This document shows, in pieces, positions 1-64,000 of a stretch of 64,000 nucleotides of DNA (its first letter is position 1; each line of letters begins with the position of its first letter). Source of the DNA: Nitrospirota bacterium (GTDB lineage: Bacteria > Nitrospirota > UBA9217); assembly GCA_963840455.1 (NCBI GenBank), contig CAWIYV010000001.1:1-64000 (forward strand), in the 5' to 3' direction. A model generated the notes under the pieces. It ran no database searches. It worked only from the letters and a program-made list of their open reading frames with translations, and had not been told where the DNA came from. The position numbers and the translations under genes were made by a program.

Positions 1-370
1 ACACGTAGAAAGGATCTGCCTTCTGTGGATCTACAGTAAGCTTCATCTGACTCTGCGAGACAACATATCGAGGATATTTTGCATTGTACGGGATGATACC
101 AACCTGGCCGAGCGTACCACGATGCGTAATAACGATGTCGCCCGGGAAGGCGTTAGATGCACGCAATTGGCTGGCTTTTTCTTCAGTCAGATAGACAAAG
201 TTTTCATCTAAAAGCCGCTCAGCATTCAAGTTGTTTCCACGGATTACAGGGACACCAGATGGCACAAAGTTATCGGTTTTAATATTCGACCCGAACGGAC
301 CCATTGCGATAGCGTTCGGTTTAGTCGCCTTGATTTCCTCAATAGTAGAGCTTGCCCACTCAGCCGACAT
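1..370 (-). CDS. hsdS: Type I restriction-modification specificity subunit, 5' part (runs off the window)
   Basis: Manual translation from ATG at 370 gives [48 protein letters not shown]...[18 protein letters not shown], typical of an HsdS target-recognition domain. It overlaps the hsdM stop and is not in the ORF track. Confidence 0.85.
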
Positions 371-1921
371 ATCGCAGCCCCTTCAAGTTCGCCCGAATAG
401 CTTTTTCCAATCTCGCATTCTCCACAAACTGCGTTTCCAGTTCCCTTGTGAGCCGCTTCATTTTCTCTTCGATCGGATCACCATCATCCTCTATTTCTTC
501 AGCGCCAACATATCGACCGGGAGTGAGAACATAGCCGTGCTTCTGGATTTCTTCGAGCTTGGCAGCCATGCAAAAGCCGGCGATGTCTTCATACTTCTTT
601 TTCAGATCACCGCGCCAGGAGTGGTAGGTGTCGGCGATACGCTTGATATCGTCGTCGGTCAGCTCCCGGTGCACGCGGTCATACAGGACGCCAAGCTTTC
701 GTGCATCTATGAACAGGGTCTCACCTGAGCGGTCACGCAGAGACTTGCCATCCTGACCCTTACCGTTGCTCTTGTTTCTGCTGATGAACCAGAGACAGAC
801 GGGAATCTGCGTGGAGTAGAGAAGCTGGCCCGGCATGGCGATCATGCAGTCTACAATATCAGCTTCGATAATGTTCTTCCGGATTTCGCCTTCGCCCGGG
901 TCGTGGGGGACAGGACGTTCGGCAAAACGAAACCGTGCAATGCCGTTCGGCGCAAGATAAGATGAAGTGCTGGACCCAGGCATAGTTTGCGTTGCCTGCG
1001 GCGGGACACCGTACTTCCAGCGGCTGTCTTCGCGCAACCGCTCGCCGCCAGACATATTGAACGGCGGGTTGGCGAGGATGTAGTCGGCCTTGAGGTCTGG
1101 GTGCAGGTTGGGGTGGAAAGTGTCCGCGTGATCGCCACCGAGATTGGCCTCGATGCCGCGAATGGCGAGGTTCATCTTGGCGAGTTTCCGGTGGTCGGTT
1201 CGACTCCTGCCCGTAGACCGCTGATATCGGCGACACGCCCGCCGTGGGCCTCGAAATTTTTCGGTCTGGACAACATCCCGCCTTATCCGCACAGGGGTCG
1301 AACACTCTTCCCTTGTATGGCGCGGAGGATCTCGACGAGCAGGCCTACCACGCACCGGGGCGTGTAGACCTGGCCGCCCTTCTTGCCTTCGCGCTCGCGA
1401 ACTGGGAGAGGAAGTATCGTTACACGCGTCCGAGGATGTCCTTCGACCGGTGTTCTTTCTGCCGAAGCCGATGGTCCCGATGAGGTCGATCATCCGCCAG
1501 AAGGTGCTTGTCCAGCGCCGGACGGGTAAAATCCTTCGGCAGCACACCCTTGAGCGAGGTGTTGTCCCGCTCTATTCGACCATGGCGTCGTCGATGATCT
1601 TGCGAACCGTCGGTTGCTTTGCGTTTGCCTGGATGGTGGACCAGCGGGCTTCCTTAGGCACCCAAAAGATATTCTCGGCGAGGTACTCGTCCTTGTCCTC
1701 GGGATCAGCACCCTTTTTCTTCTCCTCCACAAGAGCCGAATGCTTTTCCTCGAAGGCATCGGAGGATGTACTTCAGGAAGATGAGTCCCAGGACAACGTG
1801 CTTGTACTCTGCCGCGTCCATGTGGCCGCGCTGCTTGTCCGCCATGGCCCAGAGCGTTGCCTCGAAGCCGAGGGCTGCGCTGCGGGATTTTCTTTATCTT
1901 CTGTCTTTTTTGGCGTGCCAT
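360..1921 (-). pseudogene. hsdM: Type I R-M methyltransferase subunit, multiply frameshifted
   Basis: HsdM motifs are spread over three frames: [87 protein letters not shown]. The C-terminal part (PVCLWFI...VLTPGRYVG) is intact. Confidence 0.9.
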
Positions 1922-1958
1922 ACTACCTTTCATGATTCGGAAGGAATGATCGTGCTAT

Positions 1959-2228
1959 TTACCAATCGCCGTTGCGAATCCGCATGTCCATCAGAATCGC
2001 ATATATATACGAGGGCCCTCTCAGATGTTGTACAGGAAGTGTATTTTGCAGCGGCAGGTAATCTAACGCTTCTTCAAAATGAGATTTTGGAATTTGCTGG
2101 TATGTTCGATCTGGAATGACATGCCCACCCGCAACAATATACGTAAATTCTCCGCCTCGAATCTGATGAAAGGTTTCCCCTGCCTTCTCTTCAATCCTAT
2201 TCCATACGGTGTTAATGTCTGGCGGCAT
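1959..2228 (-). CDS. Hypothetical protein, 89 aa
   Basis: Clean ORF with GGTG-type RBS and protein-like composition, located between the hsdR stub and hsdM. Confidence 0.6.
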   Translation of the reverse strand: MPPDINTVWNRIEEKAGETFHQIRGGEFTYIVAGGHVIPDRTYQQIPKSHFEEALDYLPLQNTLPVQHLRGPSYIYAILMDMRIRNGDW

Positions 2229-2413
2229 TTGTCACCTGCCCTAAAATAATTATATGTTGGTCAAAGGTCACTTCTCGCTCCTTGACAAACGTGTTAAACG
2301 TAAATCAGATGACCCAATTACCTTAGTCTTTCTTTCTTTCTTTCTTTCTTTGTCTCGATCACCCCGGCAGCCTAGCCGTCTACATATAGAAGATAATCAG
2401 CAGTGCCATATCC

Positions 2414-2554
2414 TTATTTCAGCTCGAACTCGCGGATTGCCACACCCTGTTTCGCGTAAATGTTGACCGCCTTCGCGTCCTGAACATTCCAGCCAACCTG
2501 TTCAAGCATCCGGTCGATCTGTTCACGGGCTATGTCTTCGGGGCCTGGAGGCAT
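2414..2554 (-). pseudogene. N-terminal stub of a type I restriction endonuclease R subunit
   Basis: MPPGPEDIAREQIDRMLEQVGWNVQDAKAVNIYAKQGVAIREFELK* resembles the HsdR N-terminus (PE..AR..ID..L...GW.VQD....N......VA.REF) and stops after 46 aa. Confidence 0.7.
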
Positions 2555-2640
2555 AGGATGAGGCGAGGAAAAGCTTATCTTGTTCGATCGGGTAATGTGA
2601 GAATAGTACACTTCCCGGGAAAAATCAATCAGGAACAATG

Positions 2641-2676
2641 AAAGAAAAAGCCCTTTACAGCAAGTGTAAAGGGCTT
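2641..2676 (-). terminator. Rho-independent terminator downstream of purC
   Basis: AAGCCCTTTACA-gcaag-TGTAAAGGGCTT forms a perfect 12-bp stem, followed by a T-tract on the minus strand. Confidence 0.8.
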
Positions 2677-2779
2677 GGCAATTACTATGGCAGTTTATAG
2701 CATATGCTCATTATGGCTTAGCTGGTTGGAGACGGAGCTTCCTCTGTTGCATAACTCTTGGTCTTCATTAAAATTACGA

Positions 2780-3664
2780 TCAACTCGTCAGCAAGGCGAG
2801 CACCTCGAGGTATTTCTTGCTCGTCCTCTGCACCACGTCATCGGGGAGCTTCGGCGCCGGCGGCCGCTGGTCCCAGTTGAGGGCAAGGAGGTAGTCCCTG
2901 ACGAACTGCTTGTCAAAGCTCTTCTGGGCGACCCCGACGGCGTACCCCTGCATCGGCCAGAACCGCGATGAATCGGGCGTCAGCACCTCGTCGATGAGCA
3001 TGACATCGCCGTCATAGATCCCGAACTCAAGCTTCGTATCGGCGATGATGATGCCCTTGGGCTCGGCGATCGCGCAGGCGCGGCGATAGATCGCAAGGGT
3101 CGTCGATCTGACCTTTTCGGCAATGTCCTTCCCCACAAGGTCCACAACGGCCTTGAAGTCGATATTGATGTCATGCTCCCCCACCTCCGCCTTGGTCGAC
3201 GGGGTGAAGATCGGCTCCGGCAGGCGCGAGGCCTCGGTGAGCCCGGACGGCAGCTTGATCCCGGACACGGACCCGGTGGCACGATACTCCTTGAGCCCTG
3301 AACCGGTAAGATAGCCCCGGACGATGCACTCGATCGGAAGCGACTGTGCCTTCCTGACGAGCATGCTCCTGCCCTCGAGAAGGTCGGCATGCTGACGGCA
3401 GACTTGGGGAAAATCCTTGATCTCTGTGGCGACCAGATGGTTCTTGACGATATCGGCGGTCTTGGAGAACCAGTATTCCGATATCCGCGTCAGGACCCGT
3501 CCTTTCTCCGGGATCGCGTTCGGCAGGACCACGTCGAACGCAGAGATCCGGTCCGTGGCAATGATCAGAAGCCTGTCCCCCAGATCGTAGATGTCCCGGA
3601 CCTTCCCGCGTTTCGGCGGCGCGAGCCCTGCGAGGTTTGTTTCAAGCACGATCGGTTTCATCAT
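2780..3664 (-). CDS. purC: Phosphoribosylaminoimidazole-succinocarboxamide (SAICAR) synthase
   Basis: Motifs [56 protein letters not shown]. Confidence 0.97.
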
Positions 3665-4976
3665 GGTCCCCTTTCTCCGGCTGTTCTTCGGCATATTTAA
3701 GGATGCGAATGCGTGTGATCCGGTTCCTGCGGAGCCGGAGAACGGTGAACATCAGGTTCTCGAAGCGGACCTGGTCTCCCTCGGCCGGCAACCGTCCGAA
3801 CAGTCCGAGGACGAACCCTCCGACGGTCTCAAAGTCCTCCTCAGGCAGTTTCACGCCCAGCTTTTCGTTCAGCTTCCCTATATCGGTCTTCCCGTCGACG
3901 ATGTACCGGTTCGCGGCAACCTCATCGATCTCCCGGAGGTCCTTTTCCTGTTCATCGCGAATGTCGCCCACGATCTCCTCGATGAGATCTTCCATGGTGA
4001 CCAGACCGTCAATGCCGCCGTACTCGTCTCCGACAAGGGCGAGGTGGATCCGGCGCTCGCGCATCTCTTTCAGCAGAACGCTCACCTTCTTGTTCGGCGG
4101 CACGACATAGGGCTTTCGGAGCACCTCTTCCAGAACGAACGGTTTATTCTGCATATGGAGCGACAGGATGTCCTTCAGATTCACCACGCCAAGGACATTA
4201 TCGATGGTGCCGGAATATACTGGAAGGCGTGAATAGCCCTTTTCGTTCATGGTGCGGAGAATGGCATCGAGGCCGCTGCCGGTGCCGACGCCCACGATAT
4301 CGGTGCGGGGCACCATGACCTCGCGGACCACCGTATCGGTGAATTTGAACACGCTGTGGATCAGGTCCTCCTCGGACGGTTCAAAAACGCCTGTCTTGCG
4401 GCCTTCCCGGATCAAGTACTTGACCTCGTCCTCGGATACGAGCACGGGTTCGTGTTCGGCGGGGATTCCGAAGAACCTGAGGATCCCGTTGTTCGAAACC
4501 GTGAGCACCCGGAGAACGGGCCGGAACAGCCGGGACAGCGCATCGATCGGGACGGCCGTGAAGAAAGCGATCTGCTCTGCATAGCGGATGGCGAGTGATT
4601 TCGGAACCAGCTCGCCCGCGACCAGCGTGAAGTAGGCGATGACGCTCACCACGAGGCCAACGGCGATGGGTTCAGCCGCCCTGCTGATGAAATCGACCGG
4701 GACCGCAGCGAAGACCGGTTTGATCCGCTCGATGGCAATGACACCGCCGATCGCTGACGCCAAAGTACCAACCAGGGTCACCCCGATCTGGACGGTCGCG
4801 AGGAACCGCTCGGGCTCCTCCTGGAGGCCCTGGACGCGGCGAGCGGACCGGTCACCGGATTTCACCAGATGGCGGACCCTGCTCTTTCTCAAAGAGATGA
4901 GCGCGATCTCGGAAGCAGCAAAATAGCCGTTGATCAGGATCAGGAGGAAAATGATTGAGAGGTCGATGAATAACAT
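3642..4976 (-). CDS. Hemolysin/CorC-family protein (DUF21 + CBS pair + CorC_HlyC)
   Basis: Motifs [61 protein letters not shown]. Confidence 0.93.
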
Positions 4977-5095
4977 AGGACATCAACGTTGCAGGTCGCA
5001 GGCCCTGGATCGCGAAGCTGTTCTTGTGCACGCTGGTGCGAAAGATGTTAGGAGGTATGGTATCCCAATCAGGATTCCACGATCGAGCGATTTCG

Positions 5096-6565
5096 CTAGA
5101 ATCCGTATTCCTTCCAGCGCTCTTCCACGCGCTTGCGCACACCAGGGTCCATCGTTATTTCGTCTGGCCACGGCCGGGCAAAACCTTCTCCCGGTCCTTT
5201 GCGTGTGGCATCAATGCCCATCTTGCCGCCGAAGCCGATCTGCGGACAGGAATGATCGAGGATGTCGAGCGGTCCGTCGGTGATGACCACGTCCCGCTGC
5301 GGATCAACGTGGTTCATGACTTTCCAGGTCACCTCGGAGTAGTCGTGGATGTTGACGTCCTCATCGCAAACAATGACGAACTTGGATAGCATCAGCATTC
5401 CGGTTCCCCAAATCGTGTGGAGCACTTTTTTCCCATGGCCGGCATACCGTTTGCGGATCTTGACGATAACATTGTTATGGAACACGCCCTCAACAGGCAT
5501 GTCCATGTCAAGGATATCAGGGGCAACCATCTGCAGCAGCGGCAGAAAGATACGCTCTGTCGCCTTGCCCAGATAGGCGTCCTCCTGGGGAGGGCGTCCC
5601 ACGAGGGTGGCCGGGTAGATGGCATCCTTCCGGTGCGTGACAGCCGTAATGTGGAATACGGGATAGTCGTCGGCCTCCGAGTAGTATCCGGTATGGTCGC
5701 CGAACGGCCCTTCCCGTCTCCGTTCTCCCGGATCGACGAATCCCTCCAGGACGAACTCGGCCTGTGCAGGCACCCGGACATCTATGGTCCTGCACTGAAC
5801 GACCTCCAGGGATTTCTGCCGGAGGAATCCTGCGAACACATATTCACCAATGGCCGGCGGCAGCGGCGCGGTTGAGGCGTAAATGATTGCAGGGTCGCCG
5901 CCGATCGCAACGGCCACCTCCATCCGCTTCCCCGCAGCTTCGTAATGCTGGTAATGGCGGGCTCCATCCTTATGCTTGTGCCAGTGCATGCCCGTGGTCT
6001 GGTGATCGAACACCTGCATACGGTACATTCCCACGTTGGTGATCTTCGTCCCCGGGTCGACCGTGCAGACCATGGGCAGCGTGATGAACCTGCCGCCGTC
6101 TCCAGGCCAGCACTGGAGCACGGGGACCTTTGCCAGGTCGACCTGATCACCGGTGAGGACGACCTCCTGGCACGGGGCCTTTTTCACGGTCTTCGGGAAG
6201 AAGTTCGAAAGCTCGGCGAGCTTCGGAAGCATCTGGAGTTTGTCCATGATGCCGGCGCCGGGCTTCGGGAAGAGGTTGGCCGGGTCTACGATCTCTCGGA
6301 TCCTCTGGCCGATGTCATCAAGGCTTTGGACCTCCAGGGCGAGGCACATGCGTTTCATGGAGCCGAAGGCGTTGGTGAGGACCGGAAATTGCGATCCCTT
6401 CACGCGCTCGAACAGCAGGGCCTTGTTCGCGGCTCCCTGCTCTTTGGAGATCCGGTCCGTTATCTCCGCGATCTCGAGCACGGCGTCAACCTCCGCCTTG
6501 ATGCGGACGAGCTCGCCCTGCTGTTCCAGGATGTCTATGAAGTCCCGTATGTTCTCGTATGCCAT
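5096..6565 (-). CDS. UbiD-family decarboxylase, probably the futalosine-pathway menaquinone biosynthesis type
   Basis: Motifs WPGDGGRFITLP, NVGMYRMQV, MHWHKHKDGA, EGPFGDHTGYYS, GKMGIDATRK. Confidence 0.92.
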   Translation of the reverse strand: MAYENIRDFIDILEQQGELVRIKAEVDAVLEIAEITDRISKEQGAANKALLFERVKGSQFPVLTNAFGSMKRMCLALEVQSLDDIGQRIREIVDPANLFPKPGAGIMDKLQMLPKLAELSNFFPKTVKKAPCQEVVLTGDQVDLAKVPVLQCWPGDGGRFITLPMVCTVDPGTKITNVGMYRMQVFDHQTTGMHWHKHKDGARHYQHYEAAGKRMEVAVAIGGDPAIIYASTAPLPPAIGEYVFAGFLRQKSLEVVQCRTIDVRVPAQAEFVLEGFVDPGERRREGPFGDHTGYYSEADDYPVFHITAVTHRKDAIYPATLVGRPPQEDAYLGKATERIFLPLLQMVAPDILDMDMPVEGVFHNNVIVKIRKRYAGHGKKVLHTIWGTGMLMLSKFVIVCDEDVNIHDYSEVTWKVMNHVDPQRDVVITDGPLDILDHSCPQIGFGGKMGIDATRKGPGEGFARPWPDEITMDPGVRKRVEERWKEYGF

Positions 6566-6573
6566 AGGAGATG

Positions 6574-6941
6574 AATCCAGGAGCGAGCGCTTAGCGAGCG
6601 ATTAGGATAAACGTTCTACCCTGAGGATCGAAGCTCCATGCAGTAATCTTCATGGAGCTTAAATCCAGGAGCGAGCGCTTAGCGAGCGATTAGGATAATC
6701 GTTCTACCCTGAGGATCGAAGCTCCATGCAGTAATCTTCAGGGAGCTTAAATCCAGGAGCGAGCGATTAGGATAATCGTTCTACCCTGAGGATCGAAGCT
6801 CCATGCAGTAATCTTCATGGAGCTTAAATCCAGGAGCGAACGCTTGCCCCGCAGCTTGCTGCGGGGTTAGCGAGCGATCAGGATAAACACGCTACGCTGA
6901 GGGTCGATGATTTCCTGCAGCTTGCTGCAGGGAGTTTCAAT
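6574..6941 (+). repeat. Tandem array of four copies of a palindromic miniature element
   Basis: Units start with AATCCAGGAGCGA at 6574, 6662, 6750 and 6827 (88, 88, 77 and ~114 bp). Units 1-3 contain the hairpin AAGCTCCATG...CATGGAGCTT (one mismatch in unit 2). Unit 4 has CCCCGCAGCTTGCTGCGGGG and CCTGCAGCTTGCTGCAGG and ends in TTCAA. Confidence 0.95.
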
Positions 6942-6968
6942 TCTATCGGAATCACACCGGATTTGCAA
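6940..6968 (-). promoter_or_regulatory. Sigma70-type promoter facing the UbiD-family gene
   Basis: Minus strand reads TTGCAA-17 nt-TAGAAT; the -10 box abuts the repeat array. Confidence 0.6.
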
Positions 6969-6993
6969 TAATAAACTCTGTAGTTAGAGGAAC

Positions 6994-8367
6994 TTAGGAA
7001 GAGTGCTCGTATTTCTGGAGGCGGTGCCGGAATGACCGGAAAGAAAGCCCCAGCAGCTTGGCCGCCTCGGTCTTAACGCCACCTGCCTTGTCCAGGGCTT
7101 TGTACAGCATTGTTCGCTCCGCGTTCTGCAGCAGGCTTTCGAGGTCGATCCCCGACTCAGGGATGTCGAGAGGAATGAGTTCTGGACAGGGAGAAATCGA
7201 TGTTATGCTATCAGGAATATGTTCAATCCTGATTGTATCACCGGAAGCCAGGATGTTCAGCCTTTCGACGGTATTCTCGAGTTCCCGGACGTTGCCGGGC
7301 CATCGATGACTCAGGAGCCGGTTCATGGCCTCGGAAGAGATCTTCTTGGGTTCGCGGCCCGAGGAGGATTTTTTAAGGAAAAAATTGATCAGGAGCGGAA
7401 TATCATCTTTCCTCTCCCGAAGAGGCGGCAAATGGATCGGCATGACGTTGAGACGGTAGAAGAGGTCCTCGCGGAAAAGGCCCTTGTTCACATCGGCGAG
7501 AAGCTCCCGGTTGGTCGCTGCAATGACGCGGACATCGACCTTGATATCTGCCGTACCTCCTACCCGCTTGAATTCCCGCTCCTGGAGGACCCTCAGCAAT
7601 TTGACCTGAAGCGCCGGCGTCATGGTGCTGATCTCGTCCAGGAAAATCGTACCGCCGTTGGCCGTTTCGAACAGGCCTTGTTTGTTCGCAACAGCTCCGG
7701 TGAACGATCCCTTCATGTAACCGAAGAGCTCGCTCTCCAACAGGGTTTCCGGCAGGGCACCGCAGTTGACCGTGACGAACGGGTGGGCATTCCGTGAGCC
7801 TTGTGCATGCAGCGCCCGGGCGACCAGCTCCTTGCCCGTGCCGCTTTCACCCGTAATGAGGACAGTGCTCTTCGTGTCGGCGACCTGGCGGATGAGCGAG
7901 AATATCCTCTGCATGGGCTCGCTTTTCCCGATGAAGTTCTCGAAACCCGTGCGCGATTCGATCTCGCGCTTGAGAAGGATGTTCTCTTTCCGCAGGTGAC
8001 CTTTTTCAAGAGCGTTCTGGATGACCAGCTTGATCTCGTCATTATTGAACGGTTTGCCGATATAATCGTAGGCCCCGAGGAGCCGCGCCTTCTCGGCCCC
8101 CTCCGTGGTCCCGAATGCCGTGATGATGATCACGATGGTGTCCGGTGATGACTCTTTGACCGCCTTGAGGAGCGTCATGCCGTCCATCTGCGGCATCTTC
8201 AGATCGGTGATAACGAGGTCGAAGATGTCGTTCTGGACGGCCTTAAGGGCCTTCTCGCCGTTATCGGCAGTGACCACCTCATAGCCTTCCTTGCGCAGCA
8301 TGATGGAGAGCAGCTCCCGCATGCTTTGCTCATCGTCAACGACGAGTATCCTGTTCAACGTGCTCAT
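6994..8367 (-). CDS. pilR: Sigma54-dependent response regulator (REC-AAA+-HTH), PilR type
   Basis: Motifs ILVVDDE, GESGTGKE, ESELFGY.KGSFTGA, FREDLFYRLNV, WPGNVRELEN; follows pilBTCS. Confidence 0.9.
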   Translation of the reverse strand: MSTLNRILVVDDEQSMRELLSIMLRKEGYEVVTADNGEKALKAVQNDIFDLVITDLKMPQMDGMTLLKAVKESSPDTIVIIITAFGTTEGAEKARLLGAYDYIGKPFNNDEIKLVIQNALEKGHLRKENILLKREIESRTGFENFIGKSEPMQRIFSLIRQVADTKSTVLITGESGTGKELVARALHAQGSRNAHPFVTVNCGALPETLLESELFGYMKGSFTGAVANKQGLFETANGGTIFLDEISTMTPALQVKLLRVLQEREFKRVGGTADIKVDVRVIAATNRELLADVNKGLFREDLFYRLNVMPIHLPPLRERKDDIPLLINFFLKKSSSGREPKKISSEAMNRLLSHRWPGNVRELENTVERLNILASGDTIRIEHIPDSITSISPCPELIPLDIPESGIDLESLLQNAERTMLYKALDKAGGVKTEAAKLLGLSFRSFRHRLQKYEHSS

Positions 8368-8377
8368 GGTCCGATCC

Positions 8378-10064
8378 TTATCTCCCCGGGAACCGCAGGT
8401 CGGCATTTGAGGCTGCCGGCGCCGGCATTTCCTCGAACGGCAGCCGGATGGTGAATATCGTCCCCTTGCCAGGCTCGCTCTTCACATCGATCGACCCACC
8501 GAGGTCCTCGATGATCCGATAGACAATGGCAAGACCGAGGCCCGTCCCATCGGTCTTGGTCGTGAAAAAAGGGTCAAAGATGTTCTCGAGATGCTCATTT
8601 GCTATCCCGGTTCCGGTGTCCGAGACACATATGATAACATCATCTGACCGATCATCGGTCCCGGGGGCAGCTGAGATGACTATGGACCCTCCGTCGTTGA
8701 TCGCCTGTGCGGCATTGATGAGGAGGTTCCAGAACACCTGGCGAAGACGCTGCGGGTTTCCGGTGACGGCCACGTTTGGTGCGACCTCGCAGCGGATCGA
8801 GATCCCGGCCCGGAAGATCCTGCTGTTCTTGAAAAGCTCGATCGTCTCATTCACGACAGCATCGAGGGCCAATCGTTCCCGCTGGTTTGATCGGGGCCGA
8901 GCGTAATCCAGGAACTCGGTGATGATCGTGTTTAACCGGTCCGTTTCCCGAAGAACGATGTCCATGAGGTGCTTTTGGTCCCCTTTCAGGTCGAGCTCGC
9001 CCTGAAGCATCTGTATCGAGCCGCTGAGGGACGCAAGCGGGTTGCGGATCTCGTGCGCGATTCCGGCTGCGAGGCTCCCTACCGTCGCAAGCCGCTCCTG
9101 CCGGCGCATCTGGTCTTCCATCTCGATCAGCCGGGTGATGTCCTGGAACGTAAGAATGATGCCTCGGACGGCATCCTGATCGTCCTTGAGGAGTGACGCG
9201 GTGAAGCCAAGGATCGCATTATCGCCGTCCCGCTTGACGATCTGCCCTTCGAACCGCACCGGACGCCCTTTCAGGTCGTCCGTGTGCCCGAAGAGCCCCT
9301 TGATGCCGTCACCGAAGATGGATTTCCAGTTGCCGCGGGCCTCCTCGAACCGGTAGCCGGTGATCATCTCGGCCGCATTGTTCCATGAGGTGATATCGCC
9401 GGTCATATTCATCGTGACGATGCCGCTGCCCACGCTTCTGAGTATATGGTCCTGGATGACCCGGAGGTCCTCGAAATCCATGCTCTTTTCCTGCAGTTCC
9501 TGTCGGGTCTTCCGGAGGCGCTCGGAAAGATAACTGCTCAGGAGCGCCACGAGATAAAAGGAGAGGATATTAACGAACAGGAGATACAGGACCTGGAAGG
9601 GGGTGAAGTTCTGGCTCCGCGTGAAGCCCAGGACGTTGTAATACTGCATGTCCAGCATGCTGCCATACAGGATGCTGGCAAGCGATGCAGAGAGATAGCC
9701 GCCCCGCCGATACAGGATGATGCTAGCGGCTATGATGGTGACGTGGTAGAGGAGCGAGAAACCGCTGTCGATGCCTCCGGTCAACGAAACGAGCCACGTG
9801 ATCAGAGCAATATCACCGCTGACCTGGATGTACGCGAGGACCGGCAGGTTGGTGAAATGCTTGATGAGATACCAATGGATGCACGTGATCGTATAGACGG
9901 CGAAAGGAGAAATAAACGAGATAGACGGCCGGGAAGGGATAGATGTGGTAGCGATACTGAAAGAAGACAAGGCTGCCGAGCAGGAAAGTCGCAAGCACCA
10001 GCCTGCCCAGCATCAACCATTTTAATCTGGCAAGATATTCTTCTTTCGAAAATTCCTGTTTCAC
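8378..10064 (-). CDS. pilS: Sensor histidine kinase PilS, with an apparent +1 frameshift near 9903-9905
   Basis: The N-terminus ([21 protein letters not shown] 9813..10064) and the remainder (TM helices, [13 protein letters not shown] boxes, ORF 8378..9994) join if one base is removed at TTCTCCTTTCGCC. Confidence 0.88.
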
Positions 10065-10069
10065 CAGCG

Positions 10070-11284
10070 CTATTTACCCACGGCTGAACCCATCTGGAAT
10101 ATGGGCATGTACATGGCGATGATGACGAAACCGACGGTGGTGCCGAGGAAGATCATGAGCATCGGTTCCAGCATGGACGTGAGGGCCGCCACGGCCGAGT
10201 CCACCTCTTCATCGTAGAAGTCCGCTATCTTGTTGAGCATGTTGTCCAGGGCGCCGGTGGCCTCGCCGACGGAGATCATCTGGGTGACCATGGGCGGGAA
10301 GACCTTTGCCTTGGTGAGCGGTTCTGCCAGCGTCTTACCTTCGCTCACGCTCTGCCGCGTCTGCATGATCGCTTCTTCGACGACCTTGTTCCCCGCCGTC
10401 TTGGCCACGATGATGAGGCCTTCCAGGATCGGCACGCCGCTGGTCATGAGCGTTCCCAGCGTCCGGGTGAATTTTGCAACCGCAACCCTGATGACCAGCG
10501 ATCCCATGACGGGGATTTTCATGGCAATGCGGTCGGTCGTGCGCAAGCCGGCATCCGTCTTTCTCCATTTTTTGATACCGAATATGGTCCCGACAATGGA
10601 CAAGAGCAGGATCAGTCCGCCCCAGCCTTTGAGGAAATCGCTGAACGCAATAACAATTCTGGTAGGCAAAGGCAGTGCCTGGCCAGCCTCCTTGAACATC
10701 GCGGCAAGCATGGGAACTACGACGACCAGGAGGAGGGCCACGACAGCGACCGCCACGAAGAGGATCACCGAAGGATAGATCATGGCCGATTTTATCTGTC
10801 TCTTGATCTTGGCGAACTTCTCCATGTAGGCTGCGAGCCTTCCCAGAATGGTGTCGAGAATACCGCCCGCCTCGCCGGCGGCCACCATGTTCACATACAG
10901 GTTGTCGAAAACTTTCGGGTGCTTTTTCAGGGCATCAGCAAAGGTCGCTCCGCTTTCCACGTCGCTGCGGACCTGGACGATGACCTTGGCCAGCGTCTTA
11001 TTCTCCGTTTGGGACCCCAGGATCTCCAGGCACTGAACAAGAGGCAGTCCCGCATCGATCATGGTCGCGAGCTGGCGGGTGAGAATGACAATGTCCTTAT
11101 CGGTGACCTTCGGCTGTCCAAAGCTCAGCTTTATTTCCCTGGATTTAGCGGAAACAGTGACCGGGGTGATGTTCTGCTTGCGCAGAAGGGCCATGACCTC
11201 TTCTTTGTTATTGGCCGAGATCTCTCCCTTCTGAACGTTCCCCTGCCGGCTCTTCCCTTCCCACAGAAAAACAGTTGTTGCCAT
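10070..11284 (-). CDS. pilC: Type IV pilus inner-membrane platform protein
   Basis: Motifs TRQLATMIDAGLPL, NMVAAGEAGGILD, QMISVGEATGALD, MYMPIF. Confidence 0.95.
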   Translation of the reverse strand: MATTVFLWEGKSRQGNVQKGEISANNKEEVMALLRKQNITPVTVSAKSREIKLSFGQPKVTDKDIVILTRQLATMIDAGLPLVQCLEILGSQTENKTLAKVIVQVRSDVESGATFADALKKHPKVFDNLYVNMVAAGEAGGILDTILGRLAAYMEKFAKIKRQIKSAMIYPSVILFVAVAVVALLLVVVVPMLAAMFKEAGQALPLPTRIVIAFSDFLKGWGGLILLLSIVGTIFGIKKWRKTDAGLRTTDRIAMKIPVMGSLVIRVAVAKFTRTLGTLMTSGVPILEGLIIVAKTAGNKVVEEAIMQTRQSVSEGKTLAEPLTKAKVFPPMVTQMISVGEATGALDNMLNKIADFYDEEVDSAVAALTSMLEPMLMIFLGTTVGFVIIAMYMPIFQMGSAVGK

Positions 11285-11351
11285 GGTTCACCTCATCCTG
11301 TTCGGGTTGATTAAAGTACCCTATCCAGTGTTCCGCTGCACACCGTGACGG

Positions 11352-12455
11352 CTACCGGTAATCTTTCGGCGTTGTCTGGGCTGAAGCAAGCCCTGAACGG
11401 CCGAGCATCTGTATCAGTTCATCGGGGTTGGACGATCGGCCGACGGTATCGTCATAGGAAATTTGTTTTTTAACAAACAGATCATACAAGGACTGGTTCA
11501 GCGTCTGCATGCCGAATTTCGTCTGGCCCGTCTGCATGATCGAGTATATCTGGTGTATCTTGTCCTCGCGGATCAGGTTCCGTATCGCGGCGTTCGGGAT
11601 CATGACCTCCATCGCCATGACCCGGCCGCCGCCGAGCTTCGGTATGAGCTGCTGGGATACGACCCCTTCAAGCACGAATGACAGCTGCGCCCTGACCTGT
11701 GATTGCTGGTGAGGCGGGAAGACGTCAATGATGCGGTTCATGGTCTGTGCCGCAGAGTTGGTGTGCAGCGTTGCAAAGGTGAGGTGTCCGGTCTCCGCGA
11801 TGGTAAGGGCGGCTTCGATAGTCTCCAGATCGCGCATTTCGCCGATAAGCACCACGTCCGGGTCCTGGCGCAGGATGTATTTCAGCGCGTCCTTGAACGA
11901 CTTCGTATCGGCATTCACTTCTCGCTGGTTGACCAGACATTTTTTGTGAGGATGAAGGTACTCAATGGGGTCCTCGATAGTGATGATGTGCTCCTGGCGC
12001 TCCGAATTGATCTTGTCGACCATCGACGCAAGGGTGGTGGATTTACCGCTTCCCGTAGGACCCGTGACCAGGATCAGCCCCCGGGGCTTCTTGCAGAGGT
12101 CTGAGACGATCTCGGGCAGGCCAAGCTCCTGAAAGGTCCTGATCTTGAACGGGATGGTTCTGATCGCCGCGGCGACGGCACCGCGTTGCACGAAGATATT
12201 GGCGCGGAAGCGGGAGAGGTTCTTGACGCCGAAGGAAAGGTCGAGCTCGTTGTTCTCTTCGAACTTGTGCTTCTGGGCGTCGGTCAGGATGCTGTAGCAG
12301 AGGTCTTTCGTCTGGTTCGCGCCGAGTGGCTCAAGACCCGGAATCGGCTTCATCTTGCCGTCGACACGGATCGAAGGAGGAATGCCGGTGCTGATATGCA
12401 GGTCCGAGGCGCCTTTCTCGATCATGTATTTGAGGAGATCATGCAGATTTGCCAT
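11352..12455 (-). CDS. pilT: Type IV pilus retraction ATPase
   Basis: Motifs GPTGSGKSTT, LRQDPDVVLIGEMRD, AETGHL, AIRNLIRE, GMQT. Confidence 0.97.
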   Translation of the reverse strand: MANLHDLLKYMIEKGASDLHISTGIPPSIRVDGKMKPIPGLEPLGANQTKDLCYSILTDAQKHKFEENNELDLSFGVKNLSRFRANIFVQRGAVAAAIRTIPFKIRTFQELGLPEIVSDLCKKPRGLILVTGPTGSGKSTTLASMVDKINSERQEHIITIEDPIEYLHPHKKCLVNQREVNADTKSFKDALKYILRQDPDVVLIGEMRDLETIEAALTIAETGHLTFATLHTNSAAQTMNRIIDVFPPHQQSQVRAQLSFVLEGVVSQQLIPKLGGGRVMAMEVMIPNAAIRNLIREDKIHQIYSIMQTGQTKFGMQTLNQSLYDLFVKKQISYDDTVGRSSNPDELIQMLGRSGLASAQTTPKDYR

Positions 12456-12518
12456 TCGTATACCTCATGCGCGGGTTTAGTCTCATTCTGCCTGCCTCAG
12501 CCTGCCGAGGGCGGACCT

Positions 12519-14357
12519 TTATTGGGTGTCGGGGAACGTGTTCTCGAGCACTTCTTCGAGTGAGGTCAGACCTTCTTTGATCTTCAGCAGTCCGCTCGCG
12601 CGGAGCGTTTTCATGCCCAATGCCACCGCCTGTTTCTTGAGATCAAGGACTGATGCACCTTGCAGGACCAGTTCCTTGATCTCTTCCCTGATCGGCATGA
12701 TCTCATAGAGGGCAACGCGGCCCTTGTAGCCGGTCTTATTGCAGATATCACAACCGGTGCCTTTGTAGGTTACGAGAGATTGAGCTTCCTCCTTGGTGAA
12801 GCCCGCGTCGATCAGGACCTGCGGCGGCAGCTTTTCCGTTTTTTTGCAGTTCTGACAGATCTTGCGCACGAGCCGCTGGGCCATGATGAGGACCACGGCC
12901 GAAGACACGAGGAACGGTTCAACGCCCATGTTGAGCAGGCGGTTGATCGTGCCGGGAGCATCGTTCGTGTGAAGCGTGGACAGCACTAGGTGGCCGGTGA
13001 GGGCCGCTTTGACGCCGATCTCCGCCGTCTCGTAATCGCGGATCTCTCCTACCATGATGACATCGGGGTCCTGACGGAGGAAGGAGCGGAGCGCTGCAGC
13101 GAAGTTGAGCCCGATGTCGTCCTTCATCTGGACCTGGTTGATGCCCGCCAGGTTGAACTCAACAGGGTCCTCTGCGGTCATAATATTGGTGTCGTCCTTG
13201 TTCAATTCGGACAGCGCGGAATAGAGGGTCGTTGTCTTTCCGCTTCCCGTCGGGCCGGTCACGAGGACCATGCCGTAGGGTCTGTCAAGCGCTTCTTTCA
13301 GGAGGGCGATCTGGTCGGTCCCGAACCCGAGCTTGGTCATATCGAGCTGCAGGTTCGACTTGTCGAGAAGACGCATGACGACCTTTTCGCCGAACAGGGT
13401 CGGGAGCACGGAAACACGGAAGTCCATGGTCTTCTTCCCGCCCATCTTAAGCTTGATGCGACCGTCCTGCGGGAGCCTGCGTTCCGCGATGTCAAGGCTG
13501 GACATGATCTTGACCCGCGATATGACAGCGTTCTTGATCTTCAAGGGGAGCCCCATGACCGTGTGAAGAGAACCGTCGAGACGGTAGCGGACCCGGAAGC
13601 TTTTTTCATAGGGTTCGATATGGATATCGCTTACGCCCATGGTCGCTGCGCGCAGCAGGATGCCGTTCACGAGCTTAATGATTGGAGCTTCCACCTCGCC
13701 GGTCACCGAATCCTGCTGCTCCTCGACAACTTCCATGTCTTCCACAGCACCGTGGACCAGGTTATCGAAATCCTCGACCTCCACCACGCCGCCGGTGTCA
13801 AGGATATCCTCTTCATCCTCCTTCATGCCCTCCATGCTGTAGTCTTTGGCATCGAGAGTCATCTTCTTGTCATCCTTACCAGCGACCGAAGGAGCAGAGC
13901 CCGGCCTCTGGGTGACAATGGACTTCGCTCCGCCGTAGTACTTCTTGATCGTCTCGACGATCGCGCCTTCCGTCGCAACGACCGCTTCAACGTTGTAGCC
14001 GGTCATGAACTTGATGTCGTCAATGGCAAAGATGTTCGAGGGGTCCACCATGGCGATGGTGATGGTGGCTCCAGAGCGGTTGATGGGCATGATGCGGTAC
14101 TTCTGGGCCACATCGGATGGAATATGTTTGATGACCGCGGGATTGATCTGGAATTTGCTGAGGTCCACATACGGCACGCCGTACTGTTTGCTCAGGAAGG
14201 TCATCAGTTTGTCTTCCTGGACGAACCCGAGTTTGACCAGGATCGAGCCAAGTCTGCCGCCTTCGGTCTTCTGCGTGGACAGCGCCTTTTTTAACTGATC
14301 ATCCGTGATAAGACCCGATGAAACGAGCATCGCACCGAGTCTGCCTGACATCGCCAT
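12519..14357 (-). CDS. pilB: Type IV-A pilus assembly ATPase
   Basis: MshEN-like N-terminus RLGAMLV...RLGSILV, LDIAERRLPQDGR, Walker A GPTGSGKTT, and a tetracysteine Zn motif. Confidence 0.96.
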   Translation of the reverse strand: MAMSGRLGAMLVSSGLITDDQLKKALSTQKTEGGRLGSILVKLGFVQEDKLMTFLSKQYGVPYVDLSKFQINPAVIKHIPSDVAQKYRIMPINRSGATITIAMVDPSNIFAIDDIKFMTGYNVEAVVATEGAIVETIKKYYGGAKSIVTQRPGSAPSVAGKDDKKMTLDAKDYSMEGMKEDEEDILDTGGVVEVEDFDNLVHGAVEDMEVVEEQQDSVTGEVEAPIIKLVNGILLRAATMGVSDIHIEPYEKSFRVRYRLDGSLHTVMGLPLKIKNAVISRVKIMSSLDIAERRLPQDGRIKLKMGGKKTMDFRVSVLPTLFGEKVVMRLLDKSNLQLDMTKLGFGTDQIALLKEALDRPYGMVLVTGPTGSGKTTTLYSALSELNKDDTNIMTAEDPVEFNLAGINQVQMKDDIGLNFAAALRSFLRQDPDVIMVGEIRDYETAEIGVKAALTGHLVLSTLHTNDAPGTINRLLNMGVEPFLVSSAVVLIMAQRLVRKICQNCKKTEKLPPQVLIDAGFTKEEAQSLVTYKGTGCDICNKTGYKGRVALYEIMPIREEIKELVLQGASVLDLKKQAVALGMKTLRASGLLKIKEGLTSLEEVLENTFPDTQ

Positions 14358-14393
14358 AAGTGCTCCTTGCCCCTCATTTTATAATCAAGAACA

Positions 14394-14422
14394 ATAATAC
14401 TGAAACCACACCGTTCTGTCAA
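14394..14422 (-). promoter_or_regulatory. Sigma70-type promoter upstream of pilB
   Basis: TTGACA-17 nt-TATTAT, then AAGGAG RBS before the ATG. Confidence 0.65.
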
Positions 14423-14447
14423 GTATGCGCTTGATTTTCCTGTTCTT

Positions 14448-15299
14448 TTACCGGTCCCGCATCTGACGGGCAAGGGCCTTTTTCATAACACTCGCCGGCG
14501 CCTTCTTCCCGGTCCATATCTCGAACGCGATCACTCCCTGGTACAGAAGCATTCCGATGCCGCGAAGCGTCTTCGCGCCTCGCAATTGCGCTGTTCTCAG
14601 GAGCCGGGTGTCGGGCGGATTGTATACCAGATCGCATACCAGCTGGCCCTTTCGCATCAAGTCCCGGGACAAGGGCAGCGGATCGCTTTTCTTCAGGCCC
14701 AGCGGGGTGGCATTGATGAGGCAGTCGGCGTCTGGCGCGAGCGTCCGCAGGCTGAATGCATCCGTTACGGTGACCCGGGTAGCCGTAGCGGACCGGATAT
14801 CGTGTCCCAATTTCTCCGCTTTGTCTCGATCGATGTCATGGAGCAGGATGTCTCCCGCCCCTGCGAGGGCCAGTTCGAAACAGACCGCGCGGGCTGCCCC
14901 TCCGGAACCGACCATCAAAAAGGTCTTTCCTTTCGGCCGAAAACCTGTCTCCTCCCGCAACGAGCGGAGGAATCCCTTCCCGTCCGTATTGTGACCGATG
15001 AGCTTTTCGTCCCGCACTTCGATAGTGTTCACCGCACCGATCAACCGGGCATCATCGGTCAAGTCATCCAGGAACGGGAGCACTTTCTCCTTGTGAGGGA
15101 CAGTGATGTTCAGGCCACAGAGCCCCAGGGGGACTATTGCCCTCACCGCATTGCCAAGGTCATCGGGATGCACAGCGAAGGGCACGTAACAGCCATCCAG
15201 CCCGATCGCGGCAAATGCGGCGTTGTGCATGCCCGGCGAGAAGGAATGTTCCACCGGGTGGCCGAAGATCCCAAAGATCGAGGTCTTTCCAGATATCAT
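14448..15299 (-). CDS. aroE: Shikimate dehydrogenase
   Basis: Motifs HSFSPGMHN, GLNITVPHKE, IGAVNT, GHNTDGKGF, GSGGAARA, INATPLG, MLLYQG. Confidence 0.96.
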   Translation of the reverse strand: MISGKTSIFGIFGHPVEHSFSPGMHNAAFAAIGLDGCYVPFAVHPDDLGNAVRAIVPLGLCGLNITVPHKEKVLPFLDDLTDDARLIGAVNTIEVRDEKLIGHNTDGKGFLRSLREETGFRPKGKTFLMVGSGGAARAVCFELALAGAGDILLHDIDRDKAEKLGHDIRSATATRVTVTDAFSLRTLAPDADCLINATPLGLKKSDPLPLSRDLMRKGQLVCDLVYNPPDTRLLRTAQLRGAKTLRGIGMLLYQGVIAFEIWTGKKAPASVMKKALARQMRDR

Positions 15300-16606
15300 A
15301 GTGTGCTCCTCTTGCGAAGATGCATACCCGGGGTCTTGAGCAGACCAACCAGATCGCTGAACGTATTGACCGCCCGTATTGGGACGCCTGCGGCCGCTTC
15401 CATGTCGGCCAGTTTCAGGTTGTCAAGGAATATTCCCTCGTCTTCCTTGAGAGCATTGGCCGGGATCACGAGGACGGACCCCAGACGCTTCCCGTTGATG
15501 GCCTTCAAGATGTCCTTGCCGGCAAGGAGTCCGGCGACCGTGACCGAAGGTCCGAACAACGAATTCTTTGCTGTTATCTGCCTCACCGATGCTCCCGGGA
15601 CCTGCCGGAGCCTGGCGAGGACCGTTCTGAGGATCGGGGCGAACGATACACCGGTAACAGCAGTGATCCGCATCGGAGGCACCCGCGACGGCAGGCGCGT
15701 CCGTTTCGCATCAGCCAGGAATTGGGCGACCATACCTACGCCATTCTCGATCTGCGGCAGGTCCTCATAGAACGACAATGGCGGAACGACCATGCCTGCC
15801 TGGATATACAGCTCGTCTGAGGGGAACACCAGTCTGGTCCTGAACCGTCTCGCGTAGCGAGCGGCAAGCTGCTGCACGGACGCAATGACACGGCGTGCCT
15901 CGCTCTTTCTGAAGGCCCTTAGTCGATAGAGCCCTTGCCGGTAGCTGGTCAGCCCCACAGGGACCACAGCGATGGACTGTACCGCGGGAAACAGGCCTGC
16001 CAGGTCCTCGATGGTCCTGACGAGGTGCTGGCCATCGTTGATGCGGGGGCACAGCACGATCTGGGTATGCATCCGGATGCCGCCGGCGGCAAGCCGCTTC
16101 AGGGAGGCAAGGATGTCAGGAGACTTCCTGCCCCGCATGATGGCAGTGCGAAGGACAGGTTCCGTGGTGTGGACGGAAATATACAGCGGACTGAGGCGTT
16201 GGGCAAATATGCGTTCCCAGTCCTCATCCCGGAGATTGGTCAGCGTTATGTAGTTGCCGTAGAGGAACGAGGCCCGAAAATCGTCATCCCTGACATACAG
16301 GCTCTTGCGGCAGCCCTGCGGCATCTGATCGACGAAACAGAAGATGCATTTATTCCGGCATTGCCTTATGGTAAAGGGACCGAACCGTATCCCCAGCGTA
16401 TCGTCGGGTTCCTTGACGATGCGAAGGGTCCGCAGCGTCCCGTCCGGTTTACGGACCTGCAGTGAAAGCCTTTCATCGGATACGAGGAATTGAAAGTCGA
16501 TGCTGTCGCGGATCTCTCGTCCATTGACCGAGACAAGTTGATCTCCCTGTTTTAGACCGTACCTGGCTGCCGTACCGTCCGGAAGCACGTCGGCGATCTC
16601 GATCAA
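15296..16606 (-). CDS. PDZ + radical-SAM-like DUF512 protein
   Basis: N-terminal PDZ-like segment, CRNKCIFCFVDQMP (CxxxCxxC), SLYVRDDDFRASFLYGNYITLTNL, QIENGVG. Confidence 0.9.
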   Translation of the reverse strand: MIEIADVLPDGTAARYGLKQGDQLVSVNGREIRDSIDFQFLVSDERLSLQVRKPDGTLRTLRIVKEPDDTLGIRFGPFTIRQCRNKCIFCFVDQMPQGCRKSLYVRDDDFRASFLYGNYITLTNLRDEDWERIFAQRLSPLYISVHTTEPVLRTAIMRGRKSPDILASLKRLAAGGIRMHTQIVLCPRINDGQHLVRTIEDLAGLFPAVQSIAVVPVGLTSYRQGLYRLRAFRKSEARRVIASVQQLAARYARRFRTRLVFPSDELYIQAGMVVPPLSFYEDLPQIENGVGMVAQFLADAKRTRLPSRVPPMRITAVTGVSFAPILRTVLARLRQVPGASVRQITAKNSLFGPSVTVAGLLAGKDILKAINGKRLGSVLVIPANALKEDEGIFLDNLKLADMEAAAGVPIRAVNTFSDLVGLLKTPGMHLRKRSTL

Positions 16607-17041
16607 TCAGGCGCTCCTTTTCGAGGCGTACATGTAATCGATGTAGCCGTTGATCTGGGTCTTCGCCTCTTCGGAAACCTGCCGGTACTTCCTGAGCATC
16701 ATGATCTCCTCGATGCTCAGGATCTTCTCGAGGTAGTTGATCTGTTCTTCGGAAAGCGGGTATTTGCGCTTGCCTCGCCGGTACTTTGTCGTGGAGGGCG
16801 AAAGGAAGAACCCCTTCACTTCAGCCGGGACCTTCTCTTGATGTGCCGAAAGGATCAGGACGGACCTGTCCAGTCCAAGCTTATTCGCGATCATAATGAG
16901 GGTCCTGTCCTTGGGGATATGTCCCTTATTGATCGTGACGCGCAGCAGTTCAGGGCTGATGCCCAGTACCTTGGAGGCGTCCTTGAGGTTCTTGAACCCT
17001 TTTTTCTCCAACGCCTGACGTATTAGATCGGAAATTTTCAT
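16607..17041 (-). CDS. Putative Cro/C1-type HTH transcriptional regulator
   Basis: Helix-turn-helix pattern LKDASKVLGISPELLRVTINKGHIP; GGAGG RBS. Confidence 0.65.
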   Translation of the reverse strand: MKISDLIRQALEKKGFKNLKDASKVLGISPELLRVTINKGHIPKDRTLIMIANKLGLDRSVLILSAHQEKVPAEVKGFFLSPSTTKYRRGKRKYPLSEEQINYLEKILSIEEIMMLRKYRQVSEEAKTQINGYIDYMYASKRSA

Positions 17042-17087
17042 GCAATACCTCCTTCATGCAATCGAAAACCCCTGGAAAGGGTCGTAT

Positions 17088-17612
17088 TCAGGCCATGATC
17101 TTCATGCCGCGCAGAACATATTGGATCCCGGATGCAATGGTGAACCCCGCAGTTGCCCAATAGGCGCCTTTGAGAAATTCTGACTTGATGCCATATGCGA
17201 CCAGCACCAGCGTGAGCGTAACGACCAAGAATTGCAGGAATGTGGTCGCTTTTCCCAGGATGGAGGGCTTGATGGTGAGACTCTTGCCGGTAAAATAGAT
17301 GACCAAGCCCCCCAGGGTCAGGATGATGTCCCGGCTCACAACAATGATCACCAACCATACGGGGATCTTGGCGAGAATGGCGAGGGTTACGAACGATGAG
17401 ACGATCAGGAGCTTGTCCGCCATGGGATCAAGGAAGGCCCCGAGCTCCGTCTTGCTGTTGGTCAGTCGTGCTATGGTTCCGTCAAGCGCGTCGGTCAGGC
17501 AGGCTGTGACAAAGACGAGGAGTGCAGGACGATAATACCCATAGATCATGAAATCGATGAAAAAAGGGATCAGAATGATTCGGACCAGCGTGATTGAGTT
17601 GGGAAGATTCAT
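17088..17612 (-). CDS. pgsA: CDP-diacylglycerol--glycerol-3-phosphate 3-phosphatidyltransferase family protein
   Basis: MNLPNSITLVR start and the CDP-alcohol transferase motif TDALDGTIARL...GAFLDPMADK. Confidence 0.85.
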   Translation of the reverse strand: MNLPNSITLVRIILIPFFIDFMIYGYYRPALLVFVTACLTDALDGTIARLTNSKTELGAFLDPMADKLLIVSSFVTLAILAKIPVWLVIIVVSRDIILTLGGLVIYFTGKSLTIKPSILGKATTFLQFLVVTLTLVLVAYGIKSEFLKGAYWATAGFTIASGIQYVLRGMKIMA

Positions 17613-17651
17613 GCCGTTGCCGTTTGCTCGCTCCAAAACAATTTATGTGTG

Positions 17652-17689
17652 ACAACTAATAATATAAACACTATTAGTTGTGAAGTCAA
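17652..17689 (-). promoter_or_regulatory. Promoter with overlapping inverted-repeat operator upstream of pgsA
   Basis: TTGACT-17 nt-TATATT on the minus strand; perfect inverted repeat ACAACTAATA-N10-TATTAGTTGT at 17652-17681. Confidence 0.65.
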
Positions 17690-17762
17690 CCTTTATCTTT
17701 TTGCCCGGCGGGTCCGTGATCTCTGTTGTTTCAGATCCATTGAAGCGCTGTCGTGAGATAAC

Positions 17763-17808
17763 TGGAGCAGGCAGTCAGGATTGAACTGACGACCGGCTGA
17801 TTACAAAT
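17763..17808 (-). mobile_element. 3' fragment of tRNA-Thr(TGT), a probable att site
   Basis: ATTTGTAATCAGCCGGTCGTCAGTTCAATCCTGACTGCCTGCTCCA contains the anticodon loop, T-arm, acceptor 3' strand and CCA. The 5' half is absent and an integrase remnant is adjacent. Confidence 0.8.
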
Positions 17809-17998
17809 GTGACTCGGAACATACACTCCCCTTTCCGCAGAGTTACTTTCCTTGCTTTTCCTTACCGTTATGCGGAATGGAGGAATTTTAACTTCCGTTG
17901 GTCTCCTTCGTAATCCGAACCGCTACTATATAAAAACGATACAATGAATCTCGAGTTAATTGATAGGAGGATTGATGATTGAAGGCTAAAACAGATTC

Positions 17999-18340
17999 TT
18001 GAACCAGAAACAACTTACTCCAAGTGGCATCAAGGGCAACCTTCTCGCCGCAGAATCATTCCTGCGATGGCTGAAGGATCAGGGCAAGGACCACTATGAT
18101 ATCGATCCTGACACCATGAACCATTTCACCGAACATCCTTTACCGTGGAAACCGCAAACCCATATTCTGGCAATCGGTTTTGCGGATGCTTCGGAAGTAC
18201 ACCAAGGCAGCAGGGATACAGGGACGGTGCATCCACATAGCTTCAGGCACAATGGAATCACATGGTGGCTGGACGCAGGAATCGATGGTGAGGTGGTGTC
18301 GAGGAGGGGCGTTTTTCGCCAGATTCTATCGAACGCTTAA
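17999..18340 (+). pseudogene. Tyrosine recombinase/integrase remnant
   Basis: LRKYTKAAGIQG (frame of the 18180 ORF) is followed by VHPHSFRHNGITWWLDAG (box II H-x-x-R). Far too short for a full integrase and no catalytic Tyr box is seen. Confidence 0.7.
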
Positions 18341-18359
18341 TGAGGCTGCGGGCAACTAT

Positions 18360-18737
18360 CTAATTGATCGTCTTTGAAACCTCTTCCGAAAAATTGCTCT
18401 CTCTACCTCGTGTATCAATGGTCGTTACAGCAAAATAATAGGTACCTGACGAAAGATTCAATTTATGGGTAATCGTAGTTTCCCCAGGATTCGCAACCAG
18501 TATTGCCTGTGAATAATTCTGCGTAGATGTCCCATAATAAATCATATATATTGCTATATCTGATTTCGGATTCAGGGGTGACCCATTTTCATATGAAGTT
18601 GGTGCACCCCAACGTAGTGTCGCCGTTCCGCCACCGCCGCCTCCGCTACCGCAAGAGACCAGCGCAAAAACGAAAGTGAAAACTACAACTGCGTATAAAA
18701 CAGCGGATAGTACTGTGCTTGTAGGCGACCGCTTCAT
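18360..18737 (-). CDS. Lipoprotein with a fibronectin type III-like domain
   Basis: Signal peptide ending LVSC, Gly linker, TLRWGAPT...YMIYYGT...GTYYFAVTTID..GRESNFSEEV. Confidence 0.8.
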   Translation of the reverse strand: MKRSPTSTVLSAVLYAVVVFTFVFALVSCGSGGGGGGTATLRWGAPTSYENGSPLNPKSDIAIYMIYYGTSTQNYSQAILVANPGETTITHKLNLSSGTYYFAVTTIDTRGRESNFSEEVSKTIN

Positions 18738-18842
18738 ATAATAACTGCCCCGATTTTTGTACCACAGCGTCTGTGAATTTCGATGTGAAGCATGATGTGG
18801 ATGTTTCTAAGGCAAAACCAGCTTCCGGACATTCGATACAGT

Positions 18843-19673
18843 TTATTCATGGCCGCCGTGCTGGCGCAGCAATTGCACCACATCGTCGAGGTCCCTATAT
18901 CGCTCTTCGTAGGCCGACGCCCACGCAGCCTCGTCAGCGGCCTCCTTCAAAGGCGTCCAGCCGTTGTTTGCCTTGGCATTGACCTCGGCCCCATTGGCCA
19001 GCAGCAATTCCACGACGTCCTTGTGGCCCGATTCCGCCGCCGCGTGCAAAGGCGTCCGGCCGCCGTTGTCCTTGACATTGACATCGGCCCTGTTGGCCAG
19101 TAGCAATTCTACCACGTTCTTGTGGCCTGTTTCCGCCGCCGCGTACAAAGGCGTCCAGCCGTCGTTGTTCTTGGCATTGACATCGGCCCTGTTGGCCAGC
19201 AGCAATTCCACCACGTCCCTGCGGCCCCATCTCGCTGCTGCGTGCAAAGGCGTCTGGCCGTCGTTGATCTTGGCATCGACCTCGGCCTTGTTGGCCAGAA
19301 GCAATTCCACCACGTCCCTGCGGCCCCATCTCGCTGCCCCGTGCAAAGGCGTCCAGCCGTCATTGTTCCTGGTATTGACATCGGCCTTGTTGGCCAGCAG
19401 CAATTCTACCACGCTCTTGTGGCCCGATTCCGCCGCTGCGTGCAAAGGTGTCCAGCCGTTGTTGGCCTTGGTATTGACCTCGGCCTTGTTGGCCAGTAGC
19501 AATTCCACCACGTCCTTATGACCCAATCTCGCCGCCGCGTGCAAAGGCGACCGACCGCCGTGGTCTTTACTAAAAACCAGATCAGGATTGTCTTTGAGCA
19601 GCGTCTTGACTTTTTCTGCAGTGTCAGGCTTTGGCGATTCCTTGACTTCGAATAGTTTCTTCCAGAAGTTCAT
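18843..19673 (-). CDS. Ankyrin-repeat protein
   Basis: Six near-identical 33-aa/99-bp repeats G.TPLH.AA..G...VVELLLAN.A.VN. Confidence 0.95.
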   Translation of the reverse strand: MNFWKKLFEVKESPKPDTAEKVKTLLKDNPDLVFSKDHGGRSPLHAAARLGHKDVVELLLANKAEVNTKANNGWTPLHAAAESGHKSVVELLLANKADVNTRNNDGWTPLHGAARWGRRDVVELLLANKAEVDAKINDGQTPLHAAARWGRRDVVELLLANRADVNAKNNDGWTPLYAAAETGHKNVVELLLANRADVNVKDNGGRTPLHAAAESGHKDVVELLLANGAEVNAKANNGWTPLKEAADEAAWASAYEERYRDLDDVVQLLRQHGGHE

Positions 19674-19870
19674 GGAGTGCCTCCTTTGAGCAGCGCATTG
19701 ACCTTTCCCAATTTACGATTTACAATCCCGGGCCGCGTCCTGAATCTCGTCGCAGAAGGCGAAACTGCTCCAAGTCAGCGGCGACAGCGTGCCCGCAGTG
19801 CAGCGGGAATTGAAGAATTGCAGCAGTCGGTTTATATCCCCTTCCCCTGTTTTGAACGAAAGAAAAGCGT

Positions 19871-20930
19871 GCATATTCGCTATGAAGTATTGGCGTTAAT
19901 GAAAATCGCAAGTTCTTGTGAATGCACAGTTGGGTACAGGAAGAAGCTTTTGTCCGAAACCATATCATAAAATCTATGTCCTACAAACAGAGCGTGAGCT
20001 CATAGCATCAATGCATTGGGAGGGCAAAGGCCCTTCCGAGATTGCCCGGGTACTCAGCCGGGATAAGGGCACGATCTCACGGGAGCTTATACTAACGCTT
20101 CCGAGTATAGCTGTTCGCCTGTGGACACAATCGATAGATCAGAGGAAACCGACAGCCGTGATGACAGGCCGTGGTCAAGAGCAAAGGAGATTAGCAGTAC
20201 GTCCAGCGAAAGCCTATGATCAACTGGTAGCCGGAGATCATTGCGGGTCGTCTGAAGGACGAGATTCCCGGCTGTCGATCAGCTGAGGCGATCTACCAGT
20301 TTATCTATCACCGGGATACCCCAGATCGAGAGCACCTCATCTCCCAGCTCTGTCGCGCCTACCGGAAACGGCGCATCAAGGGAAAAGGGAGAAAAGTACG
20401 AAAAACCAAGATTCCCAATAGGGTTTCCATTGATGCCAGGCCAAAGTCGGTCGATCAGCGAAAGCAATTTGGCCATTGGGAAAGCGATACGCTGGTCTCC
20501 CGCAAGAGTAAGTCTGCCTTGCACAGCATAATCGAGCGCAAGACCCGGATCCTCCGGCTTTCCAAGCTGGAACGCAAGACCGCTGCCGAAACCAATAAGG
20601 CGGTCGCTCGAGCGCTCAAGAAGTTGCCCGTGGAGGCAAAACGGACGCTTACCATGGACAACGGCACTGAGAATGCCAGGCACGAGGAGTTGTGAGCTAC
20701 GCCGGCATCAGATGCAAGTTGCCATGCTAATGCGGCAGGCAACGAGGATAGTTTGAGCAGATCAACTGCCTCTTCGACGCTACTGCCAAAGGGATTGACT
20801 TCAGTAAGATTGACAAGAGGAAAAAAGAAAATCGAGAAGCCCATGAACAACCGACCCAGAAAGTGCCTAGGCTTCAAAACACCGTTGGAAGTTGCTCGCT
20901 CACTTGTTGCACTTCAGAGTTGAATGTGGC
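19871..20930 (+). mobile_element. IS30-family element, degenerate
   Basis: HTH ERELIASMHWEGKGPSEIARVLSRDKGTISREL, then GHWESDT, IERKTR, TLTMDNGTE, MNNRPRKCLGFKTP in broken frames. Right end is GTTGCACTTCAGAGTTGAATGTGGC; the left inverted repeat is only a weak match. Confidence 0.85.
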
Positions 20931-21208
20931 GGTTTAATTATTTCTTTGGCGATACGTTTAGCCGTGTCTGCAAGATCTTCCTTCATACTGTCATTAGTTG
21001 GAGAGTTAGGAATACCGAAACCTCGACCGTTTTGGTAATTAAAAGAACCCAATACTTTACCGGTATTGACGTCAACAACTTTTACTACAGCAGTAGCAAT
21101 TCGAGCAGCGAAAAAGGCTTCGTATTGGCCTCTTGCAAAAATTAAAGCATCAATGTTGAGTATTTTACCCGCTTTGAGATAAACATCATTGTTCATCAAT
21201 TTACGCAC
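20900..21208 (-). pseudogene. Fragment of a CsgG/LpoB-like lipoprotein domain
   Basis: Pattern AGKILNIDALI...VKVVDVNTGKVL; low GC; the 3' end runs into the IS30 end and there is no signal peptide. Confidence 0.45.
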
Positions 21209-21719
21209 TATGAAGGCAGCCTACTGATGACAACCAGGGACGTTTGAGCATCGGGGTTGTTTTTTTGTGTATTATGATTGCCCGTAGCCGCCAACGGTGC
21301 ATTGGTGATCTTTCCTTGATCGGTGGCTCCTGCCTCGTACGAAGCACCCTCGTTCTGCAGCAAGACCGCCGCTTCTTTCTTCTATCCATGAGGCACACGT
21401 GCGTGGCAATTTATACACCCATAGGCGTACTTGTCCGTAGCCGATGTTGTCGAGAGAATGTAATAGCGCGTATGCTGGTTCGTTCCGGCTGTCGTAAAGA
21501 AATGTACGCAGCCAGCACCCCGATCAGCGACATGCTCCTTTCCCTCGCCAGCTGCGATCACCCCATGGGGAGAAAGGATGCGATCTGCCGTATCTTCTCC
21601 GGCGATGAACTCCTAGATCTTCTGAAAGTATCCTTTCATAACACAAGGTCTTGAGGAGAAATAACGGCGTGAGTGCTGGACACTGGGTTGCTACGGCGGC
21701 AGCGGCAAGACTCAGGAGG

Positions 21720-21973
21720 TGGATGACGGTCGTTTCGATCATGACCCAAGGTGAACCATACTCCTTGCCGGCATCGGTCTCAACAATGTAGTGCGGAGGA
21801 AGGTAGTTCAGTGCAATGGCCGCAATATCGCACCTGCAGCGAGTGCAGGTGCAATAATCCTTATACCGCTCGGTCAGGAGCTCGTTCATGATGGCAATGA
21901 TTCGCTCGTAGTTCGCGTTCGTAGCGTTGAGGTCTTCAGTACCCACAAACTGCCCTTGAAATATTATTTTCAT
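21720..21973 (-). pseudogene. ComFB (late competence development) family protein, C-terminally truncated
   Basis: CTCTRCRCDIAAIALNYLPPHY matches the ComFB signature; similarity appears lost after PWVMIETTVI at about 21720. Confidence 0.7.
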
Positions 21974-22235
21974 TTTTTTGAAATTTTGATTTTTCATTTG
22001 CAAGAAAAACACCATGGAAACAATTTAATCATTGCCCATATTATCAATATGTTATTGTATTGGGAAATAACTGAATGATGAACATTATGGGCATTATTGA
22101 GCACCTTGAGCGGAAGCCACCAGTATCTCCATTTACCATGTGGCTCACCATTGAAATACAATATCATAGTAAATCAATCATTTGCGTTCATATAGCGCGG
22201 TTGTTTTTCGTGAATGCCTGATATATACTGCTGAC

Positions 22236-24914
22236 ATGACGAATACAGAGAAGAAGTTGCGACTGTTCATTATTGACGGGAACTCGTATATCTACCGGGC
22301 CTTTTATGCGATCAGAAACCTTTCAACATCATCCGGCCTTCCTACGAACGCTGTCTTCGGTTTTGCGAACATGTTGATGAAGGTCATCAAAGAAAAGGCA
22401 CCGGACCGCCTTGCTATAGCGTTCGACCCGAAAGGTCCTACGCGCCGGCATATTGAGTTCAAGGAGTACAAGGCCCATCGGCCGCCCATGCCGAAAGACC
22501 TCGTCCCTCAGATACCGTACATCCACAAACTGGTTCAGGCGTTCCGCATTCCGGTGTTTGTCCAGGACGGCCAGGAAGCCGATGACGTGATCGCCACGCT
22601 GGCCCATAGAGCAGCAGGGGCCGGGATGGACGTGGTCATCGTGACGGGGGATAAGGACATCCTCCAGCTTGTAGGACCCGGCATCTCGGTGTACGACTCC
22701 CTTAAGGAAAAGACCTATGGACCTGCCGAGGTGGAAGAGCGCTTCGGTGTGCCACCGGAACGTGTCGTCGAGATCATGGGTCTTATGGGCGATGCTTCGG
22801 ATAATATCCCCGGCGTACCGGGCATCGGTGAGAAGACGGCCCAGGCCCTTATCAAGGAGCACGGGACCATCGAGAACGTCCTCGCAAACGCCCCGACGAT
22901 CACCAAGCCGAAGCTGAAGCAGTCTCTTCTGGAGAACGGGGACCTTGCACGGCTCAGCCGCGAGCTGGCGGTCCTTCATACTGATGTGCCGCTTGATTTC
23001 GATATCGAGCAGCTTGTCGTCAAAGAACCGGACAATCCCGCCCTTCTCGCCATCCTCCGGGAGCTTGAGCTGACATCGCTCCTCAAATATGTCACCACCG
23101 GGCCGGAAAAGGAAGCGCATTATCGGACCGTTGTGACGGCCGGTGAGCTCGATGACATGCTGACCACACTCTCCCGGGCCCCGGAGCTCTCCCTGGACAC
23201 CGAGACCACCGCATTGGACCCCATGCAGGCCGAACTGGTGGGCCTGTCGTTCTCCGTCGAGCCTCACACCGCCTACTACCTGCCTCTGGGGCACACCTAC
23301 CCAGGCGTCTCGCAACAGCTTCCGCGCATGCAAACGCTCACAAAGCTCAAGATGCTCCTGGAGGACCCGCAGGTGCGGAAGATCGGCCAGAACCTCAAGT
23401 ACGACGTCCTCGTGCTCCGGCACGCAGGCATCGAGGTGCGCGGGATATCCTTCGATACCATGATCGCTTCCTACCTGCTGAACCCTTCGAAGGCCTCCCA
23501 TAGTCTCGATGCCCTTGCCCTCGAATACCTCAACTACCGGACCATGACCTATGCCGAGGTCACCGGGACCGGAAAAAAGCAGATCGGGTTCAGCGAAGTG
23601 GACATCACGACGGCGACGCGCTATTCCGGAGAGGACGCCGACATCGCGCTCAGGCTGAAAATGCTCCTGGAGCCGAAGCTGCGCGAACAGGGCCTCGACA
23701 GCCTGTTCCGCGATGTGGAGATGAATCTCTTGCGGGTCCTGGTGGACATGGAATACGCAGGCGTCAAGATCGATGCTGGGCTCCTGAAGATCATGTCGGG
23801 GAAGCTCGAGCATGATACTGCCAAGATCGTCAGCGATATTTACGGCCTCGCCGGGGCAGAGTTCAATATCAATTCACCGAAACAGCTCGCCGACATCCTC
23901 TTCGTGAAGCTCGGCCTCACTCCGATCAAAAAGACAAAAACCGGCTTTTCGACGGACGTGGACGTCCTGGAAGAATTGGCCCACATCCATCCCCTGCCCG
24001 CTGAGATCCTGAAATACCGGACCCTGTCAAAGCTCAAGTCGACCTACGTCGATGCCCTTCCCGCCATGATCAATCCCCGGACGGGCAGGCTCCATACATC
24101 GCTGAACCAGACCGTCACTGCCACGGGTCGTTTGTCCTCGAGCGAACCGAACCTCCAGAACATCCCCATCCGCACCGAGGTGGGCCGTGAGATCAGAAAG
24201 GCCTTCATCGCTGAACAGGGTCACAGCCTCGTATCCGCCGACTATTCCCAGATCGAGCTCCGCGTACTGGCGCATATGAGCGGCGACGAGGGGCTGATCC
24301 GGACATTCGTGGAAGACCAGGACATCCATACCCGCACGGCATCGGAGATCTTCGGTCTTCCGCAGGAAGAGATCTCGCCGGAGATGCGCCGCAAGGCGAA
24401 AGCCGTGAACTTCGGCATCATCTATGGCATCTCGGCGTTCGGCCTGGCACAAGACATCGGCGTGTCGAACGCGGAGGCAAAGCGATACATCGAAAGTTAC
24501 TTCACCCGTTATCCAAAGGTCCGCGCGTTCATTGAAGCGACCATAGCCCAGGCAAAGAGCACGGGATTCGTCACCACTCTCCTGGGACGGAAGCGGTTCA
24601 TCCCCGAGCTCGCCTCTTCTGCGGCTCCCGTCCGGAACTTCGGGGAGCGCATGGCCGTGAACACCCCCATCCAGGGAACAGCAGCGGACCTCATCAAACT
24701 GGCGATGATCAAGATCCATGACCTCCTCGTGGAACAACGATCAGGCTCCCGGATGATCCTGCAGGTCCACGATGAACTGATCTTCGAAGTTCCGGACCAT
24801 GAGGTCGGCATGATAAAGGGTCTGGTCAAAAAAGAGATGGAGGGCGTTCTGGAACTTTCCGTGCCGATCAGGGTTGATATCGGGGCCGGGAAGAACTGGG
24901 ATGAAGCGCACTAA
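22236..24914 (+). CDS. polA: DNA polymerase I
   Basis: Motifs IDGNSYIYRAFYA, EADDVIATL, DNIPGVPGIGEKTA, TGRLSSSEPNLQNIP, ADYSQIELR, KAVNFGIIYG, LQVHDEL. Confidence 0.98.
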   Translation: MTNTEKKLRLFIIDGNSYIYRAFYAIRNLSTSSGLPTNAVFGFANMLMKVIKEKAPDRLAIAFDPKGPTRRHIEFKEYKAHRPPMPKDLVPQIPYIHKLVQAFRIPVFVQDGQEADDVIATLAHRAAGAGMDVVIVTGDKDILQLVGPGISVYDSLKEKTYGPAEVEERFGVPPERVVEIMGLMGDASDNIPGVPGIGEKTAQALIKEHGTIENVLANAPTITKPKLKQSLLENGDLARLSRELAVLHTDVPLDFDIEQLVVKEPDNPALLAILRELELTSLLKYVTTGPEKEAHYRTVVTAGELDDMLTTLSRAPELSLDTETTALDPMQAELVGLSFSVEPHTAYYLPLGHTYPGVSQQLPRMQTLTKLKMLLEDPQVRKIGQNLKYDVLVLRHAGIEVRGISFDTMIASYLLNPSKASHSLDALALEYLNYRTMTYAEVTGTGKKQIGFSEVDITTATRYSGEDADIALRLKMLLEPKLREQGLDSLFRDVEMNLLRVLVDMEYAGVKIDAGLLKIMSGKLEHDTAKIVSDIYGLAGAEFNINSPKQLADILFVKLGLTPIKKTKTGFSTDVDVLEELAHIHPLPAEILKYRTLSKLKSTYVDALPAMINPRTGRLHTSLNQTVTATGRLSSSEPNLQNIPIRTEVGREIRKAFIAEQGHSLVSADYSQIELRVLAHMSGDEGLIRTFVEDQDIHTRTASEIFGLPQEEISPEMRRKAKAVNFGIIYGISAFGLAQDIGVSNAEAKRYIESYFTRYPKVRAFIEATIAQAKSTGFVTTLLGRKRFIPELASSAAPVRNFGERMAVNTPIQGTAADLIKLAMIKIHDLLVEQRSGSRMILQVHDELIFEVPDHEVGMIKGLVKKEMEGVLELSVPIRVDIGAGKNWDEAH

Positions 24915-25028
24915 TAGGGCAGGAACGAAGGTGAGAAGGCAAAAAAATGAAAAATGAGGACGTCAGTAGGTCAGCCGGCTTCAACGCTTCTTGCGTCCTC
25001 CTCACCTTCCCAACTTCCTTTTCTGCTT

Positions 25029-28000
25029 TCACCGGAACTCGAATCGGAACTTCACATCTGCACCAAGGTTTCCCACCTCGTTCCGATCACCCACAAGGGA
25101 CATGTTCCTATTCAGGATATACTCGATCCGGAAAACCTGCTCCGGTGTCGTCGCTCCGACACTGGACGAGTAGGTCAGGAACACCTTATCCTGTACCAAT
25201 TCTTTCCCAACCGTAATCCTCGGCACCGCGGTGTCGGTCTTGCTGATGTATGGATCCACCTGAAAACGGTCCAGGCCCGTCAGGGTTCGAGCATGGCTTT
25301 CGAAGATGTCCTGGAACTTGCCCGTGGCTAAGGATGTCGCTTCTCCGACGCCGATGTTCAATTCCTTTCCCTTGAGTTCTTCGCCTGTCCTGCCGACCGC
25401 CAGGAGGTTCAGGATATTGGCGTCCGTGAGCGGCGGTTCGGACACGAAGGTCACTATGGCCCGGTCGGCGGACCCTGACACGCCTAGCTGGATCTGGTAC
25501 TCCCGCACCCGAGTCTCTGCCTGGACATCGAGCGTTGGGTTGATGCGGTTCGGATTTGTAAAGTCCGCGGACGCGTGCAGGATCCTGAACACGTTCTTGC
25601 GGAAGTACACCTCCCCCTTCCGCGCCTCAATCCGTCCCAGGACCTGCAGCTGGTTCACGGTCCCCCGGAACAGCATGTCGATATCCAGAGGGATCTTGAC
25701 GAGATTGCTTTCAAAGATAATGTTCTCTTTGCCGACAAACTGGACATTGATCTGCGTCTCACCGATCCATCCGATGTCCGTTTTCTTCTTCTGGGTGAAC
25801 CCCCTGCTGAAGTCCACGAGCATGCTTTTCCACTCAACGCGTTTTTCATACCGCGCCTTCCGGATGGCGATCTCGCCGGACAGCGTCTGTGCGGAAGCAT
25901 CACCGTCGTAATACAGCACGCCACCGACGGTCGCGGTCAGGCCGGCAGGGTAGCGGACCGTGACATTCTCAATGGATGCTTTCGCGGAGAAATCCACCAG
26001 CGAGCTGCCGTCAAGCTGGGCATTGCCGGTGAAGGTTATGGTTCCGCCGCCGACCTCCCCGCTCAAAGCCTCCGTGACCACCTTCTCCCGGGTGAAGTCG
26101 ATCGTACCGTTCAAAGCAGTGAACTTCTGGGGGATGTCCCTTATCTTGATCAGGCCGTTCTTGATTTTGAGCTCTCCGGCGATCTCAGGATTGGACCAGG
26201 CATCGCTGACCGTCAGCTTGACCGACGCGATGCCATCCCCGTGTTCGACCTCATGGAAGAGGACCCTGAGCAGTGAGAGGTTGGCATCACCGGTAAAGGT
26301 AAGATCGACGTCCTTTCCGAGATGCGTCTCTCCGGTCACGGCCAGTTTCGTTCCGAATCCGGTCAGGGTGAGCGACCGCACCGCGACACGTCCCCCATCG
26401 ATCCGGATATCCGCAGCTCCGTCGTTCTCTATCCGAAGATCGCCGACGTTGAATCCCAGTTTCTGGAATTGTGCGGTGCCGTCGATGCTGGCCAGGTCGA
26501 GACCGTTCCCGCGAGCCTTGACCGAGCCTTCGACCAGCACCCGCGCCTTCGCAAGGAGGTCGCTTCCGGCGTACAGCGCGGACGGATCCACTTCGCTCAT
26601 CCGTAAGGATGCTGTGGCCGTCCACGCGTAAGGCTGCTTGAGCTTCCATGTCCCGTTTGCCGAGAATACACCATCGCCGATTTCCGCCGCGAGTGTCAGC
26701 TCCCCGTTCTGGATTTCCAGGTCCACCTGTGCCGGTCCCAGTGCCGCCTGTCGATAGGAAAGCTGTTCGGACTCTGCGTGTGCCTGCACCACCGGCGCGG
26801 AGAAACTTCCCGAGGAACGGATATCGAGGATAAACGGCCCGGAGCAGGTCAGCTTTTTCAGGTGGTCGACATCCGAGAGGTCAAGACCCTTGCCTTTCAC
26901 GTGGGCCTCATAGGTCCCGTTAAAACCGATCCATCCTTCTCCCGTGACGGCCCCTGCCTTCCTTTCGAGGGTGACGCGGGGGAAGGAAACCCGGTTGCTC
27001 GTCAGCTCCACGGAGAGAGAACCACGGTCAAAGGACTCTCCATGTGCCACACCCGCATCAAGATCGAGGTGGCCTGTTCCGGAGAAATCCCTGCTCGTTC
27101 CGAGGAACGTTAGCTCCCCGGTTGCGGCAAGCTCAAGCGGGATCCGTTTGTAGAATAGGGCTACAATGCTGACAACATCGGACCGCCGCACATCGACCTT
27201 TGCCTGATACAGAGGTTCCGGTCCCTGGAAGTTCACCGAGCCGTTAAATTCATACTCCGAGCTTCCGTGCCGGATGTCCGTATCGGCAAGAGACAGTATT
27301 CTTTCCTTGAAGACCAGATTGCCCTCAACGCTTCTGAACGGGACGCCCCGGACGGACACCGGCCCCGCTTCCAGCTTTCCATCGAAACGGGGCGCAGCCA
27401 GCGGTCCTGAAAGCGTGCCATGCACCGCAGCAGCACCGCTGATCGCGAACCCGCTGAAGAACGACAGCGACCTCCCCTGCTCCGTTGACCTCGCGGAGAG
27501 GGCGAGCTGATACCCCTCTGCGGGCCCCACGGTCCCGGTTGCATTCACGGACAGGTCGTCGGCAAGGACGGCCGATCGGCCGATCCTCAGCCTCCCCCCC
27601 TGGTAGGACGCCTCCAGGGAGAGTTCCTGGACCGAAATCTGCTGGGACCCTTTTGACAGTTTCCACTGTTCCGCAGCGATTGTGATGTTTCCATTCCGGT
27701 AGGCAAAACGAGTTTCCGCATCCTGGAGCCGCATCCCCCCTATATTGATATTGGAAAGAACGATACTGCCGTTCATGATCGGGTCCTTCAGGGTTCCCGA
27801 TATCCTCGTAGTGGACTGGATGACCGGGTCTTTCGTCCTGTTCTTCCCGGCAAGGATGTCGGTGATCCTGCCGAGGAAGCGCTGGCCCATTCGCGCCGTA
27901 AGTTTCAGGTCCAGCCCTCCGCCGGTCATGAGCCCGATGGTCCCTTCTGTCGTAAGGCGGGTATCCTCGGACGCCAGCTCGCAGCCGTCGAGAGAAAGGC

Positions 28001-28640
28001 GGCCCTGGTCATAGTTGATCATACCCCGTGCCGTCCCTTTTATCTCGCGGAACGCCGGCGCCGTTACCGTCAGGTCTCCCTTGGCAAGGCGGACGTTGAA
28101 CGATGCGCTGGGAAGGTTTATCTTCATTTTCAGGTTCAGCCGGGACATCGTCACGGTCGTCTTCGTTCCTGCATCGCTCAAGACCGCTTTCCCGTTCCTG
28201 ACCGTGATCGTGCGTATCTGCACGGTGTAGTGCTTGCCCCTCTCCAGGTTCGACCTGATCGTCCCGATAAGTTCGGCGATATCGACAGCGCCGGCCAGGG
28301 AACGTCCTGCAATGACGCGCGGCTCCAGTACAGCGACGGAGGGCACGGAAATGGTCCCGTAGAGAAGCGGAAAGGGATTGAGGTACATCCGGACCCTGCG
28401 AATAGCGATCGCTTCACGGTTGACCGACGAAGGAATGGTTATGTCCCGGACCTCGAGATAGAGAGGCAGGAGGCTCGCCTTGATCCATCCGACCGATGCA
28501 CCGGGTCCAAGGATCTCCTGGAGCGGAGCCATGATAAGCGGCCTGATCCGTATCGCGAACGCAGGGCTCTGGACATAGGTCCAGAGCCCTGCGAACAGGA
28601 CAAAGAAGACAAGGGATATGATAAGAGCGGTCCTTTTCAT
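25029..28640 (-). CDS. tamB: Translocation/assembly module TamB (AsmA-like) protein
   Basis: N-terminal TM anchor, long beta-rich body, and C-terminal DUF490-like features (FVSEPPL, ITVGKEL, ADVKFRFEFR). Confidence 0.8.
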   Translation of the reverse strand: MKRTALIISLVFFVLFAGLWTYVQSPAFAIRIRPLIMAPLQEILGPGASVGWIKASLLPLYLEVRDITIPSSVNREAIAIRRVRMYLNPFPLLYGTISVPSVAVLEPRVIAGRSLAGAVDIAELIGTIRSNLERGKHYTVQIRTITVRNGKAVLSDAGTKTTVTMSRLNLKMKINLPSASFNVRLAKGDLTVTAPAFREIKGTARGMINYDQGRLSLDGCELASEDTRLTTEGTIGLMTGGGLDLKLTARMGQRFLGRITDILAGKNRTKDPVIQSTTRISGTLKDPIMNGSIVLSNINIGGMRLQDAETRFAYRNGNITIAAEQWKLSKGSQQISVQELSLEASYQGGRLRIGRSAVLADDLSVNATGTVGPAEGYQLALSARSTEQGRSLSFFSGFAISGAAAVHGTLSGPLAAPRFDGKLEAGPVSVRGVPFRSVEGNLVFKERILSLADTDIRHGSSEYEFNGSVNFQGPEPLYQAKVDVRRSDVVSIVALFYKRIPLELAATGELTFLGTSRDFSGTGHLDLDAGVAHGESFDRGSLSVELTSNRVSFPRVTLERKAGAVTGEGWIGFNGTYEAHVKGKGLDLSDVDHLKKLTCSGPFILDIRSSGSFSAPVVQAHAESEQLSYRQAALGPAQVDLEIQNGELTLAAEIGDGVFSANGTWKLKQPYAWTATASLRMSEVDPSALYAGSDLLAKARVLVEGSVKARGNGLDLASIDGTAQFQKLGFNVGDLRIENDGAADIRIDGGRVAVRSLTLTGFGTKLAVTGETHLGKDVDLTFTGDANLSLLRVLFHEVEHGDGIASVKLTVSDAWSNPEIAGELKIKNGLIKIRDIPQKFTALNGTIDFTREKVVTEALSGEVGGGTITFTGNAQLDGSSLVDFSAKASIENVTVRYPAGLTATVGGVLYYDGDASAQTLSGEIAIRKARYEKRVEWKSMLVDFSRGFTQKKKTDIGWIGETQINVQFVGKENIIFESNLVKIPLDIDMLFRGTVNQLQVLGRIEARKGEVYFRKNVFRILHASADFTNPNRINPTLDVQAETRVREYQIQLGVSGSADRAIVTFVSEPPLTDANILNLLAVGRTGEELKGKELNIGVGEATSLATGKFQDIFESHARTLTGLDRFQVDPYISKTDTAVPRITVGKELVQDKVFLTYSSSVGATTPEQVFRIEYILNRNMSLVGDRNEVGNLGADVKFRFEFR

Positions 28641-28692
28641 GGATACAACAGTGCGTTCTCAAAGCCGTTCCCGGTCGGTCCGGCCTTGATCC

Positions 28693-28805
28693 TTGAAGTA
28701 CCCTGCAGCAAGCCGCAGGAACTCTTCGATCCACAGGGTAGTATAGTCATCCTGATCGTTCGTTAATTCCGCAGCAAGCTGCGGGGCTTACGCTCGCTTT
28801 TGGAT
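28693..28805 (-). repeat. Dispersed copy of the palindromic miniature element
   Basis: The reverse complement ATCCAAAAGCGAGCGTAAGCCCCGCAGCTTGCTGCGG...GATCAGGAT...TCCTGCGGCTTGCTGCAGGGTACTTCAA aligns end to end with unit 4 at 6829-6940. Confidence 0.9.
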
Positions 28806-28832
28806 CCACGGATTCGTTCAGCGGCAGGTCCG

Positions 28833-31406
28833 TTACTCCAGCGCCTTCAGCAGAGATTCCCTGATCTTCGCGAGCCGCTCCGGGTCGGTGATCTTTGTCC
28901 GGAACAGGTCGCTGACATAGAACGCGTCAGTGACCCGGACGCCTTCGGTGACGATCTTGGCGGAAGCAATATCAAGGTTCAGGTCGTACAAGGTCTTGGT
29001 AATACGGTACAGGAGCCCGACCCGGTCGCGGGCCGAGATGTCGATAATGGTCAGGGTATCCGAAGTCTTGTTGTCGAACTCAACGGTGACCGGAATGACT
29101 GCGGTCGTTTCGCGAGAGAACGCCGACGGACGCGGTTCCGGAGGCCTGCGCTCGCCTATGAGCACTTCGCGAAGAAGTGCGATCACGGTCCTCCAGACGT
29201 CTTCGTACTCCGTTACCTTCCCCCCGGCATCGGTTATCTGGAACGAATCGATCATGATACCGTTCCGGGCGGTGTATACTTGCGCCCGCAGGATGTTGAG
29301 GTTCTGGGAGGCAATGGTCCCTGCCGTCCGGTAGAACATGCCGTATGCGTCGTAGGCGCAAACCGTCAATTCCGTGTAGCCCCGGTCAGGCCGGTGCCGG
29401 TGCGTGATGACCAACTTTTCCTCTGCAAGCCGCCGTACCATGCCGAGGTGCTCCAGCTGCTTCGTCAGGGATGTGGTGATGAGGTAATGAACAGGCATGG
29501 CATCGATGAAACAGCGTATCTCGACGTCGGAGAATGACCTCTGCGCCGCTTCCGCGAGACGCCGGGATGCGGCTGCACTGCGGATCTGGACCTCATCTTC
29601 CGCCATTCCCGCATGCTCGAAATGCTTGAGTGTCCTGAGATAGAGGTCCTGCAGCAGAGCCGCTTTCCACGGCGTCCATGCCGCAGGGCTCACGGCAGAG
29701 AGGTCCGCGTACGTGAGGAGGTACAGCATGGTAAGGTTGTTGATGTCGCCGATCGTCCGCGCGAACTCGGAGATGACCTTCCGGTCGGACAGCTCGCGGC
29801 GCTGGGAAAGCGCCGCCATGAGCAGATGGTTCTCGATGAGGAAGAGGATGCGTTCGCGGTCCTGGCCGACGACGCCAAGGCGGACCAGGATGCCTTCGGC
29901 GATCTCCCGTCCCCGGTGCTCGTGATCGGACCGGGATGCCTTGCCGAGGTCGTGAAGAAGGACCGTCAGCATCAGGAGCCAGCGACGTTCCAGTCGCTTC
30001 ATTGCATCATACAGGGTCGAGAGCGCGGGATACCGGCCCTGCCAAACGTCTTCAAGCGCCCTGATGGCCGTCAGGATGTGTTCGTCCACCGTGTAGGTAT
30101 GGTAGAAGTCCCGCCGGGCAAGCGCCTGAATGGCCCTGAACTCCGGCAGATATCTCCCGAGGAATTTACAGTCCTTCATGAGCCCCAGGGTATCGGACAG
30201 CCTTTCCGGATTGTTCAGGATGGACAGGAATGTACGCGATGCCAGAGGCGACGATCTTACTTCGTCTCCGAAGCGCGATGCAGCGATCAGTCTCTTCAAA
30301 CGGTCGGAGAGCATCGCGTGGCGCGTCTGGTAGATCTCAAAGGCGTTGAGAAATATCTCAGGAGAGCCCTGGAGAGCGTTCTCATCGGCCGGGACCAGGG
30401 TTTTCCCCACGAGGGTGAACGGACCGAGAGCCTGCGGCCGTTCGAACCATGACCGCCTCGGCGAGGGGAGCACGCTCTCGATCACGATCCGTGAGAACTC
30501 CTGGATGTTCCGGGCGTGAAGGAAATAGGATTTCATGAACCGTTCCACCGCAATCAAGTGCGCCGAGCTGCGGTAGCGGAAGTCCCGGGCCGCCGCTTCC
30601 TGCAGATCATAGGTCAAATGGTCGTTCTTCCTTCCGGTTATATAGTGGACCTCGTTACGGAGCCTCCAGAGGAAGTTCCGGGAACGGAGGAAAACAGCAA
30701 GCTGTCCGGCGCCGATGATCCCGCGGGAAACGAGTTCGGCGAACGAGAACACGCGGAAGTGCGTGAAGGCCAACCAGCGCGCCGAGTGGAAGTCGCGCAG
30801 TCCGCCCGCGCTCTCCTTGATGTTCGGTTCGCGCAGGTAGACCGATCCGCCATACTTCTGCCGTGTTGTGTTCCGTTCGGCGATCTTTTCCGATATATAG
30901 GTCTGCGGTTTCCGGTAGAAGACCTCGACCTGCATACGCTGCAGATAGGACCCGTAATAGCCGGGATCGCCGGCGAGGAGACGGGACTCGAGGAGGGAGG
31001 TCCTGATCTTGTTGTCATGCCGCGACAGGTCGATACATTCAGGAACGGTCCTGACGCTATAGCCGATGTCGAGACCAGCGTCCCAGAGTTCGTAGAGCAT
31101 GCGCGGCGCCTGCTCACGCTCACGCTCGTCCCGGCAGAGGAACATGATGTCGATGTCAGAATGGGGATTGAGCTCCCCCCGGCCATATCCGCCGGTGGCA
31201 AGCAGCACCGGCAGAGGTCCGGAAGCGGCCAAAGGCTGGTACAGGGCCTTCAGGACCCTGTCAATGAGCGCGGTCCTGCGCTGAACGATCTCGCTACCGC
31301 CCGCGCCGTCGAAGTGTGCGCTCCTGATCAGCGACTCCTCGTCAGCAAGAAAGGACCTGATGTCCACCTGCCCCAGCGATGTTCGTTGGTTGTTCAATCC
31401 GTTCAA
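28833..31406 (-). CDS. glnD: [Protein-PII] uridylyltransferase
   Basis: Motifs ATGGYGRGELNPHSDID, EPNIKESAGGLRD, YHTYTVDEH, LLHDLGK, and two C-terminal ACT domains. Confidence 0.96.
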   Translation of the reverse strand: MNGLNNQRTSLGQVDIRSFLADEESLIRSAHFDGAGGSEIVQRRTALIDRVLKALYQPLAASGPLPVLLATGGYGRGELNPHSDIDIMFLCRDEREREQAPRMLYELWDAGLDIGYSVRTVPECIDLSRHDNKIRTSLLESRLLAGDPGYYGSYLQRMQVEVFYRKPQTYISEKIAERNTTRQKYGGSVYLREPNIKESAGGLRDFHSARWLAFTHFRVFSFAELVSRGIIGAGQLAVFLRSRNFLWRLRNEVHYITGRKNDHLTYDLQEAAARDFRYRSSAHLIAVERFMKSYFLHARNIQEFSRIVIESVLPSPRRSWFERPQALGPFTLVGKTLVPADENALQGSPEIFLNAFEIYQTRHAMLSDRLKRLIAASRFGDEVRSSPLASRTFLSILNNPERLSDTLGLMKDCKFLGRYLPEFRAIQALARRDFYHTYTVDEHILTAIRALEDVWQGRYPALSTLYDAMKRLERRWLLMLTVLLHDLGKASRSDHEHRGREIAEGILVRLGVVGQDRERILFLIENHLLMAALSQRRELSDRKVISEFARTIGDINNLTMLYLLTYADLSAVSPAAWTPWKAALLQDLYLRTLKHFEHAGMAEDEVQIRSAAASRRLAEAAQRSFSDVEIRCFIDAMPVHYLITTSLTKQLEHLGMVRRLAEEKLVITHRHRPDRGYTELTVCAYDAYGMFYRTAGTIASQNLNILRAQVYTARNGIMIDSFQITDAGGKVTEYEDVWRTVIALLREVLIGERRPPEPRPSAFSRETTAVIPVTVEFDNKTSDTLTIIDISARDRVGLLYRITKTLYDLNLDIASAKIVTEGVRVTDAFYVSDLFRTKITDPERLAKIRESLLKALE

Positions 31407-31501
31407 GAATGAAAAGCCGCGATCTTCTTTCAGATGCGGCTTCCGTCAACGTGCATAAGGTTATCGAACCGGGATCTGCCCTGTGGCCCCTGAGCGCAGG
31501 A

Positions 31502-31912
31502 TCATTTGAAGCTGATCGCCTTGATCTCTTCCATGGTCAGCATGAAACTGCCGAAGGTTGCTTCACCATAGCAGCGGGAATCTGCGTCGATATCGAAGGC
31601 TGCCTCACTACCATCCCTGAGCTTCGCTGAGACCTTGACCTTCTTTTCCTTCTTTTCTCCGATCGAGATCTCCTTGATCTTTTCAAAGGGCACGTTGATG
31701 CTTGCCATGCCGAGGGAGCCGGCAAAGTGGACCCTGCCTTCCCAGCTGAACCTCTCTCCGTTGATCTTGTTGCCGGACACATCGGTGATGGTCACGGAGA
31801 AGTTCTTGTCCACGCGCGGCGCCCGCTCAAAACCGCCTCCCTTCCCGCCCATAGCGGTGAGGAAGAGGAACGATGAGATCATAAGAACGACAGTCAGTAC
31901 TTTGCCGCGCAT
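31502..31912 (-). CDS. Hypothetical exported protein
   Basis: AAGGAG RBS, N-terminal hydrophobic segment, host-like codon usage. Confidence 0.75.
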   Translation of the reverse strand: MRGKVLTVVLMISSFLFLTAMGGKGGGFERAPRVDKNFSVTITDVSGNKINGERFSWEGRVHFAGSLGMASINVPFEKIKEISIGEKKEKKVKVSAKLRDGSEAAFDIDADSRCYGEATFGSFMLTMEEIKAISFK

Positions 31913-32037
31913 ACGGTGGTCTCCTTTCGCTTCAAATCGATTGAAATTATTCGATTTTCGATAGATTACCACAATGATACCGGGCTTTCAAGAAAAAAGC
32001 TTGCAAAGGGCTTCTTCATTGTGTAAGGTATGCGGCG

Positions 32038-32832
32038 ATGAACGCACAGAACGGACAGAACAACCCTCTTCAGCGGCTCGTGGAGCTCATGGCAACCCTG
32101 CGAGGTCCTGACGGCTGCCCGTGGGACAGGAAGCAGACACCCGAATCCCTCAAGCCGTTCCTGGTCGAGGAATGCTACGAGGTTGTCGATGCGATCGAAG
32201 ATGGAGCACCCGCCAAGGTACGCGATGAGCTGGGCGACCTCCTGTTCCAGATCATCTTCCACGCCCGCATCGCCGAGGAGGCAGGCCAGTTCACCATCAA
32301 CGATGTCATCACGTCCATCCACGAGAAGATGACCAGGCGGCACCCTCATGTCTTCGGCGACGACAAGCTCTCAACGGACAAGGAAGTGCTGTCGAACTGG
32401 GAGGAGATCAAGCGGAAGGAAAAGGGACATGAGGACCGGAAGTCCATCCTCGAGGGCGTGCCGAAAGAGCTCCCGTCCTTGCTCCGTGCCCACCGGCTCC
32501 AGGAGCGCGCTGCGCGCGTCGGGTTCGACTGGGCTCACCTGAACGAGGCCATGCCGAAGCTCGATGAGGAGATCGCGGAGTTCAAGGAATCGCTCAAGTC
32601 GGAGGATGCAGGCAAGATCGAAGAAGAACTAGGCGATGTGTTCTTCATGCTCGTGAACATATCCCGGTTCCTCGGCGTGAACCCGGAGGATGCGCTCCGC
32701 AAGACCATCAGCAAGTTCATCCATCGTTTCCGCTATATCGAAGAGCACGCAGAACAGGCAGGAAGATCATTGAACGACATGACGCTGGATGAGATGGAAA
32801 GGCTCTGGCAGGAATCGAAGATGAAACGATAA
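32038..32832 (+). CDS. mazG: Nucleoside triphosphate pyrophosphohydrolase
   Basis: Motifs LRGPDGCPWDRKQT, EECYEV, DELGDLLFQ, RRHPHVF, EELGD. Confidence 0.96.
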   Translation: MNAQNGQNNPLQRLVELMATLRGPDGCPWDRKQTPESLKPFLVEECYEVVDAIEDGAPAKVRDELGDLLFQIIFHARIAEEAGQFTINDVITSIHEKMTRRHPHVFGDDKLSTDKEVLSNWEEIKRKEKGHEDRKSILEGVPKELPSLLRAHRLQERAARVGFDWAHLNEAMPKLDEEIAEFKESLKSEDAGKIEEELGDVFFMLVNISRFLGVNPEDALRKTISKFIHRFRYIEEHAEQAGRSLNDMTLDEMERLWQESKMKR

Positions 32833-33264
32833 TATACGTGGAGAACCATCATGTCTCCCGATACATCTCACCTTACGTATCGCGTAATTACTCCATCTCA
32901 ATCACTTTACAAGGCTCCCGCAAGAATTTCCTCCCCACGTTCCTAAGGTCTGAGCGCGATGGCAAGAACCATATCTGCCTGTGGATTTCGGTCTCGTTAG
33001 CGATGATTTGCCCTCAACAGTATAGGTTGCTGTAAATTGGATTTTCGAAGAACGATTGATCGTGTTGTTCAAAGGATAAATATCGTCACCGTTCACATCA
33101 TAGTAATCATACTTAACGCTGGATCCGGGTAATTCCTATTCCCTATCCGTTATCATCGGCGTAACAACTTCTATACCACTTGAGTTAAAGAGCGTCAGGA
33201 AATGAAAAGGGCCAGGCATGACCACCTGACCGATCTGTTCTCTTGTGACTGATAGGGCCCTCTG

Positions 33265-34662
33265 CTATTTTCCCTCTCGAGGGAGATGGATGGCGTTCCC
33301 GTGCACTGCTTCCGCGGCCTCCATGATGCCCTCAGCGAGGGTTGGATGAGCATGGATCATCGCCCCAAGCTGTTTTGATGTGGCTCCCATGGTGATGGCG
33401 AGCGCGCCTTCATGAACAAGGTCCGCAGCGTGCGCGCCGCAGATATGGACACCGAGCACTCTGTCCGTTCCCGCGTCAGCGATGACCTTCACGATGCCGG
33501 CGATCTCTCCCATGGCGTGGGCCTTGCCGAGGGCCCGATACGGGAATGTTCCGGTACTGATCTTCATTCCCCTCTCGCGCGCCTGATGCTCACGCAGACC
33601 GGCACTGCCGATCTCGGGCCGCGTGAAGATCCCGGCGGGCACTGCCGTGTAATCCATGCGTACGCTGCCTCCCAGGGCGTTCTCTGCAGCCACGATCCCC
33701 TGCCGCGAGGCAACATGGGCCAGCATCATGATGCCGGTCACGTCTCCGATCGCATAGATCCCGGGCACAGTTGTTTCCATCCGGTCGTTCACCGGGACCT
33801 CGCCGCGCTTCCCTGCGGCAAGTCCAGCGTCCTCGAGCCGGAGCCCTTCTGTGTTCAATGCGCGGCCGATGGACACAAGGGCCTTTGCGGCCTGGACCTC
33901 CTGGCCGTTGGACAGCACGGCGGTCACGCCTTCCGCTGTCCCTTTCATGCTTTCGATCCGCGTCCCGGTGATCAGCTTGATCTTCGCTTTCTTGAGCTCT
34001 TTTTCGATAAGGGAGGAGATGTCCTCGTCCTCGGATGAGAGCGCGCGCGGAAGCATCTCCACCACGGTCACGCTGGAGCCGAGAGAACGGTACAGGAAGG
34101 CAAACTCGCATCCGATGACGCCGGCGCCGACGATCAGGATGCTCGCGGGGACCTCATGCATGAGCACGGCGTCGTTGCTTGAAAGAATGTTGTTGCCGTC
34201 GAAAGGAAGGCCGGGGATCGCTGCGGGGCGTGAACCGGTGGCGATGATGATGCGGTCGGACCTGATGTCCTGCGTTGTGCCGTCCTTCCGCACGGCGCGC
34301 ACGACATCCTCGGAGATCAGGCTTCCCCTGCCGGGGATCAGGTCTACTCCCCAGCTCTTGAAGAGGGCCCGGATGCCCTTGACCTGGGTACTGACGACCT
34401 TATCACGGCGTTCACGTATCTTCGGGAGGTTATAGGTGACCTCACCGTACAGCTCGACACCGAAGTCAGCTGCGTGCCGTGCCATCTCCAGCGCGTCTGT
34501 CGAGGCAATGAGGGTCTTGGTGGGAATGCATCCCCAGTTGAGGCAGGTGCCCCCGACCTCGGCATCCTCGACCACAGTCACGCGAGCGCCCCGCTGTGCA
34601 GCCCGGATCGCTGCTACGTATCCGCCGGGTCCCGAGCCGACGATCGTGATCCTGGTCAGCAT
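33265..34662 (-). CDS. lpdA: Dihydrolipoyl dehydrogenase
   Basis: Motifs GSGPGGYVAAIRAAQ, GGTCLNWGCIPTK, MLAHVAS, IHAHPTLAE. Confidence 0.95.
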   Translation of the reverse strand: MLTRITIVGSGPGGYVAAIRAAQRGARVTVVEDAEVGGTCLNWGCIPTKTLIASTDALEMARHAADFGVELYGEVTYNLPKIRERRDKVVSTQVKGIRALFKSWGVDLIPGRGSLISEDVVRAVRKDGTTQDIRSDRIIIATGSRPAAIPGLPFDGNNILSSNDAVLMHEVPASILIVGAGVIGCEFAFLYRSLGSSVTVVEMLPRALSSEDEDISSLIEKELKKAKIKLITGTRIESMKGTAEGVTAVLSNGQEVQAAKALVSIGRALNTEGLRLEDAGLAAGKRGEVPVNDRMETTVPGIYAIGDVTGIMMLAHVASRQGIVAAENALGGSVRMDYTAVPAGIFTRPEIGSAGLREHQARERGMKISTGTFPYRALGKAHAMGEIAGIVKVIADAGTDRVLGVHICGAHAADLVHEGALAITMGATSKQLGAMIHAHPTLAEGIMEAAEAVHGNAIHLPREGK

Positions 34663-34665
34663 ATC

Positions 34666-35055
34666 CTATCGTTCTTCTTCCTCTTTCAGGAACTTCTCGT
34701 ACTCATCCCTGGTCATGAGGTCGTTCACCTCGGACGGATCGCTCATGGTGATGACTACGATCCACCCGTTGCCGTAGGGGTCCTCGTTGATGATCTCGGG
34801 GGAATCGCCGAGGTCCTCGTTGACTTCGAGCACCCTACCGGAGACCGGGCTGATGACCGGCGAGGTGGCCTTGGTCGACTCTATCTCGCAGAGCTCGGAG
34901 TCAGCGTCCGTTTCGGTGTCCCGCTCGGGCAGGTCGACGTACACGATATCGCCGAGCTGCTGCTGGGCCATGTCGGTAATGCCGATTGTCGCGTTCTTGC
35001 CTTCAACGCGAACCCATGCGTGCTCCCGGTGATATTTGATGTCATCTGGATTCAT
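34666..35055 (-). CDS. gcvH: Glycine cleavage H protein (lipoyl carrier)
   Basis: Motifs IGITDMAQQQLGDIVYV, IESTKATS (lipoyl Lys), INEDPYGNGW. Confidence 0.95.
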   Translation of the reverse strand: MNPDDIKYHREHAWVRVEGKNATIGITDMAQQQLGDIVYVDLPERDTETDADSELCEIESTKATSPVISPVSGRVLEVNEDLGDSPEIINEDPYGNGWIVVITMSDPSEVNDLMTRDEYEKFLKEEEER

Positions 35056-35161
35056 CTGCCACCTCCGCCGAAAAGACGAGATTACTTATGCAAGAAGAGT
35101 GAATTGTATTTAGCGTATGCAGGGTTTTTTGTCAAGGGAAAAAGATTTGGCGCCGGCAGGC

Positions 35162-35193
35162 AAAAAAAGGGATACGGTATTCCGTATCCCTTT
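35162..35193 (-). terminator. Terminator after rnfB
   Basis: AAAGGGATACGG-tatt-CCGTATCCCTTT with a T-tract on the minus strand. Confidence 0.8.
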
Positions 35194-35218
35194 CTGGAAC
35201 TGCACGGTGAACGGCCCA

Positions 35219-36376
35219 CTACACCGCGGCCATTTCCTTCTCTGACGTTTTGCCGGCCGACGAGCCTGCTGCCGACAACATCGTAATGGCCTTCTTCGGA
35301 CAGCGCGCTTCGCACATGCCGCAGCCGATGCATTTCGTCTGGTCCACTTTGTGGAGTGAGCGCACATCCCCCGAGATCGCGTTCACCGGGCATACCTTGG
35401 CGCACACGTCGATGCCCACGCATTTCGCAGGATCAATGGACGCCTTCGGTCGCGGCAGCAGGTAATCATGGATCGCGTTGGTGGGGCACTTCTTCACGCA
35501 GAGGCCACAGGTGATACACTTGCTGTGATCGATGCGGGCCAGGTTGTTGTCGATCTTGATGGCGTCGACCGGGCAGGTCCTTACGCAGATGCCGCAAGCG
35601 ATGCAGCCGACCTGGCACTTCTTCTTGACATCGAGGCCCTTGTCCCTGCTATGGCAGCTGATGACGACCGCCTTCGACATGAGCCCCAGCTCGATCACCT
35701 GCTTCGGGCAGGCCGCAACGCATTTGCCGCAGGCGGTGCACTTTTCCTTGCTGATGATCGGAAGGCTGTCCTCGCTCATCCTGATGGCGTCGAAGGGGCA
35801 GGCGCGCATGCAGGTCGCATACCCCAGGCAGCCGTATTCGCAGGACTTGTCCCCGCCTGCCGCAAGCACGGCCGCCGTACAGTCCATGACGCCCGTGTAG
35901 ATGAACTTCCTCTGGCTTTTGCTCCGGCCTCCCTGGCAAAACACCCTGGCGATCTTGGGGTCCACCTTTCCCGCTGCTTTGCCGGTGATCTGGGCGATCT
36001 TTTCCGCAACTGGGGCCTTTCCCGGCGCGCACATACTCACTGCTACATCGGGGTTACCGACAACAGCTTCGGCATAGCCCATGCAGCCTGCAAACCCGCA
36101 GGCCCCGCAGTTCGCACCAGGCAGCGTCTCGCGCACCTGTTCCACCTTCGGGTCCACCTTCACGACAAAGCGGGCCGCAACAATGGCCAGCGCTATGCCG
36201 AAGACGATCCCGAGCGCTGCTAGGACGATGAGTCCCGTGTAGATGATCTGCGGGGCCACGTACTCGACCGCTTCGGCCGATTCGCCGACGCCGACCATCG
36301 GAATGAGCTTGTTGGAGAAAACGCTCAATAGGTGGGAGGATACGTTCAGGAGTATCGATGTTATCTGTTCGAACAT
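35219..36376 (-). CDS. rnfB: Rnf complex subunit B, polyferredoxin type
   Basis: LPGANCGACGFAGC plus several CxxCxxCxxxCP motifs; operon context. Confidence 0.93.
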   Translation of the reverse strand: MFEQITSILLNVSSHLLSVFSNKLIPMVGVGESAEAVEYVAPQIIYTGLIVLAALGIVFGIALAIVAARFVVKVDPKVEQVRETLPGANCGACGFAGCMGYAEAVVGNPDVAVSMCAPGKAPVAEKIAQITGKAAGKVDPKIARVFCQGGRSKSQRKFIYTGVMDCTAAVLAAGGDKSCEYGCLGYATCMRACPFDAIRMSEDSLPIISKEKCTACGKCVAACPKQVIELGLMSKAVVISCHSRDKGLDVKKKCQVGCIACGICVRTCPVDAIKIDNNLARIDHSKCITCGLCVKKCPTNAIHDYLLPRPKASIDPAKCVGIDVCAKVCPVNAISGDVRSLHKVDQTKCIGCGMCEARCPKKAITMLSAAGSSAGKTSEKEMAAV

Positions 36377-36425
36377 TGGTGATTCCCCTTTTGCATGAAC
36401 TGGTTTCTGCCCGTTTTCCTCTGAC

Positions 36426-37010
36426 TTACAACGTGATCATTCCCGAGAACCCAAGGAAAGCCAGTGCGATGAGTCCCGTCAATACGAAGGAGATCGGCAG
36501 GCCCTGGAATGACTTCGGCACGTCCGCGAGTTCCAGTTTTTCCCGGATACTCGCCATGATGATGAGGGCGAGGCTGAAACCGAGGCCGGACCCCAGGGCA
36601 AGCGCAATGCTCTCAAAGAAGCTGTAATTCTCTTCAGCGTTGATAATCGGCACGGCAAGGATGATGCAGTTCGTCACGATCAGTGCGAGGTAGATGCCGA
36701 GCTTATAGTAGAGGGCGGGAGCGATCTTCTTCATGACCGTGTCGGCTGCCTGCACGAAAGCAGCCACAACGCCGATGAAGATCACGATCTTCAGAAAGCC
36801 GAGCTGAAAAGGGATCATCACATATGTGTAGATCAGCCAGTTCAGGGCCGCGCCGATCATCATGACCATGGTGAAGGTGAAGCTCATCCCAACCGCCGTC
36901 TCCATCTTCTTGGTCACGCCGAAGAAGATGCAGAGGCCGAGGTAGCGGGCGAACACAAAGTTATTGATGAGCGCCGAAGCGATGAAGATGGTCAAGACAT
37001 GCTGCCACAT
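36426..37010 (-). CDS. rnfA: Rnf complex subunit A
   Basis: Motifs NNFVFARYLGLC, LGIYLALIVTNC, ASIREKL. Confidence 0.93.
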   Translation of the reverse strand: MWQHVLTIFIASALINNFVFARYLGLCIFFGVTKKMETAVGMSFTFTMVMMIGAALNWLIYTYVMIPFQLGFLKIVIFIGVVAAFVQAADTVMKKIAPALYYKLGIYLALIVTNCIILAVPIINAEENYSFFESIALALGSGLGFSLALIIMASIREKLELADVPKSFQGLPISFVLTGLIALAFLGFSGMITL

Positions 37011-37063
37011 AGTATCCTCCAGGAAAAACCCGAAACTCGAACGTCGAAATGGGTATTTATTTC

Positions 37064-37693
37064 TTAATGTCCCCCGCTGCTCGCTCCGGTACCGCCGAAG
37101 AACTTGCGGTCGATCCAGTTAAGCCATCCCATCATAAGGCCCATCGCAAAGAACCCGCCTGCCGGCATGATCATGATGAGCACCGGCTTTCCGGGAAGGA
37201 TCTGGGCACCCCAGAGCGAACCTTTCCCCAGGAACTCGCGGAATATACCGAGCAGCACCAGGGCCAGCAGGAAGCCAAGACCCATGGCGAAACCGTCCAC
37301 AAGGGACGGCAGGAGCTTGTTCTTGCTGGCGAACATCTCCGCCCGAGAAAGCACGATGGCAAATGCCACGATAAGCACAATATAGAGGCCCATTTCTTTG
37401 TAGACCGCCCGCTGCGTGGCGGCCATGACCTGGTCGGTGACCGTGACCCAGGTGGCAATGATAAACATGTACGAGGGGATCCTGACCTTGGGATTGATGA
37501 AGTTCCGAAGCAGCGACACCGTGCCGTTCACCATGGTCATGACGAACAGGACCGCGACGCCCATCAGGAAGCCGTTCTTCACGCCGCCCGTGACGGCAAC
37601 GGCCGGGCAGAGCGAAAGCGCGAGCCGGAAAACCGGGTTTTCGCCGAACATGCCGTTCTTTAAGATCGTCCCGTAGCTGATATTATTGCTCAT
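37064..37693 (-). CDS. rnfE: Rnf complex subunit E
   Basis: Motifs ENPVFRLALSLCPAVAVT, VRIP, FREFLG.G, MPAGGF. Confidence 0.92.
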   Translation of the reverse strand: MSNNISYGTILKNGMFGENPVFRLALSLCPAVAVTGGVKNGFLMGVAVLFVMTMVNGTVSLLRNFINPKVRIPSYMFIIATWVTVTDQVMAATQRAVYKEMGLYIVLIVAFAIVLSRAEMFASKNKLLPSLVDGFAMGLGFLLALVLLGIFREFLGKGSLWGAQILPGKPVLIMIMPAGGFFAMGLMMGWLNWIDRKFFGGTGASSGGH

Positions 37694-38276
37694 GCTTCAC
37701 CTCTTGCACCGCGGTTTTAATCCCTGCACCGTATTTGTCGACCAGTGTCTGGACTGCGTCCTTGATCCCGTTCGTCACCCCGCGGCTCGATATCGTGGCA
37801 CCGGTGATCGCCTGGATGTTCTCCTTCGTCTCCCCTTTGATCAGGATGATCTGGGAAAGGGGCTTGCCCTTGAACTGGTCGAGGAAGCTCTTTTCGAGGA
37901 CCTGGTCGCCCAGGCCCGGCGTCTCATTCATGCTCAGGACCTTGACCTCGCTGATCTTCAGGTCCGTATCGAGCGACACGAGCATCTGGATGAAGCTTGA
38001 GTACCCTTTTCCCGCCGTGCTCGAGATGTACGCCACCGGTTTTCCCGAAGCCGTCGCCATGTAGTACTCGAAGTTCCTGCTGTGGACCGACCACTTGCCC
38101 GCGGGTGTTATGGGATCTGTGGCAGTGGGTGCCATCTCCTTCAACGCCTCTTCCTTTTCCTTCTTCTCGGCCTTGAACTTGATCGGCGAGGTGAACTTGT
38201 AGGTAACGCCCATTATGAGGCCCGCGCCGATGAAGATCATGACAAGGCTCAGGGTAATTTTCATCATGTCCTTCAT
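37683..38276 (-). CDS. rnfG: Rnf complex subunit G
   Basis: Motifs ETPGLG and the FMN site ITGATISS. Confidence 0.92.
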   Translation of the reverse strand: MKDMMKITLSLVMIFIGAGLIMGVTYKFTSPIKFKAEKKEKEEALKEMAPTATDPITPAGKWSVHSRNFEYYMATASGKPVAYISSTAGKGYSSFIQMLVSLDTDLKISEVKVLSMNETPGLGDQVLEKSFLDQFKGKPLSQIILIKGETKENIQAITGATISSRGVTNGIKDAVQTLVDKYGAGIKTAVQEVKHEQ

Positions 38277-39316
38277 TTTTTCACCCCCTTGGCCTCTGCC
38301 TTGCCAAAGACCTTGCTCCGCATGCCGCGGTCAAGCAGCGGGGCAAAACAGTTCATAAGCAGGATGGCGAACATCACGCCCTCGGGATAACCTCCCTTGA
38401 GGCGGATCAGGACGGTCAGCGCTCCGCAGGCCACGCCAAACACCACCTGTGCGCTGCGCACCGAGGGGCCGGTAACATAATCGGTCGCCATGAAGAAAGC
38501 TCCGAGCATGAGGCCGCCCGACATCATGTGCAGCAGACCATCGCCGGTCATGAGGCCGTCCTTGCCGCCGAAGATCCAGGCGAGGATGCCGACGGTGGCG
38601 ATGAACGTCACGGGGATGTGCCAGGTGATATAGCGCTTCGCCAGGAGGAAAACACCACCCAGCAGGATCGCGATGACCGAGGTCTCGCCGAGCGACCCTG
38701 CCCGATTTCCGACGAACAGGTCCCGATAGAGCATGGCCTTCGTGTGGAACACCTCAAGAAGCTTGGACATCCCTTCTTCCTTCAACAGCACCAGCGGGGT
38801 GGCCGTGGTCTTTGCATCCATGGCCATGAACGAAGTGGCCGGTGCGACGAAGGTCGTCATGATCTTGGCAAAACTGACAAGGACAAAGGCGCGGCCGACA
38901 AGCGCCGGATTGAAGATATTGAAGCCCAGCCCGCCGAAGAGGTGCTTGGCGATCATGATCGCCACGACGGACCCGACAAAAGGGATATAGAGCGGCGCAT
39001 TCGCAGGAAGGTTCAGCGCCAGGAGCAGGCCCGTGAGGAAGGCGCTGCCATCGGACAGCGTGATGGGTTTCTTCAGCAGCCATTGCATCCCGGCCTCGGC
39101 AAGAAGGGATGTTATGAGACAGACCACGATGACCATGATGGCCGGCAGGCCGAAGTAGTAGACGGACATGAGCGTGGCCGGCAGGAGCGCGGCGCTCACG
39201 GTCCACATGATCTTCGCAGTGCTCTCCTCGGAAAGCATATGCGGCCCGATCGAGACGATCAGCTCGGGGTGTGCTTTTGGTTGTTCTTTCGGCTGTTCTT
39301 TGGGTGTTGCTTCCAT
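38273..39316 (-). CDS. rnfD: Rnf complex subunit D
   Basis: Motifs KHLFGGLGFNIFNPALVGR, TTATPL (FMN Thr), GSLGETS, FFMATD. Start moved to the ATG at 39316 because the track ORF overlaps rnfC. Confidence 0.93.
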   Translation of the reverse strand: MEATPKEQPKEQPKAHPELIVSIGPHMLSEESTAKIMWTVSAALLPATLMSVYYFGLPAIMVIVVCLITSLLAEAGMQWLLKKPITLSDGSAFLTGLLLALNLPANAPLYIPFVGSVVAIMIAKHLFGGLGFNIFNPALVGRAFVLVSFAKIMTTFVAPATSFMAMDAKTTATPLVLLKEEGMSKLLEVFHTKAMLYRDLFVGNRAGSLGETSVIAILLGGVFLLAKRYITWHIPVTFIATVGILAWIFGGKDGLMTGDGLLHMMSGGLMLGAFFMATDYVTGPSVRSAQVVFGVACGALTVLIRLKGGYPEGVMFAILLMNCFAPLLDRGMRSKVFGKAEAKGVKK

Positions 39317-39369
39317 AATTATATAGACCTCGTTTGGTTGGATGGTCTTGAATTCTGTCTCACGGGGAC

Positions 39370-40704
39370 CTAGTTCTTCTTCTTGGCGAGCTCGCGCTTC
39401 GCCCGTTTGACCCATTGGACCATCGGCCGGTTGGCCGGGCAGACGAAAGTGCAGGAACCGCACTCGAAACAGTCCATGAGGTTGTAGTCCTTCGCGTCCT
39501 CGTAGTGGCCCTTCTCGATGAACAGGCCAATGAGCGATGGCTGGAGGTGCATGGGACAGGCGTCGATGCACCGCGCGCAGCGGATGCAGGGGCCGTAGGA
39601 CTTGGTGCTCACCTCGGCCTTCGGAAGGACCAGGATGCCCGACGTTCCCTTGATGACCGGAACTTCCATATTATACTGGCTCATGCCCATCATGGGGCCG
39701 CCGGCAATGACCTTGGCGGCATCGTCGGTCAGGCCTCCCGCCTCCTCGAGCAGCTGGGAGAACGGCGTGCCGATGCGCGCCAGGAAGTTCTTGGGTTCCT
39801 TCACGCCCCGGCCGGTAACGGTCACATATCGCTCGATGAGCGGCCGACCGTACCGCACGGCATCATAGATCGCTGCCGCGGTCCCGACGTTCTGGACCAC
39901 CACGCCCACGTCCATGGGCAGCCCACCCGCCGGCACGGTCCGGTTCGCGATCGCCTTGATCAGCATTTTCTCGGCGCCCTGAGGGTACTTGACCTGCACA
40001 GCGAAGACCTCGACGTCCGGAGAGCCGGCTGCGGCCTTTTTCATTGTCTCCACGGCGTCGGGCTTGTTCGCCTCGATGCCAATGTAGCCTTTCTTCACGT
40101 TCAGGATCCTCATGAGGATCTTAAGGCCTTCGACGATCTCTTTGGGCTTTTCCACCATGAGCCGGTGGTCCGAGGTAAGGTAGGGTTCGCACTCTGCGCC
40201 GTTCAGGATGATGACATCGATGGGTTTTTCCTTGGGCGGGGAGAGCTTCACGTGTGTCGGGAACGTCGCGCCGCCCATGCCGACAATGCCGGCCTCGGAC
40301 ACCATCTTCTTGAGCTCATCAGGCGAGAGCTGCAGATAGTCCGTCGTTTCCTTGAGCCCGGCGACCCACTCGTCCTTGCCGTCGCTCTCGATGACCACGG
40401 CGGCCATGTCCGTCCCCATCGAGTGCGGGAAGCTCCCGATGGCGGTCACCTTGCCGGACACGGTGGCGTGGACCGGCGCCGATACGAAGCCGCCGCTTTC
40501 GCCGATCTTCTCCCCCTTCTTGACCTCCTGGCCGATGACGACGAGGGGCTTCGTGGGGGCTCCGATATGCTGGCTTAACGGAATGACGACTCGCTTCGGG
40601 ATGGCTGCTGTTACGGTGGGCTTGTGGGAGGTAAGCTCTTTGTTGCCTGCGGGATGCACGCCGCCGCTGAAGGTGGCGCTGGTCTTAACGCTTGTTGCTT
40701 CCAT
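39370..40704 (-). CDS. rnfC: Rnf complex subunit C
   Basis: Motifs GIVGMGGATFPTHVKL, NGAECEPYLTSD, YPQGAEK, GGPMMG, and two 4Fe-4S motifs. Confidence 0.95.
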   Translation of the reverse strand: MEATSVKTSATFSGGVHPAGNKELTSHKPTVTAAIPKRVVIPLSQHIGAPTKPLVVIGQEVKKGEKIGESGGFVSAPVHATVSGKVTAIGSFPHSMGTDMAAVVIESDGKDEWVAGLKETTDYLQLSPDELKKMVSEAGIVGMGGATFPTHVKLSPPKEKPIDVIILNGAECEPYLTSDHRLMVEKPKEIVEGLKILMRILNVKKGYIGIEANKPDAVETMKKAAAGSPDVEVFAVQVKYPQGAEKMLIKAIANRTVPAGGLPMDVGVVVQNVGTAAAIYDAVRYGRPLIERYVTVTGRGVKEPKNFLARIGTPFSQLLEEAGGLTDDAAKVIAGGPMMGMSQYNMEVPVIKGTSGILVLPKAEVSTKSYGPCIRCARCIDACPMHLQPSLIGLFIEKGHYEDAKDYNLMDCFECGSCTFVCPANRPMVQWVKRAKRELAKKKN

Positions 40705-40776
40705 TCGTCCGCACCTCGATCCGGGGGGATTTATATATGAAAGTAAAACGGAAATGCTGTTTAAAAGACCGCGGAA

Positions 40777-40805
40777 TTTATAGCAGATGCTACGGAAAGT
40801 GTCAA
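40777..40805 (-). promoter_or_regulatory. Sigma70-type promoter of the rnf operon
   Basis: TTGACA-17 nt-TATAAA on the minus strand. Confidence 0.65.
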
Positions 40806-40929
40806 GTTAATTTTGGTTGTTTCGGTTTGCGAGAACTGCCTGAAAAGAAATAAAAAAACCCGGAACGACCTGTTCCAGTCAGAAACGGGTGTTCCGGGTC
40901 ATATGCATAACGTCAATACGGCGCCGGTC

Positions 40930-41157
40930 CTAGGCGACCTGCATTACTTCCTTCACTTCGGGAAGCTGCTGTTTCAGGAACTTCTCCACGCCCATCTTGA
41001 GCGTCATGGTGGACATGGGGCAGCCTCCGCAGGCACCTTTCAACCGCACCTTCACCACCCCTGTGTCGTCGAAGCTGACGAGTTCGATATCCCCGCCGTC
41101 CCGCTGGAGCGCCGGGCGGACCTGTTTGAGCGCATCTTCAAGCTGTTCTTTTGTCAT
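40930..41157 (-). CDS. NifU/NfuA C-terminal domain Fe-S carrier
   Basis: VRPALQRDGGDIELV...LKGACGGCPMSTMTLK. Confidence 0.93.
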   Translation of the reverse strand: MTKEQLEDALKQVRPALQRDGGDIELVSFDDTGVVKVRLKGACGGCPMSTMTLKMGVEKFLKQQLPEVKEVMQVA

Positions 41158-41304
41158 GGTAGGAAACCTCCTTAAATATCGTTGCTCGGGAATTGCCTGT
41201 TCAAGGTGATTATACTCTGTTCCGGTCCTGTTTCAAAGAGTTTTTTGTACATTTCGAAATAAGCTTGCCTGCTGACCCGATTTCAGGCTTGTCAGCTTGT
41301 CTGC

Positions 41305-41334
41305 TTGACAGCATATCGGCGAACGACCTATAAT
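41305..41334 (+). promoter_or_regulatory. Consensus sigma70 promoter for crcB
   Basis: TTGACA-18 nt-TATAAT, 6 nt before the GTG at 41341. Confidence 0.75.
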
Positions 41335-41340
41335 GCATCC

Positions 41341-41715
41341 GTGACGAACATCCTGATCATCGGCATCGGAGGCTTCGTGGGTGCCGTTTCCCGGTACGGC
41401 CTCGCCCTCTGGATCGGACAGCGCTGGGGCCGGGCCTTCCCGCTCGGCACCTTCGTGATCAACGTGAGCGGAAGCTTCCTCATCGGACTGCTCATGACCC
41501 TGATGGCGGAGCGGTTCACGGTGAATCCCCAGTGGCGGCTCCTGCTCGTCGTCGGGTTCCTGGGCGCCTACACCACCTTCTCCACGTTCGAATACGAGAC
41601 CGGCTCCCTGCTGAAGGACGGCGAGTGGACCTTCGCCATGCTGAACGTCATCCTGAGCGTTGTCGCGGGATTCGTCGCGCTCAAGCTGGGAGAGGTAATT
41701 GCAAAAGCGATATGA
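41341..41715 (+). CDS. crcB: Fluoride channel CrcB/Fluc
   Basis: Motifs GGFVGAVSRY, FPLGTFVINVSGSF, GFLGAYTTFSTF. Confidence 0.96.
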   Translation: MTNILIIGIGGFVGAVSRYGLALWIGQRWGRAFPLGTFVINVSGSFLIGLLMTLMAERFTVNPQWRLLLVVGFLGAYTTFSTFEYETGSLLKDGEWTFAMLNVILSVVAGFVALKLGEVIAKAI

Positions 41716-41828
41716 GTTCAATGTTTCATGTTTAAGTGCGGGAATATACAGGGTCCAGAATTTTACCGGTAGCAAGCTTACACTTTGAACTCTGCAACTC
41801 TGAACGTTAAACGGATGAAGGAGTTATT

Positions 41829-42158
41829 ATGCTCAAATCCGGACCGGCAAAGAAGCTCACCATCTATCTCGACGAGTCGGACAGGGTCCATGGCAAACCT
41901 GTGTACGAGGTCCTGCTCGACATCTTCTTTAAAAGGAAGATCTCCGGCGCCAGCGTGTTCCGAGGCATCGAAGGCTACGGACATGACCGGGTGTTCCACA
42001 CCGCGAAGATCCTCGAGCTTTCCACAACCCTACCGGTCAGGGTCGAGGTCGTGGACACGCCCATCAAGATCGACGAGATCCTGCTCGAGATCACCCCCAT
42101 TGTTCATAAGGGGCTCATCACGGTGAGCGATACACAGGTGATAAAAGCGGGAAGCTGA
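41829..42158 (+). CDS. DUF190 PII-like protein, commonly linked to crcB
   Basis: Motifs IYLDESD..HGKPVY, GASVFRGIEGYG, LSTTLPVRVEVVD. Confidence 0.9.
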   Translation: MLKSGPAKKLTIYLDESDRVHGKPVYEVLLDIFFKRKISGASVFRGIEGYGHDRVFHTAKILELSTTLPVRVEVVDTPIKIDEILLEITPIVHKGLITVSDTQVIKAGS

Positions 42159-42256
42159 AACCAGCTCGACATTCAAGGTTCAATCAATGAGCACCAAAGC
42201 AGACTCAAGGTTCGAACCTTAGTTCGCGGTCATCAATTTTCAAGGCGCTCTCTGCA

Positions 42257-42902
42257 ATGCCCAAGGATTTCACCAACCGACCCTTTGACAAGCTGAAAAA
42301 AGCAGCTCGAACGACGGCCGCCGCCAGCACCCGCACCCCCGCCGCCGCCGGTTCCGGACTCAAGACCCCTTACGGAGGATGAACTTTTTACACACGCCAT
42401 GACCGATGTCCAGGTGATCGAAGCGTTCCGGGTGCTGCCCTGCGCTAGGTTATCCCGGCGGGAAGCCCCGTCACGGGAGACGCGGGACCCTGATGACGAT
42501 GCCCTTGCCATCCTCAGGCAGATCGCCGAGGGTAGCCATCCCATCAATCTGTCGGACACGCAGGAATACATCGAGTGGACCAATCCCGAGGTGCCTGGTG
42601 AGGTCATCGGGAAACTGCATACCGGGCAATTCTCGGTGCAGGGCTATCTCGATCTCCATGGCTATACCGGTGATGAGGTCAACGAGACGCTCGACGCGTT
42701 CCTTGCAGAAGCGTTCCAGCGGGACTGGAAATGCGTCAAGGTCATCCATGGCCGGGGTTTGCGTTCGGTGAAGGGGCCGGTGCTGAAGGACGCGGTCGTC
42801 CGGAGGCTGGTGGGACGGTATCGGAAGCAGGTGATCGCCTTCGTCAGCGCGCGGCAATGCGACGGAGGGCTCGGCGCGCTGTATGTACTGCTGCGCCGGT
42901 GA
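42257..42902 (+). CDS. Smr/MutS2-C domain protein, with an apparent +1 frameshift in the A6 run at 42296-42301
   Basis: Motifs LDLHG, IHGRGLRS, DGGLGALYVLL. The plausible N-terminus MPKDFTNRPFDKLKK lies in another frame and joins if A6 is read as A5. Confidence 0.85.
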
Positions 42903-42959
42903 TTCAATATTCCAGATTCATGGTTCTTGAATGCCTGTATATTGAATGATCTTTACTCT

Positions 42960-43604
42960 TTACTCTTTCCAACCCTTCGCTCCGATGAGCGGAACGAACA
43001 CACAGGGGATGCTCGTTTTCGTGACCACGCCCGATGGCGATTTGATGACCTTCATCAGGACCTGGGAGTACCGTTCGCCAACGGGGATCACCAGCCTCCC
43101 GCCGTCCTTCAGCTGCTCCACCAGGGTGTCGGGAACGTCGGGTGCCGCAGCGGTGACGATTATAGCGTCGAAGGGCGACATCTCCTTCCACCCATAGGTC
43201 CCGTCGTAGACCTTCATGACCACGTTCTTGTAGCCCAGCCGGTCGAGCGTTGCCCGAGCCTTGTCGGCAAGGGTCTTCACCCGTTCGATGGTGAATACCT
43301 TCTGGCACAGCTCGGCGAGCACCGCGGCCTGGTAGCCCGACCCGGTCCCGATCTCGAGGACCCGCTCATCGCCCTTGAGCTCCAGGAGCTCGGACATAAG
43401 CGCAACGATGTAGGGCTGGGAGATGGTCTGGCCCTCTCCGATGGGCATGGCGTGGTCGCCGTAGGCCTGCGCCCGCAAGGCCTCGGGCATGAACTCGTGG
43501 CGAGGCACTTTGCCCATGACGGCCAGGACCCGGGGGTCCGTGACGCCGCGAAAGGCGATCTGCTCGTCCACCATGCGGCTGCGTTCTTTTTCGAAATTGA
43601 TCAT
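42960..43604 (-). CDS. pcm: Protein-L-isoaspartate O-methyltransferase
   Basis: Motifs QTISQPYIVA, VLEIGTGSGYQAAVL, PFDAIIVTAA, FVPL. Confidence 0.96.
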   Translation of the reverse strand: MINFEKERSRMVDEQIAFRGVTDPRVLAVMGKVPRHEFMPEALRAQAYGDHAMPIGEGQTISQPYIVALMSELLELKGDERVLEIGTGSGYQAAVLAELCQKVFTIERVKTLADKARATLDRLGYKNVVMKVYDGTYGWKEMSPFDAIIVTAAAPDVPDTLVEQLKDGGRLVIPVGERYSQVLMKVIKSPSGVVTKTSIPCVFVPLIGAKGWKE

Positions 43605-43632
43605 GTTTGGCTCAGCTTGCAGGCTTGCGGCG

Positions 43633-44409
43633 TTATTTTAGCTCTTCATGTTTCACGGGCTGCTCATAAGCGAGCATTTCGGCAGGCTTGAGAGCATCAA
43701 ATGCGGCATAGTCGGTAAGGTCCAGGTGCAGGGGCGTGATCGAGACCATACCCCGGTCGATGGCGTCGAAGTCCGTTCCCGGCTGGCGCTCCCACTCCGG
43801 CTCCCCTCCCCCGATCCAGTAGTACTTCTTTCCGCGCGGATCGACCCGCTCCACGGTCATCTGGTGGTAGATGCGCTTGCCAAGCCGGGTGAGCGTCGTC
43901 CCCTTTATCTCCGGGAGCGGCAGGTTCGGCACGTTCACGTTCAGGAGCGTCCCTTTGGGAAGGCCCTGCGCAAGGACCAGCCGGGCGACCTGCAGGCCGA
44001 CCTCGGCGGCTTCGGCGAACAGGAAGTTCTCGCGGGCGGAGAGCGAAATGGAGAAGGAGGGAACGCCCAGGATCAGCGCCTCGATGGCGCCGGCGACCGT
44101 GCCCGAATAGGTCACGTTGTCGCCCATGTTGGGCCCCTTGTTGATGCCCGAGACCACGAGCTTCGGCACTTCTTTCAGGAGACCTTTGACCGCGATATTT
44201 ACGCAATCCGTCGGCGTGCCGTTCACGCTGTAGACGCCATCCTTCAGCTGCTCGATGAGCAGCGGCCGGTGGAGCGTCATGGAATGACCGGCCGCGCTCC
44301 GCTCCCGGTCCGGCGCGACGATGACCACTTCGTCAAGGGCTTTCAGGCGCTTTGCGAGAAGTTGGATGCCGGGTGAATAGACACCGTCATCGTTCGTTAC
44401 GAGGATCAC
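43633..44409 (-). CDS. surE: 5'/3'-nucleotidase SurE
   Basis: Motifs ILVTNDDG, GTPTDCV, SGINKGPNMG, YSGTVAGA. Confidence 0.96.
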   Translation of the reverse strand: MILVTNDDGVYSPGIQLLAKRLKALDEVVIVAPDRERSAAGHSMTLHRPLLIEQLKDGVYSVNGTPTDCVNIAVKGLLKEVPKLVVSGINKGPNMGDNVTYSGTVAGAIEALILGVPSFSISLSARENFLFAEAAEVGLQVARLVLAQGLPKGTLLNVNVPNLPLPEIKGTTLTRLGKRIYHQMTVERVDPRGKKYYWIGGGEPEWERQPGTDFDAIDRGMVSITPLHLDLTDYAAFDALKPAEMLAYEQPVKHEELK

Positions 44410-44641
44410 AGAGCACTCCTTTCAAGTGCAGTTAAGGGCTCGTCGGCGCACAAGCTTGCATGCTTATGCGATAATAGGCTGAGGTTTGGATAGACTGCGC
44501 CAACTTACTGTTTCCCCGGCTGCAAAGGTAACAGTTTTTTCTGGTCGCTATATATAGCCAAGCCAGTCATATGAGTCTTTAACCGATTTATCTTATAGCA
44601 CGATTTATTTTACATTACTAGCAGTCTCTACCGGAATTTCC

Positions 44642-44900
44642 TTATACACCTTCATTCGTGCCGTTCTGACCTGCTCCTGCAAGAAGGCGCCCATAGAGCG
44701 GCTCAATATGATCACACATACGTTTTGCGCTAAACTCACTTGACCGAGCCAATGCTGCTGCGCCCATCGTATCCTGTCCATTGGGATCAAGCAGCAAAGG
44801 AATGATCATGGCTGCCTGTGTACTCGGATCGGCTGGAGGGACCAGCCGGCCCGACTTGCCATCTTCTATCAGTTCCGGTAGACCGGTAACGACCGATGCG
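44642..44900 (-). pseudogene. C-terminal fragment of a GT4 glycosyltransferase
   Basis: Pattern GLPELIEDGKSGRLVPPADP...MGAAA...FS...M....EPLY; the N-terminus is missing. Confidence 0.65.
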
Positions 44901-45136
44901 GCGACTTCAGGCCAACCTCGACCGCAGCTGCGAACCAGAAATACTAGCGGTCGGGAAGAGAGATGGCGAATGAAGGTATGTTGAGGATCAGCGTTTCGAT
45001 TGATACAGCGACCGTCCCTGAGTAGGCCACGTCGTCGCCTAGGCTCGGGCACTTGTGGAGTGCCGTTCACGCTACAAACGCGCTACGCGCTCCATCTCCC
45101 TCTCCCGATATTTCCGCAGGGTGATCTACAGAAAAT

Positions 45137-45168
45137 AAAAGCCGCTGACAATTTTATCGGCGGCTTTT
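45137..45168. terminator. Bidirectional terminator after the DUF11 cluster
   Basis: AAAAGCCGCTGA-N8-TCGGCGGCTTTT. Confidence 0.75.
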
Positions 45169-45206
45169 GTCATTCTTTCCCGGTTTCCGAGGTCGCCTGC
45201 CCCACC

Positions 45207-48200
45207 CTACTGTCCGGTAATCCACTTCACCGCGTCGCGGACCGAAGCTTGGTCGAACTTCATCCGGAGCTTGACGAAAGGACCTTCAGCCGTGAAGTCC
45301 GCCTTCGAGAAGTCCCGGTCCATGAAGCCGATGAAATTGTATCCCACGCTGATCCAGAGGTTCATGGCCGCCTGGAGGCCCACCGACGCCTGCGTACTGT
45401 AGTCCGTCTGGCCGATGGCAAGCGATCGGAGCATGCTGACGCGCATCCCCACGTCCACCTTTTTCGTGATGTCGTACCGCCCCTCGATGCCGGTCAGATC
45501 CGTGTAGCCGCGGTAGTCGTTCTTTTCGATGGTCTCGCTCACGAACTTGGAGCCGTACTGGAAGGACCACTGCGTCCTGCCCTCGAGCTTGAAGTTCAGC
45601 ACGAAGTTATTCACCACCCGCCAGTTCTCGTAGGGCAGGTCCACGCCCTTCTGCTCCGCCTGAAGGAAGTCGAGCCGGTCGAGGAAGATGACGCGCGTCT
45701 CTAGAGGCCGGTAGGCCGCGCCGAGGCGGAGATCTCCTGAGAAGCTGACCGGTCCCGCAACGTTGACGGTCCGGAAGGTCTGGAGGCCCGCAGCAAGCGC
45801 GAGGCCGTTGCCCACCTCTCCGTTTGCGCCCCCGAAGACACCGAGTTTGTCTTCCGTCGTCGACCAGCGCTCCTCGACGCGGCCGGTCCACGACCACCGG
45901 TCAGCCCTGTACGCCGCGCCGAGGAAAACAGCTGTGAAGTCCTCGGTGCCACCCGACGCTGGCGGGACGTTCGTGTTCATCGAGTACTCGCCCGTCTTGT
46001 GGATCGTGGCTGACCGGTCGAAACCGGTATCAAGGCTCCACCGGCTGGTCAGCTGCCAGGCCTGCTTCAAACCGGTGGTGGCGAAGAGCCGGTTGCCGTT
46101 TTCCGTGGTCTGCTGCTCCATGGTCTGATTCAGCTGGGCGCCAGTCCAGGGGGCTGACCGGATGCCAACGCGGGACGTGGCCGTGTTCGCCTGAATGCCC
46201 CGCGTTACTTCCTGGTCCGCAAAGAGCGTTGTGTTCTTGGTGAGCAGGTAGTCCATTCCCACGGTCGTGCGCGTCGGGAAGTCCACGCTCGAGTCGGAAC
46301 TGTTCAGGGTCTGATCGTGCTGGATGCGGCCGGCCAACCGCTGGGAGAACTGGTATTTCGCGCCAAGGAAGATCTGCTCGGAACGGTGAACCTCACCCGT
46401 GCCGAGCGTGTCCTCGGCGTGCCGCAGCCCGGCGAAGACCTCATAGCCCGGCATGGCGTAGCGAGCCCGCGCCTCGGCCATGTCGCGCACCGCGCCAGTG
46501 GAGAGGTTCTCCTGACGGAAGACCTCGCCACCCAGGGACCAGGGTTGGTTGATGCGGTACAGCAGATCGCCGCCGACCTTGCGCGTTCCGGTTTCGCTGC
46601 CGTTCTGCTGGCCCACCCCGAAGCCGGGCTCCTGCTCGCGGACATACACCTTCCCTTCCGCCTGCTCGGAGCGGTGCTGGATCTCGGCAAGGTACGCCGA
46701 GCCTTCAATTGTAGTCCCGGCATTATCGCTCGAGGACCGAGCGGCCTCGGCGCGCAGCGTCGTGGACGGTGTCAGCCGGACCGAAGCGTCTACGCCGGTC
46801 AGGTTATTCTCGAGGCCCCGCGCCCCTTCATGGGCATGGGTCACGCCGACCTGGCTGCGCCGATCCAGCGAGTTCACGGCTACGCGGCCGCCATAGGTGT
46901 ACGACGTGTTCGAGGGATCGAAAGTCTCGTACTCGGTCACGATGTACACGGGGTTGAAGTTCTCGTCGCGGCTCTGCACGGGGGACTTGAAGAACAGCGT
47001 GCCGGACTCGTAATCGATGGTGTAATCCACATTCCGGCTAAGCCGCTGGGCCGACACGATCACCTCGCTCTTGAACCGGTCGCGGGCCTCGATCGTGACG
47101 GACTCCGAGTTCAGCACGATGTTCCTGCGTGACAGGTGGTAGAGGCCCGATGTACCGTCGCCGCGGAGCTCGTCCTTCACGTGCGCCTGATCGGTGTCCG
47201 CCGCGAAGACGGTGTACTCGAAGCGGTCGCCCTTCATCTCGGACTTCACGCCCGTTAGGTTCCTACTGTACCGGGATAGCTCGGTCATCGTCAAGCCCGT
47301 GGCGTAGTCGCCGAAGAGAGCATAGAACTGGCCTCGCTCCAGCTTGACATACACATGCTTGGCGCTCGGTGCGTCGTTCAGCTGCTCCGTGGCGTCGCCG
47401 TACAGCATATAGTACTTGTTCGGGTCAATGTACTGATACATGTTTCGCCGGCCGCCTGGTTCCTTCGCGCTGTCGTAGGCCGCGGTCAGGAGCCACTCGC
47501 CCTTGATCACGCCCTTGGTGTAGAAGGCCACGCGACCCTCGTGGTAGAGGTCGTCCGAGCCGCCCGTGGCGCCGAAGGACTCCATGTTCCCGGTCACGAT
47601 ATTGTATCCCACCGTGCCTTCGGCAAGGCCGACGAGCACCCAGTCGCGGGCCTCGGGCCGGAGCCACGCGCGAACCTCCTGGGACCCCGACGCGAGCGGA
47701 ATGCGCACCACCGCCTCGCCGGACTGCGTCGTCGGCGCCAGCTCGATCAGGGCGATACCATCGGCGCCCACCTGGTAGCGTATCCGGTCCGTGGCCGGGC
47801 CGGAGATCGGCGACTGCTGGAGCTGGGCCGCGCGCTGCTGCGCGAAATGCGGCGGATCCACCGTAAACTCACCGGCGATCCCCTCGCGCGCCGGATGACC
47901 GTCCTTGTCCAGCAGGCGCACCGCGATGGCCGGGGGGGTGATCCCATCAGCGAGCAGCCGCGACCGTTCGGGGACGAAGACCGCTGCCACGGGGTTTCCG
48001 GAATAATGGACAATCCGGAACATCTGATGGAGCACGGTGCCCGCCTCGTCCCTGACCACGACCTCGAAGCGGTTGTCGCCCTCAACGATGTTGATACCGC
48101 TCCATGTGCTCACCGCCAGACCGCCGTCGCCCCGCTTTAGAGTGCCTTCGAAATATATCGGGTCCACGGGCTTTCCGTCTTGCAGAAGCGTGAGGCGGTG

Positions 48201-51200
48201 CACGGGGTCGTGCTTGAACGCGGCCTTAGTGCTCGGTATAGATGGATGGTAGTTCTCCGGCGGCCAGAGCCAGCTGAAACCGGCGACCGCAGACCCGAGC
48301 CACGCCGCATTGTAGTCGGGCATGGCGTTTCCTGCGGAGCGGTCCGTAGCCTCCGCGTTCGCTTCCTGTGGCCACTCCTCGCCCGGCCGCAGACCCATCG
48401 TTGCCACGGCCTTCATGCCGCTGGGTGGACCGCTCACCAGCGCCGGCACGGCGACGATGATCTTGGGAGGCCTGATCCGGAGCTCCACCCGGCGGTTCCG
48501 TGCGCGGCCCTGCTCGGTACTGTTGCTCGCCACGGGCTCGTCCGGCCCCTTGCCGTCATAGGTGATCTGGTCGGACGTGAGGCCCAGACCGTCGGCAATG
48601 TACGCTCCGACCGTGGCAGCCCGCTCGTAGGACAGCGCGTAGTTGTCGGGGTAGCACGCCTGCAGCCGGGGGCTGATTCGCCGGGCGTCGGTGTGGCCGG
48701 TGACCGTGATATGCTCCACCGACTTCTGTTTCATCCGGGAGATGACGCGGTCCAGTTCCTCTTTGTCCCGCCGGGTAAGCTCGGCGCTCCCACTTTCGAA
48801 CTCGGGATGCAACACGATGTCCGGCGCCGGACGGAGCTCGTCTCGTGTGCCGCGGACGAGCTCCGTGCTCACCGCCGGCGTGCGGTTGTTCTTGCCCTCC
48901 GGCGAGTCAGCGGTAAGGATGGCGGAGGTTCTGAACTGAGCGCCTTCAGGGCCGCTGACGGGCACAACCGTATCGAAGGAAAGCGTTCCACCCCAGTTCG
49001 CCGGGATCTCGGCGAACCGGAAGGTGACCGTGCTGCCAATCTCTTGCGGCTCATCGATGGGGAACGCCTTCCAAAACGTGCCGGTCGGATTGCTGACTGG
49101 CCTGCACTCGGGTCGCGGCCCGGCTGCAAAGGCGGCCGTACCTGGCCGGTAAACACCCCCTTCGGGCAGCATGATGGAGAGCTTCAGGTTCCGCGCCGGC
49201 ACCACGCCGACGTGCACCGGGACCGTATATTGAATGAGGTCTTTCCCCTCCTCCAGAGGCGGCTCGCCAGGTGCCGGCCGCTTCGGAGACGTGAGGATCT
49301 CGATGCCGACCTCGCCGACCTGTTTCGGCTTGAGGCCCACGTGGAAGTCCGCGCGCCAGAGCGCCCCGCCTTGGAGGTCCACAAACTGAGAGAACGGTGT
49401 GCCGGCAAACCGCGTGTTCTCCTCGCAGGCCATGACCTCGTACTTCTCCGGCAACGTCGACAGGTCGACCTGCACCACATGCGTGCCCGGCTGCACGGCT
49501 GCGAAGTGGTACATGCCGTTCTGGTCGGTCACCACGAATGTCCCATCCTCGCGGTAAATCCGCACTCCCGCGAGACCGCCCTCCTCGCGCCGCTCCTTGT
49601 CACCACAGCCGTCCACGCTGACCCGTCCGACGATGGTCGCCGTGCTCCGGAACAGGTCCTCAATGACCACGACTGTGGCCTGCGCCGTGTTCGAAATCGC
49701 GCCGGGCGTGCCGGAGGCAACGGCTGTGTTGGTTGCTATGCCCGGCCGGGCCCCAGCGCCCACCTCGGCCACATAGACGATGTCGGCCTTGGTTCCAGCT
49801 GACAGGTCGCCAGCAGAGAAAGTCAGACTGCGGCCGTCAGAGGAAACAACGGGATCGGCGGTTGTCGCGCTGTTCAAGCGTGCCGAGCCTTTCCGGTAGC
49901 GGAAGCCAATCGGCAGCCGGTCCGTGACCATGACCGCCAGGATATTGCCGGTAGAATTATTTTCCACGGTGAGGCGATAGGGTACGAAGTCCCCCACCGC
50001 TGCGGTCTGTTTGCCTGCCGTCTTGACAAGCCACAGGCTTGCGTTCACGGGGTCCACGGGGATGTCTATGTGGATGGAAGGGCCGGGATTCACAACGAAG
50101 TCCTCGCCACGCGACCCGGGTATTACGATGGCGAAGGGCCCGCCTGGCAGCGTCTGGATGATGTTGGTCGCCACCTGGGACGGCGCGCCGTAGCCAGTGG
50201 GAGGCGTCACAACAAGCCGATAGGTGCCGGGCGCGACGATGAAAGGAAACCGGTAGCCGCCGGGCGTGAAGGTGTAGATTCTGCCGCTGCCGTCCGTAGC
50301 CGTGGCGCCCGAGACAACTGCCGATGGGAAAATGCTGACGCCGTCCTCGCCGTACACCGTGGCCGGAAGGCCGGTCGAAGCATCGATCATCGTAACCGTG
50401 GCCCCGTCCACCGGGAGACCGGACACACTGCTGAAGACTAGTCCGTAGGGATCGACCAGCGCCCCTGCTACCGGTGTGTCCACCGCATCGGCACTGTCGG
50501 TGTACGACGCATTGATACGCGATCCGGTCGCCACCTGCAGGACGCCATTCCCACTCGCGGCCGGCGTAGGCCCGGTCTGGATGTACCCGGCGAAAACGCC
50601 CGTGTTCGGGCCGGATTCAAGGAGCCGCAGCACCTCCGTGTCAAGGGTCACGGGGTTCTGGATGGTAACAAGCACGGTCTCACGGACTGCGGGATCCAGG
50701 TTCTGGTCCAGATCAGTCAGCCGGATGAATACTGGTTCTCCCATGTTGAACTGCGTTGCAGGCACGAGCGGGACCGGAGCTGAGAGATCGATAGGCGCCG
50801 AGCCGACGCCTGGAGTTATATGCACCGGCGGGGCAAGCGCGATGAACGTGCCCGTCGGAGTGCCGTTATTGCTGTAGGACGTCGTCCCGACGGACACGAG
50901 CTGGGCGCCCGGCGCACCAGGGCCGTACTGCAGGAGTTCCAGGGTCGAAGGGGTGCGGAGCGCGATCGTGGTCACGGTGACGCTGTTTGAGCTGACCAGT
51001 AGAGGGACTGAGGATGCTCCGGTGGTATAGACCGCTGCTGCGGTGTTTATGATGTTCGTTCCGGGCAGCGTCGCGGAAATACTCGCTACGGGTACGAGCA
51101 TGATGGATAAGAATGCAAGAAGAACGATGATTAAGGAGAATAATGACGACGTTCTGACCGATGAGTCTCTGTTCTGACGGCTGGCGGCAGCCATGTCGGG

Positions 51201-51281
51201 GCGCACAAGTGGCATCATGCCGGTATTGCTGCCGGATGCCCGTTTCACGCGTATCGTTTGTATGCGCTTATCCCTTTCCAA
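45207..51281 (-). CDS. Large outer-membrane protein: signal/anchor, Ig-like domains, complete DUF11, SdrD-B-like domain, OmpA domain and C-terminal beta-barrel
   Basis: Hydrophobic signal region; DUF11 at ~49670-50040; TDQNGMYHF..VQPGTHVVQVD; OmpA motifs TGHTD, LSYERA, GRARNRRVE; about 800 aa of alternating Gly/aromatic beta strands. The true start may be downstream. Confidence 0.85.
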   Translation of the reverse strand: MERDKRIQTIRVKRASGSNTGMMPLVRPDMAAASRQNRDSSVRTSSLFSLIIVLLAFLSIMLVPVASISATLPGTNIINTAAAVYTTGASSVPLLVSSNSVTVTTIALRTPSTLELLQYGPGAPGAQLVSVGTTSYSNNGTPTGTFIALAPPVHITPGVGSAPIDLSAPVPLVPATQFNMGEPVFIRLTDLDQNLDPAVRETVLVTIQNPVTLDTEVLRLLESGPNTGVFAGYIQTGPTPAASGNGVLQVATGSRINASYTDSADAVDTPVAGALVDPYGLVFSSVSGLPVDGATVTMIDASTGLPATVYGEDGVSIFPSAVVSGATATDGSGRIYTFTPGGYRFPFIVAPGTYRLVVTPPTGYGAPSQVATNIIQTLPGGPFAIVIPGSRGEDFVVNPGPSIHIDIPVDPVNASLWLVKTAGKQTAAVGDFVPYRLTVENNSTGNILAVMVTDRLPIGFRYRKGSARLNSATTADPVVSSDGRSLTFSAGDLSAGTKADIVYVAEVGAGARPGIATNTAVASGTPGAISNTAQATVVVIEDLFRSTATIVGRVSVDGCGDKERREEGGLAGVRIYREDGTFVVTDQNGMYHFAAVQPGTHVVQVDLSTLPEKYEVMACEENTRFAGTPFSQFVDLQGGALWRADFHVGLKPKQVGEVGIEILTSPKRPAPGEPPLEEGKDLIQYTVPVHVGVVPARNLKLSIMLPEGGVYRPGTAAFAAGPRPECRPVSNPTGTFWKAFPIDEPQEIGSTVTFRFAEIPANWGGTLSFDTVVPVSGPEGAQFRTSAILTADSPEGKNNRTPAVSTELVRGTRDELRPAPDIVLHPEFESGSAELTRRDKEELDRVISRMKQKSVEHITVTGHTDARRISPRLQACYPDNYALSYERAATVGAYIADGLGLTSDQITYDGKGPDEPVASNSTEQGRARNRRVELRIRPPKIIVAVPALVSGPPSGMKAVATMGLRPGEEWPQEANAEATDRSAGNAMPDYNAAWLGSAVAGFSWLWPPENYHPSIPSTKAAFKHDPVHRLTLLQDGKPVDPIYFEGTLKRGDGGLAVSTWSGINIVEGDNRFEVVVRDEAGTVLHQMFRIVHYSGNPVAAVFVPERSRLLADGITPPAIAVRLLDKDGHPAREGIAGEFTVDPPHFAQQRAAQLQQSPISGPATDRIRYQVGADGIALIELAPTTQSGEAVVRIPLASGSQEVRAWLRPEARDWVLVGLAEGTVGYNIVTGNMESFGATGGSDDLYHEGRVAFYTKGVIKGEWLLTAAYDSAKEPGGRRNMYQYIDPNKYYMLYGDATEQLNDAPSAKHVYVKLERGQFYALFGDYATGLTMTELSRYSRNLTGVKSEMKGDRFEYTVFAADTDQAHVKDELRGDGTSGLYHLSRRNIVLNSESVTIEARDRFKSEVIVSAQRLSRNVDYTIDYESGTLFFKSPVQSRDENFNPVYIVTEYETFDPSNTSYTYGGRVAVNSLDRRSQVGVTHAHEGARGLENNLTGVDASVRLTPSTTLRAEAARSSSDNAGTTIEGSAYLAEIQHRSEQAEGKVYVREQEPGFGVGQQNGSETGTRKVGGDLLYRINQPWSLGGEVFRQENLSTGAVRDMAEARARYAMPGYEVFAGLRHAEDTLGTGEVHRSEQIFLGAKYQFSQRLAGRIQHDQTLNSSDSSVDFPTRTTVGMDYLLTKNTTLFADQEVTRGIQANTATSRVGIRSAPWTGAQLNQTMEQQTTENGNRLFATTGLKQAWQLTSRWSLDTGFDRSATIHKTGEYSMNTNVPPASGGTEDFTAVFLGAAYRADRWSWTGRVEERWSTTEDKLGVFGGANGEVGNGLALAAGLQTFRTVNVAGPVSFSGDLRLGAAYRPLETRVIFLDRLDFLQAEQKGVDLPYENWRVVNNFVLNFKLEGRTQWSFQYGSKFVSETIEKNDYRGYTDLTGIEGRYDITKKVDVGMRVSMLRSLAIGQTDYSTQASVGLQAAMNLWISVGYNFIGFMDRDFSKADFTAEGPFVKLRMKFDQASVRDAVKWITGQ

Positions 51282-51306
51282 TGGTTACCGTTCTACTCCT
51301 GAAAAT

Positions 51307-51336
51307 CTCCCCTCCCACACTCAGGTGGGAGGGGAG
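51307..51336 (-). terminator. Strong intergenic hairpin between the putative major subunit gene and the outer-membrane protein gene
   Basis: CTCCCCTCCCAC-actcag-GTGGGAGGGGAG forms a perfect 12-bp stem, followed by ATTTT on the minus strand. Confidence 0.7.
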
Positions 51337-51357
51337 TGGTCGCTGCAGCTTTTTAAT

Positions 51358-52461
51358 TTAGTTCACCGTAACCTGGTACTTGATCCGCGCAACACCGCCA
51401 AGGGAGTTAACAGTTAAGTTCGTGACATTGACCGTGCCTGCGGTAAAATCGGCATTGTCGACATCGCCATTCGTATTCGTGCGGCATCCGAACGTGCCGG
51501 TGCCCGGATCAACGGCGATGCCCTGGCCCGCTATGCAGCTAGGCCCTCCGTCATCGAACTGCGTCCGGAATGTCACCGGCAGCGCACCCAGTGCGTCCGC
51601 GATAGACACGTTCGTAGCATTGGACGTGCCGGGATTCGTGATCGTCACTATGTAGGTGATGACCGCGCCAGGGATCGACCGCGGCGAGGTGGTCCCGTTT
51701 ACGGGATCGGAATAGACCACCGGGGTCTTGGTCACAGTGATCCCCGATATCCGGAACGCACTCCGGTCGGATGCGCGAGCATCGCGTCCTACGTCGCCGG
51801 TGACTGTCCCGTTGCCGGCATCACCGAAGACCGTATCAACACCGTTGTAGTTGGCGACACCCTCGGCCAGGTTCGTCGCTACCCCTGCGCCGCTGCCAAA
51901 GGCGCGGGCTACCGCGGTAAGCGAAAATGCCTGGAGCGCGCCATTCGCCTCACCCGCCGGGATGTTGGCGACGATAAATACTGTCACCGAGACGTCCGAG
52001 TTGATGGTACTGAACAGCGCCGTGTCAACCCCCGGGTCATAGATACCGTTACCAGTATCCACATAGGCGGCGACCGTCGGGACGGTGACAAAGGTGTTCG
52101 CCCCGCCGTTATAGGGGTTGGTGGCCGAAACGGCCGTCACCAGCCCGAAATCGAGCTGTGTGTTCGTGATGTTCGTCACCAGGAACGTCAGGTAGGCATT
52201 CGTTGCGCCTCCCGCCACGTCGACGAAGTTCGCGTTCTGGCGGGTGACCGTCATGTTCACCCGCATACCGACCGTGAATGTGGCCGTGGAGACAAGCGCG
52301 CTTCCCGGCACTCCTCCGATGGAATAACCGACCGACACCGAGTTGCTGATGCCGGTGCCTGCAATGGTGCCCGCTGCCCAGATGGACGCAGGTACCGCAA
52401 TGGCGATCGCCGTAATGATCGCGACCGCCGTCAGGATCCTTTTAATGCTTGTTGCTTGCAT
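51358..52461 (-). CDS. Secreted DUF11-like protein, putative major filament subunit
   Basis: TAAGGAGG RBS, Sec signal (IWA|A), N-terminal GTIAGTGISNSVSVGY, C-terminal VTKT...PGAVITY...SIAD...YQVTVN*. Confidence 0.85.
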   Translation of the reverse strand: MQATSIKRILTAVAIITAIAIAVPASIWAAGTIAGTGISNSVSVGYSIGGVPGSALVSTATFTVGMRVNMTVTRQNANFVDVAGGATNAYLTFLVTNITNTQLDFGLVTAVSATNPYNGGANTFVTVPTVAAYVDTGNGIYDPGVDTALFSTINSDVSVTVFIVANIPAGEANGALQAFSLTAVARAFGSGAGVATNLAEGVANYNGVDTVFGDAGNGTVTGDVGRDARASDRSAFRISGITVTKTPVVYSDPVNGTTSPRSIPGAVITYIVTITNPGTSNATNVSIADALGALPVTFRTQFDDGGPSCIAGQGIAVDPGTGTFGCRTNTNGDVDNADFTAGTVNVTNLTVNSLGGVARIKYQVTVN

Positions 52462-52661
52462 GACTTCCTCCTTAGGTTAGTGTTTTCGAATATGCAAAAT
52501 AGATTGTTCTGTGGCCGTTCTTGCCCCAGGTCTTTTTATCCCCCCTTCCATGATTCTCCGAACTTGTTCCAGAGAAATCTTCGTTCTTTTCGTTTTCGAG
52601 AATCGTTCCTATATTGTGATATCATGGCATGCTCCTCCCAAGTGCTCCGTCCTTCTCGCGG

Positions 52662-53156
52662 CTACCGGATCTGCGCACGAAACGAGACGCTTCCGCTAGC
52701 GCCAGGTGCCAGGGGGGCCGTCACGGTCCAGCGGATGTGCGTAAAATCCGCGGGCAGGGCCGGACGGACTTTGCCGTCCTTGTTCGTGATCTGCAGTTTT
52801 TCCGGTGCAGCGTATTTCTTGCCACCGTCGACGGAAAAGTCGATCTTCGTTCCCTTGCCCTCTGCGCTCTTTTCCACATAGGCCATGTGCTCGGGCACGG
52901 GGTTCGTGACCACCACCCCAGTGGCCGCCTGCTTTCCTTTGTTGACATAGCGTGTGGTGAAGATCACGACATCGCCTGGAACGACCTTGGCTTTAGAGGC
53001 CTCGATGCGCTTCACCTCGGTCGTTCCCTGGGCTGTCTTTTCCTTGACCTCCACTTCGGCTAGGCTCGTCACGACAATGTCCCCTTGCTGTTGCGCCCAG
53101 GCGGACAGGGGGGCCAGTGCCAATACCAGCATGCATCCAATGATCCTGTTCCTCAT
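52662..53156 (-). CDS. Secreted single-domain DUF11-like protein, putative chaperone/accessory factor
   Basis: Signal peptide AWA|Q; VVPGDVVIFTTRYVNKG...VVVTNPVP...FSVDGG...HIRW...VSFRAQIR*. Confidence 0.85.
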   Translation of the reverse strand: MRNRIIGCMLVLALAPLSAWAQQQGDIVVTSLAEVEVKEKTAQGTTEVKRIEASKAKVVPGDVVIFTTRYVNKGKQAATGVVVTNPVPEHMAYVEKSAEGKGTKIDFSVDGGKKYAAPEKLQITNKDGKVRPALPADFTHIRWTVTAPLAPGASGSVSFRAQIR

Positions 53157-53179
53157 CTGCGTTCCCTCCTTAGTATTGA

Positions 53180-54184
53180 TTAATCAATTTTTACATCGAA
53201 CGAAATGACCTGCGCAGGCGACGCGCTGGTCAGGTTTCCCACATTGACCGTAATGGTATTCGGAGAAGTGATCCCGAAATTGCCCGCGTCGGCGTCTGTG
53301 GCGTCGGTCAGCGGCACTCCGTTCAGTACTATCGTTCCGGGCTTGTAGGTGGTGCTCGCCGGGATCGCGTCGGAGATGACGATGCCAATTGCAGTTCCGG
53401 TTCCCGCCATGGTCACACTCAGGGTATAGCGGATGGTCGCTCCCGGTTGAGGCCGGTTCCCGCCGTAGGGATCGAGAATGACGGCCGTCTTGGTCACATT
53501 CACCGTGGCACCACTGGAGATGGCATAGCTTCCGGCGGCGGTCCGGGTACCCTGCGACGCGCCGATCACCGCGTCGGAACCTCCTTCGCCGGCACCGGGC
53601 AGGATGGTCCCGGCAGGACCGGTCCCGCTGGCTGAGACCGCAGTCAGGTTGACCGTACCGACGTCGCCATTGGTCATGGTGGTCGCCGGTATACTTGAAA
53701 GTACAAAGATCGTCAGAAAACCGTCAGCTGTGACCGTGCCGGTGCCCGAGCTGTACAGCACGTCCGTGCTTTGGTCAAAGACGCCGTTCCCATTAGCGTC
53801 GAAATAGATCGCCGTGACCACCGGATCGAACTGGTCCCCGCCAATGCCCGCCCCAGTCGCGGACAGAGTATATGCGTCATTGCCGTTCCCAGTGTTGGTG
53901 ATACGGAGCGTAGAGACCGCATTGGCCTGGCCCGGTAGAACGGGTACCGGAGAAGCGTCCTGCAGGGTGAGGGTAAGTTCGAGACGCTCGGCAATCCGGA
54001 GGGATGCGTTGCTGGACTGCGAGTAGTTGTTGCCGGCTATCGTGTAGTTCACGCTTACGGTGTTCATGATCACCGTGCCCGCTGCTGTTCCGACAGCACG
54101 CGCGCTGTCCTGACCCACCAGGCTTGCGGCAAGGAACGCGATGGCAATCAGGGCCTTTTTATATGTAGTTCCGCTTCTCTTCAT
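53180..54184 (-). CDS. Secreted DUF11 protein, putative minor subunit/adaptor
   Basis: Signal ARA|V, N-terminal GTAAGTVIMNTVSVNY, C-terminal VTKT...PGATIRY...ISDAIP...FDVKID*. Confidence 0.85.
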   Translation of the reverse strand: MKRSGTTYKKALIAIAFLAASLVGQDSARAVGTAAGTVIMNTVSVNYTIAGNNYSQSSNASLRIAERLELTLTLQDASPVPVLPGQANAVSTLRITNTGNGNDAYTLSATGAGIGGDQFDPVVTAIYFDANGNGVFDQSTDVLYSSGTGTVTADGFLTIFVLSSIPATTMTNGDVGTVNLTAVSASGTGPAGTILPGAGEGGSDAVIGASQGTRTAAGSYAISSGATVNVTKTAVILDPYGGNRPQPGATIRYTLSVTMAGTGTAIGIVISDAIPASTTYKPGTIVLNGVPLTDATDADAGNFGITSPNTITVNVGNLTSASPAQVISFDVKID

Positions 54185-54232
54185 GGGTCGATCTTTCGTG
54201 CGAGGCGGGCAGAGCACGCCTCACTTAGCCTC

Positions 54233-57200
54233 CTAATTGATCCTGACCCGGAACTGGATCGTGAACTGCGGGTTCGGCGGGCCGCTCGTTCCGTTCAACG
54301 CTCCGGCAGGGTTGATGCGTACGCCCTTCACATTCGAGTCATACCCGCCAACCGACACCGGCGTATAGTTGTACGGAGGACCGCCGCCAATCTGAGACGA
54401 GTAGGTCACAGCGGTCGCATAGTTGTACGTCACTCCGCAAGGAGGGACGGCGCTGCAAGTAAAGGTCACGGGATCGCCCGATCCGGTATCGACGTACATG
54501 CTTGTATTGGCCGGAATCGGGTCCGTGATGACGATCGAATTGCTATCAGCGGAGCCCGGGCCGCTATTGATCACCGTTACGGTATACAGCATCACCGCCC
54601 CGGGAATGGATTTTGGGTTGGTCGTATTATTGTATGGGTCGGAGAAGGTCGAGACCGCCTTAACGACCAATATGCTCGGTACAGCGCGTTCACCGATCGC
54701 GAATACGCCAAACCCACTCATACCGGTCGCCGTCGTATTATTGGGATTTTTCGCACCCACGGTCGGGTAGGTCCACACGCCGCCGCTCTTGCGTCCGACA
54801 ATAAAGTTGGCCGTGTTCGCACCGCTATCAATATCGCCATTCACAAATGTGAATGTCGCGTCATACGTTGCGAAGGCTAATGAAGCCCCTTGCGTCAGGG
54901 TCCATGTGCGGTTCACGCTCTTTCCCGCATCAATGCCTGAGGTGTTCGCCGTGGTGTCCCCATGGTCGCCCGTATCGGTGCGAGCGATCAGTACGCCGTT
55001 CACCAGCGTCGAGGTGACGTTGGCCATGGCGACCGTCACCGGGGTGTAATTCGTTGCATCGCCGATAGGGAATGTACAGAGCGTAGTGCCTGCATTGGTC
55101 GGATAATGCAGGCTCAGATTGCCCACCACAAATCCGCCGGTTCGTACGATTCCGGTAGCACAGCTGGACCCCACTTCTAGAACATTCGCGCCGGTCGTGA
55201 AAATCCCGTTGGTGAGAGTTAGCACACCGCTGACGGTGGGACTGGCGCTAAGCGTCGCTCCAAACGCATCGTTCATTATTAAGTTAGCGTAGGTGCCGGT
55301 ACCTGAAAGAACGTGAACGGCCGTGCCGCCGCTCAACGTAATGCTTCCGGTGGTGGCGGTATGCGTTCCGGTGTTGTTCACGTTGCCATTCACGGTCTGG
55401 ATGCTCGCACCACTTCCAAAGATCACACTGGTAATCGCAAGATCTCCCCTCACAACGAAGCTGCCCGCCGCGGTCTTGACGCCGCTACCGCTCACGGTGA
55501 GATTTCCATAGCCCGGAGCCGCTTCAGAAGCAATATTCTGGTTGGCGCCGCTGTATTCGACCGTGCTGGTTGCGCCGAGCGTGTGCGTTGTGTAGTTGGT
55601 TGGAAAGCTGTTGGTCCCACCGATCTTGAGCGTTGTTCCGTTGGCCACCGTGATCATGCCACCGGCAGCCGTTCGGTTCGCGGTGAAGGTAGCGAGATCC
55701 AGCGTTCCCGTGGAAACGGAAAGGTTCCCGACTTGGGTCGCATTGCCCGTCAGGGCGGCTGCATTGCCAGCACCCACATTTATCGCAAGGTTGTTAAAGT
55801 TGGAGGCACCTATCTGCGGTGCTGCGCCTGTGAAAATCACTGTTCCGGTAGGCGTGAAGGTGCCGGCCGATCTCGTCCAGGTGCCCGCGCCTGTGCCGGT
55901 CACCGTAATCGTGTTACCGTTGTCAATCAGCGTGCCGGCCGTCTGGTTGAAGGTGCCGATGGAAATTGGTGTAGCGGCGGTTAAGGTCGTTGCTCCGGTG
56001 GAAGTGTAATTGAGAGCACCGGCAACGGTGAAGCCGGCGTTTCCCGTCATCGTCGCAGCGCCTGAAATGGTAAGGTCGCCGTTGATCGTGGTCACACCTG
56101 TCATGGTCTTAGCGCCGCTGTTGCTCAGGGTAAGGTCATAATAGCTCGTCGGCTCTACTGTCTGCGCGCCGGCACGGTTATAGTTCACCGTGTTGCCGAT
56201 GGCAGACGCGTCGAGAGTGTTAATGCCCGGCGGTCCGATGAACCCGATGCTCAGCGTGCCGGTATTGGCCAGCGTGCCGGTACCAGCCAAGGCGGTCGTG
56301 ACGTTTAGATTTCCGTTATTGGTCAAAGTCACCCCGGTAACGGTAACGTTGGGGATGGTGGTAATAGTTGTTCCACCAAAGCTCTGGCTATTGGTGTTAA
56401 AGGCGTAGACCCCAGTGCCCGCAGTGAAGGTTCCGTTGTTGATCAGGCCGCCCTGCATCGTAATGTTCTCATTAGCGCTATTGTTCCAGGTGCCGCCGTT
56501 ATTGATCGTGATGTTTCCCGTGTAGGTTTTTGTCCCTGCTGCATTGTTGTGAGTCAACGTGCCTGACACTGACGTCGTACCCGTCACTACAGTGTTTAAA
56601 CCGCCCACGGTCAAGGTCGTGCCCGCGCCGACGGAGAGATTGCCGAGGATGTTCAGCGTGCCGGCAGCGGGAGTTTTTGTACCGCTCCCCGACAGAACAA
56701 GATTCGGGTACGTCATCCCGGCCGTTGTGATTGCCTGATTTCCGGCTAAAGCGAGTGTTATCGTTGCTGTTGAGTTTCCTAACGCGTTGAAGGTGTTGGT
56801 TCCTGAATTAGCGGCAAATGGAGTGGCATTGTAAAATTGCAGGTTGGGCGAGCCCGACAATTCCACTTTACAGGTCCCATTACATGCCCCCCCCGGTCCG
56901 CCATTGAGATCAATTCTGTCCAATAACCAGGTTCCCGAACCGGAGAAGGTAGAAGTGACGTTGTTTCCCGCAAGGTAGATGGCATTTGTGCTGCCAGAAA
57001 CAGTGAAGTTGACGCTGCCATTGTTGACGAGGTTGCCCCCCAAGTATATGTCGGAGTTGGCTCCAGCGGCGATAGCAAGAGTTCCTCCTGAATCGATCTG
57101 CAGGCTCGCCAACGTGTTAGTGTTGGCATTGAACGTTACCGTGCTGCCGTTCGGTACGATGACTGAGTCGCCTGCTGCCGGCACATGCCCGCAACTCCAG

Positions 57201-57613
57201 GTAGCCGCCGTTCCCCAATTGACGGCACCGGTGTTGCTGGTGCAGGTCGCCGCCTGCGCAACAGATCCCCACGCACCCAGCCAGATCAGCATTACTGTCA
57301 CGATGCAAATTTTGAAAAATTTTCTTATTGCCCGTCTTGGCACGCTAGCCTGTCCGCTGTGGTCAACCGAACCATCCATTTTGTTCCATGAAAGTGGCAC
57401 TGTTCGCGACGCGGCAGACTTCTCTCTTCTTCTGCATTCCGGTATGAGTCGGGATAGTTCTTTGTCTTGCACGTTCACTTGGTCTTTATATTCCCTCATC
57501 GCGCCAACAACGTAGCGCATTGTGTACTGCCTCATCGATGACAGCATCCGTTCTCTCTTGTCATCTGAATTGACCATAATAAACACCCTCACAAATACAA
57601 AAAAACATGGCAT
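54233..57613 (-). CDS. Large Thr/Gly/Asn-rich adhesin-like protein with C-terminal DUF11, putative tip adhesin
   Basis: Signal ending AQA|A, beta-helix-like repeats (Y.NL..SGSG.KT), C-terminal VVKA...PGAVMLY...ITDPIP...FRVRIN*. The real start is probably downstream, e.g. 57379. Confidence 0.85.
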   Translation of the reverse strand: MPCFFVFVRVFIMVNSDDKRERMLSSMRQYTMRYVVGAMREYKDQVNVQDKELSRLIPECRRREKSAASRTVPLSWNKMDGSVDHSGQASVPRRAIRKFFKICIVTVMLIWLGAWGSVAQAATCTSNTGAVNWGTAATWSCGHVPAAGDSVIVPNGSTVTFNANTNTLASLQIDSGGTLAIAAGANSDIYLGGNLVNNGSVNFTVSGSTNAIYLAGNNVTSTFSGSGTWLLDRIDLNGGPGGACNGTCKVELSGSPNLQFYNATPFAANSGTNTFNALGNSTATITLALAGNQAITTAGMTYPNLVLSGSGTKTPAAGTLNILGNLSVGAGTTLTVGGLNTVVTGTTSVSGTLTHNNAAGTKTYTGNITINNGGTWNNSANENITMQGGLINNGTFTAGTGVYAFNTNSQSFGGTTITTIPNVTVTGVTLTNNGNLNVTTALAGTGTLANTGTLSIGFIGPPGINTLDASAIGNTVNYNRAGAQTVEPTSYYDLTLSNSGAKTMTGVTTINGDLTISGAATMTGNAGFTVAGALNYTSTGATTLTAATPISIGTFNQTAGTLIDNGNTITVTGTGAGTWTRSAGTFTPTGTVIFTGAAPQIGASNFNNLAINVGAGNAAALTGNATQVGNLSVSTGTLDLATFTANRTAAGGMITVANGTTLKIGGTNSFPTNYTTHTLGATSTVEYSGANQNIASEAAPGYGNLTVSGSGVKTAAGSFVVRGDLAITSVIFGSGASIQTVNGNVNNTGTHTATTGSITLSGGTAVHVLSGTGTYANLIMNDAFGATLSASPTVSGVLTLTNGIFTTGANVLEVGSSCATGIVRTGGFVVGNLSLHYPTNAGTTLCTFPIGDATNYTPVTVAMANVTSTLVNGVLIARTDTGDHGDTTANTSGIDAGKSVNRTWTLTQGASLAFATYDATFTFVNGDIDSGANTANFIVGRKSGGVWTYPTVGAKNPNNTTATGMSGFGVFAIGERAVPSILVVKAVSTFSDPYNNTTNPKSIPGAVMLYTVTVINSGPGSADSNSIVITDPIPANTSMYVDTGSGDPVTFTCSAVPPCGVTYNYATAVTYSSQIGGGPPYNYTPVSVGGYDSNVKGVRINPAGALNGTSGPPNPQFTIQFRVRIN

Positions 57614-57844
57614 TTAGTAACATAAGCTTCAAACATAATAAAATAATTAACTTCTTTTTTTTGAAGTCCAACAAATATTTTTAATACCTATGATACTGTA
57701 AATTATAATAAATCAAATATTATTTGTCAACACTATTTTTAATAGAATACTATATTATTTAAATATAATATTTCATAATAACAATAAGTTATAGGGTCGT
57801 ATGGTTTAATATGCGAAATGTGCTCTGGAAAGCGTTAGCCGGCA

Positions 57845-58117
57845 TCAAGCAACCCCAATGATTTCGGTCATCGTGAGGTTCACCTTGTTGTCAACTACGA
57901 ACGTTGCAGAGGGATCGGTGCTGATTGCCGGCTGCAACGCGTCGCCGATCGCCCAACCGGGAGAGGTGGCATTGGTCATGGGCTGGTATTGATCGCGGAT
58001 GTGACGACGCTGATGAAACACCATCCCAGCACCAGCAAGGACCAATGCGCGAAGACCCGGCAGAGAGGCAACAATACTCGCGCCGACATAGCGGCGAGCA
58101 CTAATGCATGATGCCAT
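57845..58117 (-). pseudogene. Degenerate fragment of a subunit-like gene
   Basis: SATFVVDNKVNLTMT resembles STATFTVGMRVNMTVT of the 367-aa subunit; it stops shortly afterwards. Confidence 0.45.
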
Positions 58118-58589
58118 TCTTCCACCTTAATCGGACAACGGAATGCACCGGGGAACGATGGCCGGGAAGCTAATGGCATTGTCCCAAATAAAAAACTAAA
58201 TGGTGCGCCTGCTGGAATGGCCCATTGTCCTTCGCTCGTTGGAAACCCGGTCAAAATTGACAATTACCTATTAAATCAAAATTTTAGGAAGGAGATATTA
58301 ATTTTAACAAGTATAGTTAATATGATATACATAGTCAATACAATAAATATCTTATTTTTACTTTATTTGGATATAAATTCACACACTATCTATATGTTCG
58401 TGGGTGGTTAATCGGAGTGGTTATGGCAGTGATATGATAAAAATAGTGGAGTTTCTGCGTCGTACAGACCGCAGCAATAAAAAGAGGCCTCGTTTTCCAG
58501 GCCCCGCAATTGTGCTTAAATTGTGCCTATTTCACTCGGAAGTGACTTGATTGTATCTGGCTGGAGCTAACTTGATTACTGGAATAAAA

Positions 58590-58891
58590 CTGAATGACCG
58601 ATAAAGAAACACGGCGACCTGCACGGGTTATCGAACTGGCCAGCAAGTATGGCCAATATGGTTACCAGATGATAACTGGATTGCTGAAGAACGAAAGATG
58701 GAGGGTCAACCACAAGCGAATAGAGCGGATTGATGTCAGGAAGGCCTCAAAGTATTGAAGAAACCGCCGTAGCGTGAAAAGCTGTGGCTAAATGATGGTT
58801 CTTGTATCAGGCTCCGTCCCGAGTATAAGGACCATGTGTGGAGCTATGATTTCGTGGCAGTGAGATTGTCTAATGGCCGACCGCTCCGTAT
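58590..58891 (+). mobile_element. IS3-family transposase OrfB remnant
   Basis: YGQYGYQMIT..L..E.WRVNHKRIERI and LWLNDGSCIRLRPEYKDHVWSYDFV, broken by a frameshift and a stop. Confidence 0.8.
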
Positions 58892-58918
58892 GTGTCAGCT
58901 TGTACGCTTGCTAGCATA

Positions 58919-59710
58919 TTAGCGCTTCATCATTCTAGCCAGGCTGTCGAACCAGGTCCTTTTCCCCGCTTCCAATTCCCTCGGCTGCTGTATGCGGACA
59001 GGCCTGTTCGCAACAATGGCCGCCGGTATGGTCTCGACCAGCTCCCGCGCCCGTTCATCGCCGATCAGCGCCGCGGCTGCCTTCACTCCCTCCGAAAGGA
59101 GCGGCCGCCGCACTGTCGCGGAATGGCCGTCGCTGGCCATGATGTGCGCCAGGTCTTTTTTGAGAAGATGGATGCTGAACTTCCTGGCGGCGTTTCCGAA
59201 GCCGCCAAGGAGGCTCATTGCCGTTATCTGCACCAGGGCGCCCATCTGTACAGCCTGTTCCACTGCCTTGGGGTGCCTGACGAACCAGTAGTTCCGCTCA
59301 GGATGGGTGATGACGGGCACCGTGCCGGCTGCGAGCAGCGACCGGAGAAAAGCGTCCCAGGACTGCGGCACATAGAAATGCGGGAACTCCAGTAGGAGAT
59401 AGCAACTGTTGTTGATGGACAGGAAGTTCTTCAGTCCCGGGTGTGTCGGAAGATCCGGGAAGATGGCAACATCAGCGCCCGGCACGATCGTAAGCGCGAT
59501 GTTTTCCTCTTGCAAAGCAACCTCGAGTTCAGCCACCCGTTCCCCGATCAATTCCCCGGTCCGGGGATACTGATCCGGATTAAAGTGCGGAGTCGCGACG
59601 ATGGTCGTGGTCCCGTCCCTGGCTGCCATGCGGCACATCTCAACGGACTCGCGGAGCGTTTCCGGACCGTCATCCATGCTGTGCAGGATATGGCAGTGGA
59701 GGTCGATCAT
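58919..59710 (-). CDS. PHP-family tyrosine-protein phosphatase (CpsB/CapC/YwqE type)
   Basis: Motifs MIDLHCHIL..MDDG, IVATPH, ITHPERN, ASDGHS...RRP. Confidence 0.92.
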   Translation of the reverse strand: MIDLHCHILHSMDDGPETLRESVEMCRMAARDGTTTIVATPHFNPDQYPRTGELIGERVAELEVALQEENIALTIVPGADVAIFPDLPTHPGLKNFLSINNSCYLLLEFPHFYVPQSWDAFLRSLLAAGTVPVITHPERNYWFVRHPKAVEQAVQMGALVQITAMSLLGGFGNAARKFSIHLLKKDLAHIMASDGHSATVRRPLLSEGVKAAAALIGDERARELVETIPAAIVANRPVRIQQPRELEAGKRTWFDSLARMMKR

Positions 59711-59755
59711 GCCGTTTCTTTACGCGCCTCCCCTTAGGGGCGGTTTTAGGAATAA

Positions 59756-59791
59756 TAAAAAAAGCCGTAACTCACGAAGAGCTACGGCTTT
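59756..59791 (-). terminator. Terminator after tRNA-Pro
   Basis: AAAGCCGTA...TACGGCTTT with a T-tract on the minus strand. Confidence 0.75.
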
Positions 59792-59797
59792 CACTAA

Positions 59798-59874
59798 TGG
59801 TCGGGGCGAGCCGATTTGAACGGCCGACCACTCGCACCCCAAGCGAGTACGCTACCAGGCTGCGCCACGCCCCG
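59798..59874 (-). tRNA. tRNA-Pro(GGG)
   Basis: CGGGGCG acceptor stem, anticodon arm CTCGC-TTGGGGT-GCGAG, T-loop TTCAAAT, ends in CCA; 77 nt. Confidence 0.97.
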
Positions 59875-59999
59875 ATAAACTCTGATCGAATTTGAACAAT
59901 TTTCGCGTACAATAACAATAAGGGAAAGGATCGGGGAACCGGTGAGCAGGCGATGCCGAAAACGCCATCTCCTCTCGCCCTCAGGCTTTCCCTGTCCCC

Positions 60000-60350
60000 C
60001 TATTTGAGCAGCTCCAATATCTCCCTGATCTCTTTTTTCGCCGTTTCGAGGACGGAATCCGTATCCTGCCGGCCTCTGCCTTTCAGCTTCTTCCGTGCGC
60101 CCGATATGGTATAACCGCTCTGGTACAGCAGCTTCTTGACCTGCAGGATATTGTCGAGGTCCTTCTTCGTGTAAAGCCGCTGGCCTGATTTCCTTTTTTC
60201 CGGCCGGAGGTGGGGGAACTCGGTCTCCCAGTACCGCAGCACGTACGGTTCCAAGTCCGTGATTCTGCTCACCTCCCCAATGCGGTAGAAGAGCTTACTC
60301 GGCTGCCGCTGCGGGGGTTGTTGATGCGGAGGCTGTAGACTCAATGACAT
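60000..60350 (-). CDS. MerR-family transcriptional regulator
   Basis: KLFYRIGEVSRITDLEPYVLRYWETEFP...GQRLY...GYTISGA; usual position after ihfA. Confidence 0.92.
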   Translation of the reverse strand: MSLSLQPPHQQPPQRQPSKLFYRIGEVSRITDLEPYVLRYWETEFPHLRPEKRKSGQRLYTKKDLDNILQVKKLLYQSGYTISGARKKLKGRGRQDTDSVLETAKKEIREILELLK

Positions 60351-60612
60351 GTTCCTTGAATATCATGCTCGGCCGGAAGCTCACGACACTGCGCGGTGTG
60401 ATCTCGATCTCCTGGCCCGTCTTGGGATTTCTCCCCTTCCGTGACCGTTTTTGTCTCACCACGAAGTTCCCGAACCCCGAGAGCTTCACAGTATCGCCCT
60501 GCTTCAGCGTCTGCTTGATCGTATCAAGGATCATCTCGACCAGTTCTTCGGCATCCTGCTTCGGCAGGCCCACTTTGTCAAATACGTCTGAGATGATATC
60601 TGCCTTGGTCAT
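60295..60612 (-). CDS. ihfA: Integration host factor alpha subunit
   Basis: MTKADI...VKLSGFGNF...RKGRNPKTG.EIEITPRSVVSFRPS. Confidence 0.93.
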   Translation of the reverse strand: MTKADIISDVFDKVGLPKQDAEELVEMILDTIKQTLKQGDTVKLSGFGNFVVRQKRSRKGRNPKTGQEIEITPRSVVSFRPSMIFKEHVIESTASASTTPAAAAE

Positions 60613-60787
60613 TCCGCACCTCCCGAACGTGCGATACTATAGTGGATAACTGTTTCAAAGTCAAGGGTAATTTGCGCTGCCCCGGGGCGCCGGCATCTAT
60701 TGGCGGCGAAGATTTGTCTTGCCTCGGCTGACGAATTATTATAGTATTATGCGGTTTGGACAATCCTGCTGCACGGAGGGGAACACG

Positions 60788-61234
60788 ATGCCGGACCTGG
60801 TCACTGTATCAAGCATTGAAAATTTCGAAGATCTGAAGACCAAAATCAACTTGCTCTTTGAACAGGGCAAGTTCGCAGAGATCATCCAGGCCGTCGGAAT
60901 GCACTCGATCCTGATGGAACCGGAGCATATGATCGGCGACCAGGACCATCTCTACCACCTGGTGCTGAACCTGATCAAGAAGAAGATCAACAGGGAGGAT
61001 CCCAAGCGCTATTCCTCCTGGCTCATCGCCTTCCCTGCCCTTCTCAATCGGATCGTGGAAGAAAAACAGATCGTTACCGATGCCGCTTCGCTCTACGGGC
61101 TTGCTTCGCGCACCGATTCTTTCGGCCCCTTCTCATCCCTCGATGAGTTCTACTTCTGGGCCCTTGACGACCGGCGGCTGACCCTTGACCAGATCGTCAA
61201 ATACATCGAGAAGACCGTGGAGATGTATAGATAG
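60788..61234 (+). CDS. Hypothetical protein
   Basis: GGAGG RBS and host-like codon usage; no family recognised. Confidence 0.75.
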   Translation: MPDLVTVSSIENFEDLKTKINLLFEQGKFAEIIQAVGMHSILMEPEHMIGDQDHLYHLVLNLIKKKINREDPKRYSSWLIAFPALLNRIVEEKQIVTDAASLYGLASRTDSFGPFSSLDEFYFWALDDRRLTLDQIVKYIEKTVEMYR

Positions 61235-61387
61235 GTCGAAAAAGACAGTTCACGGTTCAACGTTAAAGATTCAAGATCAACTTGGTAGCCTGCCCGATTG
61301 AAAGCGTGCAAGCTCGTTAGTTTGTTCATCTGTCAGCCTGCCCCATTGCTCCCGGTTAACGTGTCTGCCAGTCCGTTGCCTCTCCCC

Positions 61388-62413
61388 TCATAGATGCACC
61401 TGCGCCATCACGTCCTCGACCGAGATCGCCCCCATGCACCGCATCCCTTTATCGCATTCGCGCCGGAAACAGGGCGAACAGGAGATGCCCGTACGCACCA
61501 CCACGTGGCCAGGCCCATACGGACCCGTCCGCCAGGGCGCCGTGGGCCCGAAAAGTGCCAACACCCTGCCGCCGGCAGCCGCCGCAAGGTGCATGGGCCC
61601 CGTGTCCGTGGTGATGAAGAGGTCCGCCAGCGCGGCCAGCGCAGCCAGTTCCCTGAGCGTCGTGTCCCCGGCCCAGTCCGTTGCCTGCTGCCGCATCATT
61701 GCCCGGATCCGTTCTGTCACCGTCCGGTCACCCGGGCTCCCCGTCAACACGACGACCGCGTTCCGCTCGAGGACAAGGCGGTCGGCGAGTTGCGCGAACT
61801 TCTCCTCCTGCCACAGCTTGGTCTTCCACCGGGCCACGGGATTGATGACAACGACCTTCCGTCCCTCTGAAGCGAGGCCCCGCAAACGCAACCGCATGGC
61901 TGCGAGCTCGCGACCAATGGGCAGCGTACAGACCGGCGAAGGGTCAACGGCGCCCAGGTAGCGGGCAACGTCCAGATAGCGCTCCAGCGCGTGCTTCTCG
62001 ATATCGTAGGCAGGAAGGCGTTCGTTCAGAAAGAGGTGGGACAGTTCCCGCGTTCCGGCAAAGCCGATCTTGCGCTTTGCGCGTGCTAGGCCGATGACGA
62101 TGCCGCTCTTGACCAATCCCTGGAGGTCGACGGCGATATCATACCGGCTGCTGCGCAGTTCGCCGATGAACCCGATGATGCCCTTGAGCCCGCGCAGGAT
62201 GGTTGACGGCCGCCGGAGCATGCGCATCCACTCTTTCCTCTGTGATACCAGCAGCGTGTGGATCAGCGGATGCCCCTCAAGGATGTCCGACGCCGCCTCC
62301 TCGACGGCCCAGTCTATGTCGCTCTGGGGATAGGTCCTCTTGATGGCCTCGAGCGCCGGCAGTGCCTGGACCACGTCGCCGATGGCAGACAGTTTGACGA
62401 TGAGTATCCGCAT
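61388..62413 (-). CDS. LPS heptosyltransferase (GT9, WaaC/WaaF type)
   Basis: Motifs ILIVKLSAIGDVV, DLQGLVKS, W.TKLW, TDTGPMHLAAA, LFGPT. Confidence 0.92.
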   Translation of the reverse strand: MRILIVKLSAIGDVVQALPALEAIKRTYPQSDIDWAVEEAASDILEGHPLIHTLLVSQRKEWMRMLRRPSTILRGLKGIIGFIGELRSSRYDIAVDLQGLVKSGIVIGLARAKRKIGFAGTRELSHLFLNERLPAYDIEKHALERYLDVARYLGAVDPSPVCTLPIGRELAAMRLRLRGLASEGRKVVVINPVARWKTKLWQEEKFAQLADRLVLERNAVVVLTGSPGDRTVTERIRAMMRQQATDWAGDTTLRELAALAALADLFITTDTGPMHLAAAAGGRVLALFGPTAPWRTGPYGPGHVVVRTGISCSPCFRRECDKGMRCMGAISVEDVMAQVHL

Positions 62414-62652
62414 GATTCGTGAGAGCAATCATAATCCATCGGCCCGGTCCCGTCAACCCCGAAGAAAGAGCGGGACCTGGATACTCTTACCCTTGCACTG
62501 CAGTGCCCGGGAACACGACTTCCTTATTGTCTGTTATGACCTTTCTCCTTGCATTTTGGTCTGCTTTTGCTACAATTTTTTCAGAACCCCTTCTCTGAAT
62601 GATACAGGTCTGTTCTATGGTCTGCGTTCCATTGACCGAAGGAGGATACGGC

Positions 62653-63192
62653 ATGGCGATGAAGAAGAGCTCCAGTACCAAGACATCGGTCCGAAAACCG
62701 GCAAGGAAGAAAGTCGCAGGAAAGAAGACCGCGAAGACGAAGGCTGTCGCGAAAAGGCCGGCAGGAAAGAAGGCAGCAAAAAAAAGCGCTGCTGGGAGGT
62801 CGGCCAGAAAGGTCGCGCCAAAAAAGAGGGCGTCAAGGAAGACCAAGCCTGCGTCGGACAGGGTCCCTTCCAAGGCGCCAGCCATAGTGCAACCGGGACC
62901 GCCGCCGGGCAGCGTTCCCCCCGTGGAAGAGCCGTCCCTTCTCGAGGAGGCCATCGGCATCGTGACCCACTATTACAGCCATCTCGGCGTTGCGGTGGTC
63001 CAGGTGAACAAAGGGTCCCTGAAGACAGGCGATAGGATCCATATCAGGGGCCACTCCACGGACTTCACGCAGACGGTAGCGTCCATGGAGTACGAGCACC
63101 AGCATGTTGACCAGGCCAGCGCGGGTCAGAGCGTCGGCCTCAAGATTGCCGACCACGTGCGGGAACACGACATCGTGTACCTGGTGAAATAA
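62653..63192 (+). CDS. Lys/Ala-rich tail fused to a translation-factor-like beta-barrel domain
   Basis: About 65 aa of K/A/R-rich sequence, a Pro linker, then IGIVTHYYSHLGVAVV...LKTGDRIHIRGHSTDFTQTV.SM...GLK. Confidence 0.8.
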   Translation: MAMKKSSSTKTSVRKPARKKVAGKKTAKTKAVAKRPAGKKAAKKSAAGRSARKVAPKKRASRKTKPASDRVPSKAPAIVQPGPPPGSVPPVEEPSLLEEAIGIVTHYYSHLGVAVVQVNKGSLKTGDRIHIRGHSTDFTQTVASMEYEHQHVDQASAGQSVGLKIADHVREHDIVYLVK

Positions 63193-63332
63193 CAGCGTGG
63201 ATGTACGCGGCAATCGCAGTGCGCCAGATCAAAGCCGGTCCTCTGGCCATGTTCTTTGACCGGAGCAGGATCTCGTAATACTGCCAGCGGACCATGGGAC
63301 CGTGCGGCAGCGGAGCACCCCGAGGAGCCCCT

Positions 63333-64000
63333 ATCCCAACCGTTCACGGCAACATAACCGGCCTCAAACCGGCCGAGACCAGGACGCTCGAGCGGCTCTA
63401 CCGCAGGAAGATGCCGCCCGATGCGGTCATCACTCCCGAGGCAGCTCGCGCCCTGACCGAGGCATCGGCGGAGATCGGCAGGCAGGTGGGCCTTATCATC
63501 GACCGTTCCGGCAGCGTACGAGACGTCCTGGTCGGCACGAACCACGATATCCTCATTCCCGACCTCTCTGAGCACCGGCTCGGCGCCAAACGCCTCCGGG
63601 GCGTCCGGTTCATCCACACCCATCTCAAGGAACAACCCCTGAACCAGGAAGACCTTACCGACCTGGCGCTCCTCCGGCTTGATCTGATCGCCGCCCTTGT
63701 GGCCCGGCAGGACGGACTGCCCGGAAACATCTCCATCGCCCATCTTCTGCCGCCCAATCCGGAAGAGAAGCTCTACGAGGTCCTGCCGCCCCGGTCCGTG
63801 CATGGTCTGACCCTCGACGCCCTGGACCTCATCTCGACGCTGGAACGCGAGATGGAGCGGCTCCAAAGGGCCGTGGAGGTCGTCAGGAAAGACCGCGCCA
63901 TCCTCGTGAGCGTGTCCAAGGCTGCCAGGACGGAGCAGGAAGAGTCCATCGAAGAATTGAAGGAGCTCGCCCGGTCCGACAGCATCCATGTCCTTGACAC
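63333..64000 (+). CDS. hflX: GTPase HflX, 5' part (runs off the window)
   Basis: Manual translation gives GNITGLKP.E.R.LERLYRR, IGRQVGLIIDRSG, RLRGVRFIHTH, DLTDLALLRLD, SIEELKELA, the long-form HflX N-terminus. Confidence 0.88.
   Translation, partial: MPTVHGNITGLKPAETRTLERLYRRKMPPDAVITPEAARALTEASAEIGRQVGLIIDRSGSVRDVLVGTNHDILIPDLSEHRLGAKRLRGVRFIHTHLKEQPLNQEDLTDLALLRLDLIAALVARQDGLPGNISIAHLLPPNPEEKLYEVLPPRSVHGLTLDALDLISTLEREMERLQRAVEVVRKDRAILVSVSKAARTEQEESIEELKELARSDSIHVLD

Follow-up and report, generated by a model that had tools for sequence, protein, structure and literature searches.

Three known systems come closest to the operon described here: the archaeal thread, BsaA of clostridia, and chaperone-usher pili. 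In chaperone-usher pili (type 1, P, and the archaic Csu/CupE), an incomplete Ig-like fold is completed by a single donor strand from the N-terminus of the next subunit, an acceptor-only adhesin forms the tip, and a base subunit terminates the chain. Split isopeptide domains are familiar as engineered tools: SpyTag/SpyCatcher, SnoopTag/SnoopCatcher, and isopeptag are laboratory derivatives of CnaB- or pilin-type domains from Gram-positive bacteria. For the thread of Sulfolobus acidocaldarius, a published study describes an N-terminal donor strand on Saci_0406 and a proposed bond between the N-terminal amine of Asp24 and Asn57 of subunit n+2 (PMC9715654). The BsaA protein of Clostridium perfringens is reported to insert its N-terminal segment into the sheet of the next monomer and to form an N35-K74 bond with E56 as the catalytic residue; mutants lose the oligomers, and oligomers lacking the Asn are stable in SDS until heated (bioRxiv 10.1101/2024.11.04.621531). 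In single-chain CLIPPER/DUF11 adhesins, Lys, Asp, and Asn positions form an isopeptide bond in the solved domain 9IFR, and some DUF11 domains are reported to be without one (PMC12617251).

We describe a five-gene operon on the minus strand (approximately 57730 to 45135) of a 64,000-nucleotide stretch of Nitrospirota DNA, hereafter the window. On balance, we read it as encoding a modular surface fibre whose subunits are joined by hairpin complementation, with spontaneous Lys-Asn isopeptide bonds as a probable lock. Four of the genes (1126, 345, 367, and 2024 aa) had been listed in an earlier note made from the sequence, and their coordinates, quoted translations, and minus-strand placement were verified; a fifth, well conserved gene of 164 aa within the cluster (52662 to 53156) had been overlooked. 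All features below lie on the minus strand unless stated otherwise. A promoter-like site upstream of the first gene (57702 to 57730; TTGACA, 17 nt, TATAAT) agrees with 12 of 12 consensus positions, a consensus match only, from a scan that yielded 15 sites where shuffles predicted 4.0. Just beyond the last stop codon, a terminator-like hairpin with a 14-bp stem and A-rich and T-rich flanks (45135 to 45170, no strand assigned) is likewise a consensus match only, and such sites were not enriched (12 vs. 11.3 in shuffles). The synteny survey that had been proposed found the cluster in 8 of 24 genomes of the same family and at 80 distant loci from Sphingomonadales, Moraxellales, Steroidobacterales, Nitrospirota, and others. 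The 2024-aa type of protein was present at 72 of these 80 loci, as was the small 164-aa type, and the order small protein, subunit, 2024-aa type was seen at 63.

Two of the proteins, which we refer to as stalk subunits, carry both an N-terminal donor hairpin and a C-terminal acceptor domain. In the 345-aa subunit (53180 to 54217), the hairpin (residues 42-78; 53984 to 54094; hairpin HMM, 4.4e-13) bears Asn52 (codon 54062-54064) and the acceptor (residues 231-345; 53183 to 53527; acceptor HMM, 2.1e-24) bears Lys243 (codon 53489-53491) and Asp283 (codon 53369-53371). The corresponding parts of the 367-aa subunit (51358 to 52461) are a hairpin at residues 30-66 (52264 to 52374; 2.6e-19) with Asn40 (codon 52342-52344) and an acceptor at residues 236-367 (51361 to 51756; 1.1e-40) with Lys245 (codon 51727-51729) and Asp289 (codon 51595-51597). 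In both subunits the hairpin joins the middle domain directly, without a linker. The acceptors matched only the front part of the Pfam DUF11 profile, below the Pfam cut-off (residues 254-300 to profile positions 11-56 in the 345-aa protein; residues 262-343 to positions 13-84 in the 367-aa protein), and TIGR01451 (NCBIfam) scored the 345-, 367-, and 164-aa proteins at 35.1, 27.6, and 38.3 bits, all above its cut-off of 24. The split domain matches the profiles of the CLIPPER/DUF11 family (PF01345, TIGR01451) and is not a complete domain on a single chain.

The 1126-aa protein (54233 to 57613) ends in the same kind of domain. Its acceptor (approximately residues 972-1126; 54236 to 54700) is a DUF11/CLIPPER domain without the last hairpin; Pfam gave no DUF11 match, and our custom HMM of the acceptor domain matched at 1e-17. 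Lys985 (codon 54659-54661) and Asp1031 (codon 54521-54523), which are K156 and D202 of a 297-aa piece, were invariant among 36 sequences. The protein has a likely signal peptide ending near residue 121, a G8 domain (138-256; Pfam, E 3.5e-8), long Gly/Thr/Asn-rich repeats, and no match to the hairpin HMM. The N-terminal domains of its counterparts are very diverse and adhesin-like (G8, beta-helix, CARDB, Calx-beta).

The 2024-aa protein (45207 to 51281; 1964 aa in its database record, which has a later start) begins with a signal peptide and a donor hairpin found with the hairpin HMM (residues 70-105; 50967 to 51074), whose Asn79 (codon 51045-51047) was invariant among 44 sequences. An Ig-like stalk follows, with the single complete DUF11/CLIPPER domain that the earlier note had recognized (49662 to 50048); Pfam places it at residues 418-534 (profile 4-111 of 114, E 2.2e-11), and its own triad of Lys420, Asp454, and Asn518 is invariant in 44 sequences. 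After an OmpA-like peptidoglycan-binding domain (residues 828-936; 48474 to 48800; E 5.7e-16), the remaining approximately 1085 aa belong to a highly conserved, unnamed family. The end of this protein (residues 1200-2024; 45210 to 47684) has no Pfam family, nor was a Pfam domain found there in any of 1475 relatives; the sole hint of a barrel was a match to YfaZ (E 0.0013, below cut-off), and a comparison with nine E. coli ushers was negative (hhalign, probability 0.4%, E 0.14). We infer that this region is an outer-membrane barrel, which may also be the exit pore.

Aligned to the complete internal DUF11 domain, the acceptor covers columns 18-97 of 130 (hhalign, probability 95.2%, E 2.7e-8). 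Because the alignment ends at column 97, the approximately 33 C-terminal residues that hold the Asn hairpin are absent, in keeping with the truncated ends first described for the 1126-, 345-, and 367-aa proteins. In the translations of the 345-, 367-, and 2024-aa proteins, an Asn hairpin directly follows the AxA end of the apparent signal peptide, also as first described. The isolated hairpins had no Pfam match, and their alignment to the full domain was weak and out of register (hhalign, E 0.031); the complete-domain HMM reached 69 of 233 hairpins at E<1, against 18 of 233 shuffled, and none below 0.01. Sequence by itself does not prove the hairpin to be homologous to the missing piece of DUF11. 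The two ends are distributed unevenly among the protein types: by HMM, the hairpin was found in 234 of 239 stalk subunits, 0 of 100 proteins of the 1126-aa type, and 66 of 120 of the 2024-aa type (a loose motif gave 101/120 for the latter vs. 4/100 for the former), and the C-terminal acceptor in 237/239, 100/100, and 0/120, respectively. These counts support the chain originally put forward, in which the 1126-aa protein, with an acceptor only, is the tip and the 2024-aa protein, with a donor only, is the base.

In the mechanism that we propose, the acceptor would be an Ig-like fold of the CLIPPER/DUF11 type, devoid of the final two strands but still in possession of the catalytic Asp and of the Lys on the first strand. 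The missing hairpin would be supplied by the mature N-terminus of the next subunit, as one structural model suggests, and would place its Asn beside the Asp and Lys of the acceptor. As these residues would meet across chains, the normally intramolecular CLIPPER bond would form between chains. The 1126-aa protein, with its variable adhesin-like N-terminus, would form the distal tip, and the stalk would consist of the 345- and 367-aa proteins. The chain would end with the 2024-aa protein, whose OmpA-like domain and large C-terminal region would tie the exported fibre to the envelope.

The 164-aa secreted protein would be a reversible hairpin binder in the periplasm, possibly as a chaperone or cap. 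It consists of an acceptor-like domain without a hairpin (Pfam DUF11 at residues 52-106, profile 7-57, E 1.9e-8) and is 51-58% identical to its orthologues. Asn85 replaces the catalytic Asp, the Lys position is not conserved, and the Asp column of the family holds Asn in 64 of 72 members and Asp in 1 of 72. A paralogue that has lost exactly the Asp and Lys suggests that those residues have a function that is dispensable there. The single lipobox-like motif, at residues 5-8 of this protein, was rejected for being too near the N-terminus, and its Cys is missing in orthologues.

The two stalk subunits represent two ancient paralogue clades, an upstream one with the 345-aa protein and a downstream one with the 367-aa protein, whose gene positions are fixed: a tree of 140 sequences required 3 changes of the gene-position label, against 46 expected. 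The base hairpin was closer to the upstream (345-like) than to the 367-like hairpin in 39 of 43 loci, but this failed to hold in the window (0.30 vs. 0.35). Tip acceptors resembled 367-type acceptors in 23 of 28 comparisons, a trend also reversed in the window. Both trends are weak, and the loci compared are mutually related. Of the subunit order suggested earlier, the tip and base ends are supported; the likeness of base and 367-type hairpins that this order would predict was not seen across the loci, which counts against placing the 367-type next to the base. The likeness of base to 345-type and of tip to 367-type may suggest cognate pairs rather than self-polymerisation, and the stalk could be a homopolymer, alternate, or contain one of each subunit. 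Fixed places in the chain would also suit a tether of fixed size, in which the tip, the 345-aa, the 367-aa, and the base protein each occur once. A related reading is a complex that stays in the periplasm or at the outer membrane; the OmpA-like domain is periplasmic by analogy. We regard such a tether as unlikely: the diverse adhesin-like tip domains would be expected at an end that is exposed and faces a host or a surface, both similarity trends are reversed here, and multiple copies are compatible with all of the data.

The covalent part of the surface fibre that we favour depends on the triad, whose conservation had been set as a check. N40, K245, and D289 of the 367-aa protein are invariant in 49 homologues, in which mean column identity is 32%. 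Among two-ended subunits of the 80 distant loci, Asn and Asp were each present in 134 of 134 and Lys in 124 of 134 (the other 10 being gaps); the base Asn was present in 61 of 66, the remainder again gaps. The triad falls in register with Lys715, Asp748, and Asn806 of PDB 9IFR, although this match is weak (E 1.1), and the Asn sits in the N-terminal hairpin rather than at the domain end as in CLIPPER. The conservation of the triad indicates that the pattern is more than chance. A few homologues have Ser, Thr, or Asp in place of the Asn, including the 345-like protein of one relative (L017). These substitutions, the DUF11 domains without a bond, and the SDS-stable Asn-less BsaA oligomers would all fit hairpin insertion by non-covalent complementation of the chaperone-usher kind, with Lys, Asp, and Asn serving packing or hydrogen bonding. 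We consider this improbable, since the triad is near-invariant across phyla at approximately 30% protein identity, the same three positions are reported to bond in the solved CLIPPER domain, and the 164-aa paralogue has lost precisely the Asp and Lys.

Complementation between chains was modelled for one pair, the tip (residues 830-1126) and the mature 345-aa protein, using ESMFold2 with custom alignments and with the 345-aa protein's own acceptor present as a competitor. The ipSAE values were 0.78, 0.77, and 0.76 (median 0.77), and the best of three controls was 0.00. Of 80 solved complexes, 58 reach the ipSAE mark, as do 2 of 110 mismatched pairs; these counts are only rough here because custom alignments were used. 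The runs shared at least 97% of contacts, and partner pLDDT was at least 85. As had been anticipated for this pair, the 345-aa hairpin (42-78, including N52) docked against the tip strands that bear K985 and D1031, through residues 42-44, 48, 50-62, 65, and 67-78, and not on its own acceptor. The score may merely reflect likeness to intact CLIPPER folds known to the predictor. That the 345- and 367-aa proteins are instead circularly permuted monomers, each hairpin completing its own C-terminal domain through an intramolecular bond and forming no polymer, seems very unlikely: although hairpin and acceptor occur together on the same chain in the family with the most members (234/239 and 237/239), discontinuous isopeptide domains are reported (GBS104-like_Ig, residues 137-211 and 587-717; PMC12617251), and triad conservation is equally compatible with both readings, permutation would leave every tip acceptor unfilled (100/100, with no N-terminal hairpin) and every base hairpin orphaned (0/120 with a terminal acceptor), the modelled hairpin chose the tip acceptor despite its own (0.77 vs. 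0.00), and no linker separates hairpin and middle domain.

The machinery of known pili was sought in the genome, whose completeness, judged from marker genes, is 100%. There was no match to the usher (PF00577; an E. coli control was found), to the PapD-like chaperone (PF00345, PapD_N), or to sortase, so that the lack of PapC and PapD homologues noticed in the window extends genome-wide. None of the five proteins has an LPxTG motif or a TasA-family Pfam match at E<=0.1, and the four larger ones have no lipobox. The earlier interpretation as a whole is partly supported, in its complementation, end logic, triad, and independence of usher, PapD, and sortase; it is questioned in its subunit order and extended by the 164-aa component. 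Our searches found no published description of such a split-domain pilus in outer-membrane bacteria, yet hundreds of species have the operon. It is conceivable, and we propose it tentatively, that the surface fibre represents a new pilus class of outer-membrane bacteria, shared by several hundred or more species of Pseudomonadota, Nitrospirota, and other phyla, that self-ligates by means of a CLIPPER domain split in nature (a counterpart of tag/catcher chemistry), uses a catalytically dead 164-aa "catcher" as periplasmic chaperone, and combines terminator, peptidoglycan anchor, and outer-membrane exit pore in one giant protein. If so, the hairpins and acceptors of the paralogues might pair in orthogonal cognate sets.

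With chaperone-usher pili the operon shares the acceptor-only tip and the setting of an operon in a diderm; it would also share the terminating base and, as modelled for one pair, the incomplete Ig-like fold completed by the next subunit's N-terminus, and base-end growth is the natural reading for both. It differs in that its genome has neither PapD-like chaperone nor usher and its base C-terminal region is not usher-like; in that its donor is a two-strand hairpin; in its CLIPPER/DUF11 fold, with a triad that predicts a covalent lock; and in joining anchor and presumed pore in a single chain of 2024 aa that includes an OmpA-like domain. Type V pili of Bacteroidota (Fim/Mfa) likewise have tip, shaft, and anchor subunits that exchange strands without an usher, but are made from lipoprotein precursors processed by a protease, whereas the operon's proteins have no convincing lipobox. 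The thread and BsaA are likened to the operon by mechanism. The thread is reported to have a donor strand complementing the next subunit and a proposed intermolecular isopeptide bond without sortase, but it is archaeal, without an outer membrane, and built from a single subunit type of unrelated fold with no Pfam domain. BsaA is described as "donor-strand exchange and lock," with an interchain Asn-Lys bond and an acidic catalyst, but it is a TasA-family protein of a Gram-positive that relies on the SipW signal peptidase and a Glu catalyst, with no tip, base, or outer-membrane part. The domain family and Lys/Asp/Asn positions are those of single-chain adhesins such as Acinetobacter silvestris B9T28_05395 (PDB 9IFR), which also form a diderm surface stalk with an OmpA-like anchor; no discussion of split or intermolecular CLIPPER domains was found in the available text of that report (PMC12617251). 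The adhesin stalk is one polypeptide with intramolecular bonds, whereas in the operon the split falls ahead of the last hairpin, and separate proteins carry the two parts. As in the engineered split isopeptide domains, a strand or hairpin with one reactive residue would dock and ligate spontaneously; unlike them, the operon would have a split of natural origin, located in a CnaA-like fold and serving assembly.

The five open reading frames (ORFs) of the proposed pilus operon are arranged in tandem on the minus strand of the window. In gene order they encode the 1126-aa tip (P0001, 54233-57613), the 345-aa subunit (P0002, 53180-54217), a 164-aa protein (P0005, 52662-53156), the 367-aa subunit (P0003, 51358-52461), and the 2024-aa base (P0004, 45207-51281), with gaps of 15, 23, 200, and 76 nt between them. 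A perfect promoter-like TTGACA-17-TATAAT match is found upstream of the operon (57730-57702) and a 14-bp hairpin after the last stop (45135-45170), both being consensus matches only. All five proteins begin with a hydrophobic segment ending in an AxA-like site, as read from the sequences by eye. The earlier note had described split DUF11 domains in this operon, and every sequence string it quoted is present in the translations of the ORFs. That observation is confirmed and is extended here by the 164-aa gene, which the note did not include.

The surroundings of the operon were also inspected. Upstream of the tip gene lies a 90-aa ORF (57845-58117, minus strand) whose C-terminal part matches the end of our hairpin model and the start of the middle domain (E 3e-5). 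The middle part of this ORF resembles other tip homologues at their mature N-terminus. Recombination, or exchange of a tip or subunit cassette, may have left this apparent gene remnant. Very AT-rich stretches lie on either side of it (about 57620-57830 and 58250-58420). Just downstream of the operon, a 142-aa ORF with a glycosyltransferase-like C-terminal end (44642-45070, minus strand) may be a fragment. Further neighbors, all assigned by eye, are CrcB-, Smr-, protein-L-isoaspartate methyltransferase-, and SurE-like ORFs (41305-44409) and a run of ORFs resembling an Rnf-type ion-translocating complex with polyferredoxin-like and membrane subunits (35219-40704, minus strand).

Searches with Pfam found a complete DUF11 domain in P0004 (residues 418-534, E 2.2e-11) and only the front of the profile in P0002, P0003, and P0005 (positions 11-56, 13-84, and 7-57 of 114, respectively). 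The matches of P0002 and P0003 fall under the Pfam cut-off and over that of TIGR01451. In P0001, Pfam detected a G8 domain (E 3.5e-8) but no DUF11. From an alignment of 49 P0003 homologues we built hidden Markov models (HMMs) of the acceptor, which is the C-terminal domain without its last hairpin, and of the donor hairpin, which is the Asn-bearing two-strand piece after the signal peptide. The acceptor HMM matched the C-termini of P0001 (1e-17), P0002 (2e-24), and P0003 (1e-40) and covered most of P0005 (1e-8). The hairpin HMM matched P0003 (28-68), P0002 (41-79), and P0004 (70-103) and nothing in P0001. When aligned by hhalign to the complete DUF11 of P0004, the acceptor profile occupied columns 18-97 of the 130-column profile (prob 95.2%, E 2.7e-8). 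Because the alignment stops at column 97, the acceptors end about 33 residues early, just ahead of the Asn hairpin.

The origin of the free hairpins was searched for in the same way. The three isolated pieces (46-48 aa) matched no Pfam family at E<=10, and an HMM of the complete DUF11 matched none of 233 hairpin segments below E 0.01. At E<1 it matched 69 of them vs 18 in shuffled copies, a signal too weak to prove homology to the complete domain. The hhalign comparison of hairpin and complete domain was likewise weak (E 0.031) and placed the hairpin on the last strand rather than in the expected register. P0003 had no match among the sequences of solved structures.

The two pieces are distributed unequally among homologues of the cluster proteins. 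An N-terminal hairpin, scored with the HMM at E<0.01 inside the first 130 aa, was found in none of the 100 tip homologues, 66 of the 120 base homologues, and 234 of the 239 stalk homologues, and a C-terminal acceptor in 100, 0, and 237 of these, respectively. A looser hairpin motif was present in 101 of the 120 bases (88 of the 98 with at least 1900 aa) and in 4 of the 100 tips; the bases lacking it are mostly N-terminally truncated. The N-terminal domains of the tip homologues differ widely. The proposal that the tip is an acceptor only and the base a donor only holds across these families. The alternative is that each hairpin completes the acceptor of its own chain, and this would need a hairpin wherever an acceptor occurs and vice versa. 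The counts do not follow this expectation. One donor-only protein per operon and, where in reach, one acceptor-only protein is the pattern expected of a chain.

DUF11 has lately been renamed CLIPPER, and the crystal structure of such a domain from a 2129-aa single-chain adhesin of Acinetobacter silvestris (PDB 9IFR) contains an intramolecular Lys715-Asn806 bond with Asp748 (PMC12617251). This triad falls in register with Lys420, Asp454, and Thr517/Asn518 of the complete domain of P0004 (phmmer; a weak alignment, E 1.1), where Lys420, Asp454, and Asn518 are each invariant in 44 base homologues. The triad residues of the split domains are Lys985 and Asp1031 in P0001, Lys243, Asp283, and Asn52 in P0002, Lys245, Asp289, and Asn40 in P0003, and Asn79 in the hairpin of P0004. 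N40, K245, and D289 of P0003 are invariant in 49 sequences with a mean column identity of 32%, the Lys and Asp of the tip in 36 sequences, and N79 of the base in 44. Across 80 loci of distant lineages, Asn is kept in 134 of 134 two-ended subunits, Asp in 134 of 134, and Lys in 124 of 134 (10 gaps). Large tips in these loci keep Lys in 26 of 29 and Asp in 27 of 29, and bases keep Asn in 61 of 66 (5 gaps). The earlier note had made its proposal depend on conservation of this triad, which proved near-invariant over the 49 homologues and the 80 loci.

In a few homologues the Asn is replaced by Ser, Thr, or Asp; such proteins would be crosslink-free natural variants or, alternatively, Lys-Asp ones. 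A 345-like subunit with Ser at this position, as read from its N-terminus, is encoded in a close relative (genome G001, locus L017, 9808-10848, plus strand). The second strand of the hairpin carries a further "SN" motif in 65 of 72 bases and in 58 of 61 subunits encoded upstream of the 164-aa gene (upstream-type), but in only 38 of 76 encoded downstream of it (downstream-type). The hairpin motif corresponds to Ser530-Asn531 of the complete internal DUF11, both invariant in 44 sequences.

The earlier note had suggested modeling the 345-aa subunit with the tip. We used a competition design in which chain 1 was the tip acceptor with no hairpin (P0001 830-1126) and chain 2 was mature P0002 (42-345), which has both a hairpin and an acceptor. 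Separate alignments were supplied for the two chains (36 and 92 rows, respectively). ESMFold2 returned ipSAE values of 0.78, 0.77, and 0.76 (median 0.77), with 0.00 for the best of three controls. Of 80 solved complexes 58 attain this mark, as do 2 of 110 mismatched pairs, though these counts apply only approximately since custom alignments were used. The runs share at least 97% of contacts, and partner pLDDT is at least 85. In the model the P0002 hairpin docks on the P0001 chain though its own acceptor was on offer. The confident interface comprises residues 42-44, 48, 50-62, 65, and 67-78 of P0002, i.e., the hairpin (with Asn52) plus a few middle-domain residues, and residues 978-1037 and 1125-1126 of P0001 (149-208 and 296-297 of the piece), including the strands of Lys985 and Asp1031. 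The best-determined pairs (199/57, 200/56, 201/55, and 202/54-55) set the Asp strand antiparallel to the first hairpin strand, a register that would bring Asp1031 and Asn52 to one face. Such a result indicates a plausible fit rather than binding, and may simply be a reproduction of the intact CLIPPER fold known to the model.

In a library clustered at 50% identity, 1536 representatives belong to the P0003 family (E<=0.001), almost all of them 330-400 aa long. A survey of synteny, also suggested earlier, found the cluster in 8 of 24 other genomes of the window's taxonomic family, with the two subunit genes about 1.9 kb apart in each. The gene order in these same-family genomes is tip, 345-like, 164-like, 367-like, and base. 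The relative G016 has no tip at the expected place in its cluster; a 1017-aa tip homologue may be its divergent ORF, cut at the edge of the examined stretch. Species-representative genomes yielded at least 579 relatives (among the 600 matched stretches listed). The best 80 loci of these at least 579, several of them cut by contig ends, belong to Sphingomonas, Novosphingobium, Sphingobium, Caulobacter, Steroidobacteraceae, Moraxellaceae, Nitrospirota, Burkholderiales, Chromatiales, and a Spirochaetales bin. Among these 80, a base was found in 72, a 164-like gene in 72, at least one two-ended subunit in 78, the small-subunit-base order in 63, and an acceptor-only protein of at least 450 aa inside 10 kb in 28. 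By eye, the cluster of relatives at loci L013, L017, L021, and L023 adjoins a large sensor-kinase-like ORF and an ORF with an NtrC-type response-regulator-like end. The window, unlike these loci, has no such pair directly upstream of the cluster, where the neighbors (by eye) are PHP-family phosphoesterase-, MerR-, and IHF-like.

In a FastTree tree of 140 proteins, the two-ended subunits form two clades that follow the side of the 164-aa gene, upstream or downstream, on which they are encoded. Position labels change 3 times on this tree, vs a mean of 46 (minimum 38) when shuffled; since related loci share labels, this shows an old specialization and not independent events. The base hairpin was expected to resemble the 367 type, and the opposite was seen. 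Over 43 loci from five orders it was nearer the 345 type in 39, nearer the 367 type in 2, and tied in 2, and the tip acceptor was nearer the 367 type in 23 of 28 comparisons (345 type in 4, tied in 1), but the loci are interrelated, so neither count is a statistical test. The trends would fit cognate pairs in which upstream-type and base hairpins enter tip and downstream-type acceptors, and downstream-type hairpins enter upstream-type acceptors. Such pairing would give either a four-part chain of fixed order or an alternating copolymer, not a homopolymeric 367-aa shaft. In the window both trends are reversed by small margins (0.30 vs 0.35 for the base hairpin, 0.27 vs 0.24 for the tip acceptor).

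The 164-aa protein P0005 consists of a signal peptide and an acceptor-like domain, with the same end strand as the other acceptors and no hairpin. Its orthologues in relatives are among the better conserved cluster products (51-58% identity vs 53-61% for the base, with nearly all stalk subunits lower). The catalytic Asp position is Asn in 8 of 9 close orthologues. Of the 72 members of the 164-like family in the distant loci, 64 have Asn at this position and one has Asp, and 67 show a gap in the Lys column. An open acceptor unable to ligate would suit holding hairpins in the periplasm, and P0005 may be such a holder, blocking premature irreversible polymerization, or a reversible cap. Many Sphingomonadales loci (L036, L037, L040, L041, L046, L050, L056, L061, and others) have a second small acceptor-only ORF (154-218 aa) after the base gene. 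The small acceptor-only ORFs under 450 aa (n = 22, including these), unlike the 164-aa family, have Lys in 16 of 22 and Asp in 18 of 22 and could be minimal covalent caps or tips.

Besides its complete DUF11, P0004 has an SdrD_B/CarboxypepD_reg-like stretch, an OmpA domain (828-930, E 5.7e-16), and a last stretch of about 1085 residues with no Pfam match. This C-terminal region has at least 1475 relatives, called "OmpA family protein" or "TIGR01451 repeat protein" where named, none with a Pfam domain there. Against sequences of solved structures, P0004 as a single sequence matched OmpA-like domains only. Its profile matched, in the best 60 of 99 PDB hits, only OmpA-like domains and a designed "Pizza" protein (profile positions 310-356), the latter taken to be spurious. 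The stored homologue P0431 found only its own unnamed family in the ESM Atlas. The earlier statement that no recognizable PapC/PapD homologues are present extends to the whole genome (100% complete by marker genes), in which no usher, PapD_N, or sortase was found and controls were. What we took to be a motif resemblance of the C-terminal region to ushers was rejected, there being no PF00577 match and no hhalign support (81 bases vs nine E. coli K-12 ushers, prob 0.4%, E 0.14). A barrel is hinted at solely by YfaZ, matched below threshold (E 0.0013). We infer an outer-membrane barrel because an OmpA-like domain adjoins, the region is large and strongly conserved, and a chain with an exposed adhesin needs to cross the outer membrane. 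The region would be a candidate exit pore as well.

Overall, we regard a self-ligating split-CLIPPER fibre as a somewhat favored account of this operon. A CLIPPER domain split between chains and rejoined via hairpin complementation has consistent comparative support and agrees with the one docking model. We infer the covalent bond, polymerization, and export, as well as what the 164-aa protein and the C-terminal region of the base do. If true, this would be a route of pilus assembly in diderms that welds subunits by autocatalytic bonds and needs neither type IV machinery nor a sortase, usher, or PapD-type chaperone. It would also explain a very large set of "hypothetical" and "OmpA family" proteins and could offer natural, possibly orthogonal, protein-ligation pairs for biotechnology. 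The carriers include the cultured genera Sphingomonas and Novosphingobium, so the idea is directly testable.

The open full-text literature, i.e., outside subscription journals and supplements such as the tables of PMC12617251, yielded no split DUF11/CLIPPER domains and no account of this operon as a pilus. The available text of the CLIPPER paper describes intramolecular bonds only (PMC12617251), and that on the haloarchaeal "tafi" gives donor-strand filament models with no isopeptide bonds (PMC11821415). Precedents that complement and then lock are the Sulfolobus thread (PMC9715654) and BsaA of C. perfringens, in which an N35-K74 bond is catalyzed by E56 and mutants lose their oligomers (bioRxiv 10.1101/2024.11.04.621531). 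The layout of tip, adaptor, shaft, and terminator recalls chaperone-usher pili, whose defining machinery this genome lacks. The mechanism would be a variant of the known complement-then-lock kind, carried, if real, by machinery without a recognizable relative, and "complement, then lock" would have arisen independently in archaea, Gram-positive bacteria, and diderm bacteria.
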